Below, piece after piece: positions 1 to 64,000 of a DNA stretch of 64,000 bases; within the stretch, counting starts at the first letter, position 1; each line of letters opens with the position of its first letter. The DNA comes from Sphyrna mokarran (taxonomy: Eukaryota). The translations under genes were made by a program, and so were the position numbers. The notes under the pieces are model-generated. The model saw only the letters and a program-made list of their open reading frames with translations, searched no databases and had not been told where the DNA came from. Location of the stretch: positions 39,556,001 to 39,620,000 of the forward strand of contig JAGIQG010000011.1 of the NCBI GenBank assembly GCA_024679065.1, written 5' to 3'.

Positions 1-386
1 CCTGCTTTCTCAAACTTGTCCCTCACCTGAGGTGTCATGATCCTCATGTTAAATCATCACCAGTCAGTTCTCACCCTTCGAAAGGGAGAGCAGCCTATGG
101 TTATTTGAGACAATGGTGACTTTAACTTTTACCTAGCTGCAACTTATTATCTAGACTTACTCAGGAAGAATGAGTAGATAGGTGTCTTAGATAGTTACTG
201 TTGTTCATGGAATTGCATGGAACATTATCCAGCAGTCTTAAGGAGAAGTTTTTTTTTGCCAACTTTGGTGCTTATTAATTCACTGAAAGAGAATCAGCAC
301 GGTTGACATTCAGATTTCTAAAATGCATTTTGTTCCTTTGTGTAACCAAAAGAAAAGTGTGTAACATTAAAAATGCTTTTTTAAAG

Positions 387-449
387 TTCCTGAGGCTCCC
401 AAGAGAACTGAACACATTTATGTTGAAGAGGAAATTCATGTAAAAGAAG
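387..449 (+). CDS. ttn: PEVK exon, 63 nt: VPEAPKRTEHIYVEEEIHVKE
   Basis: ttttaaag|ttcc ... gaag|gtacaa; open frame. Confidence 0.85.
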
Positions 450-1439
450 GTACAAAGATGAATAGTGTTGTGCCTTTTTAATGTGCACTTTTAGTGTTTT
501 TATTATTTTAGTTTGATGATTTATTTTCTTTTACTAGTCTCTCTCTTGTTGTTCTTTTTCTTTTACAATACTAATGATGTACTTTGCCATCTTTTCGTTT
601 CTTAATTTTTGCTTAGCTATTGCATTAGCTAAGTCTCTTTGAGTGTGTGCGTTTGTGGTGGTCCCCATATTTTAAAAAATAATTTGTTTAACAGTGGAAA
701 TCTAAATGTGGTCAATTACCTAGTACTTCATTGCCATGTAATTTGTGTAACAAAAAACCCAAGAAAATCCACCATAGTTATTTGACAGAAAACTGAACTT
801 AAAATAATTTAAAATCTCAATATTTTCAATAATGAAACTAATTAGTCTGAGACCTTATTAAATGGTTAGCATGTGAATTGTGAAACTCAATCCATGTTCT
901 TCAACTTTCTATTTCGTTAAGTATGATAAGCCTTTGCTGCAATCTGCATTTCCTTTGAATGTCTTTTGTTAGTCATGCTCTCAGATCATGGTTAAGCCTT
1001 TTCAATGTGTTAGTTTTTCTTCTATTTTCTTTGAACATTTTCTTGTGTCTTTTTCTGTACACATTATCAAAAATGAAGCTGAACTAGAAAAATATGGAAA
1101 CATTAATAGTACAAAGGTAGTTTGTAAAATATTAAATACATTTCATTGCAAATTATACATCAAGCACAGAAAAAACTTTTTATGAGACTCTGCTTATTAT
1201 TTAACACATGATTTTAAATTCTGAAAACATGAAGGAACCATTTGGAATTAGTAAGAATATAGTAAAGGTAACGATTTGATAGTTTTCTTGCTGTCTGACC
1301 AATATCCATCTGAAGTGCATTTTTCTGCAAAATATAGGATGTGAGAGCACAAAATATTTGTTAATATAGTTTGTTATATGTGTATAAATATATCTTCTGT
1401 TAAGTGGTGTGATCTGCAATAATAATAATTTCTTTAAAG

Positions 1440-1529
1440 TGCCTGGACTTGCTGAAATATCTGAAAAAGTACCTGAACAAGCTTTTCCCCCTCGGACTCC
1501 TACTGTACAGGAGACAATACTACACAAAG
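1440..1529 (+). CDS. ttn: PEVK exon, 90 nt: VPGLAEISEKVPEQAFPPRTPTVQETILHK
   Basis: ctttaaag|tgcc ... aaag|gtataa. Confidence 0.85.
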
Positions 1530-2487
1530 GTATAAAGAGCTTGTGCTGTGTTTACAACAAAGCAGCTGTTTGTGATCTTGTTAGTTTTCCATTATGTTTT
1601 CTCACAACAAAGACCAGCTTCTTGTATTTACTTTTGCTCATTTATTTACATACCGCCATTTTGAGACTTGGTGTGGTTTACCAAAGCAGATCTTGTTCTT
1701 TTTAATTGCTACTACTTGTGTAGGCTCCTATTACTGATCATTTTTGATGTTTTGTGCTAAGTGTTTAATATTGTCAACTCTGTGTTTATTTATGCTTTGT
1801 TGAACTAATTTAAAATTGTGTGTCTTTTAAAAATTGTACATGTGCAAGAAAGTTTGGATTTGCACTCAATTGAGACTAATAACTTTTACATGACATAAAA
1901 TGCCACAAAAATATAACTTCAATAATTTGGATTACTAACTCTTCCGTAAGCATTCTAGGGCAAATTGAACCAGTTGGTATAGCAAAATGATTGAAGACTG
2001 ACCCCGCAATTATTTCTACTGCAGCACTTCAAATTGCACTTTTGTTAGATTGCTAACAGGACAGGAGCATCATCTTTTGAAAACTGATGCAAAGAACCGA
2101 TGCAATCTTTAGATCTGATTGCTGGTGATTATATTTTTGCAGGAACTAATTACAAAAGAGATTTTGGTGCAGGTACAACAAAATATAATGCACTGTGACG
2201 ATTTCATATTTCACCGCCATCTCAAACATATCTTGATTCCAGACGTAACAATTAATTGGGAATTTTTGTATATATGCACTTTTCTTACACTTGCAACTGG
2301 TAAGATTTGTAATTATTGTTGTACATTTAGAGCTGCTTCTTGTATTTTTGTGTCAGATGACTGTGCTTTATGTTCTAGTTGTTGTAATGTATGCTTCTGT
2401 TCCATATATGTTGCTTAATCTTTTAAACATCTTCTAAGTTAATCTTCTTGAATGTAATTTATCTAAAAATCAAAATATTTTTTAAAG

Positions 2488-2553
2488 AACATGCTGTTGA
2501 GGAGATTACGCAAATTACAGTTTCAAGAAAGGAAGTAGTGCCTCCAAAAACAG
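2488..2553 (+). CDS. ttn: PEVK exon, 66 nt: EHAVEEITQITVSRKEVVPPKT
   Basis: ttttaaag|aac ... acag|gtatgg. Confidence 0.82.
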
Positions 2554-4322
2554 GTATGGAAATATTCCCAGTATATTTTTCAAATGTCTTAGTAAAAGAA
2601 GAAAGCATAGGATTTTGCTGGATTTGCTACTTGATTCTAAGTGTGGAATTTAATGTTATGCCCTAGTAGCCAGGATACTTGTAATCAAGCAAGATGGTGG
2701 CGAGTGGGATGCCACTGCTTTCCCATCTATGCCCCAATTACATCCAGGATAGGAAGTGTCATGGATGACTTTCCCTTCCTGCTACCAATTGAGGCCTTTA
2801 AGTGGGCAATGAGTGCCCACTGAATTGCTGATTTGAGGACCGGGCTTCGGGAAGCGTGGAAGGTTTGCAGAGATTCACTTCCCTCCTTTTGCTGCTGACC
2901 CATACCCACATCCTATGCCCCCCGCTTCATCATCACCCACCTGTGGCAGTCCCTCAGTGATTAAGGCCTTGATTAATTGTACTGCTGGAAATTGCCACCA
3001 CTCGTGTGGGTGCTGCTGAGCAGTAGAGCCTTTGGCTGCTGGCTCTGGTGGGCAATTTCTATCCAGGGGTCCTTGTTCCAGCACAGGCCCACAGCTGCCC
3101 TGTTGATTATCTGATTGGCATTTAATTCAGCTGGCCTTCCCAAAAAGAGTCATGTAGAGCTCTTAGCAGCAAGACTCCATAACATCCATTAACTATACTC
3201 CGTTCATGTATATTTTCAATTACACATGAAACTTCTGGATATTTTAAGGTTATTTCTCAATGAGCCTAAATGATTTTAGCTTCATCTCTTCATATAATGT
3301 TCTTTATGTATCACAAACTGCTTTCATATATTGCATATTATAGTTTTGTTAATCCATTAAATAGAGGGGCACATTGCATTCTAAACACTAGCTGGAATCT
3401 TGTGGAGGCAATTGGGAACCTGGTTACCAGCTGGAAAACATGGCAGGAGCCAATCATCACCTCTTTTAGGGAAAGCATCTTGCTCCACACAGACACTCAA
3501 CAATGCCAGCAGCGGTTTTACCTTAGGATCAAGTTCTCCAGGAGCAAAAATTAACCCAGCAATAGCTGCCAGCTAATCAGAGACCAGAACAGTGATGTGA
3601 CATTGATAGTGGTGGCTGCTGCCAATGTAACACCCACCTGGACAGGCCAACAATGCGTGATAGTGGGAGGGGTGGTACTGGGGAAGGTTTTGAGCAAGAA
3701 AGGTGGGGGGGTTTCTCAGTGAGCATCCCCATTCCCCCTGAGTGTTGGCTCCCTTGACCTGACTCTCAGTACTTTTGAATGAGACACTCCCATCGTAAGA
3801 GACTGCAAGTATGGCAAGCCCCCTTCCCACTGCATACTGGTAATTTAAAATAGCAGTGGTGAGATAAGACCCTTAATTGGGCATTAATTGAGCCACAAAT
3901 CGGCATTTCCACCATGGATTCATTTCTGGTGGAGGTGGGAAGATGGCAGAGTCTCCACCGATGTTCTTTTATCTGATTAACAGTCATATTCACAGTGCTA
4001 TTGGAGGTAAATATATGAAGAGTTACAACTAAAATCATTTAGACTAGTTGAGAAATAGCCTTAAAATGTCCAGAAAGTTATATATAATTGACCTATCCTG
4101 TAGCTGCTTTGCCAATTAAGTAGATTGCTTAAGGCAATAATAAGTCTTTGTACAGTAAAATCATAATGCAAAGTGAGAACTTATTGTGTGAATGGAGTAC
4201 GATTGTATACTGTGCAATGCATTAGGTGGATCTTTTGTGTCTAAAGCTAAATGCATTTCTGTGTTAAAATGTTCCATGTGCGAGTCTTTGATTTTTTTTG
4301 TCCAAACTTGAATTTCTTAAAG

Positions 4323-4397
4323 TGCCAGAGGTTCCTGGGGTTCTTCCTGAAGAAGCAAAACCATCTTTGCGAAAAGAGAAGGTTGCTCCAAAAGAAG
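4323..4397 (+). CDS. ttn: PEVK exon, array copy 1, 75 nt: VPEVPGVLPEEAKPSLRKEKVAPKE
   Basis: cttaaag|tgcc ... gaag|gtacaa. Confidence 0.88.
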
Positions 4398-6040
4398 GTA
4401 CAAAGAAAGCCACATGTTGTATATTAGCACATTATCTTTTTGATAAGTCATGCATCCATCTTGTCATTACCACACTAAATATTTCTCTTCTGGAGGCTTC
4501 AAACTATTGGTGCTTTGCTACGTGTTAACCTTATTTTATGATATCTGTCATTTCAATTGTTTGCTGATGCATTTGTGCCATTCCATTGCTGTACTGTGCT
4601 ATTTCCCTGCTAGAACTAGAAATAATTTTGATTAATGTCCTTATTATTAGCTAAGCATTCAAATGCAGAGGCTGAGAAATTTAGCTCCTCAGTGCTTGCT
4701 TTTCCATGCTGTACGAGAACCAATGTTTCTCCAAAATGGCTTGTTTACACTTCTGGTGTGAGCCATGTTGTCACTTTTTGTTGAGAGTATTAGAGCTCAT
4801 GCAGGGAGCATCTGTGAGACATTTGTAGACATCAGTCACCATGTAACGTTGACTTGATACAAGTGCTGTCAATATAGAGCTGAACACTCCAATCAGCAGT
4901 CTCTCTTAACTCTCACTGCTAAGCCATTTGGCATTTAGCAATGGTACATGGTTAAGGGATTAGCAACTACTTTTAAATTAGTCAATTCATTTCAACTACT
5001 ATACTACATTTGTCGAAATGTTTAGTGGGTTTCCATTGACTATCATTCCATTAATGTATGTTTTCAATTACACATGAATCTTCTGGATATTTTAAGGTTA
5101 TTTCTCAATGAACCTAAATGATTTTAGCTGTATCTTTTCAAATAGGATTCTTCATGATTCCCAAACTGCTTTCATATATTGCATATTATGGTTTTGTTTA
5201 TCCATTAAATAGAGGAGCACATTGCATTCGAAACACTGGCCAGAATCTTCTGGAGGCAATTGGGACCCTGGTTACCAACTGGAAAACATGGCAGGAGCCA
5301 ATCATCACCTCTTTTAGGGAAAGCATCTTGCTCCACACAGACACTCAACAATGCCAGCAGCCGTTTTACCTTAGGATCAAGTTCTCCAGGAGCAAAAATT
5401 AACCCAGCAATAGCTGCCAGCCAATCAGAGATGAGAACAATGATGGTAACATTGGTAATGGTGGCTGCTGCCAATGTAACACCCATCCGAAGACTGGACA
5501 GGCCAACAATGTGTGATAGTGGGAGGGGTGGTACTGGGTAAGGTGTTGAGCAGCAAGGAATGTGGCGGGGGGAGGTTTTCAGTGGGCACCTTCATCCTCC
5601 CTGAGTGCTGATTCCCTCGATCTGACTCTCAGGACTTTTGAACGAGACACGCCCATTACAAGAGACCACAAGTATGGCAAGCCCCCTTCCCGCTGCATGC
5701 TAATAATTTAAAATAGCAGTGGTGGGATAAGATCTTTAAGTGGGTATTAATTGGGTCACACACTGGCCTTTCCACCATGGACTTATTTCTGGTGGAGGTG
5801 GGAAGATGGCAGGGTCTCCACCCGACACCCTTTTATCTGATTAACAATCATATTCACAGTGCTATTGGAGGTAAGTACATGAAGAGTTACAACTAAAATC
5901 ATTTAGACTAGTTGAGAAATAGCCTTAAAATATCCAAAAGTTCATGTATAATTGACCTGTCTTGTAGCTGCTTTACTAATTAAGTAGATTGCTTAAGGCA
6001 ATAATAAATTTTTGTATCGTAGAATTATAATACAAAGTGT

Positions 6041-6400
6041 GAATGGAGTACGATTGTACACTGTGCAATGCGTTAGGTGGATCTTTCGTATTTAAAGCTA
6101 AATGCATTTCTGTGTTAAAATGTTCCATGTGCAAGTCTTTGATTTTTTTTGTCCAAAATTGAATGAAGTACACTTGTACACTGTGCAATGCTTTAGGTGG
6201 ATCTTTTCTATTTAAAGCTAAATGCGTTTCTGTGTTAAAATGTTCCATGTGCAAGTCTTTGATTTTTTTTGTCCAAAATTGAATGGAGTAGGATTGTATG
6301 CTGTGCAATGCATTAGGTGGATCTTTTGTGTTTAACGCTAAATGCATTTTTGTGTTAAAATGTTTCATTTGCAAGTCTTTGACTTTTTTTGTCCAAAATT
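6041..6400 (+). repeat. 120-bp tandem repeat x3 just upstream of the acceptor (also x3 at 8115-8474; x2 at 10190-10429, 13980-14219, 15935-16174; x1 in copies 1, 5, 8)
   Basis: gaatggagtacgattgta...tttgtccaaaatt recurs at exactly 120-bp spacing. Confidence 0.95.
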
Positions 6401-6413
6401 GAATTTCTTAAAG

Positions 6414-6488
6414 TGCCAGAGATTCCTGGGGTTCTTCCTGAAGAAGCAAAACCATCTTTGCGAAAAGAGAAGGTTGCTCCAAAAGAAG
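6414..6488 (+). CDS. ttn: PEVK exon, array copy 2: VPEIPGVLPEEAKPSLRKEKVAPKE
   Basis: Same splice sites as copy 1; 75 nt. Confidence 0.88.
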
Positions 6489-8487
6489 GTACAAAGAAAG
6501 CCACATGTTGTATATTAGCACATTATCTTTTTGATAAGTCATGCACTCATCTTGTCATTACCACGCTAAATATTTCTCTTCTGGAGGCTTCAAACTGCTG
6601 GTGCTTTGCTATTTGTTAATCTTATTTTACGATATCTGTCATTTCAATTGTTTGCTGATGCATTTGTGCCATTCCATTGCTGTACTGTGCTATTTCCCTA
6701 GAAATAATTGTCCTTATTATTAGCTAAGCATTCAAATGCAGAGGCTGAGAAATTTAGCTCCTCAGTGCTTGCTTTTCCATGCTGTACGAGAACCAATGTT
6801 TCTCCAAAATGGCTTACTTACACTTCTGGTGTGAGCCATGTTGTCACTTTTTGTTGAGAGTATTAGAGCTCATGCAGGGAGCATCTGTGAGACATTTGTA
6901 GACATCAGTCAGCATGTAACATTGACTTGATACAAGTGCTGCCAATATAGAGCTGAACACTCCAATCAGCAGTCTCTCTTAAGCTCACATTGCGGAGCCG
7001 TTTCTGGTTAGCAATGGTACATGGTTAAGGGATCAGCAACTACTTTTAAGTTAGTTGATTGATTTCTACTGGCTGTACTACATTTGTTGAAAAGTTTAAT
7101 GGCTTTCCTTTAACCCTCATTCCATCAATATACGTTTTCAATTACACATGAACCTTCTGGATATTTTAAGGTTATTTCTCAACGAGCCTAAATGATTTTA
7201 GCTGCATCTCTTCATATAGTGTTCTTCATATATCCCAAACTGCTTTCATATATTGCATCTTATGGTTTTGTTTATCCATTAAATAGAGGGGCACATTGCA
7301 TTCGAAACACTAGCTGGAAACTTGTGGAGGTAATTGGGACCCTGGTTACCAACTGGAAAACATGGCAGGAGCCAATCATCACCTCTTTTAGAAAAAGCAT
7401 CTTGCTCCACACAGACACTCAACAATGCCAGCAGCCGTTTTACCTTAGGACCAAGCTCTCCAGGAGCAAAAATTAACCCAGCAATAGCTGCCAGCCAATC
7501 AGAGATGAGAACAATGATGGTAACATTGGTAATGGTGGCTGCTGCCAATGTAACACCCATCCGAAGACTGGACAGGCCAACAATGTGTGATAGTGGGAGG
7601 GATGGTACTGGGGAAGGTGTTGAGCAGCAAGGAACGTGGCGGGGGGAGGTTTTCAGTGTGCACCTTCAGCCTCCCTGAGTGCTGATTCCCTCGATCTGAC
7701 TCTCAGGACTTTTGAACGAGACACGCCCATTACAAGAGTCCACAAGTATGGCAAGCCCCCTCCCCGCTGCATGCTAATAATTTAAAATAGCAGTGGTGGG
7801 ATAAGATCTTTAAGTGGGTATTAATTGGGTCACACACTGGCCTTTCCACCATGGACTTATTTCTGGTGGAGGTGGGAAGATGGCAGGGTCTCCACCCGAC
7901 ACCCTTTTATCTGATTAACAATCATATTCACAGTGCTATTGGAGGTAAATACATGAAGAGTTATGACTAAAATCATTTAGACTAGTTGAGGAATAGCCTT
8001 AAAATATCCAAAAGTTCATATATAATTGACCTGTCTTGTAGCTGCTTTACTAATTAAGTAGATTGCTTAAGGCAATAATAAATTTTTGTATAGTAGAATT
8101 ATAATACAAAGTGTGAATGGAGTACGATTGTACACTGTGCAATGCATTTGGTGGATGTTTTGTATTTAAAGCTAAATGCATTTCTGTGTTAAAATGTTGC
8201 CTGTGCCAGTCTTTGATTTTTTTTGTCCAAAATTGAATGAAGTACACTTGTACACTGTGCAATGCTTTAGGTGGATCTTTTCTATTTAAAGCTAAATGCG
8301 TTTCTGTGTTAAAATGTTCCATGTGCAAGTCTTTGATTTTTTTTGTCCAAAATTGAATGGAGTACGATTGTATGCTGTGCAATGCATTAGGTGGATCTTT
8401 TGTGTTTAACGCTAAATGCATTTCTGTGTTAAAATGTTTCATTTGCAAGTCTTTGACTATTTTTGTCCAAAATTGAATTTCTTAAAG

Positions 8488-8562
8488 TGCCAGAGATTCC
8501 TGGGGTTCTTCCTGAAGAAGCAAAACCATCTTTGCGAAAAGAGAAGGTTGCTCCAAAAGGAG
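8488..8562 (+). CDS. ttn: PEVK exon, array copy 3 (ends ...VAPKG)
   Basis: Same splice sites; GAA>GGA in the last full codon. Confidence 0.88.
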
Positions 8563-10442
8563 GTACAAAGAAAGCCACATGTTGTATATTAGCACATTAT
8601 CTTTTTGATAAGTCATGCATTCATCTTGTCATTACCACGCTAAATATTTCTCTTCTGGAGGCTTCAAACTGCTGGTGCTTTGCTATTTGTTAATCTTATT
8701 TTACGATATCTATCATTTCAATTGTTTGCTGATGCATTTGTGCCATTCCATTGCTGTACTGTGCTATTTCCCTAGAAATAATTGTCCTTATTATTAGCTA
8801 AGCATTCAAATGCAGGGGCTGAGAAATTTAGCTCCTCAGTGCTTGCTTTTCCATGCTGTACGAGAACCAATGTTTCTCCAAAATGGCTTACTTACAATTC
8901 TGGTGTGAGCCATGTTGTCACTTTTTGTTGAGAGTATTAGAGCTCATGCAGGGAGCATCTGTGAGACATTTGTAGACATCAGTCAGCATGTAACATTGAC
9001 TTGATACAAGTGCTGCCAATATAGAGCTGAACACTCCAATCAGCAGTCTCTCTTAAGCTCACATTGCGGAGCCATTTCTGGTTAGCAATGGTACATGGTT
9101 AAGGGATCAGCAACTACTTTTAAGTTAGTTGATTGATTTCTACTGGCTGTACTACATTTGTCGAAAAATTTAGGGGCTTTCTTTTAACCCTCATTCCATC
9201 AATATACGTTTTCAATTACACATGAACCTTCTGGATATTTTAAGGTTATTTCTCAACGAGCCTAAATGATTTTAGCTGCATCTCTTCATATAGTGTTCTT
9301 CATATATCCCAAACTGCTTTCATATATTGCATCTTATGGTTTTGCTTATCCATTAAATAGAGGGGCACATTGCATTCGAAACACTAGCTGGAATCTTGTG
9401 GAGGTAATTGGGACCCTGGTTACCAACTGGAAAACATGGCAGGAGCCAATCATCACCTCTTTTAGGGAAAGCATCTTGCTCCACACAGACACTCAACAAT
9501 GCCAGCAGCCGTTTTACCTTAGGATCAAGTTCTCCAGGAGCAAAAATTAACCCAGCAATAGCTGCCAGCCAATCAGAGATGAGAACAATGATGGTAACAT
9601 TGGTAATGGTGGCTGCTGCCAATGTAACACCCATCCGAAGACTGGACAGGCCAACAATGTGTGATAGTGGGAGGGGTGGTACTGGGGAAGGTGTTGAGCA
9701 GCAAGGAACGTGGCGGTGGGGGGGGTTTTAGTGGCCACCTTCATCCTCCCTGAGTGCTGATTCCCTCGATCTGACTCTCAGGACTTTTGAACGAGACACG
9801 CCCATTACAAGAGACCACAAGTATGGCAAGCCCCCTTCCCGCTGCATGCTAATAATTTAAAATAGCAGTGGTGGGATAAGATCTTTAAGTGGATATTAAT
9901 TGGGTCACACACTGGCCTTTCCACCATGGACTTATTTCTGGTGGAGGTGGGAAGATGGCAGGGTCGCCACCCGACACCCTTTTATCTGATTAACAATCAT
10001 ATTCACAGTGTTATTGGAGGTAAATACATGAAGAGTTACAACTAAAATCATTTAGACTAGTTGAGAAATAGCCTTAAAATATCCAAACGTTCATGTATAA
10101 TTGACCTGTCTTGTAGCTGCTTTACTAATTAAATAGATTGCTTAAGGCAATAATAAATTTTTGTATAGTAGAATCATAATACAAAGTGTGAATGGAGTAC
10201 GATTGTACACTGTGCAATGCATTAGGTGGATCTTTTGTATTTAAAGCTAAATGCATTTCTGTGTTAAAATGTTCCATGTGCAAGTCTTTGATTTTTTTTG
10301 TCCAAAATTGAATGGAGTACGATTGTATGCTGTGCAATGCATTAGGTGGATCTTTTGTGTTTAACGCTAAATGCATTTTTGTGTTAAAATGTTTCATTTG
10401 CAAGTCTTTGACTTTTTTTGTCCAAAATTGAATTTCTTAAAG

Positions 10443-10517
10443 TGCCAGAGATTCCTGGGGTTCTTCCTGAAGAAGCAAAACCATCTTTGCGAAAAGAGAA
10501 GGTTGCTCCAAAAGAAG
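10443..10517 (+). CDS. ttn: PEVK exon, array copy 4
   Basis: Same splice sites; 75 nt. Confidence 0.88.
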
Positions 10518-12277
10518 GTACAAAGAAAGCCACATGTTGTATATTAGCACATTATCTTTTTGATAAGTCATGCATTCATCTTGTCATTACCACGCTAAAT
10601 ATTTCTCTTCTGGAGGCTTCAAACTGCTGGTGCTTTGCTATTTGTTAATCTTATTTTACGATATCTGTCATTTCAATTGTTTGCTGATGCATTTGTGCCA
10701 TTCCATTGCTGTACTGTGCTATTTCCCTAGAAATAATTGTCCTTATTATTAGCTAAGCATTCAAATGCAGAGGCTGAGAAATTTAGCTCCTCAGTGCTTG
10801 CTTTTCCATGCTGTACGAGAACCAATGTTTCTCCAAAATGGCTTACTTACAATTCTGGTGTGAGCCATGTTGTCACTTTTTGTTGAGAGTATTAGAGCTC
10901 ATGCAGGGAGCATCTGTGAGACATTTGTAGACATCAGTCAGCATGTAACATTGACTTGATACAAGTGCTGCCAATATAGAGCTGAACACTCCAATCAGCA
11001 GTCTCTCTTAAGCTCACATTGCGGAGCCATTTCTGGTTAGCAATGGTACATGGTTAAGGGATCAGCAACTACTTTTAAGTTAGTTGATTGATTTCTACTG
11101 GCTGTACTACATTTGTCGAAAAATTTAGGGGCTTTCTTTTAACCCTCATTCCATCAATATACGTTTTCAATTACACATGAACCTTCTGGATATTTTAAGG
11201 TTATTTCTCAACGAGCCTAAATGATTTTAGCTGCATCTCTTCATATAGTGTTCTTCATATATCCCAAACTGCTTTCATATATTGCATCTTATGGTTTTGC
11301 TTATCCATTAAATAGAGGGGCACATTGCATTCGAAACACTAGCTGGAATCTTGTGGAGGTAATTGGGACCCTGGTTACCAACTGGAAAACATGGCAGGAG
11401 CCAATCATCACCTCTTTTAGGGAAAGCATCTTGCTCCACACAGACACTCAACAATGCCAGCAGCCGTTTTACCTTAGGATCAAGTTCTCCAGGAGCAAAA
11501 ATTAACCCAGCAATAGCTGCCAGCCAATCAGAGATGAGAACAATGATGGTAACATTGGTAATGGTGGCTGCTGCCAATGTAACACCCATCCGAAGACTGG
11601 ACAGGCCAACAATGTGTGATAGTGGGAGGGGTGGTACTGGGGAAGGTGTTGAGCAGCAAGGAACGTGGCGGTGGGGGGGGTTTTAGTGGCCACCTTCATC
11701 CTCCCTGAGTGCTGATTCCCTCGATCTGACTCTCAGGACTTTTGAACGAGACACGCCCATTACAAGAGACCACAAGTATGGCAAGCCCCCTTCCCGCTGC
11801 ATGCTAATAATTTAAAATAGCAGTGGTGGGATAAGATCTTTAAGTGGGTATTAATTGGGTCACACACTGGCCTTTCCACCATGGACTTATTTCTGGTGGA
11901 GGTGGGAAGATGGCAGGGTCTCCACCCGACACCCTTTTATCTGATTAACAATCATATTCACAGTGTTATTGGAGGTAAATAGATGAAGAGTTACAACTAA
12001 AATCATTTAGACTAGTTGAGAAATAGCCTTAAAATATCCAAAAGTTCATGTATAATTGACCTGTCTTGTAGCTGCTTTACTAATTAAGTAGATTGCTTAA
12101 GGCAATAATAAATTTTTGTATCGTAGAATCATAATACAAAGTGTGAATGGAGTACGATTGTACACTGTGCAATGCATTAGGTGGATCTTTTGTATTTAAA
12201 GCTAAATGCATTTCTGTGTTAAAATGTTCCATGTGCAACTCTTTGATTTTTTTTGTCCAAAATTGAATTTCTTAAAG

Positions 12278-12352
12278 TGCCAGAGATTCCTGGGGTTCTT
12301 CCTGAAGAAGCAAAACCATCTTTGCGAAAAGAGAAGGTTGCTCCAAAAGAAG
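12278..12352 (+). CDS. ttn: PEVK exon, array copy 5
   Basis: Same splice sites; 75 nt. Confidence 0.88.
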
Positions 12353-14232
12353 GTACAAAGAAAGCCACATGTTATATATTAGCGCATTATCTTTTTGATA
12401 AGTCATGCATTCATCTTGTCATTACCACGCTAAATATTTCTCTTCTGCAGGCTTCAAACTGCTGGTGCTTTGCTATTTGTTAATCTTATTTTACGATATC
12501 TGTCATTTCAATTGTTTGCTGATGCATTTGTGCCATTCCATTGCTGTACTGTGCTATTTCCCTAGAAATAATTGTCCTTATTATTAGCTAAGCATTCAAA
12601 TGCAGAGGCTGAGAAATTTAGCTCCTCAGTGCTTGCTTTTCCATGCTGTACGAGAACCAATGTTTCTCCAAAATGGCTTACTTACAATTCTGGTGTGAGC
12701 CATGTTGTCACTTTTTGTTGAGAGTATTAGAGCTCATGCAGGGAGCATCTGTGAGACATTTGTAGACATCAGTCAGCATGTAACATTGACTTGATACAAG
12801 TGCTGCCAATATAGAGCTGAACACTCCAATCAGCAGTCTCTCTTAAGCTCACATTGCGGAGCCATTTCTGGTTAGCAATGGTACATGGTTAAGGGATCAG
12901 CAACTACTTTTAAGTTAGTTGATTGATTTCTACTGGCTGTACTACATTTGTCGAAAAATTTAGGGGCTTTCTTTTAACCCTCATTCCATCAATATACGTT
13001 TTCAATTACACATGAACCTTCTGGATATTTTAAGGTTATTTCTCAACGAGCCTAAATGATTTTAGCTGCATCTCTTCATATAGTGTTCTTCATATATCCC
13101 AAACTGCTTTCATATATTGCATCTTATGGTTTTGCTTATCCATTAAATAGAGGGGCACATTGCATTCGAAACACTAGCTGGAATCTTGTGGAGGTAATTG
13201 GGACCCTGGTTACCAACTGGAAAACATGGCAGGAGCCAATCATCACCTCTTTTAGGGAAAGCATCTTGCTCCACACAGACACTCAACAATGCCAGCAGCC
13301 GTTTTACCTTAGGATCAAGTTCTCCAGGAGCAAAAATTAACCCAGCAATAGCTGCCAGCCAATCAGAGATGAGAACAATGATGGTAACATTGGTAATGGT
13401 GGCTGCTGCCAATGTAACACCCATCCGAAGACTGGACAGGCCAACAATGTGTGATAGTGGGAGGGGTGGTACTGGGGAAGGTGTTGAGCAGCAAGGAACG
13501 TGGCGGTGGGGGGGGTTTTAGTGGCCACCTTCATCCTCCCTGAGTGCTGATTCCCTCGATCTGACTCTCAGGACTTTTGAACGAGACACGCCCATTACAA
13601 GAGACCACAAGTATGGCAAGCCCCCTTCCCGCTGCATGCTAATAATTTAAAATAGCAGTGGTGGGATAAGATCTTTAAGTGGGTATTAATTGGGTCACAC
13701 ACTGGCCTTTCCACCATGGACTTATTTCTGGTGGAGGTGGGAAGATGGCAGGGTCTCCACCCGACACCCTTTTATCTGATTAACAATCATATTCACAGTG
13801 TTATTGGAGGTAAATACATGAAGAGTTACAACTAAAATCATTTAGACTAGTTGAGAAATAGCCTTAAAATATCCAAAAGTTCATGTATAATTGACCTGTC
13901 TTGTAGCTGCTTTACTAATTAAGTAGATTGCTTAAGGCAATAATAAATTTTTGTATCGTAGAATCATAATACAAAGTGTGAATGGAGTACGATTGTACAC
14001 TGTGCAATGCATTAGGTGGATCTTTTGTATTTAAAGCTAAATGCATTTCTGTGTTAAAATGTTCCATGTGCAAGTCTTTGATTTTTTTTGTCCAAAATTG
14101 AATGGAGTACGATTGTATGCTGTGCAATGCATTAGGTGGATCTTTTGTGTTTAACGCTAAATGCATTTTTGTGTTAAAATGTTTCATTTGCAAGTCTTTG
14201 ACTTTTTTTGTCCAAAATTGAATTTCTTAAAG

Positions 14233-14307
14233 TGCCAGAGATTCCTGGGGTTCTTCCTGAAGAAGCAAAACCATCTTTGCGAAAAGAGAAGGTTGCTCCA
14301 AAAGAAG
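14233..14307 (+). CDS. ttn: PEVK exon, array copy 6
   Basis: Same splice sites; 75 nt. Confidence 0.88.
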
Positions 14308-16187
14308 GTACAAAGAAAGCCACATGTTGTATATTAGCGCATTATCTTTTTGATAAGTCATGCATTCATCTTGTCATTACCACGCTAAATATTTCTCTTC
14401 TGCAGGCTTCAAACTGCTGGTGCTTTGCTATTTGTTAATCTTATTTTACGATATCTGTCATTTCAATTGTTTGCTGATGCATTTGTGCCATTCCATTGCT
14501 GTACTGTGCTATTTCCCTAGAAATAATTGTCCTTATTATTAGCTAAGCATTCAAATGCAGAGGCTGAGAAATTTAGCTCCTCAGTGCTTGCTTTTCCATG
14601 CTGTACGAGAACCAATGTTTCTCCAAAATGGCTTACTTACAATTCTGGTGTGAGCCATGTTGTCACTTTTTGTTGAGAGTATTAGAGCTCATGCAGGGAG
14701 CATCTGTGAGACATTTGTAGACATCAGTCAGCATGTAACATTGACTTGATACAAGTGCTGCCAATATAGAGCTGAACACTCCAATCAGCAGTCTCTCTTA
14801 AGCTCACATTGCGGAGCCATTTCTGGTTAGCAATGGTACATGGTTAAGGGATCAGCAACTACTTTTAAGTTAGTTGATTGATTTCTACTGGCTGTACTAC
14901 ATTTGTCGAAAAGTTTAGTGGCTTTCCTTTAACCCTCATTCCATCAATATACGTTTTCAATTACACATGAACCTTCTGGATATTTTAAGGTTATTTCTCA
15001 ACGAGCCTAAATGATTTTAGCTGCATCTCTTCATATAGTGTTCTTCATATATCCCAAACTGCTTTCATATATTGCATCTTATGGTTTTGCTTATCCATTA
15101 AATAGAGGGGCACATTGCATTCGAAACACTAGCTGGAATCTTGTGGAGGTAATTGGGACCCTGGTTACCAACTGGAAAACATGGCAGGAGCCAATCATCA
15201 CCTCTTTTAGGGAAAGCATCTTGCTCCACACAGACACTCAACAATGCCAGCAGCCGTTTTACCTTAGGATCAAGTTCTCCAGGAGCAAAAATTAACCCAG
15301 CAATAGCTGCCAGCCAATCAGAGATGAGAACAATGATGGTAACATTGGTAATGGTGGCTGCTGCCAATGTAACACCCATCCGAAGACTGGACAGGCCAAC
15401 AATGTGTGATAGTGGGAGGGGTGGTACTGGGGAAGGTGTTGAGCAGCAAGGAACGTGGCGGTGGGGGGGGTTTTAGTGGGCACCTTCATCCTCCCTGAGT
15501 GCTGATTCCCTCGATCTAACTCTCAGGACTTTTGAACGAGACACGCCCATTACAAGAGACCACAAGTATGGCAAGCCCCCTTCCCGCTGCATGCTAATAA
15601 TTTAAAATAGCAGTGGTGGGATAAGATCTTTAAGTGGGTATTAATTGGGTCACACACTGGCCTTTCCACCATGGACTTATTTCTGGTGGAGGTGGGAAGA
15701 TGGCAGGGTCTCCACCCGACACCCTTTTATCTGATTAACAATCATATTCACAGTGCTATTGGAGGTAAATACATGAAGAGTTACAACTAAAATCATTTAG
15801 ACTAGTTGAGAAATAGCCTTAAAATATCCAAAAGTTCATGTATAATTGACCTGTCTTGTAGCTGCTTTACTAATTAAGTAGATTGCTTAAGGCAATAATA
15901 AATTTTTGTATCGTAGAATCATAATACAAAGTGTGAATGGAGTACGATTGTACACTGTGCAATGCATTAGGTGGATCTTTTGTATTTAAAGCTAAATGCA
16001 TTTCCGTGTTAAAATGTTCCATGTGCAAGTCTTTGATTTTTTTTGTCCAAAATTGAATGGAGTACGATTGTATGCTGTGCAATGCATTAGATGGATCTTT
16101 TGTGTTTAACGCTAAATGCATTTCTGTGTTAAAATGTTTCATTTGCAAGTCTTTGACTTTTTTTGTCCAAAATTGAATTTCTTAAAG

Positions 16188-16262
16188 TGCCAGAGATTCC
16201 TGGGGTTCTTCCTGAAGTAGCAAAACCATCTTTGCGAAAAGAGAAGGTTGCTCCAAAAGAAG
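16188..16262 (+). CDS. ttn: PEVK exon, array copy 7 (PEVAKP variant)
   Basis: Same splice sites; GAA>GTA substitution. Confidence 0.88.
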
Positions 16263-17522
16263 GTACAAAGAAAGCCACATGTATATTAGCGCATTATCTT
16301 TTTGATAAGTCGTGCATTCATCTTGTCATTACCACGCTAAATATTTCTCTTCTGCAGGCTTCAAACTGCTGGTGCTTTGCTATTTGTTAATCTTATTTTA
16401 CGATATCTGTCATTTCAATTGTTTGCTGATGCATTTGTGCCATTCCATTGCTGTACTGTGCTATTTCCCTAGAAATAATTGTCCTTATTATTAGCTAAGA
16501 TTCAAATGCAGAGGCTGAGAAATTTAGCTCCTCAGTGCTTGCTTTTCCATGCTGTACGAGAACCAATGTTTCTCCAAAATGGCTTACTTACAATTCTGGT
16601 GTGAGCCATGTTGTCACTTTTTGTTGAGAGTATTAGAGCTCATGCAGGGAGCATCTGTGAGACATTTGTAGACATCAGTCAGCATGTAACATTGACTTGA
16701 TACAAGTGCTGCCAATATAGAGCTGAACACTCCAATCAGCAGTCTCTCTTAAGCTCACATTGCGGAGCCGTTTCTGGTTAGCAATGGTACATGGTTAAGG
16801 GATCAGCAACTACTTTTAAGTTAGTTGATTGATTTCTACTGGCTGTACTACATTTGTCGAAAAGTTTAATGGCTTTCCTTTAACCCTCATTCCATCAATA
16901 TACGTTTTCAATTACACATGAACCTTCTGGATATTTTAAGGTTATTTCTCAACGAGCCTAAATGATTTTAGCTGCATCTCTTCATATAGTGTTCTTCATA
17001 TATCCCAAACTGCTTTCATATATTGCATCTTATGGTTTTGTTTATCCATTAAATAGAGGGGCACATTGCATTTGAAACACTAGCTGGAATCTTGTGGAGG
17101 CAATTGAGTACCTGGTTACCAACTGGAAAACATGGCACGAGCCAATCATCACCTCTTTTAGAGAAAGCACCTTGCTCCATACAGACACTCAACAATGCCA
17201 GCAGCAGTTTTACCTTAGGATCAAGTTCTCCAGGAGCAAAAATTAACCCAGCAATAGCTGCCAGCCAATCAGAGACCAGAACAGTGATGGTGACATTGGT
17301 AATGGTGGCTGCTGCCAATGTAACACCCACCTGGACAAGCCAACAATGTGTGATAGTGGGAGGGGTGGTACTGGGGAAGGTGTTGAGCAGCAAGGAAGAT
17401 GGGGGGCGCGGGAGGGGAATGGTGTGTGGAAGGGGGGGTTCTCAGTGGGCAACCCCATCCCCCCTGAGTGCTGGGTCCCTCGATCTGACTCTCAGGACTT
17501 TTGAACGAGACACGCCCATTAC

Positions 17523-18385
17523 TTGGACAAGTTGGACAAGTTGGACTTGGACAAGTTGCAGAGCTGGGCCGAGAGGTGGCAAATGGAGTTTAATGTGGAA
17601 AAGTGTGAGGTAATGCACTATGGCAGAAATAATAAATGTGTAGAGTATAGGGCAAATGGTAGGATTCTTAGTAGTCTAGATGAACAGAGGGATCTTGGTG
17701 TGTATGTGCATTGATCCCTGAAAGTAGGCAGTCAGGTCGAGAAGGTTGTTAGGAAGGCATATGGAGTCTTGGCTTTTATTGGTAGAGGGATTGAATTTCG
17801 GAGCCGCAACGTCATGTTGCAACTGTACAAAACTCTAGTGCGGCCGCACTTGGAGTATTGTGTGCAGTTCTGGTCCCCACATTATAAGAAAGATGTGGAG
17901 GCATTGGAGAGGGTACAGAGGAGGTTTACCAGGATGTTGCCTGGTATGGAGGGCAGGTCTTATGAGGAGAGGCTGAGGGATTTGAGGTTGTTTTCGTTAG
18001 AAAGGAGGCGGCTAAGAGGGGACCTTATCGAAACATATAAGATGATTAGAGGTTTAGATAGGGTGGACAGTGATAGCCTTTTTCCTAGGATGGAGAAAGC
18101 TAGCACGAGGGGACACAGCTTTAAATTAAGGGGTGATAGTTATAGGACGGATATCAGAGGTAGGTTCTTTACCCAAAGGGTGGTTCGGGAGTGGAATGCC
18201 CTGCCTGCAGCAGTTGTAGATGCGCCAAGTTTGGTGGCGTTTAAGAGGTTAGTTGATAAGTATATGGAAGAGAAGGGAATGGTTTAGTTTGGAGGGGCAT
18301 TGCTTTTTATATTGGTCGGCGCAACATCGAAGGCCGAAGGGCCTGTTCTGTGCTGTAATGTTCTATGTTCTATGCTCTGTGTTCT
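17523..18385 (+). mobile_element. 5'-truncated CR1-clade LINE (RT C-terminus plus 3' UTR), young
   Basis: WQMEFNVEKC...LYKTLVRPHLEYCVQFWSP...LERRRLRGDLIE CR1 ORF2 motifs; (TTCTATG)n tail; ATTAC target-site duplication at 17518-17522 and 18386-18390; absent from the other array copies. Confidence 0.95.
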
Positions 18386-18914
18386 ATTACAAGAGACCAC
18401 AAGTATGACAAGCCCCCTTCCCACTGCATGCTAATAATTTAAAATAGCAGTGGTGGGATAAGATCTTTAAGTGGGTATTAATTGGGCCACACATCGGCCT
18501 TTCCACCATGGACTTATTTCTGGTGGAGGTGGGAAGATGGCAGGGTCTCCACCCAACATCCTTTTATCTGATTAACAATCAAATTCACAGTCCTATTGGA
18601 GGTAAATATTTGAAGAGTTACAACTAAAATCATTTAGACTAGTTGACAAATAACCTGAAAAAGGTTTAGGAGATTCATTGTAAGGGACCTGTCTTGTAGC
18701 TGCTTTACTAATTAAGTAGATTGCTTACGGCAATAATAAGTTTTTGTAGAATCACAAAACCAAGTAAGAAGTTATTGTGTGAATGGGGTACGATTGTACA
18801 CTGAGCAATGCATTAGGTGGATCTTTTGTGTTTAAAGCTAAATATATTTCTGTGTTAAAATGTTCCATGTGCAAGTCTTTGATTTTTTTTTGTCCAAAAT
18901 TGAATTTCTTAAAG

Positions 18915-18989
18915 TGCCAGAGGTTCCTGGGGTTCTTCCTGAAAAAGCAAAACCAGCTTTGCGAAAAGAGAAGGTTGCTCCAAAAGAAG
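18915..18989 (+). CDS. ttn: PEVK exon, array copy 8: VPEVPGVLPEKAKPALRKEKVAPKE
   Basis: cttaaag|tgcc ... gaag|gtacaa. Confidence 0.88.
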
Positions 18990-20369
18990 GTACAAAGGAA
19001 GCCACATGTTGTATATTAGCATTGTCTTTTGATAAGTCATGCATCCATCTTGTCATTACCACGCTAAATATTTCTCTATTGGAGGCTTCAAACTGCTGGT
19101 GCTCAGCTACTTGTTAGTCTTATTTCACAATATCTGTCGTTTCAATTGTTTGCTGATGCATTTGTGCCATTTCATTGCTGTACTGTGCTATTTCTCTGTT
19201 TGAAGTAGAAAAATTTTGATTAATGTCCTTATTAGTGGCTAAGCATTCAGATGCAGAGGCTGAGAAATTTAGCTCCTTAATCTTGCTTTTCCATGCTTTA
19301 TGAGAACCAATTTTCTCCAAAATGGCTTGCTTACACTTCTGGTGCGAACCATGTTGTCACATTTTATTGAGGGTATTAGAGCTCATGCAGGGAGCATCTG
19401 TGAGACTTTTGTAGACATCAGTCAGCATATAACATTGACTTGATGCAAGTGCTGCCAATATAGAGCTGAACACTCCAATCAGCAGTCTCTCTTAAGCTCA
19501 CTCTGGTGATCCATTTGCCATTTAACAATGGTACATTGTTAAGGGATCAGCAACTACTTTTAAGTTAGTTGATTGATTTCTACTGGCTGTACTACATTTG
19601 TCAAAACGTTTAGTGGGTTTCCAGAATTGAAGGACTTGGTCCTGACTTGAAGGATTCTTCACAAATATTTAATCAGAGGTATGGGTCCAGCATCTTCTTG
19701 AACTGTGAAATGACTGGGCGAATAAACTGAGGATTTCTACGCAGAACAGGTTGCTGGAAGCAAGAGTCAAAGAGGGAAGAAGAACTCTCAATGGAAGCAT
19801 GCGGACCAGTATGTTAGACACATCCAATGCATTATGCATATCCTCAGTGAAATCCACTGTCTATTGCAGCCACAAGTGCAACATCGGAACAGGATGATGA
19901 TGGCACTGACAATGTCCATGAAAGTGACTGTGGCCAGGAATCTTCTGCTTCTGATTTTGTTGTGTCAGCATCATGAACTAATGTTCATATTCCACCAGTG
20001 TGTATATGTATAATGTTAGCTGAACTAGTCATGAGTTGTTGAAATGGTAGGCCTGATAATGGAAATGTTTACATGGAAATAATCTAAAGGTAGGCCTTGA
20101 AGATTTCAAATGATGGGGCTGTGACATTTTGTCATCGTGACATAGTAGGGCATGGCTATATTTTCTGGCAGATCTGCCAATGCACCAAGAACTTCATTGT
20201 GCATAACTACGAACCTTCTTCTGAATGTCCCACCAAAATCTTTATCTGAGTGATCTGCAGCAGAACGTTTGTGAAACCTCACCATCTGACAAATTAGCAC
20301 CAATGCTCCCCAGGTCCCCTGACCTGGCTATAGCCCACTTGTGCCTGGTGACTCACCATGTGAAAATCT

Positions 20370-21520
20370 TTTCTTTATTTATTTCTGGAATGTGGGCATT
20401 GCTGGATAGGCCAACATATGTTGCCCATTCCTAATTGCCCTTCAGAACGTCGTGGTGAGCTACCTTATTAAATCACTGCATTCCACATGGTGTGGACTGT
20501 TATCACTGGTAGGAAGAGAGTTCCAGGATTTTGTCCTAACAGTAGAGAAGGAATTGCAATATATTTCCAAGTCAGGATGGTGAGTGATTTTGGAGGAGAA
20601 CTTACAAGTGGTGGTGTTCATATGCATTTACTTCTCTCATGGCGATAGTTATGGATTTGGGAGGTGTGGTCTGAGGAGACTTGGTGAGTTCCTGCAGTTC
20701 ATCTTGTGGATGGAATACATTATTGCCACTGTGCGTTGGTGGTGAAAGGTGTGAATGTTTGTGGATGGATTGACAATTAAGGGAGCTACTTTATCCTGAA
20801 TGGTGCAGAGCTTCTTGAATATTGCTGGAGCTGCACTCGTTCAGGTGAGTGGAGAGTATTCCGTCACATCCCTAACTTGTACCTCGTAGATGATGAACAG
20901 GCATTGAGGAATCAGGAGATGAGTTACTTTCTATAGGAATCCTAGCCTCTGAGCTGCTCTTTAGCGTCAGTATGTCTGTAGCTAGTCCAGTTCAGTTTCT
21001 GGTCAATGATAACTCCCAGGATGTCGATAGTGGAGAACTCAGTGACGGTAATATCATTGAATATCAAAGGGTGATGGTTAGATTCTCTCTTGTTGGGGAT
21101 GGTCTTTACCTTGCAAATGTTATGGAGCAAATGTTACTTGCCATTTGTCAGCCCAAGCCTGGATATTGTCAACATCTTGCTGAATTTGGACATCAACAGC
21201 TTCTATATCTGAGGTGCGAAACATTGTGCAGTCATTGCTGGAATATTGTCAGGGCCCATAACCTTTGCAGTGCTGTCAGCTGTTTTTTGATATTCTGTTG
21301 AGTGAATCAAATTGGCTGAAGACTAGTTGATGCTGAGATGGGTCATCCACTCAGCACTTCTGGTGAATATTGTCATGAATGCTTCAGCTTTATCTTTTGT
21401 ACTGATGCTGGGCTCCCCCATCATTGAGGATGGAAATGCTCTACAAGCTTTTCTGCTCTAGTGTGCTCTTTAATTGTCCACCACTATTCACAATTGGATG
21501 TGGCAGGACTGCAGAGCTTG
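20370..21520 (-). mobile_element. Degraded LINE (CR1/L2 group) 3' fragment
   Basis: Minus-strand ORF with IDILGVIIDQKLNW (RT C-terminal motif); homologous to the element at 43590-46090; boundaries approximate. Confidence 0.7.
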
Positions 21521-21620
21521 CGTTTGTCTGTCACGTGATTTATGTGATTTTCATTAGATGTTTAAATAAATGTCATTTTTTTAAATAAGCTTTTGCTAAA
21601 TATAAACCATATTCCTAAAA

Positions 21621-21713
21621 TGCCAGATGTTGCTGTGAAACCTACTCCAGAAGAACCAGTTCGGGTTCAAAGGAAACCTACTCCTGAAGAACCAGTTCCG
21701 GTTCCAGTAAAAG
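21621..21713 (+). CDS. ttn: PEVK exon with mutated acceptor (AA): (VP)DVAVKPTPEEPVRVQRKPTPEEPVPVPVK; may start at 21627
   Basis: cctaaaa|tgccag|at; open frame; donor aaag|gtacaa intact. Confidence 0.65.
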
Positions 21714-22344
21714 GTACAAAAATACAACATTTTATACAAACATTTTCCCATATGATATGGTAGTTTTGTCTTGGTACTAAGGTGACAATTTTATCTTGTT
21801 TTCATAATATTTCAAAGGAAAAATTGACTGTTTGTTGTGCAAAAAAACTAATTTTCAACTGTTGTGAATGTGAGTGTTGTGATCATTCTTCTTATCTACG
21901 TACATATAAATTATGAATATTGTGATAGTATTAGCATTCTTCAATATTCTGCTAAGAGATGGATTAAATTGGAGTGAAACTTCTTTCAAAAAACTGAAAA
22001 TTTGAAAAAAATCATGAAATACTTTAAGAAAAATTGTGATGATGATATTGGAAAAAGGGAATAATAAAATGTTTCATATGTTAACAAAAAGAGTAAGGAG
22101 CCTTTTGTGTTATATTTTAGCAGATATATTACAATGAAGTAAAAATATTTCATGAACTATGTCAGTGATTCAAATTCATATTGACATTGCATTACATACA
22201 TAAGTACCAATAATTGGTACAACTTTACAATTATGTTATTGTTACAGTAGAGATTGTTGTGTGTTGTCCTCTTTGATATTTTAATACATTCTATATATTT
22301 TCTTCATTTACTGAAGTCTTTAAACAATCAATGTTCTTTTAAAG

Positions 22345-22428
22345 TGCCGGGGATCCCTAAAAAAGCAGTTATTGAAGAACCAAAACCAACCGTTATTTCA
22401 AGGAAAAAGGAGATTTCTCCATTAGAAG
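22345..22428 (+). CDS. ttn: PEVK exon, 84 nt: VPGIPKKAVIEEPKPTVISRKKEISPLE
   Basis: ttttaaag| ... gaag|gtatat. Confidence 0.88.
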
Positions 22429-22887
22429 GTATATTATTACCTTGAGGAATTTCATGCAAGCTTCATTCATTTATCATTTACTATCATCTTCATATCAGAA
22501 TGCATGATTTTTCTTCATAATCATCTTACGGGTTCTAATCAGAACCCTGTTGTTGATGATGATGCTTATTGTGGCATTTATTGATTTTATTTTATGCTAT
22601 GTTTCATTCTGTTGTGAGTTGTCTTTTGTGCCATGCTCATTTATTGTTTTAAGTGTTTTATTTTTGCTTTAACATAATAATTGGGGATTTAATCTGGAAT
22701 ATTTGGATCCATGGAGGGATGATTGTAATTAATTTAATATGTCATCAATTTAGAAAGTAAGGCTGAGCTCTACCGCAGAATCAGAGCGGACAAAGGTCCA
22801 TTGACCTCAGGTGGGAATTTTTGGTTTACCCCAATCAAGGCCCTAAAACCCCACCCTAAGTCTATTGTTTTCTTAGTTCCCGTGATG

Positions 22888-23216
22888 GGGGAGGTGATGC
22901 CTTGTAGTATTGTCGCTAGACCATTAATCTAGAAACTCATCTAATGTTCTAAGGGCCCGCTTCAAATCTCACCATTACAGGTGGTACAATTTGAATTCAA
23001 TAAAAAGAATATCTGGAATGAAAAATCTCCTGATGACCATGAAACCTTTGTTGACTGTCAGAAAAAACATCTGGTTCACTAGTGTCCTTTAGGGAAGGAA
23101 ACCTGCTGCCTTTATCTGATCTATGTGACTCTAGAGCCACAGCGATCTGGTTGACTCTCAACTGCAACTTGAAATGGGTAATAAATGCTGGCCATGTCCC
23201 ACGAATGAATAAAAAA
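22888..23216 (+). mobile_element. tRNA-derived SINE
   Basis: B-box-like gcttcaaatctc; 3' end aataaatgctggcc...atgaataaaaaa resembles the 3' end of the minus-strand LINE at ~20370-20440. Confidence 0.6.
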
Positions 23217-24618
23217 TAGTAGATTATTAAAATTGTGAATTGCCAGAGAAAGATTTTAGGATTTTTAAATGTTTTCAGTTATTTAAAGTGAGCAAAACAT
23301 AATTTTAAACGTAGTTTGATTTTTGCTGGCTCCCACTAGAGTTACTGCCATTTTTTTATTTGTAACATCAGTTGTCAAAATTATTAATTTGAATAAGGAA
23401 TGTCTTCTTCCAGCAAATAAAATGCTAAGAGGCAAGTTCAGACAACATGGAAACTCCTGACGGTTCAGTGAGTAAATAGAATTGAATTTTTACTGATCAA
23501 AAAGATTTGATCTGTAAAACCAGTTTTAGAGCCCAAGATGAGGCAGCTTGTTCAGACATGGTGAAGTTTAACAATGCCAAGATTCTTTTTGGCATTCTCT
23601 ATTTAAATAAGACAGAAAATTCCTTGCTTATATTCTAGAATCAGGTTTCATTCTGTTGCAAAAAGAATTCAAATGATTTAAAATGTGCTGGATTGTGGGA
23701 GGAGTGGTAAATGTGGCCAAGAAGGACACACAGTTGTAAGAACAGTGGCAGATTTTGAGAAAATGAGTGTTTCAGAGAAGAAATGAAGTTAAGCCTTCCC
23801 CAGATAACTGGGGAAGTTATCCTACCTAATTTTAGGTAGCAAGTGAAAAGGGGAAGGATTGTTACTTGTATTGTGATGAAGACAGAGTTCTGTGGATCTG
23901 TGGAGAAAATATGCAACATGAATAGCAATCCAAGTGAAATCACTCAGTTCACTTGTGCATTGCAACCAGTTCCTGGCAATAGTGGTTAATCCATTCATAT
24001 ATTTTACCACATTTCATCATGTTCATTCACCACTTTGCCTTGACACCCAGAAACTGTCATAGAGAAAGAGTATCTCAGGCAGCATTCTTCCATCTGGGAT
24101 TAAGTTCTGTGGCTTGGGTATAGAAGAAATACACCACCTTGTTTCTATTTGAATGTCCACCAGCCCCCTTACAGATGTATCTGAAAATCTATTGGTCCTG
24201 CTAGAAAGCTTCTTGTCCCTAGACATCTTGCAGCTTTAGATTGTTGCTTCCCTGCTTTGGTTACAAAAAAAGCATATTCACTGTAAGCCTTTAAGAAGTT
24301 GTTAAAGCATTTTATTTCTTACTTTCTAATCAATGAGCTGCCTATGGTGACTACATTTTATGCTCTCACTTGACTCACTCTTGCAAATTATGGTTGATAT
24401 GCAATTGGATAGGTCTACCCACTAACTTGTATAAATGCTTGCGCCTTTCACCATGCGCACACCTAATAAGAGACAAAAATCGACTTTAATGTCTCTGTTG
24501 AGTATAGTCAAACAGTTATCAAAATGCACAAATCAGAAGATCTCTTTCTAATCCTTGGCTTGCATGATAAATCAGGCAGTAAAATACTTCTTTTTTAAAA
24601 CCATGCCTTTGCTTAAAG

Positions 24619-24702
24619 TGACAGAGGTTGCTCCGGAGCCAATTGTTGAAGAAGTAAAACCAGCTCTTGTGCCAAGAAAAGAAAAGATTGCTCCAGCAAA
24701 AG
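24619..24702 (+). CDS. ttn: PEVK exon, 84 nt: VTEVAPEPIVEEVKPALVPRKEKIAPAK
   Basis: cttaaag| ... aaag|gtacaa. Confidence 0.88.
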
Positions 24703-25051
24703 GTACAAGATCACTCAGGATCCAGACACCAGCATTATCTTTACATCATGCAGCATTTTGTTCTTTCTTTTACAATAAAAATGATAGTTATTTTCCATAC
24801 TTGGTGCTTCAGCCAGAATCAAAGCAATTTCTTTGATGTTTTGACTAGTGCAATTTCACTTTCTGTATCTATTCATAGATTTTACCATTCCTCTACAGTG
24901 TAGTGAAGCTATAACACAATTTTGTTTTGTTATTTAGGTTACTCATGCTCTTTGATTTAAGTAACCAGCAATTCAACATTTTCATTACAATGCTTAGATG
25001 AAAATGTTATTTCAAGCAATGAGATGAATGTAAAGTTAATATTTTGGAGTT

Positions 25052-25356
25052 AATCATAAGAATTTCTGCAGCATAGAAGGAGGCCTTTGGCCCATCGAGC
25101 CTGCATCAACAACAATCCCACCCAGGTCCTATCCCCATAACCCCACATTTTTATCCCCCTAATCCCTCTGATACTATGGGGTAATTTACCATGACCAATC
25201 AAAGTAACCCGCACATCTTTGGACACCCAAAGGAAACATATGCAGACACGGGATAAATGTGCAAACTCCACACAGATTGCGACCCAAGGCTGGAATTGAG
25301 CCCAGGCCCCTGGCACTGTGAGACAGAAGTGCTAGCCATTGTATCATCATGCCGCC
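25052..25356 (-). mobile_element. V-SINE (HE1-like) with CR1-derived tail
   Basis: tRNA head with B box, V-domain tgtgtggagtttgcacat on minus strand; tail similar to the CR1 3' UTR at ~18315-18385. Confidence 0.8.
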
Positions 25357-25925
25357 TTAACATGTAATATACATATTATATGTAAAGTAAAATCACCTAT
25401 ATGAAAACAAACCTACTATTTAAGACAATTTTAAAATCTGTTACTATATTGCAACATGAATCATTTGATTTGAAAAAATAAAAACAGTGAAATTAATTTG
25501 TTTATTATTTATAAAGATAGCAAAAAAATATTTTAATATGATAGTATCAGTGCACCCAGATCACCAGTATTATCCACATTTACTTTTAAAACTGCAATCA
25601 AGTCTCTGTCACAAGTCAGAATATCTTGGTCAGGGACATTTATTAAAATAGGCAACAATAAAAGATAGTTAAAGTGCAAATAAGCTAGTTTAGATGTTCT
25701 TTCTCATGTATTATAAATAATATAAATATTATAAATAATAAATGTAACAATTCTTCTCTGTCCATGTCTCATTCGGTGTCTGCACAGGATTTGAATTAGT
25801 AATTATGCAAAGGTTATCTTGGCGATTTAATGTTTGTTTGTCATTGCAAGGAAAAACATCACTTTACATCAGCATTGTCTGCCGTATTGTTCATGTCATA
25901 ATTTCTTGCTTAAATTTTTTTCAAG

Positions 25926-26033
25926 TACCAGAAATTCCTAAGAAACCAATTCCCGAGGAAGTTCCTAAGAAACCTATTCCTGAGGAAGTTAAAACCATCA
26001 GAGTGCTGAGAGAAGAGATTGTTCCAGCTGAAG
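25926..26033 (+). CDS. ttn: PEVK exon, 108 nt: VPEIPKKPIPEEVPKKPIPEEVKTIRVLREEIVPAE
   Basis: tttcaag| ... gaag|gtaaaa; internal 27-nt duplication. Confidence 0.88.
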
Positions 26034-27008
26034 GTAAAAACAAATACGTCAAAGATTTTACATCAACATTCTTCATCCATCATATAACCTCTTATTCTTA
26101 CCATTACAACTATTTTCAAATCTGCTGCTTATTTAAATGTTATATGTATTTTCCATGTCTGTGTCTTTATGCTGGCCACTTCATCCATTGCAATCTCATA
26201 TACTGGCCCAAATCTTGCTGGAATGAAGCATCCTGTTGTGTGCACAATTATTTATACTTTTTCCTGCACCCTTCAGATGAATTGTTTTCTGTCCCATAAA
26301 TTGCAGAAAGTGCAAGCTGAAAGCATTATGGTTATGGTAATGGGGCATAATGGGACTTAAGTGAATGACAGAAACAACAGTCTATTTTCTTAAACAATGA
26401 GATTGGTGTTACACGAACAACCATCAGAGTACTTATGCTGTTAAGTTCCCAGCCCTAACATCTGTGCCAATCTTAATTTAAGTTCAAAGTGCAAGTTCCA
26501 ATAAGGTCTTAAAATATCAAGGCTGTTGAGGGTAAGATGTGGTTTGTGTGAGGCAAACAGTGGAGCAAAATGTCCTTAAAAAATCAAATTATGGCAATTT
26601 ATAATCAGTATCATAACTTTTTTGTGTCTCAATTTTCATAATGACAATGCATGTTATAAGCTCACCATTTTTCCAGGAAAATCTGAGCCAATGCACTTTG
26701 CGCATTTCTTTATTATTGTTATAGGAGTAGCTAAATATGTTGATACACTACTATGATAGTGTATCAAATAAATGTAAATTTGATCATGAACCTTCACATT
26801 TATAGAGAGATTTAATGAATATAAAACATGATACTAATACAATGTTTGTTATAACAATCTATTCAGCATTTCTTGTATGTTAGTTACTTTTATTGTGTAT
26901 GTTTCATGTTATCATGTTATGTCATGTTATGTATGTTTTATACATCTTCAAAGCTATATAAATGTTCTTGGTTGAATCGTAATGATTTAAAAAAAATATT
27001 CTTTCAAG

Positions 27009-27092
27009 TTCCGGAAATCCCTAAGAAGGCAGTTGTTGAACAAGTGAAACTAATTACCACCACAAGAAGAGAAGAAGTCATCCTAACCCCAG
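27009..27092 (+). CDS. ttn: PEVK exon, 84 nt: VPEIPKKAVVEQVKLITTTRREEVILTP
   Basis: tttcaag| ... ccag|gtataa. Confidence 0.87.
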
Positions 27093-27259
27093 GTATAAAA
27101 ATAAGAAGGCGTCAATTGAGTTTATTCTTATATATGAAATAATGTATTATTTCTATTGTACTGGAAATGATTCCGACTTCTTATGTTCATCACATAAATT
27201 CTTTCTGAGACACTGCTTTAGTAGCTTCTTCTTAAAAACAACATTTGTTAAAAAGTTTT

Positions 27260-27523
27260 TTTAAAGTTTATTTATTAGTCACAAGTAAGGCTTACGTTAA
27301 CATTGCAATGAAGTTACTGTGAAATTCCCCTAGTCAGCAGGCTCCAGCACCAGTTTGGGTCAATGCTCCTAACCAGCACATCTTTCAGATTGTCGGAGGA
27401 AATCCAAGTAGATACAGGGAGAACATGCAAATTCCACACAGATGGTAACCCAAGTTGGGAATCGAACCTGGTTCCCTGGCGCTGTGAGACAGTAGTGCTA
27501 ACCACTGTGCCACCTTGCTGCCC
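27260..27523 (-). mobile_element. V-domain tRNA SINE with a different A-rich tail
   Basis: A box tggcacagtgg, B box ggttcgattcc and V-domain on minus strand; flanked by ~52-bp direct repeats. Confidence 0.8.
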
Positions 27524-29022
27524 AATAGATCACATAAATTCTTATTGAGACACTGCTTTTTGTAGCTTCTTCTTAAAAACATTATTTATCTTTGTGCATT
27601 AAACTAAGTTGTGATGTTGTGTCATATTGTCATGGTGTTCTAACAAATGTGGTAAAGTGCTGGAAATGTAGATAAGTGTTCACTAGGCTCACATGTCCCA
27701 ACCTTGCGGCCAGTGGGTACAGAGAATTTGCCGCTCAGCCAAATCTCTGTTCACAGCAGTGGGACTGGAGAATCCCAGCTGCCGGGAGAGGTTAGAGAAT
27801 TCTGGCCATAACTCCTTTGTGATAGTATGATAGCAATTGATATTAAATATTCATATTTACAATTTAGGGTGAGCTTGTGCTGTTTAATTCAATTATTTAA
27901 AATATTAATAACTTTTCAGCGACTACATGCTGACTTGTGTTATTACATTTGGAGACGCTGGCTGCATTTTACAGCCCTTCCTGTAAGTGAGATCTTCCTG
28001 TCCACTAAACCTCCCCCTTCCCCACAGCCCACCCCCCCATTTCCCTCAGCTGTGGTAGATTCCCTGATGGCAAGATGGGCAAGCAACACAGAACAACATA
28101 GACATCGGCAGAACTGAAAGATTCCACCAGCTGCCAACTCCACCACCAGAAAATGCTACTCATGCAAGAAAATTAATTTTAATGTGAATTAACTTAGTTT
28201 GTAAAGCATTTAATGCATCTTTGCAAAAAGAGGCACATGTAACATTAAGTTGGCTAATATACTTAGATATTTAAACTAAGATGGTAAAGACTTAGTAGAC
28301 ACAACCAAAACAGAAACAGAAGAGAAATGAGTTGAAAACAAATGGATAATTATCGATCTTGCAAAAAGAAAGACTTGAAATCGATGGATCCCAACCTAAG
28401 AATGCTGTGCTATAAATGACACCATAGCAATAATTTGAGTAAAAATATTAATTCAAAAATATATACAACTATAGTGAACAACTAAAAAATGGAATATAAG
28501 ATTTTGACTTAAAGCAAATGAGTCAGATAGTCAAATCCTTCTTCTCTGTTCAATAATATTTCTTAGCCATGACCTCAAAACAGCATCTTCCAATTTGTTT
28601 GCATCAACAATCCTATTTTGGTTTGAGATTTACAGTTTAGTGCCAAATGTGAGACATTTTTCTGCAGTTGGTTCCATGTCCATTATAAAACACATTGAAA
28701 TGTTCTCAATTAATTTCACAGATAACATTTAGAACCAGGCACATTCCATTTCTCTGCACTGGATTTCAACCCAAATCCTAAAAACTAGAAGGCTGTATCT
28801 AACCTATTTCACCATTTGGTCATAAATCTGAGATATGTATGTTTATTTTGGATGCACTTAGATAACTTCTCTTTATGAATTCTTATCAGAAGTAATTTAT
28901 TTCTGTGTCTTGTTCACTTCATATTGTCATCTTTTATCTCTTGTAAGTTCCATGTTAGCTTGTTGTTAAATGTTAGCCTATAACTATTTTTGAATTACAC
29001 CTTAAATTAATGTTTCTTAATG

Positions 29023-29103
29023 TGCCAGAATTCATTGAGAAGACCATTCCTGAAGAAATTAAACCTGTTCCTGTTCCCAAAAAAGATATTATACCAACCA
29101 AAG
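29023..29103 (+). CDS. ttn: PEVK exon with mutated acceptor (TG): (VP)EFIEKTIPEEIKPVPVPKKDIIPTK; may start at 29029
   Basis: cttaatg|tgccag|aa; open frame; donor aaag|gtataa intact. Confidence 0.65.
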
Positions 29104-29543
29104 GTATAAAAAGTTTTTTTAACAATCTTGTAAAAGTGTTCTGTCTTCAGTTATGATCCATATTACCTTTCATTGTCTTCTAATATGTTGTAGTGTGGGT
29201 TTTCTTTTAGTGTCTCTTAATTGATGAAAATTGTCCTCTATATGTTCATAATGTGTGACAATCTGCTACAATGCCATGGCATTCTGTAATTTATGCTTAA
29301 AATCTATGTAAATTTGTCTTAAACAGTTGTCTAATATTTGTGCAATTTGGACTTTAGCCTGTAAGCTTGAACATTCTGACCTTTACTGAATTCAAATATT
29401 AACATTTTTGAATTTAATAAAATTTTAATTATTGCATGATAATTTGATGACTTACTTTGACAAAAAAATGAAAACTTGGCTTTAAGTGTAAGGTCAGTAA
29501 AGAAATTATAATGGTGTGAAATATATTTTGTTAACAAACCCTT

Positions 29544-30918
29544 GGGTGGAATTCTTCCATGTTGAGACTAGGTGCTTTGGAGGGTTGCTGTAGCGCACCT
29601 GTCCTGCCAACCAGAATGGTGAGATCCTGCCTCAGATTCAGTGCTTGGAATCTCATTAATTGTATACAAATGCGTCCCCCTCAATTTTCCTGGACATCCA
29701 GCAGCTAATTCTTCCATTCGTCCTCTGCTGATGAGTTCAAAAGTCCTGGTGCTAAATTTAAACACCAGTCCTGTTCACTTGTATCACTCTCTCCAGTCCA
29801 CTTGCCTTCGTTGTGCAGGATGTTAGCAACCCAGAGGGAAAAGGCCAGCAGCTTCAAGAAGAAGTATTTTCTTTGATTCAGCCACTCCCCCTCTGCCCCC
29901 GAGCCCATCACCTGTGAGGCGTCTATGTCCCTCGTTGATCTCAACCACCATCTCTGGAGTCTTTATCCATCCCCTTCCAGTAAGTGATGTGGTATTCCTT
30001 TGATCCCCTTATTGTGAACTTTCCATGCACCCTTGTTGGAATCCAGTTTTATTATCCTCGGTCTTCCTTCTGTGTTTGGCTTCATCATTCATCTTCCAGC
30101 AGCATGGTGATGTCCATGAATTCCAGCTCAGCTTCGAGATGGAGGGCAGAGTGGTGTACAGTGCATCAGGAGCAGTGCAATACAGGAGCAAAATGTTGCA
30201 CTGACCCCGAAGTGTCTGGACAACTGAGGACCATCTTATGCACGTCACTAATTAGCAATTGGGTTTGACATCAATGTAAGTTCCCACTGGTATGATGGAA
30301 GCTGGCAAGGCCCGATGGGATGCTGTGGGGGTGGTGGGTTTGCTTTTTGGATGAGAGTTCATGAGATGCAAATGAATGCAAATGGCATTTGTGCCATTTA
30401 CCAGCTGGTAGTGCAACCCACTATTAAACTCTCCTCCCCATCCCCCACCCTCATCTTCCTATCCCACTGGGAGAATTGCAACATGATTTTCTACAAAAGG
30501 TCACGAATGTGGCCCAATCCATCACGCATACCAGCCTCCCTTCCATTGACTGCATCTATACTTCCCACTGCCTCAGCAAAGCAGCCAGCATAATTAAGGA
30601 CCCCACACATCCCACACCTTCTCTCTTCCACCTTGTTCCTTCAGGAAAATGATACAAAAGTCTGAGGTCATGTACCAACTGACTCAAGAACATCTTCCTC
30701 CTTGCTGCTGTCAGACTTTTGATTGGATTTATCTTGCATTAAGTTGATCTTTCCCTATGCCGTAGCTATGACTGTAACAATACATTCTACACTCTTTCAT
30801 TTCCTTCTCTATGAACAGTATGTTTTGTCTGTATAGCGCAAGAGTTTTTGTCTTCCACTAGATTCACTGCAACTGCCCACCACCAAACCCTCTGGAGCCA
30901 GTTGGAAGAATTCTGCCC
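29544..30918. mobile_element. Non-autonomous TIR DNA element (possibly Harbinger-derived) with a nested LINE fragment
   Basis: Imperfect TIRs gggtggaattcttcca / tggaagaattctgccc; GC-richer interior; no clear target-site duplication. Confidence 0.5.
30490..30845 (+). mobile_element. Rex1/Babar-like LINE 3' fragment
   Basis: Translates to AQSITHTSLPSID.IYTS.CL.KAASIIKDPTHP...LF.L.PSG, recalled as the typical Rex1/Babar ORF end. Confidence 0.7.
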
Positions 30919-31110
30919 ATTGCTGATATTTGTTGTTGTTTAATTGATTGAGTAGTAATACGTAACTGATAAAATAATTGTCCTGTGATGTCTTGCATTA
31001 GTTTCATTTGTCACTTATGCTTCGTATCTTAACCTCTTTCTACGTATCTTCATTGTCATATAACATACATTCTTGAGTGAAATCTGATCTTAAACAATTG
31101 TCCTTTAAAG

Positions 31111-31194
31111 TACCAGAGATTCGTAAGAAGCCAGTAGTGGAAGAAGAGAAACCAAGCATTATTCTAGAAAAAGAAGAGATCACTCCAGCGAAAG
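31111..31194 (+). CDS. ttn: PEVK exon, 84 nt: VPEIRKKPVVEEEKPSIILEKEEITPAK
   Basis: ctttaaag| ... aaag|gtagag. Confidence 0.88.
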
Positions 31195-33134
31195 GTAGAG
31201 ATAAATACGAGATGGTTTTGTAACGTTTTATTCTTCGATATGACAGCATGTTGTTGCCATTATAATTACAATTTCTGTATTTTGTAGTCATCTCTTGAAC
31301 CTCAGTCTTGCTTTGGTGTTGTTCGTTCTGAAGATGTAGACTGTCCTTCTGTTCTTTGTACTAAAAATGTTCTGTTAAAGTGTTGTATATTTGTGCTTTG
31401 CACTACAAAACAACCATGCTGGGAAAGGTTTTTGATTGAGTTAAAAGGAAATTTAAACTTAAACCTGGTGATTCTTTGACTTCGCCAACACAGGCACAAA
31501 TCCCGTTGTGGCTGGACACTCCCAAGAGGGGCCATAACGGGATTTGCAAAAGGGAGATTTCATTTTAAGATTTTTCCTACTCTCCCCATTCTCAGCCTGC
31601 AATACAATATGGTTCATACACTTAAATTAGCATGTATTATTAGTGATTTAAGTATTCAGAAAAGACTTTAAGCTGAATTCTCAGGGAACGTCAATGCTCA
31701 TACCTGCTTGTGTGATGTGTCTCCAAAACAGAGGTCAGATGTGGTGACCGCGATGGGGATGGAGGACCTTGAGGCCATTGCAGCCACTTCCCCTCCTTCC
31801 CCCTCCTGCACCTTAATAGTTAGGCACATCATTAGGCAGAGCTCGAGTACTGCCTCCTTCACTCATGTCAACCTGCGGGAATTGCATCACATTTCCTACT
31901 GAGAAGACATTTCATCATTTTTTAGAGAATTATATCCAAAATATTTCCATTTATACAGAAACTTAAATGTGTAATGAATTCTACTTCCGTTAGTGTTATA
32001 TTGCTTTGATTTTGAAAAGTTAAAATAAAATTATGGGCTAACAAATATACATAAATTGTGAATCTGTAACTCATCCTTTGGCCAGGATTTTCTGCTCATG
32101 CTTATTAAAGTTTATTTATTGTTGTCACAATAGGCTTATGTTAACACTCCTGTCAGGTATGTTTGGCAAAGGGCCCAGAAAATCTTTCGAGAACTCTCAA
32201 ATCGTGTTTCACACCAATATAAACACATGATGTGATCGTCCCCTCCATTATTGACATAGCCATTTCCCAACATTGAAAGTTGGGAATATCATTCAAATAC
32301 ATTAACATCTAAGTATCAGGCCTTGACACCTGAATCAACCCACCTACACCATTAGAAAATCCATTCACTTTGGGTGGAACCCACCTAGCCTCCCAAGGTA
32401 TGTATCTGGCAAGCAGACCTCCCGGGGAACTCAGGTGAGTGCGTTACTTGTGGGTGAGGGTCCTGCCTGAGCACTTCCGAGCAGTGTTAGGGGCAAAGCC
32501 TAGGGAGTGTCAAGCGGAGAAGGGGTTTCATGTGAACTTCTTTGCTTTAAAAACGGTGACACAATCTTCAAAAGACTAAATTGCTTGTGGGCATGTGAAT
32601 CAGAGGCCACACTGCCATTGTTGCCTAATAAGACAGGCCTCTTGAATTTTTTTACCTCTATGTCCAACCCTATATGTCAGAGAAAGCTGATGTTTCTGTT
32701 GGCAGCTTCAACACTGCTTCTCCAGCCCACCATTGGCGTTTATCAAATTCTGGGAAATTGCTGGTCTTTTAGTTTAACTTGTTGACAAAAATAACATTGA
32801 AGTATTTTTTTTCTGTCTATCTATGATATTAAAGTAAAATAGACAAATTAATGACAGTGCAATACAGATTTTTCTTAACCATGCACAGAAGAAACTGTGC
32901 CCAATTAGTGCAAAACCTCTTTATCACAGTTGATGTGCAATTGCCTTAATAGAGTACGTGTTCATGCAAGTAAATCTCCTTTGATTTAAAGATCATGCAT
33001 TTGCAAATGTGCATGAAATCCTATATTTGTATCTCTTGTCATTTGTATTTCATGTTGTCTATTGTTTAACATCTTCACAATTATATGTGTTTTATTGAGT
33101 TACTTTGCTCTTAATACACAATTGTTCTTTAAAG

Positions 33135-33218
33135 TGCCGGAGGTTCCTAAAAAGCCTGTGGCTGAAGAAATGGTACCAACCCCTATTTCAAGAAAAGAAG
33201 CAGTCATTCCTGTCAAAG
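33135..33218 (+). CDS. ttn: PEVK exon, 84 nt: VPEVPKKPVAEEMVPTPISRKEAVIPVK
   Basis: ctttaaag| ... aaag|gtataa. Confidence 0.88.
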
Positions 33219-33753
33219 GTATAAAATAAATAACAATGATTGTTGAACGTTGTATGTAATGTTTTTGATTTTTTTATCATTATCTTTTGTTTATTTGTTT
33301 GTCCTTTTTGAGATGAAATTAAAACATGTTTAAAATTAACAGTTTGACTTCCAACACTTGAAGATGTACCAATATTAGTACTCTTTAATTTTGCCTAATC
33401 TGGTCTGACCAATGATTTGACCTTGAGTTGGAAAAATTTAAGATTATTTAAATTTAAGTGTAATTGAGGTCATTTAAATTAATGCATGAACTAGAAAATA
33501 ATTAAACTCATTTGTAAAGACAATTTTTTTCAAAATTTGTTAGCAAAGAAAACTTATTACCAATTACTGCTCAATTGCAGCAAACTATGTATATAAGAAC
33601 TCTAGCTGTCTAACTTATTAGTTTCATTGCGCATTCAAGATGTTCATGCTAGTGTTTCAATCTCTTAGACGTGTTCATCTGGTCTCAATAATATAATATC
33701 ATGAAAGCTGTGCTTACTTATTTGAGCTAATGAAACAATAATGTTCTTTGAAG

Positions 33754-33837
33754 TACCAGAGGTTCCCAAGAAGGCCCCTGTTGAAGAAGTTAAAGTAGTC
33801 ACTGTTCCAAGAAAAGAGAAAGCCCCTCCAGCTGAAG
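33754..33837 (+). CDS. ttn: PEVK exon, 84 nt: VPEVPKKAPVEEVKVVTVPRKEKAPPAE
   Basis: ctttgaag| ... gaag|gtacaa; near-canonical PPAK repeat. Confidence 0.9.
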
Positions 33838-34350
33838 GTACAATTGCAATAGAATGACTTACAATAATTTAGTTTCTAAATAGTGTGATAAAATCTTCAT
33901 ATTATTAAACAGAAAACAGCTTCTATTTTCATAGTCATCTCTGAAATCTTTTCATACCCTATCTGAAATATGGAATTGATCATCTCTGTTTTTATATGTC
34001 AGTCTAATTGTTTTGTTACAACATTGTTTTATGTATGTTTTGTTGATGCAATAATAACAATAGAAAATGATTTTTTTGTTAATTTGATGTCAAATTTGAA
34101 AATAATCTGAGACATTTCGATTTGTACAGACTACATTGAGAGATTTCCAAAGTTATCAAGAGTACATTTTCAATTAATAAAAACGCTCCAACAATATTTA
34201 TTGTTCAAAACCAACATTCTTACAACATGGATTAGATTATTTTATTAGAAAATTTGGACAAAAATGTCTTATTTTTGTCAGACAATAGAATGTGAAGGAG
34301 TTCAAAACATAATCTATCACAACATGAAAATCATTTTCATCTTGATACAA

Positions 34351-34491
34351 GGGTGGGATTTTCCAGCTGTCCTGCCTGGCAAGATATTCTGGTCCTGACG
34401 AAGGCAGCGGGACATGCAAAATGCCACTGACATTTGCAAGCCAGCTCAATTTCTGGAAAAAACTCTGAGGGAGAGCAAGAAAATCTCACCC
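34351..34491. mobile_element. MITE-like element
   Basis: TIRs gggtgggattttc / gaaaatctcaccc; similar short elements at ~27715-27808 and ~48441-48561. Confidence 0.55.
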
Positions 34492-34634
34492 AAGTTATGC
34501 TCATTCATAAGAAAATTTATGCTAGTTTGTCCACCGATTTGTCATGTTTTCTTGACTTCCTGTTTATATGTCTTTGAATTTTTATGTAAATTCTTTGAGT
34601 GAATCTTATCTTAAAAGCATTATGTCATTTAAAG

Positions 34635-34715
34635 TGCCAGAGGTCCATAAGAAGCCAATAAAACCAGAAGAAAAGCCAACCGTTGTTCCAGGAGATAAAG
34701 TAGCACCAGAAAAAG
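34635..34715 (+). CDS. ttn: PEVK exon, 81 nt: VPEVHKKPIKPEEKPTVVPGDKVAPEK
   Basis: atttaaag| ... aaag|gtacaa. Confidence 0.88.
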
Positions 34716-35024
34716 GTACAAAAGTAGAATGACATTTTCTAACATAGCGACATGCTTATACCATTAGAACAAAAACAGTTATTTCTCTTCCTGGACATGC
34801 ACTATTCTTCTTCAGAACTTTGATTCTAATCCTTCTTGTTGTTATTCTTTGATTCTTTATCGATTTGTCAATGAATCTGTAGTAACCTTGTGATGCTAAA
34901 GCTCGTGTTATATCTGTGTAAATTGTAGAAGTTGTAAGATGCACAGAATTCAATATAATTTTACAGCATAGAAACAATCCAGTCAGCATTTGCTTATTAT
35001 TATCAATTTTAATCACCTTAGTTA

Positions 35025-35225
35025 TTCTATATAGTCGAAAGTTCTACATTCTCATCATTGAGTGAAGAAGCTCCTTCTAAATGCCTTATTGGGTTTATTC
35101 TTGGATATTTTATATTCATTGTCCCACATTTTGGATTCTCCACAAGTGGAAACACACTATCAAATCCATTCATAATTAGTATTTCTTCTTTTAGAGAAAG
35201 GAACTCCAATCTGTTCAATTTTTCC
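35025..35225 (-). mobile_element. Old CR1 fragment
   Basis: Minus-strand EKLNRLEFLSL...GFDSVFPLV resembles the CR1 ORF2 end. Confidence 0.55.
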
Positions 35226-35733
35226 GACATTTGGTTGCGTATTTTTCAAATGCAACCAAGTAAATCTAAATATTATTTTGAAGGTTTTGGGTAGGATTGT
35301 TAGGCTGTAGCTTCCCAAGATGGAAATTCCCACCTGAGCTCAACAGACTTTGAATCGTCCGCCAAGTTTTCTGTCCCACTACAATTCCTGCAGCAGGCAA
35401 GACAGGAGAATTTTGGCCTTTATATTAAACCAAAGTAGTGTCCCAATGTGTAGTGATCCACCAGAAACAACATTTTAGTCAATTACATGAATGATTATAG
35501 TTGAACAAGCCTGGTATATTACTATTGGAAAATCTTCAGAATTTTCAAGCCATCAAACAGACATTGACAAATATATACTCTCTTAGTTCACCAAGTAAAT
35601 GTATACTGACAGTAGAGTAAATTCATAGTTTTATGGTAATGGGTGTTTCATATAGCATTAACCTATTTTTAAATATCTTGAATGGAGCATTTTTTTGGAT
35701 TGAACATATCTTAAAATGCAATGTTCATTAAAG

Positions 35734-36198
35734 TGCCAGAAGTCACCAAGAAGCCCAAAGTGGCCAAGGAGCCCGAAGTGGCCAGGAAGCCCGAAGTCGC
35801 CAGGAAGCCTGAAGTGGCCAAGGAGCCTGAAGTGGCCAGGAAGCCTGAAGTGGCCAGGAAGCCTGAAGTGGCCAAGGAGCCTGAAGTGGCCAAGGAGCCA
35901 GAAGTGGCCAAGAAGCCAGAAGTGGCCAAGAAGCCTGAAGTGGCCAGGAAGCCTGAAGTGGCCAGGAAGCCTGAAGTGGCCAGGAAGCCTGAAGTGGCCA
36001 AGGAGCCAGAAGTGGCCAAGGAGCCAGAAGTGGCCAAGAAGCCAGAAGTGGCCAAGAAGCCAGAAGTGGCCAAGAAGCCAGAAGTGGCCAAGAAGCCAGA
36101 AGTCACCAAGAAGCCAGAAGTCGCCAAGAAGCCAGGAATACCAGAAGAGATTAAGCCAGTTGCTGTTTCAAGGGAAAAGGATGTCATCTCAACAAAAG
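35734..36198 (+). CDS. ttn: Expanded PEVK exon, 465 nt: V + 22 x PEVA(K/R)(K/E) + PGIPEEIKPVAVSREKDVISTK
   Basis: cattaaag|tgcc ... aaag|gtacaa; matches ORF 35721..36215. Confidence 0.9.
35736..36131 (+). repeat. Coding minisatellite, 22 x 18 bp (CCWGAAGTGGCCARGRAG)
   Basis: Directly visible tandem repeat with no indels. Confidence 0.97.
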
Positions 36199-36859
36199 GT
36201 ACAAACATATACTGAAACATTGCATACAATCTTTATAGCTTTCTTGCATTATTATTATATAAATTATTGTCTGTTTATCATGTCTTGCTCACTTGCCAAA
36301 GCCTAAACTCTTATTTTGGTTTGTTTTATTGATATTACTGGAATTTGTCATGCTTTTTGTTTGTGAGTTTAATTCTGTGGTCTTCATGTAAGTCTTACCT
36401 ACTTATGTAGTGCTCGTTTTCATGTGTCATTTGGCATCTCAATTTGTATTTATGTGTATGTATTGTGATAAGAAGAGATTTAATTTGTAGTAAGATAATT
36501 ATTTACTCATTTTTAAAAATTCAGAAATATATGTTAAGTAGCAGGGCATCATTGTGACCAAAAAGAGTGGGAAATAAAAGGCAATCATATTATTTTTATT
36601 AACATTATGGAAATAGAACGTGAGATATCTTATTTTGATTAATTGCTAATATTTGGCCTTAAATAATAGATTTGAATATTTAACTAATTACTGTTTTTCC
36701 CTTGAAATAATCAGTTTTAGAAATCTGACATGGAAGAAGTACAAATAAAATAACTTTAAATGACAACTTAATTGTTAGGCTAATGAGAATTGTTTATTGG
36801 TATTCTGAGCATGGTAAATTACTGGTGTATTAGGGTCCTTATTCTTAATAAATGCTTCA

Positions 36860-37115
36860 ATGTCACAAGTGGGCTTACATTAACATTGCAGTGAAGTTAC
36901 TTGAAAATCCCCTAGTTGCCACACTCTAGTGCCTGTTCGGGAGTATTTAGCATGGCCAATCCATCTAACCATCACGTCCTTCAGATTGTGGAAGGAAACC
37001 AGAGCACCCAGAAGAAATCCACACAGACACGTGGAGAACATGCAGACTGTATCTGGGAATCGAGTATGGGTGCCCGTGCAGCAGCAGTGCTAACCACTGT
37101 GTCACTGTACTGCCC
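36860..37115 (-). mobile_element. V-domain SINE, degraded
   Basis: Homologous to 27260-27523 (gtcacaagt..gcttac.ttaacattgca.tgaagttact; gtgctaaccactgtg). Confidence 0.75.
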
Positions 37116-37348
37116 TCTAAACATTGTGCCTCATATTATGCCAAATATAAGCTCTGCAAATGGATGAATTTTGAATAAACTAATATCTCATATCTTTAGA
37201 TATGATAGTTATGCTATTCTTAGAAAAATTATTATTATCCTGTGTTAGATGTGTCTGTGTGTTTCATGTGTTTTCTTTTAAAATTCTCTTCAAAATTATA
37301 CATGTCTTTTCAACAAATCACATTCTTAAACAATAATGTTCTTTGAAG

Positions 37349-37432
37349 TTGCGGAGATGCCTCAGATGCCGATTGCCTTTGAAGCTCAACCTGTCACTGT
37401 GCTGAGGAAAAAAGAGACCATCACAATAACAG
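37349..37432 (+). CDS. ttn: PEVK exon, 84 nt: VAEMPQMPIAFEAQPVTVLRKKETITIT
   Basis: ctttgaag| ... acag|gtagaa; diverged peptide but canonical length. Confidence 0.8.
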
Positions 37433-37919
37433 GTAGAAAACTACATGGACATATCATTCTTCTACAGCATTTATTTCTTTTTCTATCTTTCTTGGCCTTC
37501 ATGTAAATCATAAGAATGCTCTTTTTGTGTACTCTTCTGTCTCTCAGTTATTCATTTATGAATTTGTGTTCTGCAACTGTAGACCAAATTTTAAGTCTGT
37601 GTTGAGTTGACTGTCATGTGAAGAAGTTTTACTTGCTTAAAACATTATTCGTTCATTTTATGAAATCAAGATATGTATATATGTGCCAAATTATATAAAA
37701 TGGCACACCATCTTGGCTGAAATAGGACTGGAAATGTGAGGAGGGAAATAAAAAAATAGTGAGTGAGTGATTCGAAGTTTGTGTTTGAACCACATATAGG
37801 CGATAGAAAGGTTTGGATAAAAGCTGTCTACACTTTACAAATTAAATATAATTAAAAACTTTGGAGTGTTCAGTATACAGTATGTTCAAATAATTGATTT
37901 ATGAAACTACTAAAAAAGA

Positions 37920-38150
37920 AAAAGGATCTTGCATTTACCTTCCACTTTGGACATCTCTAAAAGCTTTGCTTTGAGGGGTAGTCATAAGTAATGAAGGGAA
38001 ATGTAGCAGCCAGTTTTCATATAGCCAAATACCATTGCCAACTTTGACATAAATGACCACAAAATCTCTTTTTGAGTGTGAGAGATAAATATTGGCCACA
38101 ACAGTGGAGATAAAAATCTGCTGTTTTTTGAAAAGTACCTTGGGATCTTG
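37920..38150 (-). mobile_element. Old Deu-domain SINE-like remnant (SacSINE/AmnSINE type)
   Basis: aaatattggcca...ctgct...gaaaagtaccttgggatctt resembles the recalled Deu-domain consensus. Confidence 0.45.
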
Positions 38151-38307
38151 TGTCCAGCCTATTCATTTACCTGGACAATCTACTTAATGTAACGTTCTCC
38201 TGTGTTAGTTTCATCTGTCATATGTGTTTCATGTTTTCTGAATTATTAAATGTTTTTGAACTTTTTTTTAAATTAATCTTATCTTAAAACAATGATGTCT
38301 TTTGAAG

Positions 38308-38391
38308 TGCCAGAAATTCCTCAGAAGCCAATTGTTGAAGAATTCAAACCAGTTACTGTTCAGGAAAAAGAAGAGATCATTACAGTTGAAG
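38308..38391 (+). CDS. ttn: PEVK exon, 84 nt: VPEIPQKPIVEEFKPVTVQEKEEIITVE
   Basis: ttttgaag| ... gaag|gtacaa. Confidence 0.88.
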
Positions 38392-39477
38392 GTACAAAAA
38401 TGAAAAGAAGACTTTCATACAAACTTCATCCAACATTATTTTGTGAACAATTGCTACTTCTCATGATAGCACTATATTATCATAACCAGAGACCTTTCTG
38501 ATCTTTAAGTACCATTGGTCTTCTCCATGTGTATCCATTAATGCATGCTGTTGTGTTGTATGGTAGTGTTTCTGTTTTACATCTGATTGCATTGCTAATG
38601 CTGCCTGGAGAAACTTTAATAGCTAATAATGTTTAGTTAAATACCAAAAGATTAGAAGTAATGAAGTGAATATATTAACAAATTGTTACACACTGACCAG
38701 AAGTATTATACAAGTGAAATGGAAATGCCAATTAGAAGAAAATTAATTTAATTATAAAATTGTGGGAAATATATTTCAAATTATAGTCATTCTGACATAC
38801 TTCCTATGTAACCAGAACAGAAAAAAAAGCCTGTTGAATCTTGATCTGGAAGTATATATTATGGCTTTAGAGCTTTTGCCCATCTGCTACCAGTCCATTA
38901 TAGTCATAAGGAGACTGGAGCATAGTTAGGAGGCCCCCAATATGAGGAATTTCTGAAATCTCAAGCTTCAAAGAAATTTGCTTGTGGAGTCAGCATAAGA
39001 ACATCTGCTAGGACCAGGTGAGACCAAGAGACCAAATATATTGGTTTAATCTAATGGTGGATATGAAACTGTGGTCTGAACCATGTTAAAGTTACCACAT
39101 TTTCTTTTTTTAATTAGAAACCTTTGCAAAGAATCTTTAAGAGGAGGATAGCTAAAATTAATTTCCTGCTTGGAGGTCTAACACCTTAATACGTGATGTT
39201 CTGGTGAACATCTTAGATGTAGCTCTGTTTAACATGTAAGCCCACCACTTAACAGCACTTAGTAGTAATCATCCAATTTAGCCAAAGGAAGATGTTCTTG
39301 CTAGATGCTATCCCCACATAAATGGAATTACTGCTCTTTATAACATGGAATGCTATTTAATGTTTGTTGCTACTGTTATGTGTTTCATAAGACATGGCTT
39401 TGTCTGTTCTTAAACAATTTCAAAATGCTTAATGTTCTTGCATAAATTACATCTTAAAACAATCATATTCTTCAAAG

Positions 39478-39561
39478 AGCGCACAGTTTATAAGACGACT
39501 ACTATTGAAGAGTTTCAACAAGATGAAGTTGAAAGAAGTGAGATTATTACTCCAGTAAAAG
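39478..39561 (+). CDS. ttn: PEVK exon, 84 nt: ERTVYKTTTIEEFQQDEVERSEIITPVK
   Basis: cttcaaag| ... aaag|gtataa. Confidence 0.8.
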
Positions 39562-40324
39562 GTATAAAATAATCAGAATTTCAAATGAGCTTTCATCTTG
39601 TGTTACAAAAGTAATTTATACTTTTCGTCATTTTCTTATACATCCAGGTCTAAGGTCTTAGCTTTAACTTCTTCAAAAGTAATTTGCCTAAGCCATATTT
39701 CTCTGTATTTATTGTCAATTGTGCATTTCTGTTTGATTGGTACATCAATTATTTTTTTTCACATTTGTTTGTGTTGTATTTGCTGCCATAACAGTAGTTT
39801 AATATTAAGGAAAAAAAATCTATTTGCATTCAGTGCTGTCAATTAAATTTAGTTTTTGAGTATTTTGTATTCCTGCCAAATTTATTATGACAACGTAAGT
39901 AACAAAAACATCAGGAATATAGATGTTATTTGGAAAGAAACCTGAAGTTACTTGCTGACTTATATCACTGCATATGTAATACAAAAAGAAAGTACAAAAT
40001 GGTAAAACAATCTCATTTTTAAATTTGATAATTTTACATAATGAGTAAAGGATCTTTATTTTCTAATTGTTGGGAGAAATACATTATCCTAGCAATTCAA
40101 AATTATCCTTATAACTATTTTCTCCTCAAGTGCCCAAAAAGTAATTAATAAGATTTACTAATTTTAGAACATAGAACAATTTTGTTGCTTTACAAGAGAA
40201 ATGTCATTCTGTGTTAATTTTGTCTGTTCAGTGTGTTTCATGTTATATTAAATTGTATGTATAATTTAGCATGATGTATATAATTGCCCATGAATCTTAC
40301 ATTAAACAATCATATTCTTTAAAG

Positions 40325-40405
40325 TGCTCGAAGTGCCAAAGAAACCAGCTGCTGAACCAGTCCAACCACTTAAAATTCCAAGAGAAAAGGTCACTCCTGT
40401 AAAAG
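40325..40405 (+). CDS. ttn: PEVK exon, 81 nt: VLEVPKKPAAEPVQPLKIPREKVTPVK
   Basis: ctttaaag| ... aaag|gtatat. Confidence 0.88.
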
Positions 40406-40821
40406 GTATATTAAAAAATCCATGTAAATAGTATATCTACAGCTGTTCTTGTCAATCTGTTTCTTCAAACTTCTTCAATTCTACCCAAAATTTCCTTTGG
40501 TACTTTTTATTTGTCACCAAAGTGAAAATTAGAAGTAAAATCCTTTCTCTAGTAAAGATAGCAAAGTATGTATTTTGCCAAAATAAATGTTCTCATGTAT
40601 GATTCCCCAGTACAGAAATATGTAATGATCAATGCTTACTATTCATACATTGAATTATGGAAAGCTATATTACTTTGATTTTATAGTTGTACTTGTAACA
40701 GGAAATGTCATTTTGTGTTAATTTAGTGTTTTTTATGTGTCTGGATTTGGTCAACTAACTTTAATGTTATCTGAATTATCTTAAATGAACCTTATCTTTA
40801 AACCAATAATGTTCTTTAAAG

Positions 40822-40896
40822 TGCCAGAGATCCCAAAGAAACCATCTGATGAAGAACCAATTATGGTTTCAAGAAAGGAAGTTGCACCAACTGAAG
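40822..40896 (+). CDS. ttn: PEVK exon, 75 nt: VPEIPKKPSDEEPIMVSRKEVAPTE
   Basis: ctttaaag| ... gaag|gtacaa. Confidence 0.88.
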
Positions 40897-41303
40897 GTAC
40901 AAAAGAACACAGAAGAATTTCCATCTTAATCTTATGCACTGTACCGTCCTGTCATCTGCATCATTGTAAAAACATGTATTCTGTTTTTTTTTCATAAATT
41001 AACTAACATCTTACTTATACTATTTTTATTCAGCATATTTCCATTTATTTACGCTTAGTAATTCTTTTCTTCTGCAAAATGGTAGCTAATATGGTTTTTG
41101 TTACTCACACTACATACTGTCTGCTGCAATAGTTTCCATAGCCATTTAGTACTTACATTGTTACAAAGTAATGTGTCTAATTCTGTTGGTTTTGTCTATC
41201 ATGTCATTTTGAGTTTCAGTGTCTTAATGGCTTTATAGATTTTCATGAAGTAATTAAATTCTGAAGTAATAGCATCATAAAATTATAATAATGTTCTTTA
41301 AAG

Positions 41304-41387
41304 TGCCAGAGTTTCCAAGAGAAGCTGTTATTGAAGTGGAGAAACCAGTTGCTATTCCAGGAAAAGAGGAGGTTCTTCCAAAAAAAG
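41304..41387 (+). CDS. ttn: PEVK exon, 84 nt: VPEFPREAVIEVEKPVAIPGKEEVLPKK
   Basis: ctttaaag| ... aaag|gtataa. Confidence 0.88.
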
Positions 41388-43589
41388 GTATAAAATAAAG
41401 GAAAGGATTTCAACTCAACATGGTGTTCTGGCCATTCCATTATAACATATCTTTTGGGGCTAGCTCATTAATGTAACTAAAATTTCAATTTGAACACAAT
41501 TAAGTCAAAATATCTTTTTATTGGCATTTATGCATCCTTTTATTAATGTTGTGAGGTGTTGATAAATGTAGTGTGTCTCTTTGCATTTTTCATGTTGTCC
41601 TATCTTAATTGTAAATGTCATGTTTTATTCTTTGGAGAATATAACCAAAACTTGAAGTTGGAACTTGAGCTACTCATAGCTTAGCTTCTGGATTATTTCT
41701 TCTGGCTGTTGTTCTTGGAATTTCGATATACTTGTCTAAAGTTTGATTACACAACAGGAAGTGGTCTGACTATTGCAGTGATATTTTGCTGATTTGAAAA
41801 TTTATTAAATGTTTGTTAAAACAAATTGTTTACTGATTTGGTTAGTCTTGTAGGCCAACTTCTTCTGTAAATTAAACAGGACTGGGAGAACACAGAGAGG
41901 CCACAAGAACAGGGCAAGCTGCTGGAAGAGGCAGATGCCATATTTTTAAGGCTGGTCTTTAGGGAGCAATTCTCTTATCTCAACTTCAGTGTGGACTAGT
42001 GTTCAAGATATCTGTACTTCACAAAATAAATCATGACTGAAATTTTCTAACTGTTGCAGCCAAGCTGCAACTCAACGAATGGCAAGGACAGCGTTGCTGT
42101 GTCTTTCAAGGTTATATAGCTCTTATCTTTGATATGTCTGATTTTTGCAGGCTGCTGATGGAGATGTAGCTTATATGTTAGTTTGTAATATACAGCTGCA
42201 TCTGAAATGTCACAGGTGCTGTCTATGCAGAGACCTTCACCTCATTTATAATGGCTGGACTTGAGCAGATAGAGCAATCAAGAGGCTTTACACATGTACT
42301 CTATGGCACAGGGTGCCATGGACATCCTGCATATTGGCTTTGCATAAACCTCATGTGAACTCAGCATTTTTTGCAAACCGAAAGGCATTCTGCACCCTCA
42401 CTTATTTGTAGATATACATCCACAAGTAGTTCACAACGCAGATGAATATCTACTAACCTGGCAGCATTATCTGTATCACCATGTTCTCTGTTGACCCAGT
42501 ATGATGAGCCCGAGGCTGACTACTGTGCAACAATTGATATCCACTCATGACATGTCTCGTGTTTCCTGAAAAGGAGCCACACCCATAAGCACAGCACATC
42601 TACAAAAAAAATCATGTTGTCACGAAAAATATTACAGAGTATTCTGAACAATGTTGTCATTATCTCAACCAATGTGGAGGAGTGCCATGGTTTTTGTCTG
42701 AGCAAGTAACAATATTTGTGCTAGTTTGCTTCATGTTGCATGACATCATCTTTATGGGAGAAGAAGGGAGGATCTATTTGGCAATCCCTTTCTGTCCCAG
42801 CTCTTCATGGATGGTAGTAGTACCTCAGCCAATTTTCCCCAATCAGCAAAATTCCACACTCCTTATCCTTCCTTTATTACAAACAATCATATTCTCTTTC
42901 TGGTCCCATAAACAGAAAAAACATCTGAAAATAAACCTTCTAATGCACTTTTATGTATTTAGCCATGAGATAATATATCTAAAATAGTTCAGTCACCAAT
43001 GTGTATTTCCCTAGTGTTTCTGTTCTAGAAGGTTCACCTTCAGACTATACCATTTCAGCCTGGGCTGTAGTTGTCTGGAATGGCTGATGGACAGGCAACA
43101 AGTGTACGGATAGAATGCAGAGATGGAAACAAGAATGCTGCAGTCTTGACAGAGGTTCCACTGCCATTCTCATGGACCACTACCATTCTGCTGGGATAGC
43201 TGCAAAGCAATCTTATTGATTTGCTGGACATCAAATTAATGGATAAAAAAACCTCTGAACAGTGGCACATCAAAGGCATGATACTTTTACAACAGTGCTC
43301 AGAGCTTTGATGGAAGTTGCTGAAACTGCAATAGAAGTTGCCCTTAAGGAGTGATATCACAGCGGGATCCACAGAGCTGAGAACTCGTTCCAGTTCAGAA
43401 AGAATGAGCCCTAGGTCTACCAAAGCCCTGTGCTAAATCTCTATCAGACACTGCAAGCTTCCTTGATATTAAGGAGACATTGCAATGCTCCGAATGTTTG
43501 GTTATATACACCCACTAGCTTTATTTTTTCTAAAATGCAGTCTGTGAAAATCCTTATCTGAATTCTATGTTATATGACTCATTAGGATG

Positions 43590-46090
43590 GTTTGGCCTGG
43601 AGGGGAACTTGCCAAACATCTGCCATTCTTGTCTTTCGCTAGAACATGGTAGAGATTGAGAGTTTGGAACATGCTGTTAAAACAGGCTTGTTGAGTTGCT
43701 GCAGTGCAGCTTGTAAATGGTACACACTGCAGCTACTGTGCACCAGTGATGAATGGATTGAATGTTTAAGGTTTGGAGGGGGATGTTAATCAAGAATGTT
43801 ACATTTTTCCCGGATGATGTTAAGCTTCTTTGGTGTTGGAGCTGCATTCATCTTGGCAAGTGGAGAATGTTCCATCACACTTCTGTTTTATACCTTGTAA
43901 GTGATGAACAGGCTTTGGTTCACTTCAGAATTCCTAGTCTCTGACCTGCTGTTGTACAATAAGAAGTCCAACAGGTTTATTGGTAACACAAACCACAAGC
44001 TTTCAGAGCGCTTCTCCTTCTTCTGTTCACAAATAGGGCATATAAAGACACTGATCTTGTAGCCATGGCTTTTGCAATTAAGTTTCTGGTTAATGGTGCC
44101 CCCCGTCCCCCCAGGATGTTGATGGTGTGAAATTCAGTGATCATAAGACTGCTAAACACCAAGGGGAGATGATTAGTCCTTTCTCTTGTTGAGATGGTCA
44201 TTGCCTGGCACTTGTGTGGATATTAGTTACCACTTATCAGTCCAAGTATGAATGTTTCCCCAATCTTGATATATCTTGACATGAGCTGATTCAGTATCCG
44301 AGGAATTGCAGGAATGTACTGAACATTGTGTAATTGTCCCCACTCCTGACTGAATTTGGAGCAAAGTTCATTGATAAAGTAGCTGAAGATGTTTGGGCTT
44401 GGAACACTATCCTGAGGAACTCCTCCAGTAAACTCGTGGAGCCAAGATGATTATCAATAACTATAAGCATTTTGCATTGTGCTAGCTGTGACTCCAATTA
44501 ATGTAGAGTTTTCCCATTTGCTTCAATTTTGCACAGGTTCCTTGATGCCACATTCAGTTAAAACATTGGCAGGCATTCTCCCCTCACAGCTTGTATTCAA
44601 TTCTTTTTTTCTGGAGCTGAGTGGCCTTGGCAGGCCTCAGATTAAACATCTATGAGCAGGTTATTGCCGTGCAAGTGTTGCTTGATATCACTGCCACCAC
44701 CATCTTCCATTACATAGCTGTTGATTAAGATTAGACTGTTGGGACAATAATTCACCAGGTTGGATTTTTCTCCTTTTTGTGGGCAGGGCATGTCTGGACA
44801 TTTTTGCATATTGTCAGATAGAAACAAGTTTTGCAATTGTGCTGGAAGGTTGGCTGGAACGTGATACTTCTAGAGCACAAAACTACAACTTGGATGTCGT
44901 TAAGACCCATTATAGTTCTTGTAGCTGGTCCCTCAACCCGTTCTTTGAGTGAATTGAATGAGCTGAAGACTAGTATCTGCAATCTTGGATGTCAAAAGGA
45001 GGCTGAGACGGATCAAGCAATTGACATTCCAATAGGAAGATGGTTGCAAATGTTTCAGATCCGTCTTTTTCGTTGGGTTCCAGTTTATGGAGTCTCCTCA
45101 TCCTGTTAATTGTTTCATTGTCCACTACTTCTCATGTGTGAATGAAGCAGAACTGCAGAGATTTGATCTGGTTCACTCTGCAGAGTTTGATCTTGTACAC
45201 CTCGCTCAACTTTGCCTATTGTAAGCTGCTCCCAGCTTTCAGCAGAAATGTGGTGTTGTCTTATAACTTCACCATGTTGGAATCTTATCTTGAGGTTTGC
45301 ATAGTGCTGCTCCTGATTGTTTGAACCAGGATTGATCCTCTGACTTGATGGTAATGGAAGAGTGAGGGATGCGGCAGGTGATGGTTACACATTGCAGTTA
45401 AATACATGCTGCTCCTGTCCTTGATTCAAGGATGCCAGGTTTTGAGCAGTTAACCCTGTTCTGAATCTATCCCATTTAGCTTGATGGTGGTTCTATCCAA
45501 CAGCACACAAGCTCAGTTTGACAGCAGCTATGTCCTTCAGGGCAGACCAGCTCGATCAGGAGTGTTGCTGCTGAACCACTATTATTGATTGGCATCGAAA
45601 TCCTGCTTGGAGTTTACATTCTGTGCTATCCTGAATGCCTCTTCTAAATAAACACTAGAGGAATACTAATCAACAGCTGAGGCAATATGACAGGAAGTAG
45701 TAAGATGTTTCCTTACCTATTTTTCACTTATTAACATCAGAGTTCGCAAGGTCTGGAAATAATGTTATGAGAGCTTCCACATTCAGATCCTCCCCATCCT
45801 ATACAACTGTGTCACCAAGATTGGTAGGTGTGTCTAGCTGGTTGGACAGGACATACCCAGGCACAGTGATCCAAGAGTCCAGGACATTGGCGGTAAGGTA
45901 TTATACAGTGAGTATGGCTATGTCAGGGTAATGCTGGGCTCATCTGTGAAACAACTCTCCCAATTATTGTACAAGTACCAGGGCATTTGTGATGATGATA
46001 TTGCAGGATCAGCAGGGCAGAATGTGCTTTTGTCTTTTGTGGTGTTCTGGTCAATATTGGATGCGGTCCATGTGGTTTTATTTTAACCAG
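43590..46090 (-). mobile_element. Degraded LINE (CR1/L2 group), ~2.5 kb
   Basis: Minus-strand RT-like fragments (MTISTRERTNHLPLVF...INILG; CPAHKKEKNP); homologous to 20370-21520; partial copies recur in the next five introns. Confidence 0.7.
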
Positions 46091-46247
46091 TTTCTTCTCT
46101 CATGTTTGTGTAAGTGAGGATACATAACATTCTCACAGGCAGATTTTCTCTGCCAAGCACGCTTGTGTTATTTTAATTTGTTAGTTTGCATACCTTCAAG
46201 ATAAAATGATTATATCTTAAACATCTTAACATTATTGTTTCCTAAAG

Positions 46248-46319
46248 TACCAGAGGTTCCTAAGAAGCCAGTTCCTGAACCATTGAAACCAAAGAAAGAG
46301 GCGGTTGCTCCAGAAAAAG
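46248..46319 (+). CDS. ttn: PEVK exon, 72 nt, PEPLKP family 1: VPEVPKKPVPEPLKPKKEAVAPEK
   Basis: cctaaag| ... aaag|gtattc. Confidence 0.9.
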
Positions 46320-46444
46320 GTATTCCTCCTTGGGATTTGAAATTCTTTTATGACGCATATGTCGTGAACTGGTATTTTCCGGGCCTGGTGGGTGGGTGCA
46401 GCTGCAACGATGCAGTAAGCCAGCCAAATGTTCACTGACTTTGA

Positions 46445-46812
46445 AGAGAGGGATAGAGATGTTTTACTGCAATTATATAGGGCATTAGTGAGCCACATCT
46501 GGAATACTGTGTGCAGTTTTATCTGAGGAAGGATGCCCTTGCTATAGAGGAAGTACAATGAAGGTTTACCAGGCTGATTCCCGGGATGGCAGTCTGATAT
46601 ATGATGAGAGACTAAGTCCGTTAGGATTATAGTCACTGTAATTTAGAAGAGTGAGAGGGGTTCTCATAGAAATTTATACATTTCTAACAAGGTTAGACAG
46701 GGTAGATTCAGAAAAAAATGTTCCCAATGTGAGTGAGTCCAGAACTAGGGGTCATAATTTGAGGAGAAGGGATAACCTTTTAGAACTGAGGTGAGGAATG
46801 TATGGAATTCAC
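46445..46812 (+). mobile_element. Degraded CR1 fragment
   Basis: LLQLYRALV..HLEYCVQF-type sequence, homologous to 17810-18200. Confidence 0.8.
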
Positions 46813-47101
46813 TATCACAGCTCTCCCAATTTTGGCACAAGTCCCTTGGTATTACCAAGGAACAATTTGCAATACTAACTTGGCTCGATATGTCTTTGCC
46901 ATTATTGTTTCATTGCTGGGCAGTCAGTCTTGTTTGATTTTAACCAGTTTCTCCCCCAGTATTGTACATGCAAATAGATAATGTAATTTTGAGTTATATT
47001 TCTCTGTCAAGTATGATTGTGTTATTTTAACCTGTTGCTTAAATATCTCAATGATAAAAAAAATTGCATGCGAAGCAACTTAACATTATTGTTTCTTAAA
47101 G

Positions 47102-47173
47102 TGCCAGAAGTTCCTAAGAAGCCAGTTCCTGAACCATTGAAACCTAAGAAGGAGGCGGTTACTCCAGAAAAAG
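47102..47173 (+). CDS. ttn: PEVK exon, 72 nt, PEPLKP family 2: ...KKEAVTPEK
   Basis: cttaaag| ... aaag|gtagat. Confidence 0.9.
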
Positions 47174-48748
47174 GTAGATTTCTTTTTACTTATAAATTCT
47201 GGAAATATTTGGATGAAGCAAACACCATGTTGCTATTTAAATATTAATCATCTATTTTTTCATGCTTTAATATGTTGAGAAGTATTATTATTACTACAAA
47301 TTGCGACAACCTCAACCATCTTAATTTGTGCTGTGTATGATTCTAACCAGTAGAGATCTTTTCCCCAATTCCCATTGAGCATTAGATTTGTAAGGGCTCA
47401 CTGATGCCACACCAAGTGAAATGCAGGCTTCAGGTCAATGGTGGTCATTCTTACCTCCCTCTTTAATTCACTGTTTTGTCCACATATTTGGAACAAAGCT
47501 GAAATGAGGCATAGAGTCGAGGCAGTAGGAGCCAAATTGAGTATATTTGAATGGTTGTTGCTTAATAATACTGTCATGATATTTCAATCACTTGGTTGGT
47601 GATTGAGTAGACCGTTGGCTCATTCATTGGCAGGTTTGGATTTTTTTCTGATTGTGAATTCATCCTCCTGCCTTTACTTCTACGCTCCTTCCCCGCCCAT
47701 TTGCAATCCCTTTCACACTCTCATTCATTCAGATTCTTGCCAAACCCAGCCCACCCTTTGGGTACACTATCAAAAGCAGCTATCACTGCCAATAACACAG
47801 CCTCTTATGGACACCAATGTGTCTCATGATTGGTCAGCAGTTCTGGATGGGCAGGATTACTGATGCAGAGGCCCTGAATCCTGGTGTAGCCCCTATGCTT
47901 GGCCACTCAAGTACCTGATTTTCAGCTTGTCCTTCCCCTCAGAAAAGATTTGATTTTCCAATCAGTTCTCCATCCAGTAAGCTGAATCCACAACAATTGC
48001 ATTAAATCCACCCCCATGAGAGGGCATGCAGGCTGAAGTCAAGGATGAGAATTCCTAAACTCACACCTCCAAATGCCATTGTGCCATCACCCTCACAAGT
48101 TTATCCTGCTGGTGAGACAGAGAAAGAACTCAGTAAGAATTTAGCAACACCAATTTTAAATCCAACCGATTTATTTGATAGTAAATTTGCGAGCTTTCGA
48201 CACTCTGTGTCTTTGTCAGGCAAATGCAGTGTTCATTGAATGCATCATACATCATGACAGAGAAAAGCCAGGGATGGTGCTACAGGAATCCGGATGTTGG
48301 CTGTAAGGACTATGTCAGACTGTTGCTTCATTGGACTTTGAAATAGCTTTCCCAATTTTGGCTCAATTCCCCAGATGTTGCTGAGGAAGATTTTGCGGTG
48401 TCAAATTGAGAGGCTGTGTCCTTGATGTTTCCAGTGCTTAGAGCCCAAAATTCTCCTGTCTCGCCCGCCATTGGAATTGTAGAGGGTGAGACAGAAAATT
48501 CGATGGACCATCCAATGGGAATTTCTGTTCTTGGGATGCACGCGGCCAGAGAATCCTGCCCAACATCAATCCGTGTTATCCATCTTGGTTTACTTTAACC
48601 AATTTATCTTCCTGTATGTGTACACGAGTGTGCATAATCTTGCCTTGGGTTAAACTTCTCTGCCAAATATACTTCTACTATTTTACTTCGTTGCTCAGAT
48701 ATTTTGATATGAAAACTTTGTATCTTAACATTAAACTGTTTCTTAAAG

Positions 48749-48820
48749 TGCCAGAAGTTCCTAAGAAGCCAGTTCCAGAACCATTGAAACCAAAGAAAGA
48801 AGCTGTTACTCCAGAAAAAG
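48749..48820 (+). CDS. ttn: PEVK exon, 72 nt, PEPLKP family 3: ...KKEAVTPEK
   Basis: cttaaag| ... aaag|gtacat. Confidence 0.9.
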
Positions 48821-50987
48821 GTACATATCTTTTCAAACATGCTGGTCGACACATCCTGTTTCCAGGAAATGAAGGGATCAAAGTAAAAAAAAGCTTTGAA
48901 ATAATAAGAGAAATAAAATGTTTTTTTTGTGAAGTCATAGGCTGAAATATTCCCCCTATGGGCAGATGGACTAAATATTCAAGAGATTGCATTCAATAAT
49001 GCACAAATTATCTTCTTCTGTAATTACTTTAATTACCAATTTTAATTCCATAAATATGAAACATTGATGCCCAAATTCAAAGCATTATATGACAAAAAAT
49101 TACAATTAATTTACTTTGATTTGCTTTACTTAACTAGATTCTCATTTTAATAGATTTACAATTTTACAAATATTTTTAGAAATCATTCTGTGCATCCTCA
49201 GTTGTTGTTGTTTCTTTTCCCACAATGCTTCATTTGTTCCCATAGCAAGGTTTTGTCTGGAACAGGTTGCTAACCTGTCGTCAGAGCTCCTAGCTTGTGG
49301 GGCGTCACTCTACATTAAGCATGGCTGACTAGAATCTCTCCCACTCTTGCCATCTGTCATTGACATGTTGGAAGAATTTCACAGATTGACAGTCAATCTT
49401 TTGGCTGCATTAGAAATGTACCCCCCTTGCCCATAAAGTCCAAGGCCATTGATTGGGACTTGAATCCACAGCTTCTGGCACAGAGGCAGAGATGCTACTC
49501 AGTGTATCACAAGACCTCCCTCTACGTTCTCAGTGTCACTCTCAATATCCTCAGACTCAAAATCCATATCCTCATCTATTCTCAATACTCTGAATATTTC
49601 ATCATGAGCAACATTTGTCGTATCACTTCCTCCATTTTCATTCTCACTGTATTTTGTGTCTTCAATGAACGATTAAGTATTTCATGATGGATCAATTAGA
49701 TGTTCTTTTTCATTGAACTAAAATAAAGAGATTTCTGGGTGATCCTATTCAGCTTTTATATTTTATGATGTTTTCCAAGAGTGTTTTCATTTTGGTTTTC
49801 TCATAAGATGAACATTCAGTGGGTCGTGTGGTTAATCTAAGGGTGACAATTGTACTTTACCATCATTTACCTCTGATGTTCTGCCAGTATCACATTCTGA
49901 GTTGACTCATATTTATGATGGATATTATAGATAAGAACTTCTTTAAAGAGTCTTCTCTCTTACTTGCAACAATGGTTCATGCATTCTGTTGCTGTTTGTC
50001 AACTTACAATTAGCACATTTACATCTTCTGTGCTATGGTGTGGCATCTGCCATTTTTGCCTTGCCAAGTGATATGTAGGTCTCAGGACATTATTGGCACA
50101 AAACAAATAAATTATGAGAGAAAAATAAGCAGATGAAGTAGGAAAAATAGTAAGAGATGCATGGTGTAATTTGTTGCATTCTTTCTTGAAAAATATGGAT
50201 AAGGTTGTTTGAAGCATGTCTGACTTACAATGTCAGTGGGGACATCTTGTAGGCAAGGCCACAGGATCCTCTGCTAGGAGGCCAATGCCCGTCAGATAGG
50301 GATAGTGTGTTGTCAACTCCCTTATGACATGCTTTTTGGTCTAGGAATGCATCTCACTGGTTGAGATTGGACTAAGGACCTCAGAAACAGGCATGTTTCT
50401 TATGTATGCATATTCGGTTTTATTTTGCAACTCTCAATGTTTCTTCCAAATAGTATTCAACATGTAGGAGTAGGAACTCATAATTGAGGGAGGGCAGTGG
50501 GTGTTAATAGCCTTGTTTGATTTGATATAATGGGAATTTATGACAACTGAAAGCAAGGTTGAGATTCCCAGGATCATAACAGCCTGTAGAATGCTTCTGG
50601 TGCGTCTATCCTGCTGATGGCACAGGACATAGCCGGGATAATAATGCAGCAGTCTGGGCCAGTGGCTATTTGATGGGGATCAGGCTCTTGTTTGATTGGT
50701 TTGTGGGACAGCTGTCCCAGCTTTGGCACAAGTCCCCAACTTTTAATGAGAAGGTTCTTTCAGGGTGGACTTGTCTGGATGTCTCTTTGTTGTGTCCTAT
50801 ATTTAGGTGAATGCCAGCTGATCCTCCTAGTTTTATTTTAACTAGGTTCTACCTCTGACATTAGGTAATATTGCCTTGGCTTGAATTTCTCTGCCAGCTA
50901 TGTTTGTGTTATTTTAATGTAATACTTTGATCACATTGATAAAATGATTATATATTCAATATCTTAACATTATATTGTTTCTTAAAG

Positions 50988-51059
50988 TACCAGAGGTTCC
51001 TAAGAAGCCAGTTCCTGAACCATTGAAACCAAAGAAAGAGGCAATTACTCCAGGAAAAG
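50988..51059 (+). CDS. ttn: PEVK exon, 72 nt, PEPLKP family 4: ...KKEAITPGK
   Basis: cttaaag| ... aaag|gtattt. Confidence 0.9.
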
Positions 51060-51596
51060 GTATTTCTTTATGTTATTTATATGTTGGAAATGCTATGTTG
51101 CTGTTTAAATATTAAAATGTGATTCAATTTATTGTTTATGCTTTAATACTTTTATAAGTATTGTTGTTGTTAAGCTACCACCTCTGGTGGATGTATCCTG
51201 CTAATGAGAGAAGTTGTAGCCAGGGACGGTGATGTAGAGCATGGGATGTTGTGATTCTGAGTAGTTTTATATAAAGTTATTGCTTGCTTATTCTGTGGGG
51301 CAGCTCTGCTACTTCAGGCACAAGTCATCAGATGTTTGTGCAGAGGATTTTGCAGGGTCGACTGGGCAGGATATATCTTGCTTGTTTCCTGTGCTAAAGT
51401 CAATGCCAAGTGGTCCATTTGGTTTCATTTTAACCAGTTTCTTTCCCAATTTGTCTAAGTGCAGACTATAGTGACAATGTTACCTTAAGTTAAATTTCTC
51501 TGCCAAATATGTTATTGTTATAGTAACTTATTTTTACATATTCTAATGATGAAAGCATTAAATCCTAATCATCTTACCATTAAACTATTTTTAAAG

Positions 51597-51659
51597 TTCC
51601 AGAAGTTCCTAAGAAGCCAGTTCCTGAACCATTGAAACCGAAGAAAGAAGCAGAAGAAC
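51597..51659 (+). CDS. ttn: PEVK exon, 63 nt, PEPLKP family 5: VPEVPKKPVPEPLKPKKEAEE
   Basis: ttttaaag| ... gaac|gtatgt. Confidence 0.85.
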
Positions 51660-52787
51660 GTATGTTTATATTTGTTATTTTAAGTGCTGGAAATATTTGT
51701 GTGAAGCAGATAACTTGATGCTGTTTAAATATTAATATTTTATTTTTGTTTCATGCTTTAATATAGTTAGATGTATTGTTACTACCATCTCTAGCAACCA
51801 TAACTATCTTCATTTGTGCTAGGTATGATTCCAACCCATAACAAGCTTTTCCCTCATTCTCATTGACTTCAAATTTGCAAGGGCTCCTTAATGCTACACA
51901 CGATCAAATGCAGCCTTGAGGTCAAGAGCACTCACTCTGATCACATCTTGAAATCAATATTTTTGTCTATGTTTGGACCAGGGCTGAAATGAAGCCTGGA
52001 GCCAAGTGACCCTCGCAGAATTCAAACTGAGCATCAATAAGCAAATTATTGTTGAGTGAGTGTTGCTTGACACTTGACAGCATTTTGCAAATGACTGAGA
52101 GTAATTGTGAGGAGGGACTGTGGATGTAATTGGCTCATTGAATTTTTCCTACTATTTGTGATAGGGCATACCTGGAAATTTTGTGCATTGTCAGATAAAT
52201 GCCCAGATTCTAACTTTAGTGGAACAGCTTGGGTAGAATTATAGATAGATCTGAAGCAGATGTAACATAGCTAAAATCAGGATGTTGTTAAGGCCTGTAT
52301 CAAGTTGCTCAACTTGTTTCTTGATATTATGTGGAATTAATCAAATTGACTGAAGACTGGCATCTGTGCTGCTGAGACCTCCAGGAGAAGGCTGAGATAG
52401 ATAATCCATGTGACACATCTGGCTGAAGATTGTTGCAGATGTTCCAGACCTGGCTTCTACCCTGAAGTGCTGGGCTGTGCTATTGTTGAGGATGGGAATG
52501 TTCCTCCTCCTCCTATTTGATGTTTTAATGTCTACGACCATCATGGCTGAATATGGCAGCACTGCAGAGCTTTTGATCTGATCCATTGGTTGGGGAATTG
52601 TTTAACTGCCTATCATGAACTGCTTCCACTTTAAAATAGATATAGTCCTGTTGAAATTTCACAATGTTGGCACCACATTTTTAGCTATGTTTGATGCCGC
52701 TCTGGGCTGACTTTCTGCATTGAACCAATTTTGATCCTCCTGGCTTGATGATATTTAGGAAATGAGGGCTATGGTGGGCCAGGAGGT

Positions 52788-54355
52788 GTGGAATTCTCCC
52801 ATGGCAAGTGCCCAGAGACACTTGCCCTCAAGCGATAATCAAGCGAAAAATGGGTTTCACGGTAAAGGGGGCACTTGAACACGTTGCGTGCCGGCATGGG
52901 TGAGGGGCCAGAGCCCAACATACATTGTCACACCCCGCGACACATTGTTCACTGCAGTGTCCTGGTCTCTGGCAAGGTTGGCCATGCCACAGGTACCTTT
53001 CATGGGCATCTACATTCAGACGATGACCAGGCCTTGGAGATGGCGGGCACGATGTGTTGCAGTTGGCCATGGCTGGTTTGGTGGCAGATGAGCATGGTGA
53101 ATCTGTTGGGAACCAAAAAGTTGGAAACCAGCCAGCATAAAATTCTCCCAAAGGTGGATTATGGCAATTCGCTGGTAGGTGGCAAAACACCATTTACATT
53201 CATTTACATCACATGATTGCTCATTAAAACTATTGTCCGCTGACATCCCATCAGGTCTCTCAATAAGAATTTACATCGGTCTAAAACCTGATTGCTAATC
53301 AGTGATGTGCGTAAGTCAGTCCTCAGCTTACAAAGAGTTTGGGGTGAGTGCAACCACAGTGCTGTACTGCTCCTCAAGCATTATACACCATTCTACCAGG
53401 ACAAACCTGTTCCTGTCTTCATCTCCAAGCTGAGGCTGGTTCTCATGGACAGCACTGTACTGCTGGACCCATTGACTCTCCTGTGTCATCATGTTGGATT
53501 AATACTCTGCCTGGGGTTGGGGAGTACAGGAATCTCCTTCTCCCTAGTGCCACCCAGTAGTGTCTATCAGGAAAGCACTATGTTGCTGGACACATGCAGC
53601 CACCACAACAAAGGTCCAAAGTACAAGTGGGTGTAGAGTGTGAGATGAGGTCGTGAGGTTGTGATGTAATGAGGACAAGCAGGGCAATGTGGAAGGAGGG
53701 TAGTACAATGGGGTGTGGGAATGGAGTGAGCTCATGATAACCTGTACCAAAAAGGTAGACGAGGAAGATGACCATTGGAAGGCAGAGGGAAGACCAAGGG
53801 AAGAGAAGACAGACCACAACAAGGCTGCGTGAAAAACTCAGAAGCAATGGCATGAAAGGGATACTACATTATTTACTGGACGGGAATGCACAAAGACTCC
53901 AGATGTGGTAAGGAAAGGTCCCAGTGCGACATGGATGCCTTGCAGGTGATGGACTCCGGAAATGTAGAGATGTGGGTGGGTGGGTGGACAGGCAGGCAGG
54001 CACGGATTGGTGATTGAATCAAGGAACACAATTCTTCTTGAGGCTGTTAGCCTTTTTCCTCCAGGTTGCTGACATCCTGCATGGTTTGGTGAAGACAGGT
54101 GGACTGGAGGGAGTGATATGAGTGAGCTTGACTGGGATTTAAATATGGCACCAGGACCTTTAAAACAGCCAGCTGAGGGCAGACAGATGAATCAGCTGCC
54201 AGCACACTAGGAGATTTGGAGGTGAACTCCCCTGTGCAAAATTAATGATATTCCAAGTACTGAATCTTGGGTTGGGATCCCATTATTGTGGCCGGTGACA
54301 GACGCTGCCAGAACCACCCATCACCTCACTGAGCTGCAAAATGGGAGGATTCCAC
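52788..54355. mobile_element. ~1.57-kb TIR element (possibly Harbinger-derived) nested in the LINE remnant
   Basis: TIRs gtggaattctccc / gggaggattccac; LINE homology resumes on both sides. Confidence 0.55.
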
Positions 54356-55077
54356 CAGAGTTACTGTCTGCTGTTGAATACATTCAGTCAATAGTGATGT
54401 TCCTGAGCCACTATTGATGATAGACACTGAAAGCTCCCTCCTAGAATTCAACCGTGTTCTTGCTACCCTTTATACTTCTTTGAAATGGTTTATGAAGGAG
54501 TACTACTCCATCAGCTGAGAGAAGATGGTTGGTGATAATCAGCAAGAAGTACCTTGGCTATGTTTGGCCTGATAACATGAAACTTTATAGGATGTGGAGT
54601 CAATGTTGAGGATTCCCAGTGTAGCTACCTCCTCATTGTACACCACCGCACCAACATGTCTGATGAGGCTGACCTGCTGAAGGGACTGTACATAGCTAGA
54701 GATGGTGATGCTGGATTCTGGAACATTGACTGAAAGATATAATTTGGTGAGTGTGATTATTATGTTGGTGTTGCTTGATTAATCAGTAGACAGCTCTCGC
54801 AATTTTGGCACAAATCCCCAGATGTTAGCAAGGAGAAATTTGCAGTGTCAGTTTGGCTGAATGTGTCTTTGTCATTACTCTTCCTTAGGTCAATGCCGAT
54901 GATCCATCATATCTTATTTTAAACGATTTCTCCTGCAATTTGTGTATATGAGAATAGACTGTACCATTTTGTGTTAAATTTCTCTGCCAAGTAGTGTTAT
55001 TTTAATTTGTTGTTTAGGTGTATTAATGATGAAAGCATTGAACCATAACCAACTTAATATTGTACTGTTTCTTAAAG

Positions 55078-55146
55078 TGCCGCAAATTCCCAAGAAGCCT
55101 ACTCCTGAACCATTGAAACCTAAGAAGGAGGGGGTTCCTGAAAAAG
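55078..55146 (+). CDS. ttn: PEVK exon, 69 nt, PEPLKP family 6: VPQIPKKPTPEPLKPKKEGVPEK
   Basis: cttaaag| ... aaag|gtacat. Confidence 0.88.
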
Positions 55147-55543
55147 GTACATTACTTTTTGTTGTTTTTCACACTAGAAAAACTTGTATGAAACAAAATC
55201 TTTGTTCCTATTAAAGGATTAATGTACAATTTGATATTTTAATTGTTGTTATTGCTGCTACACCTCACTTGGATAGTTGAGAATCTAACTTCAAGTCCCC
55301 AGAGAGGAAAATGTATGCCAGAGTTATCGTATCAGCTCATTGAAAAGATGATTGGTATTGAAGGACTTATGAAAATTATTCAGATTGGACAGCATTGAGA
55401 CTGACCCAGAGTCATTACTTACATCTTTACCAATTATAGTATCAGTATTATTTAATATTAATTGTGTTGTGTGTGTCAAATGTGAGTTTCTTTTTGTATA
55501 AATGTTCTTAGGTACTTATTTTAAAAATAATTGTTTTTAAAAG

Positions 55544-55627
55544 TGCCCAAGATTCCTAAGAAGCCAGTTGCTGAAGTGGAACGGGCAACTGCTCCAGAAA
55601 AAGTTGAGATGCCTGCACCAGAAGAAG
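55544..55627 (+). CDS. ttn: PEVK exon, 84 nt: VPKIPKKPVAEVERATAPEKVEMPAPEE
   Basis: tttaaaag| ... gaag|gtaaaa. Confidence 0.88.
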
Positions 55628-56761
55628 GTAAAACAAAGATTTAATAGAGTGAGGGAAAATGCATCTTTGGCAGGAGCGCATTATGGGTATTAATGGATTG
55701 GACATCCATTAATTCAGCACTCAATTTCATTTTGTGATCCTGCCAAAATTAAATTCTCTTCCATGTTTTATATAGGCATCTTTCCGAAGAAATATTTCTT
55801 TATTCTTCAAAGTTTCTTTATTTTTACTTTTGGATATTTCTGTCATTTTCTTTGAAATGATTTTCTTTTGTTGGAGAAATGTTCATTGGTGTGATGTCTT
55901 TCAATTGTCATTCCCTTTTCATTATTTTTCAAAGTCTTGTCATGTTTCTCTTAAAATATACAGTTTACATTGTAGATCTCAAAACGTGCAAGCAGAATTT
56001 ACATTGTAATTATCCAGTAAATGGAAAATATAATAAACAATGCCTAATGTTTATTACATGGAAAATAGGAATGAATGTAATAATTTTATCCTCAAGTTTC
56101 TTTTTATGACAGTTTTAAAGGTGGTTTGGCATTTTAAAGGTGGTTTGAGGGGAGAAATGTTTATGCAATGAAATGAAATATTGTCCATTTCAAATGCTCA
56201 TAATTAGCATCAAGCACGCAAATAGAATCCCACCAATAATGCCCCTTTGGGATCAAGCTTAAAAGAAAGCACTACTTTTTTTAACTTCTCTGAATTACTT
56301 TGATGGCTCAAAGTTAAATTGCCAATTTCATATCACTAAGCAGAGTTCTGTGCTGTGGGCTGGCGCTCACCAAGAAATGTGTTAATAAAACCCAATCTCT
56401 TCAGCTATAGAACCTGCATACGAACAGCAGTTTTTCATTAATTCAATGTAGGACTCAATTTGAATCTTGGCTATATCGTTCAACTTTGATTGTCAGATTT
56501 TCTAAATTATATTAAAATATAAAAAACACCTTCGGTAGTTTGAATATTTTTCCAAGTAAAATGCCTTATAAGTTTAAGAAATTATAGCATTCCCTTCAAC
56601 CTTCCAATTGTATATGAAAAAAACAGCTGTAGTGTAAATGTTAGTAAACAACATAATTTTATGTTTATTCCTTTATTCTGTTTTCTGTGTTTTGTGTCGC
56701 TGTACTTATGTTATCTCTATCTTACCGAATACTTAATTTGTCTTAAAAACAATATTTGAAG

Positions 56762-56845
56762 TGGTTCAAGTTGACAAGAAAGAAAAACGTGTACCCATCA
56801 CTGTTTCAAGAAAAGTCCTACCCACTTCAGAAAAAGATAGCAAAG
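56762..56845 (+). CDS. ttn: PEVK exon, 84 nt: VVQVDKKEKRVPITVSRKVLPTSEKDSK
   Basis: atttgaag| ... aaag|gtacaa. Confidence 0.78.
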
Positions 56846-57044
56846 GTACAAACCAGCTTATGAGTGATGGTATTTGAAAAAGTGTGCAAGTGTGAGCATT
56901 CTTTTTTTTTAACTGAATATTACCAGTGCTTAGCTGGTTCATCAGAATTTTTCTTGTGTCACAGTGGTGTCCTTTGTTTCAATGTCAGTAATGTAATCCA
57001 GTTATGTCTCAATGTGTCATCTTGAAATGTTTGTTCTGTTTTAG

Positions 57045-57690
57045 AGTCATAGAGGCATTGTAACAGCAAAGGGGGCCATTGTGTCCATGCTGGCTTGTTG
57101 TAGAGCAATCCAGTCAGTCTTATCTTCCACTTTATCTGTGTAATCCTGTGAGCTTATTTCCCCCTATCCAATTATCATTTGAAATCATTCATCATCTCCA
57201 CGACTGCCACCCTTATAGGTACTGAACTTCATGTCATTACCACTTGCTGCATAAACATGTTCTTCCTCATATCCCCGTCATTGTCTCTTACACCAAATCT
57301 TAAATCTGTCTTCCTTAGTCCTTGTACCATCAAGTAATAGGGTCAGCTTTTCTTTATCTACTTTACTTAAACCAGTCATAATCCTATTCACCACAATCAG
57401 GTCTTCCCTCAAGCTTATTGCTCCTAGAACAACCCCAACTTCTCCAATCTAACCTTTTTAACTACGACCTTTCTGGTAATCATCTCTATACCTTTTCAAG
57501 GGTCCTTCACAACCATCTTAAAGAGTGGTGACCAGAATTTAACACAATTCTCTAGTCATGACCAAACCACATAATTCATCATATTTCCTTGCTTTTGTAT
57601 TCAGTATCTCTATTTATGAAGTCCCTAATCCTAAATGCTGCACTAACTACTCTGTCAATATGTTCTACTACCTACACAGATCTATACACA
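57045..57690 (-). mobile_element. Old CR1 3' fragment
   Basis: Begins gagtcataga (reverse complement of a CR1-type tail) and continues as degraded ORF2 end. Confidence 0.6.
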
Positions 57691-58462
57691 TGAACTATTA
57701 TTTATAGAGCCTTTTCACACTTATCACAACCTAAATAGTAGCTGCTATGGGAAATAATTATAATTAATTACAATTAATGTATCTAGTTGCTTTGAAGAAT
57801 CCTTTTGACAACATACCTGTGAATATATGTCTAAAGTCTCAGACAAATACCACAGCATCCAGCACCTTGCATATTCTGATTGGACTTAAGTACAGCCGAG
57901 AGATAGCATGGCTGTTTGCACATATACTGCATTGTTCTGCTCAGCAGCATGAAACTTAAGTACATTCCAAATAGCAGTTTGTGCTGTTTAAAGTCATCCA
58001 ACATGTCAATAGTGTCAACTAATACCTTGTGAATTTTCTGACTATCCCCTTGGTAAAAACTGAATGAGGGGGGTCAGTTAAAATATGGAAACCAACTTAT
58101 TCCTAGGGTGCCACAGCATTAATCAGGAATGCATTTTAACCTAAGATTTGTCAACCAGATATCATTGGCCTCTGGCTTTAACTTGCAGACCTTGCTCTGA
58201 CATGCAGTTACTTCTCTGGGCCTCACAAGAAAATCCTACATCTTGCCCCAAACTTTGCTGTAGTCAGTATACTTGCCCCATTACCCAACTATTTCCTGAT
58301 CAACCTTCCCCAGTACTGTGGACTATCCTCACTGGTGGCCTCCTGTCACACAAACTGCCATGTATGCCAGCCAACTAGCTAGCTGGATTAGCCTGGAGGC
58401 TGGCAGATTACATATAAACAAGACCTAGAAGTGAAATTTATTGACTGATGACATTCTGTTCA

Positions 58463-58632
58463 CTCCAAACATGTGTAAGTTAGGTTGATTGGCCATGCTA
58501 AATTGACCCTTAGTGTCAAGAGGATTGGCAGAACAAATGCGAGGAATTGCATGGATAGGGCATAATTTTGTTGGTGCAGGGTCGATGAGCTGAATGGCCT
58601 CCTTCTGCATTGTATGGATTCTATGATTCTAT
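58463..58632 (+). mobile_element. 3' half of an HE1-like V-SINE
   Basis: gattggccatgctaaattg...aatggcctccttctgca...ttctatgattctat. Confidence 0.75.
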
Positions 58633-58745
58633 ATTCACTAGCATCATGTCAAACAAGAATTGGCTTTAATTGCCAATACTGTTTACCTTTAATATTCTGT
58701 ACTAGTAACTTATTTACCATCTAAAGCTATCTATTATTATTAAAG

Positions 58746-58829
58746 TCCCTGAGGTTATGAAAAGTCATATACGTGAAGAAATTACAGAAGTTCATATTGA
58801 AGCAAGAGAAAAAATTTCTTCTCCTAAAG
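58746..58829 (+). CDS. ttn: PEVK exon, 84 nt: VPEVMKSHIREEITEVHIEAREKISSPK
   Basis: attaaag| ... aaag|gtatat. Confidence 0.83.
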
Positions 58830-59734
58830 GTATATCAAAATCTTTATGTCTGTGGATTGTTGTCCTCTTAATTCTTTTTGTGTTCCAGTGCCATGCTGGT
58901 TCTTCTACCTAAATATCTTTGATCCCTGTAGTTTTGTATTTTATGTCTTTGTCTGCCTGTTGTTATGTTATTGTACAGTTGTGTTTTGGAGAATATTTTG
59001 ATGTATTGTAAGTGTCTGTAATATTCACTAAATTAACTTGAATGTATAATTTTGAGTCATAACAAGCATCTGCAAGACATCTTTAAAGTTCTGAAATGTC
59101 CCAAGCCACATTTCAAATAGGAATCAGGAAAATAACCGGAAAAGAAGAAGTGGAAGGAAACAAACGAAAAGTTGGTTAAACTGTTGGGATTCTCAGACAG
59201 TTTTGATGGGAAGAGAATGTAAGAGGAGGGAATTCCAGACAATAGGATTTGGGTAGCTGAACATTCAGGAACAGGCCGGGTCAGGGGAGCAATGGATGTA
59301 AAAAAAAATTCTATAGTTAGAGGAATTGGGCACTAAGGTGGGAAGAATAGAGAGCTGAAAGGGATTAGAGAGATGGGATTGAGATCATGATGAGCTTTGG
59401 AGACAAACATATGGGAGTTGTATCTCCTCAGCATATTTCTTCATCAGCTGCCATTACTGTGACAGGCATTCAGTTGAAACTTCAAGACATACAGAGCAGG
59501 AGAAATTCTAAAGACATTTTCCCAATTAGATTTTAAATTAAACACTTTGCAATTGGAAAAGAATTTAAAAGGGGGACAGACATACTGGATAAGTGAGAAT
59601 TTGTATGAATAGGATATTTGCAGTGTAGTTTTGTACAATTAGCAGCAGTAGAGGATGGAGAAAGGAAAGTCTGTAAGGAGAACTTTGGAGTAGTTGAGTC
59701 TACAATTCACATAAATACGCATAAGGGTTTGTTT

Positions 59735-59990
59735 ACACAGCAAGAAGTCTCACAACACTAGGTTAAAGTCCAACAGGTTTATTTGGTAGCACAAGCCACT
59801 AGCTCCTTCATCAGCTAAGTGGGAGTTCTGTTCACAAACAGGACATATAAAGATACAAACACAATTTACAAAATAATGTTTCATGGAAAGCTTGTGGCCT
59901 GTGCTACCAATAAACCTGTTGGACTTTAACCTGGCATTGTGAGACTTCTTACTGTGTTCGCCTCAGTCCAACGCTGGCATCTCCACATTT
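59735..59990. mobile_element. Penelope-like remnant with inverted repeat
   Basis: ~60-bp inverted arms 59742-59799 / 59894-59950; a related fragment lies at ~43963-44052. Confidence 0.6.
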
Positions 59991-62379
59991 GTTCCCCATT
60001 GAGTTGGCTCTTCTACTTCAATGTTGTGAAGATGGAATTAAGTAGAATTTGTGATTGGAGAAGATGCATATTTGAAATTCAACCGAAAGTAAAATCAGCC
60101 TGAATCTACATTAAATATATTTTTTTAACAAGAGGCAGCCACTTCATTTCAATTTTATTTTTGGACACTTGGTTGTTCGAGAAAATACTTGAAAATCTCA
60201 GCAGGTCTGACAGCATCTGTGAAAAGAGATGTAGAAGTAATAATAATTATGGATTCTAAACATTAACTCTGGGCTGAATTTTCTGACCCTCTAACAGCAG
60301 GCGAGGGAAACAGTGCATTGGCAGTTTCCCACCAGCGTAAAATGATGGCGGGATCTTCTGCATGCCATGGTGGGTTAAAATTTCCACCAGAGATTGGCGT
60401 AAAACTGATTTGCATTACATTATTGGAATCCAGATGAAGCCACAATTGGAATTGCTCTCTCTACCTGATCTGTAGTGCTACCAGTGGGAAATCTCGCCAA
60501 TATTCAGAAAACATCTGGACCAACATGGTGTACATGTCAGCATTTACCTGAAAGTAGTCTGGGACAGCTTGCTATGACCTGAAGAGTAGACAAAGACCTC
60601 CAGCAACCACTTCCCAGAACACCAGGTGCAGCAGTGGGAAGGGTGGGGAATATCAACCATGTGAATCTTCTCCTTGTAGCAGCTTCTAAGGGGTGGTTGT
60701 TCTCGGTGAACCAACTCCTTCCAGGATTTGGATTGACAAGCTGTAGGTGAAAGGCTGTAGGAGGTATTGGTCTGTGCTAGGAATGGGAGACATTATACAG
60801 GGAGAAAAGGAGTGAAGTGGTAGAGTGGGTGGGGAGAGGGTGGCGGGTAGTCGGGGAAAAGGAGAGATTCTACAATGGTACTGGAATGGGTGAGCTGGTA
60901 TAGAACAGGAGAATGGGAAAGGTCCTGCCAACTGCAGGTGGAGGAGCATGTTGTACATGTATGAAAGGTCAGGGAGGTGGTGTAGAGGTGTGCATGGACT
61001 TGGGAGAGAACAAAAAGAGGGTTTTAAAGGGAGAGGTCAATAGAGTCAATGGAGGATTCCTGGAGGGCACATGAGGGTATTAATGATAAAATGAAATGAT
61101 GACATTTAAAGGGGCACTAGAAGCCAATAGGATAAGGATGCAGTGAAGTTGAGTGAAAAAGTGCTGAGGATTATTGGGAGAATGGGGAAAGTCTTGCAGA
61201 TTTTGGGGTCGGCAAGATAAGGGAGGCATGTCACCCATAACAGAAGGGATTTTCAAGAAGGTAGAGAACTTCTGCATTGACCCATACAGACTGGAAGTCA
61301 ATGGGGGAGGGATGACCATGGGATGATCAAAGTGAATCCTGGAAAGTCAGTTGCAATGGGAGGAAAGATATGGGTGATGAGGGAAGGGGAAAAGGTATTA
61401 GATTCAACTTTGAAGCTGTTGACAATCATGGCTGCAAACTATTATGCAGAGCCTCGTGGTGGAGATCTCATGATACTGCATGAGGTTGTCAGGTCAGGGG
61501 AGAGCGGAGCTACAGGTCAGCTTAAGTGGACAACTGAAGGTGAACCACAGCACATAGTGCTTACAATGCTAGGGCCTCAAGGCAGATAAGAGTGTGAAGG
61601 GTAAAAGCTCAGTATGAATGGGAGATTCTTGCATATGACTCACAGGATCCTGCCAAAGATTTTTTTGTCTCCCTGCTTGATTCTGGAAAATGTTGGGTAT
61701 TTCACTCACGAGTTTAAGGATTATCACTCACAAACCATATCAGCCATGATTAAAATGCAAGTGAATTAAAATTTTAAAAGTACACTGAGTGAAACATCAC
61801 AGTCACCTGTGCAACACTTGTGAACTCTGAATTTCTTAATTATTCTTTCTCCGATACTTCTATTTATTCCCCCTGATGCAGCCTCCTGATCAGCTGGCCC
61901 TGTTGCCTTGAATGGCTTTGTCACTTTTTGGCCTTGCCCTCTTTCTGACCTTTCACCTGTAAGTGAAAGAGGTGAAAATGGGTGACTGCATGAGCTACCT
62001 CCAACCTGGAAGCACTTTTGACCCTGAGCTTTTTATAACTCACATTGATCATTACCCAATGGAGGCCATAAGCCAATCTTTCCATCTCAAATTGATCTTG
62101 CGTGTCCAGCCCTGCCAGTTGGGTTGTCTACTCCTTGAAGTTGGTCAATTAATTTCTGGCTGACCCAGATGGAAAAGTTCCACTCTGTTTCTCTCTCCAC
62201 ATGTGTTGCCAGATCTGCTGAGTTTTTCCTGTATTTTGTTTTATTTCAGATTTCTAACACCCACTGTATTTTGCTTTTATTTTATATTAATTACTGGCCT
62301 ACATAATTTGCCTGTAGCTATTAAAAATCTGTGTGTAGCAGTAAGAAAATAATTATTAATTAGTTAGGAACAGTGCCTG

Positions 62380-62965
62380 AAGCCATAAAAATATAAACAA
62401 TTCCTTTTCTGAAGGAATTGAATTGAAAAACAGATTATGTTGAACTTGCATTGAACTTTGCTCAAATACCCATGGAGTACTGTGCACAGTTCTAGTCTCC
62501 AAATTGCTAAAGAATGCAAAATGAAAATAAAATACCAAGCCTGGTACCAGAACTGAGAGGTCATATATATCAAGAAAAACTGAACAGGTCAGACTCTTTT
62601 CCCCAGAAAACAGGAAGTCGAGTGATGACCTGATGGAGGATTTTATAATTACGAAGGGAATTTGATGGGGTAAATAAAGTGCAACATTTTTCGCTTATGG
62701 GAGAGTCAGAAACCAAAGGATACAAATAAGACATAGTCATTAATAAATCCAATGGGGAATTTAGGAGAAATGTCTTTATTCAGAGAATGATTAGAATGTG
62801 GAATTTGCCACTACATGGCGTAGATCAATAGCATAAGATATTGAAAAGGACAGCAAGTTAAGTATCTGAAAAAGAAAGATACAGAAATTTATGCAGGTGG
62901 AATTAAATGAAATAGAGTGGGAAGTGGCTGAGACATAAATAGCAGCTAAATGGCTTGTTTCACTA
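62380..62965 (+). mobile_element. Old CR1 3' fragment
   Basis: ggagtactgtgcacagttctagtctcc...aaatggcttgttt, homologous to the CR1 ORF2 end and 3' UTR. Confidence 0.7.
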
Positions 62966-63085
62966 TTGTTGTTTTGTTACATGAAAATTGCTTTTATCAT
63001 TATCAAAAATTGTAGGTTCTTGTTTTGCTCTTCAAGAAATAAATCTTTAATGTGGCTTACAACAGTTTTAATAATGTCTTTAAAG

Positions 63086-63169
63086 TGCCTGAGATTGCCA
63101 AGAAACTTATGCCTGAAAAAGCTACTCCAATCATACTTACAGAAAGCAAGGAAATAGCTTCAGTAAAAG
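63086..63169 (+). CDS. ttn: PEVK exon, 84 nt: VPEIAKKLMPEKATPIILTESKEIASVK
   Basis: ctttaaag| ... aaag|gtacag. Confidence 0.86.
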
Positions 63170-63494
63170 GTACAGAAGTGAGAGTACTTTCATCTATATG
63201 GTTTTTTCACGTATGTTACTAATGGTAACTTTAATGTTCCATGGGCTTTGTCCAATAACAAATAATATCGTCTCTATTTTTTGTTTTTTCATTGTTTTAT
63301 ATGATTGTTCTGGTGATACCTTGTGTGGTTTTATCTTTACATTCTGATTTTTGTACCAGTCTTTGTAGTAGTGTTTTTGTATTTTATGTTGTGATATTTG
63401 TGTCATCTTATTCATCTTATTCTACACTCTTTTTAAACTTATAAGTTTTTGACCTTTATCTAAAATTCTAAAACTTTTTCTTCAACCTCTGAAG

Positions 63495-63956
63495 CTTTCA
63501 AGAAGATTTTACCTGAAGAGACTATTGAAGTTGACAAGACTGTTCCATATGAGAAAATTATTGAGCATGATGAGATGATCTTACCTGAAGAAACAATTCA
63601 AACTGATGAGACAATTTTACTTGAGGAAATTGAGCATGATGAGACATTCTATGAGGAAAGTGCTGAGTACGATGAGATGATATCTGAAGAAATTGTGCAG
63701 GATGCTGATAGAATTTTACCTGAGGAAATTGTTGAGGCAGATGAAGAAATTTTAGATAAAGAAATAGTTGAACCTGATGAGGTGACTTCATATGAACAAA
63801 GTGTTGAGTTCTATGATATGGGTTTACCTGAGGACACTGCTCAGCTTGAGAAGATTATTTTACCCAAGAAAATTATTGAGGCTGGTAAGAAGACTTTACA
63901 TGAAGAAATTGTTGAAGCAACACTTCCAGAAAAAGAGAAATTTATTTCAGAGAAAG
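63495..63956 (+). CDS. ttn: E/D-rich PEVK exon, 462 nt (AFKKILPEETIEVDK...ATLPEKEKFISEK)
   Basis: ctctgaag|ct ... aaag|gtatag; 154 codons with no stop; absent from the supplied ORF track. Confidence 0.88.
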
Positions 63957-64000
63957 GTATAGAACTACTTATTAGAGGATTATATTTTAAATCAGCTGCA

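Follow-up and report, generated by a model that had tools for sequence, protein, structure and literature searches.

The 64-kb stretch of DNA analyzed here (hereafter the window) raises the question of how one short exon came to stand in eight tandem copies, each with its intron, and what this means for the encoded protein. We propose that the locus is probably a PEVK tandem exon array of titin that was built stepwise.

Hand curation of the window yielded 39 phase 1-1 exons (1283 codons in total, mostly 63-108 nt each) with PEVK fractions of 0.37-0.90. Such a run of short symmetric exons with abundant P, E, V and K is the pattern by which a PEVK region is recognized, in support of the titin-type PEVK exons named in an earlier reading of the letters alone (the sequence-only reading). 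The PPAK model (PF02818) matched 6 of 34 scanned exons, all below threshold (E = 4.3e-4 to 0.081; best score 20.9 bits, curated cut-off 21 bits), and none of the three array exon copies scanned. A large exon of 462 nt at 63495-63956 is glutamate-rich (net charge -36), and we take such interspersed exons to be a mark of the titin PEVK region. Among window frames of 110 aa or more, no Ig-like frame was recognized. A protein search with the glutamate-rich exon gave no hit among 1612 candidates (proteins up to 2000 residues), and a further search gave three low-identity hits, none a named titin; the array exon with its intron flanks matched none of 6 (proteins up to 2000 residues). One window exon contains an internal 18-nt repeat; compared with the Atlas, it returned no usable hit. 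The supplement of PMC12241362 mentions PEVK twice, both times for primers, and two short exon peptides were unmatched there. The putative titin identity rests on the 39 symmetric PEVK-rich exons together with the sub-threshold PPAK matches; the animal is probably a cartilaginous fish, a shark or a ray.

Self-BLAST of the window, a self-comparison of the kind that the sequence-only reading had suggested, recovered the tandem array through seven offsets from unit 1.

3185..19623, forward strand: whole eight-unit tandem array, with TCCA microhomology at both ends
3185, 5032, 7106, 9180, 11135, 12970, 14925 and 16876: unit starts of the array

Homology begins with TCCA at 3185-3188 and ends with TCCA at 19620-19623, which places precisely the limits given earlier as about 3185 and 19620, and the four bases are also retained at the first unit junction (5032). 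Given the local base composition, microhomology of at least four bases is expected by chance in about 2% of cases. The units, introns included, lie head to tail with one original junction, as in an intragenic tandem exon array. They are 1835 to 2744 nt long, a spread that reflects both a nested 120-bp repeat and, in unit 8, an 868-nt insertion.

An ungapped scan of the whole window for the 75-nt exon found exactly eight copies with 0-2 mismatches; the next-best site had 32. Together with the seven offsets, this bears out the eight-unit amplification described earlier.

4323..4397, forward strand: exon copy 1, 75 nt, phase 1-1, 25 codons, PEVK-rich
6414..6488, forward strand: exon copy 2, Val to Ile relative to copy 1, common to copies 2-7
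8488..8562, forward strand: exon copy 3, private Glu to Gly, 3 bases upstream of the donor
10443..10517, forward strand: exon copy 4, from the ungapped scan
12278..12352, forward strand: exon copy 5, from the ungapped scan
14233..14307, forward strand: exon copy 6, from the ungapped scan
16188..16262, forward strand: exon copy 7, private Glu to Val
18915..18989, forward strand: exon copy 8, Glu to Lys and Ser to Ala

All eight have an identical acceptor AG, a GT donor, phase 1-1 and an open frame, so that each unit does carry an intact exon, as had been claimed; the PEVK fraction is 0.62-0.71. With a matrix that was derived from 25 other exons of the window and also gives credit to the PEVK exon start, the array acceptors score 16.8-18.3; these scores fall inside the leave-one-out range of those 25 exons and exceed the 99th percentile for all AGs. 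Five exon sites vary, each changing an amino acid. Since no change is silent, purifying selection at the protein level is not demonstrated.

Divergence between the units falls into two tiers. U1 and U8 differ by 9.7% and outer from inner units by 7.0-8.7%, while the inner units differ among themselves by 0.5-3.1%.

5258..17100 (approximately), forward strand: young homogenized block of six periods, copies 0.56-2.24% apart

This block is shifted by some 225 nt relative to the unit register of the array, and in its first 230 columns U8 differs from U3-U7 at 3-4 sites and from U2 at 25. The near-identical introns of the inner copies reported earlier hold for about 5258 to 17100, and not for the outer units (7-9.7%). 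A single young eight-fold event, as previously suggested, is ruled out by the two tiers: three lineages 7-10% apart are older than the 1-to-6 expansion. As judged from these divergences, the locus is an old three-unit array whose middle unit was later expanded to six. The earlier estimate of about 175 additional residues stands if every copy is spliced in; only five extra copies (125 aa) are young, since the three lineages predate the expansion. Even the closest units (0.56%) exceed the nucleotide diversity of the epaulette shark (0.2%, PMC10587355), and the expansion may therefore be old and fixed. With the epaulette shark rate, 0.5% corresponds to 3.6 million generations and 9.7% to 69 million, figures that we do not trust as ages because this rate may not suit the host and gene conversion also intervenes.

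The middle lineage resembles a chimera of U8 and U1, as predicted by unequal crossing-over. Of the 50 informative sites left of alignment column 843, the inner consensus agrees with U8 at 41, and of the 94 to its right it agrees with U1 at 62 (maximum chi-square 30.0, permutation P = 0.0002); segment trees change topology in line with this switch. A simple chimera fits imperfectly, as the first 230 columns of U2 show 25 differences from U8 and 26 from U1, and the last ~100 columns of the inner units revert to a U8-like state. The tree has no outgroup, so shared states may be ancestral. The homogeneous interior, diverged ends and mosaic units observed here are what is expected of an array evolving by unequal crossing-over.

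Three further elements were found within the units.

3216..4091, unstranded: intronic segment with inverted arms of 80 nt at 3216-3296 and 4012-4091, ~83-89% complementary
6040..6404, forward strand: nested 120-bp tandem repeat, three copies, ending just upstream of the acceptor
17523..18385, forward strand: 5'-truncated non-LTR retrotransposon fragment, only in unit 8

The inverted-arm segment, which the sequence-only reading did not mention, lies upstream of the exon in every unit and could be a non-autonomous DNA transposon; no target-site duplication was seen by eye, and self-BLAST found no copy in the window outside the array. The 120-bp repeat is bounded by a 5-nt TGAAT microhomology and is present in 1, 3, 3, 2, 1, 2, 2 and 1 copies in units 1-8. 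The retrotransposon fragment, presumably CR1-type, has a 5-nt target-site duplication and an open frame of 190 codons (17715-18287). LINE-driven duplication was rejected, the insert being internal and confined to a single unit. Scanning the window against Rfam and for tRNAs returned nothing.

For the origin of the array, we propose the following order of events. A microhomology-mediated event at TCCA would have duplicated ~1.85 kb with one symmetric 75-nt exon; the junction is present in the sequence, and the repair pathway behind it is presumed, as is a trigger by the inverted repeat lying 30 nt inside the breakpoint. The microhomology-bounded origin suggested earlier agrees with the TCCA at both array ends and at the first junction. 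Unequal crossing-over between the two copies may then have produced a third, chimeric middle unit, a cause that we infer for the observed mosaic. Slippage of 120 bp in the middle lineage, and further unequal crossovers that took the middle unit from one to six and left the terminal units diverged, would have followed. The retrotransposon would have entered unit 8 last.

The exon is in phase 1-1 and a multiple of three in length, so that the frame is kept whatever the number of copies included. Copies being frame-neutral, the array would offer 0-200 extra residues of disordered spring through ordinary PEVK alternative splicing. A rival reading, which we consider less likely than not, is adaptive: skeletal muscle would splice the copies in series, and selection would have favored them for a more compliant spring. 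Frame and splice sites are retained in all eight copies, and conservation is higher in the exon than in the intron. Moreover, 175 extra residues would add ~16% to the remaining PEVK-type coding sequence of the window (175/1108), and this is large relative to the skeletal PEVK of 634-774 aa given for the elephant shark (PMC12241362). Across the three old lineages the exon shows 3 changes at 75 sites against 10.2 expected (Poisson P = 0.009), and the exon with its flanks 5 at 115 sites (P = 0.002). Changes in the introns show overdispersion (variance/mean 2.3), and among 75-site windows lying wholly within introns 3.4% are as conserved as the exon; gene conversion could be an alternative cause of the exon's low divergence. 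Against adaptive lengthening, however, the exon changes are all non-silent, no signal distinguishes selection for copy number from tolerance, and PMC6469411 itself leaves room for neutral processes in PEVK length change. Most likely, the expansion is tolerated length drift in which exon and splice signals were kept intact.

The inverted arms suggest another reading, which we consider unlikely. The duplicated intronic stem-loop would supply alternating complementary arms and make the array self-limiting, with transcripts carrying some copies or using them exclusively. A given exon would be looped out when the right arm before it pairs with the left arm that follows; with the same low probability, competing RNA duplexes rather than gene copy number would set the number of spring modules, one or several consecutive copies being looped out. 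With an inverted repeat in every unit, exons 1-7 each sit between complementary 80-nt arms, like the competing elements of a mutually exclusive cluster. The two arm pairings do not differ in stability (-76 to -85 kcal/mol, against -18 ± 3 for shuffled sequence), and exon 4 is looped out in the minimum-energy fold of 9200-12070, although the looped fold is better by just 12.6 of 873 kcal/mol. A closely related route was proposed by Ivanov and Pervouchine (PMC6071210), and inverted Alu pairs are enriched near skipped exons according to the abstract of 10.1101/2025.03.07.642063. As in the systems of PMC6071210 and the docking-selector system of Dscam, an exon is duplicated with its neighboring stem-loop, giving alternative pairings. 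In contrast to the PMC6071210 model, which requires one duplicated arm, and to Dscam, the array duplicates both arms, has no single docking site and leaves the arms unconserved (8 and 22 changes, ~11 expected). Mismatches between arms on the transcribed strand are mostly C-A (4-7 per pair, with 1-5 G-U), exceeding G-U in 14 of 15 pairings, which does not indicate conserved or compensated pairing, and the antisense duplex is more stable than the sense duplex in 14 of 15. The within-unit pair could also form first during transcription. Selection for RNA pairing of the arms was rejected on the C-A excess and the lack of arm conservation. Were the arms to control inclusion, the locus would be a recent example of duplication leading to competing structures in a vertebrate muscle gene, one in which tandem duplication had incidentally brought titin compliance under the control of RNA structure.

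An assembly artifact, in which reads or the two haplotypes were falsely duplicated to give some of the inner copies, is improbable. The closest unit pairs are 9 sites apart (0.56%), U6 has no private substitution, and a two-unit stretch self-aligns at 99.2%. No unit pair is identical, however, and five of the six inner units carry 4-17 private substitutions each. Derived markers are nested and shared among units, and the inner variation (37 transitions, 19 transversions and only three small indels) is unlike long-read error. Least probable is that the inner copies are mostly silent passengers whose 120-bp acceptor-region decoys yield frameshifted, degraded messages: every extra 120-bp copy repeats a T-rich tract and places an AG nine bases on, and splicing to the decoy in unit 4 would yield an exon of 200 nt that contains stops, but with the matrix that also credits the PEVK exon start the seven decoys score -4.1 to -11.3 against 18.3 for true acceptors, and strong decoy acceptors were rejected on these scores.

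Read as a stepwise PEVK array, the locus resembles the segmental duplication of human TTN (exons 172-180, 181-189 and 190-198, plus 203-204) in its tandem, in-frame and highly similar PEVK exons with introns. Copy-number variation of the human block is recurrent and probably benign (PMC9142044). That block comprises nine exons in three copies and is linked to LINE-1 (PMC6469411, PMC12241362), whereas the array repeats one exon eight times within 4-nt microhomology bounds. Unlike in the human LINE-mediated triplication, no recognized retroelement lies at the unit boundaries; a single retrotransposon fragment was found, a later arrival confined to unit 8. Mammalian PEVK-CA expansions (chimpanzee, orangutan, rat, mouse and star-nosed mole, with a triplication in koala) are likewise independent, lineage-specific gains of PEVK exons by tandem duplication; as covered in the sections of PMC6469411 consulted, they are confined to mammals and involve large blocks, with three as the highest block copy number. 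The connectin of cartilaginous fishes (PMC12241362), whose I-band has lengthened, is probably the same gene in the same clade, with independent lengthening by exon-block duplication and variable PEVK splicing; that work treats 6-Ig super-repeats, of which the elephant shark has six and the whale shark eight, and its consulted sections describe no PEVK exon array.

Duplication of PEVK exon blocks being already known, the array is a clear but ordinary case of titin length change. It offers well-resolved PEVK length evolution outside mammals, and it could serve as a small natural experiment on whether extra PEVK exons enter the transcript in series and alter muscle stiffness. Four stages lie within the 64 kb: an old six-copy family, the mid-age triplication, the young six-fold expansion and the 18-nt repeat inside an exon. 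The six-copy exon family, at 46248-55146, shows what we read as the same process at an older stage, its intron flanks having decayed to 69-74%.

Self-BLAST of the window returned seven offsets from the first unit, and a scan with the first exon located eight copies with 0-2 mismatches, the next best place having 32. This confirms the eight-unit tandem array proposed by the sequence-only reading. All eight exon copies are 75 nt long, phase 1-1 and open in frame, with an identical acceptor AG and a GT donor, as the same reading had described, and the homology limits were indeed found at a TCCA motif. At the first unit junction its four bases are intact, and a mutated version is common to the six later junctions; the chance probability of such boundary microhomology is about 2%.

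Features in the window (positions on the forward strand)
3185, TCCA, start of the array homology
19620, TCCA, end of the array homology
17523-18385, 3' fragment of a retrotransposon, in the last unit (U8) only; a frame of 190 codons is open, the 5' end carries a short tandem repeat and the tail is a simple repeat
35734-36198, 465-nt exon expanded by an 18-nt unit in ~22 copies, which encode six-residue repeats of PEVAKK type
46248-55146, older six-copy PEVK exon family, near-identical exons of 72, 72, 72, 72, 63 and 69 nt
63495-63956, large glutamate-rich exon, weakly periodic internally (near 100 nt)

Unit length ranges from 1835 to 2744 nt because a 120-bp repeat nested immediately upstream of the acceptor varies in copy number (1, 3, 3, 2, 1, 2, 2 and 1 copies across U1-U8) and U8 carries an 868-nt insertion. 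The single copy in U5 (12144-12263) is of the upstream type, with one difference from U4a and U6a; therefore, the second copy was probably lost by recombination.

After the extra 120-bp copies and the U8 insert were taken out, U1 and U8 were 9.7% divergent, the outer units differed from the inner ones (U2-U7) by 7.0-8.7%, and the inner units differed among themselves by 0.5-3.1%. The boundaries of the young block do not coincide with those of the units: in the first 230 columns U8 differs from U3-U7 at 3-4 sites, whereas U2 differs from every other unit at 25-27. We therefore place the homogenised block at ~5258-17100 (six periods, 0.56-2.24% between copies). The tiers indicate that three old lineages (U1, middle and U8) came first and that the middle lineage later expanded from one to six. 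Thus, the "young 8-copy tandem amplification" of the sequence-only reading stands for five of the seven extra copies but not as one event, the three lineages, 7-10% apart, being older; likewise, 125 of the ~175 residues of its "recent lengthening" are young and the remainder derives from older lineages.

Of the informative sites, those left of ~11953 (U5 coordinates) group the middle lineage with U8 in 41 of 50 cases, and those right of it group it with U1 in 62 of 94, in an analysis run without an outgroup (permutation p = 0.0002; segment trees concordant). Unequal crossover in a two-unit array would produce a mosaic middle lineage such as the one seen, with two flaws in the fit: the U2 left end lies no nearer to U8 than to U1, and the last ~100 columns of the middle lineage are U8-like again. 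Diverged terminal units are a mark of unequal crossing-over.

An assembly artefact, in which some inner copies are false duplications, would suit U6, which is without private substitutions, but is highly improbable, as no two units are identical, five of the six inner units carry private substitutions, and the inner differences comprise 37 transitions, 19 transversions and three small indels. Even the closest unit pair (0.56% different) exceeds the nucleotide diversity of 0.2% reported for the epaulette shark (PMC10587355), so the six-fold expansion need not be recent nor still variable. At the mutation rate given there, 7e-10 per generation, 0.5% divergence equals 3.6 million generations, a figure made unreliable by the borrowed species rate and gene conversion.

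The window contains 39 phase 1-1, PEVK-rich exons (1283 codons in total, hand-curated), the large glutamate-rich exon among them. PPAK motif matches were obtained in 6 of 34 scanned window exons (E 4e-4 to 0.08), all below the curated cut-off, and in none of the three array exon copies scanned. Protein searches with exon-derived queries returned no named titin, and no Ig exon was recognised within the window. Since the motif matches are sub-threshold and a named match is absent, it is from exon architecture that we strongly infer titin as the host gene. In the exons at 21621 and 29023 the acceptor AG is missing from where it would normally lie, and the one that follows, six bases further along, preserves the frame; these exons may be shifted or dying.

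In the older six-copy family, the upstream introns of the four 72-nt copies are 69-74% alike, with 1-5 of 16 silent sites and 0-3 of 53 replacement sites changed. Taken with the array, this family makes single-exon amplification recurrent in the window. The 465-nt exon is a candidate coding VNTR.

On the three old lineages the array exon shows 3 changes against 10.2 expected (P = 0.009), and exon plus flanks 5 changes in 115 sites (P = 0.002); however, 3.4% of windows within the introns are no more variable than the exon. All five variable exon sites are amino-acid-changing. As the array acceptors score comparably to those of other window exons, the copies look usable, any number preserving the frame. 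Were all of them included, the window's other PEVK-type coding would gain ~16%. PEVK length is an established determinant of passive compliance. In the accessible text, PMC6469411 also has compliance set by PEVK length, and PMC12241362 describes heart PEVK segments of 372-424 residues and skeletal-muscle segments of 634-774 in elephant shark, generated by alternative splicing. Most likely, the array reflects drift in length that is tolerated and read out through ordinary PEVK splicing.

Human TTN is reported to carry a nine-exon PEVK block three times, its copy-number variation being recurrent and probably benign (PMC9142044), and both consecutive use and skipping of human PEVK repeat exons are reported (PMC5874998). 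Large PEVK duplications are listed for chimpanzee, orangutan, rat, mouse and star-nosed mole, and a triplication for koala (PMC6469411). Unlike the human block and these mammalian duplications, as far as the available text describes them, the array is one exon present eight times and bounded by microhomology. We did not find it described in the accessible literature on shark titin PEVK or on PEVK exon duplication and concerted evolution, a scope outside which most subscription journals fell. PEVK exon duplication is a known kind of change, to which the eight-unit single-exon array adds a new member.

The U8 insert codes the end of a reverse-transcriptase-type protein and is presumably CR1. Among the 120 matches listed of 6402, skate, bamboo shark and devil ray supply its best named full-length relatives (60-62% identity), with bird and turtle relatives at ~44-56%. 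The host is likely a shark or ray. A 5-nt target-site duplication in U8 and the empty corresponding site in U7 place the insertion later than the duplication and rule it out as the driver. Elsewhere, a dispersed repeat occurs in two copies of opposite orientation, 67% alike (29545-30072 and 53783-54356), and further fragments are 68-72% alike (20677-20906 and 43684-43917; 25205-25356, 27278-27522 and 36862-36998), which we take to be LINE and SINE remnants.

Upstream of its exon, each unit also contains two inverted arms of 80 nt separated by ~720 nt, which the sequence-only reading lacked; since the amplification, exons 1-7 have each been flanked by the right arm of their own unit and the left arm of the following one. 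Either arm pairing has a predicted energy of -76 to -85 kcal/mol (shuffled sequences, -18 +/- 3), and in the best predicted fold of 9200-12070 exon 4 is looped out, by a margin of only 12.6 of 873 kcal/mol. The arrangement resembles a proposed route to competing structures (PMC6071210) and inverted-Alu loop-out skipping (10.1101/2025.03.07.642063), as outlined in the accessible parts of these sources. A selected RNA-pairing function is argued against by the arm mismatches, which favour non-transcribed-strand pairing in 14 of 15 pairings, and by 8 and 22 changes in the arms against ~11 expected. An influence of the arms on splicing as an unselected effect seems unlikely. At ~18640-18690, the right arm of U8 carries 13 changes of its own among 80 sites, bunched at one end; the other two lineages have 1 and 4.
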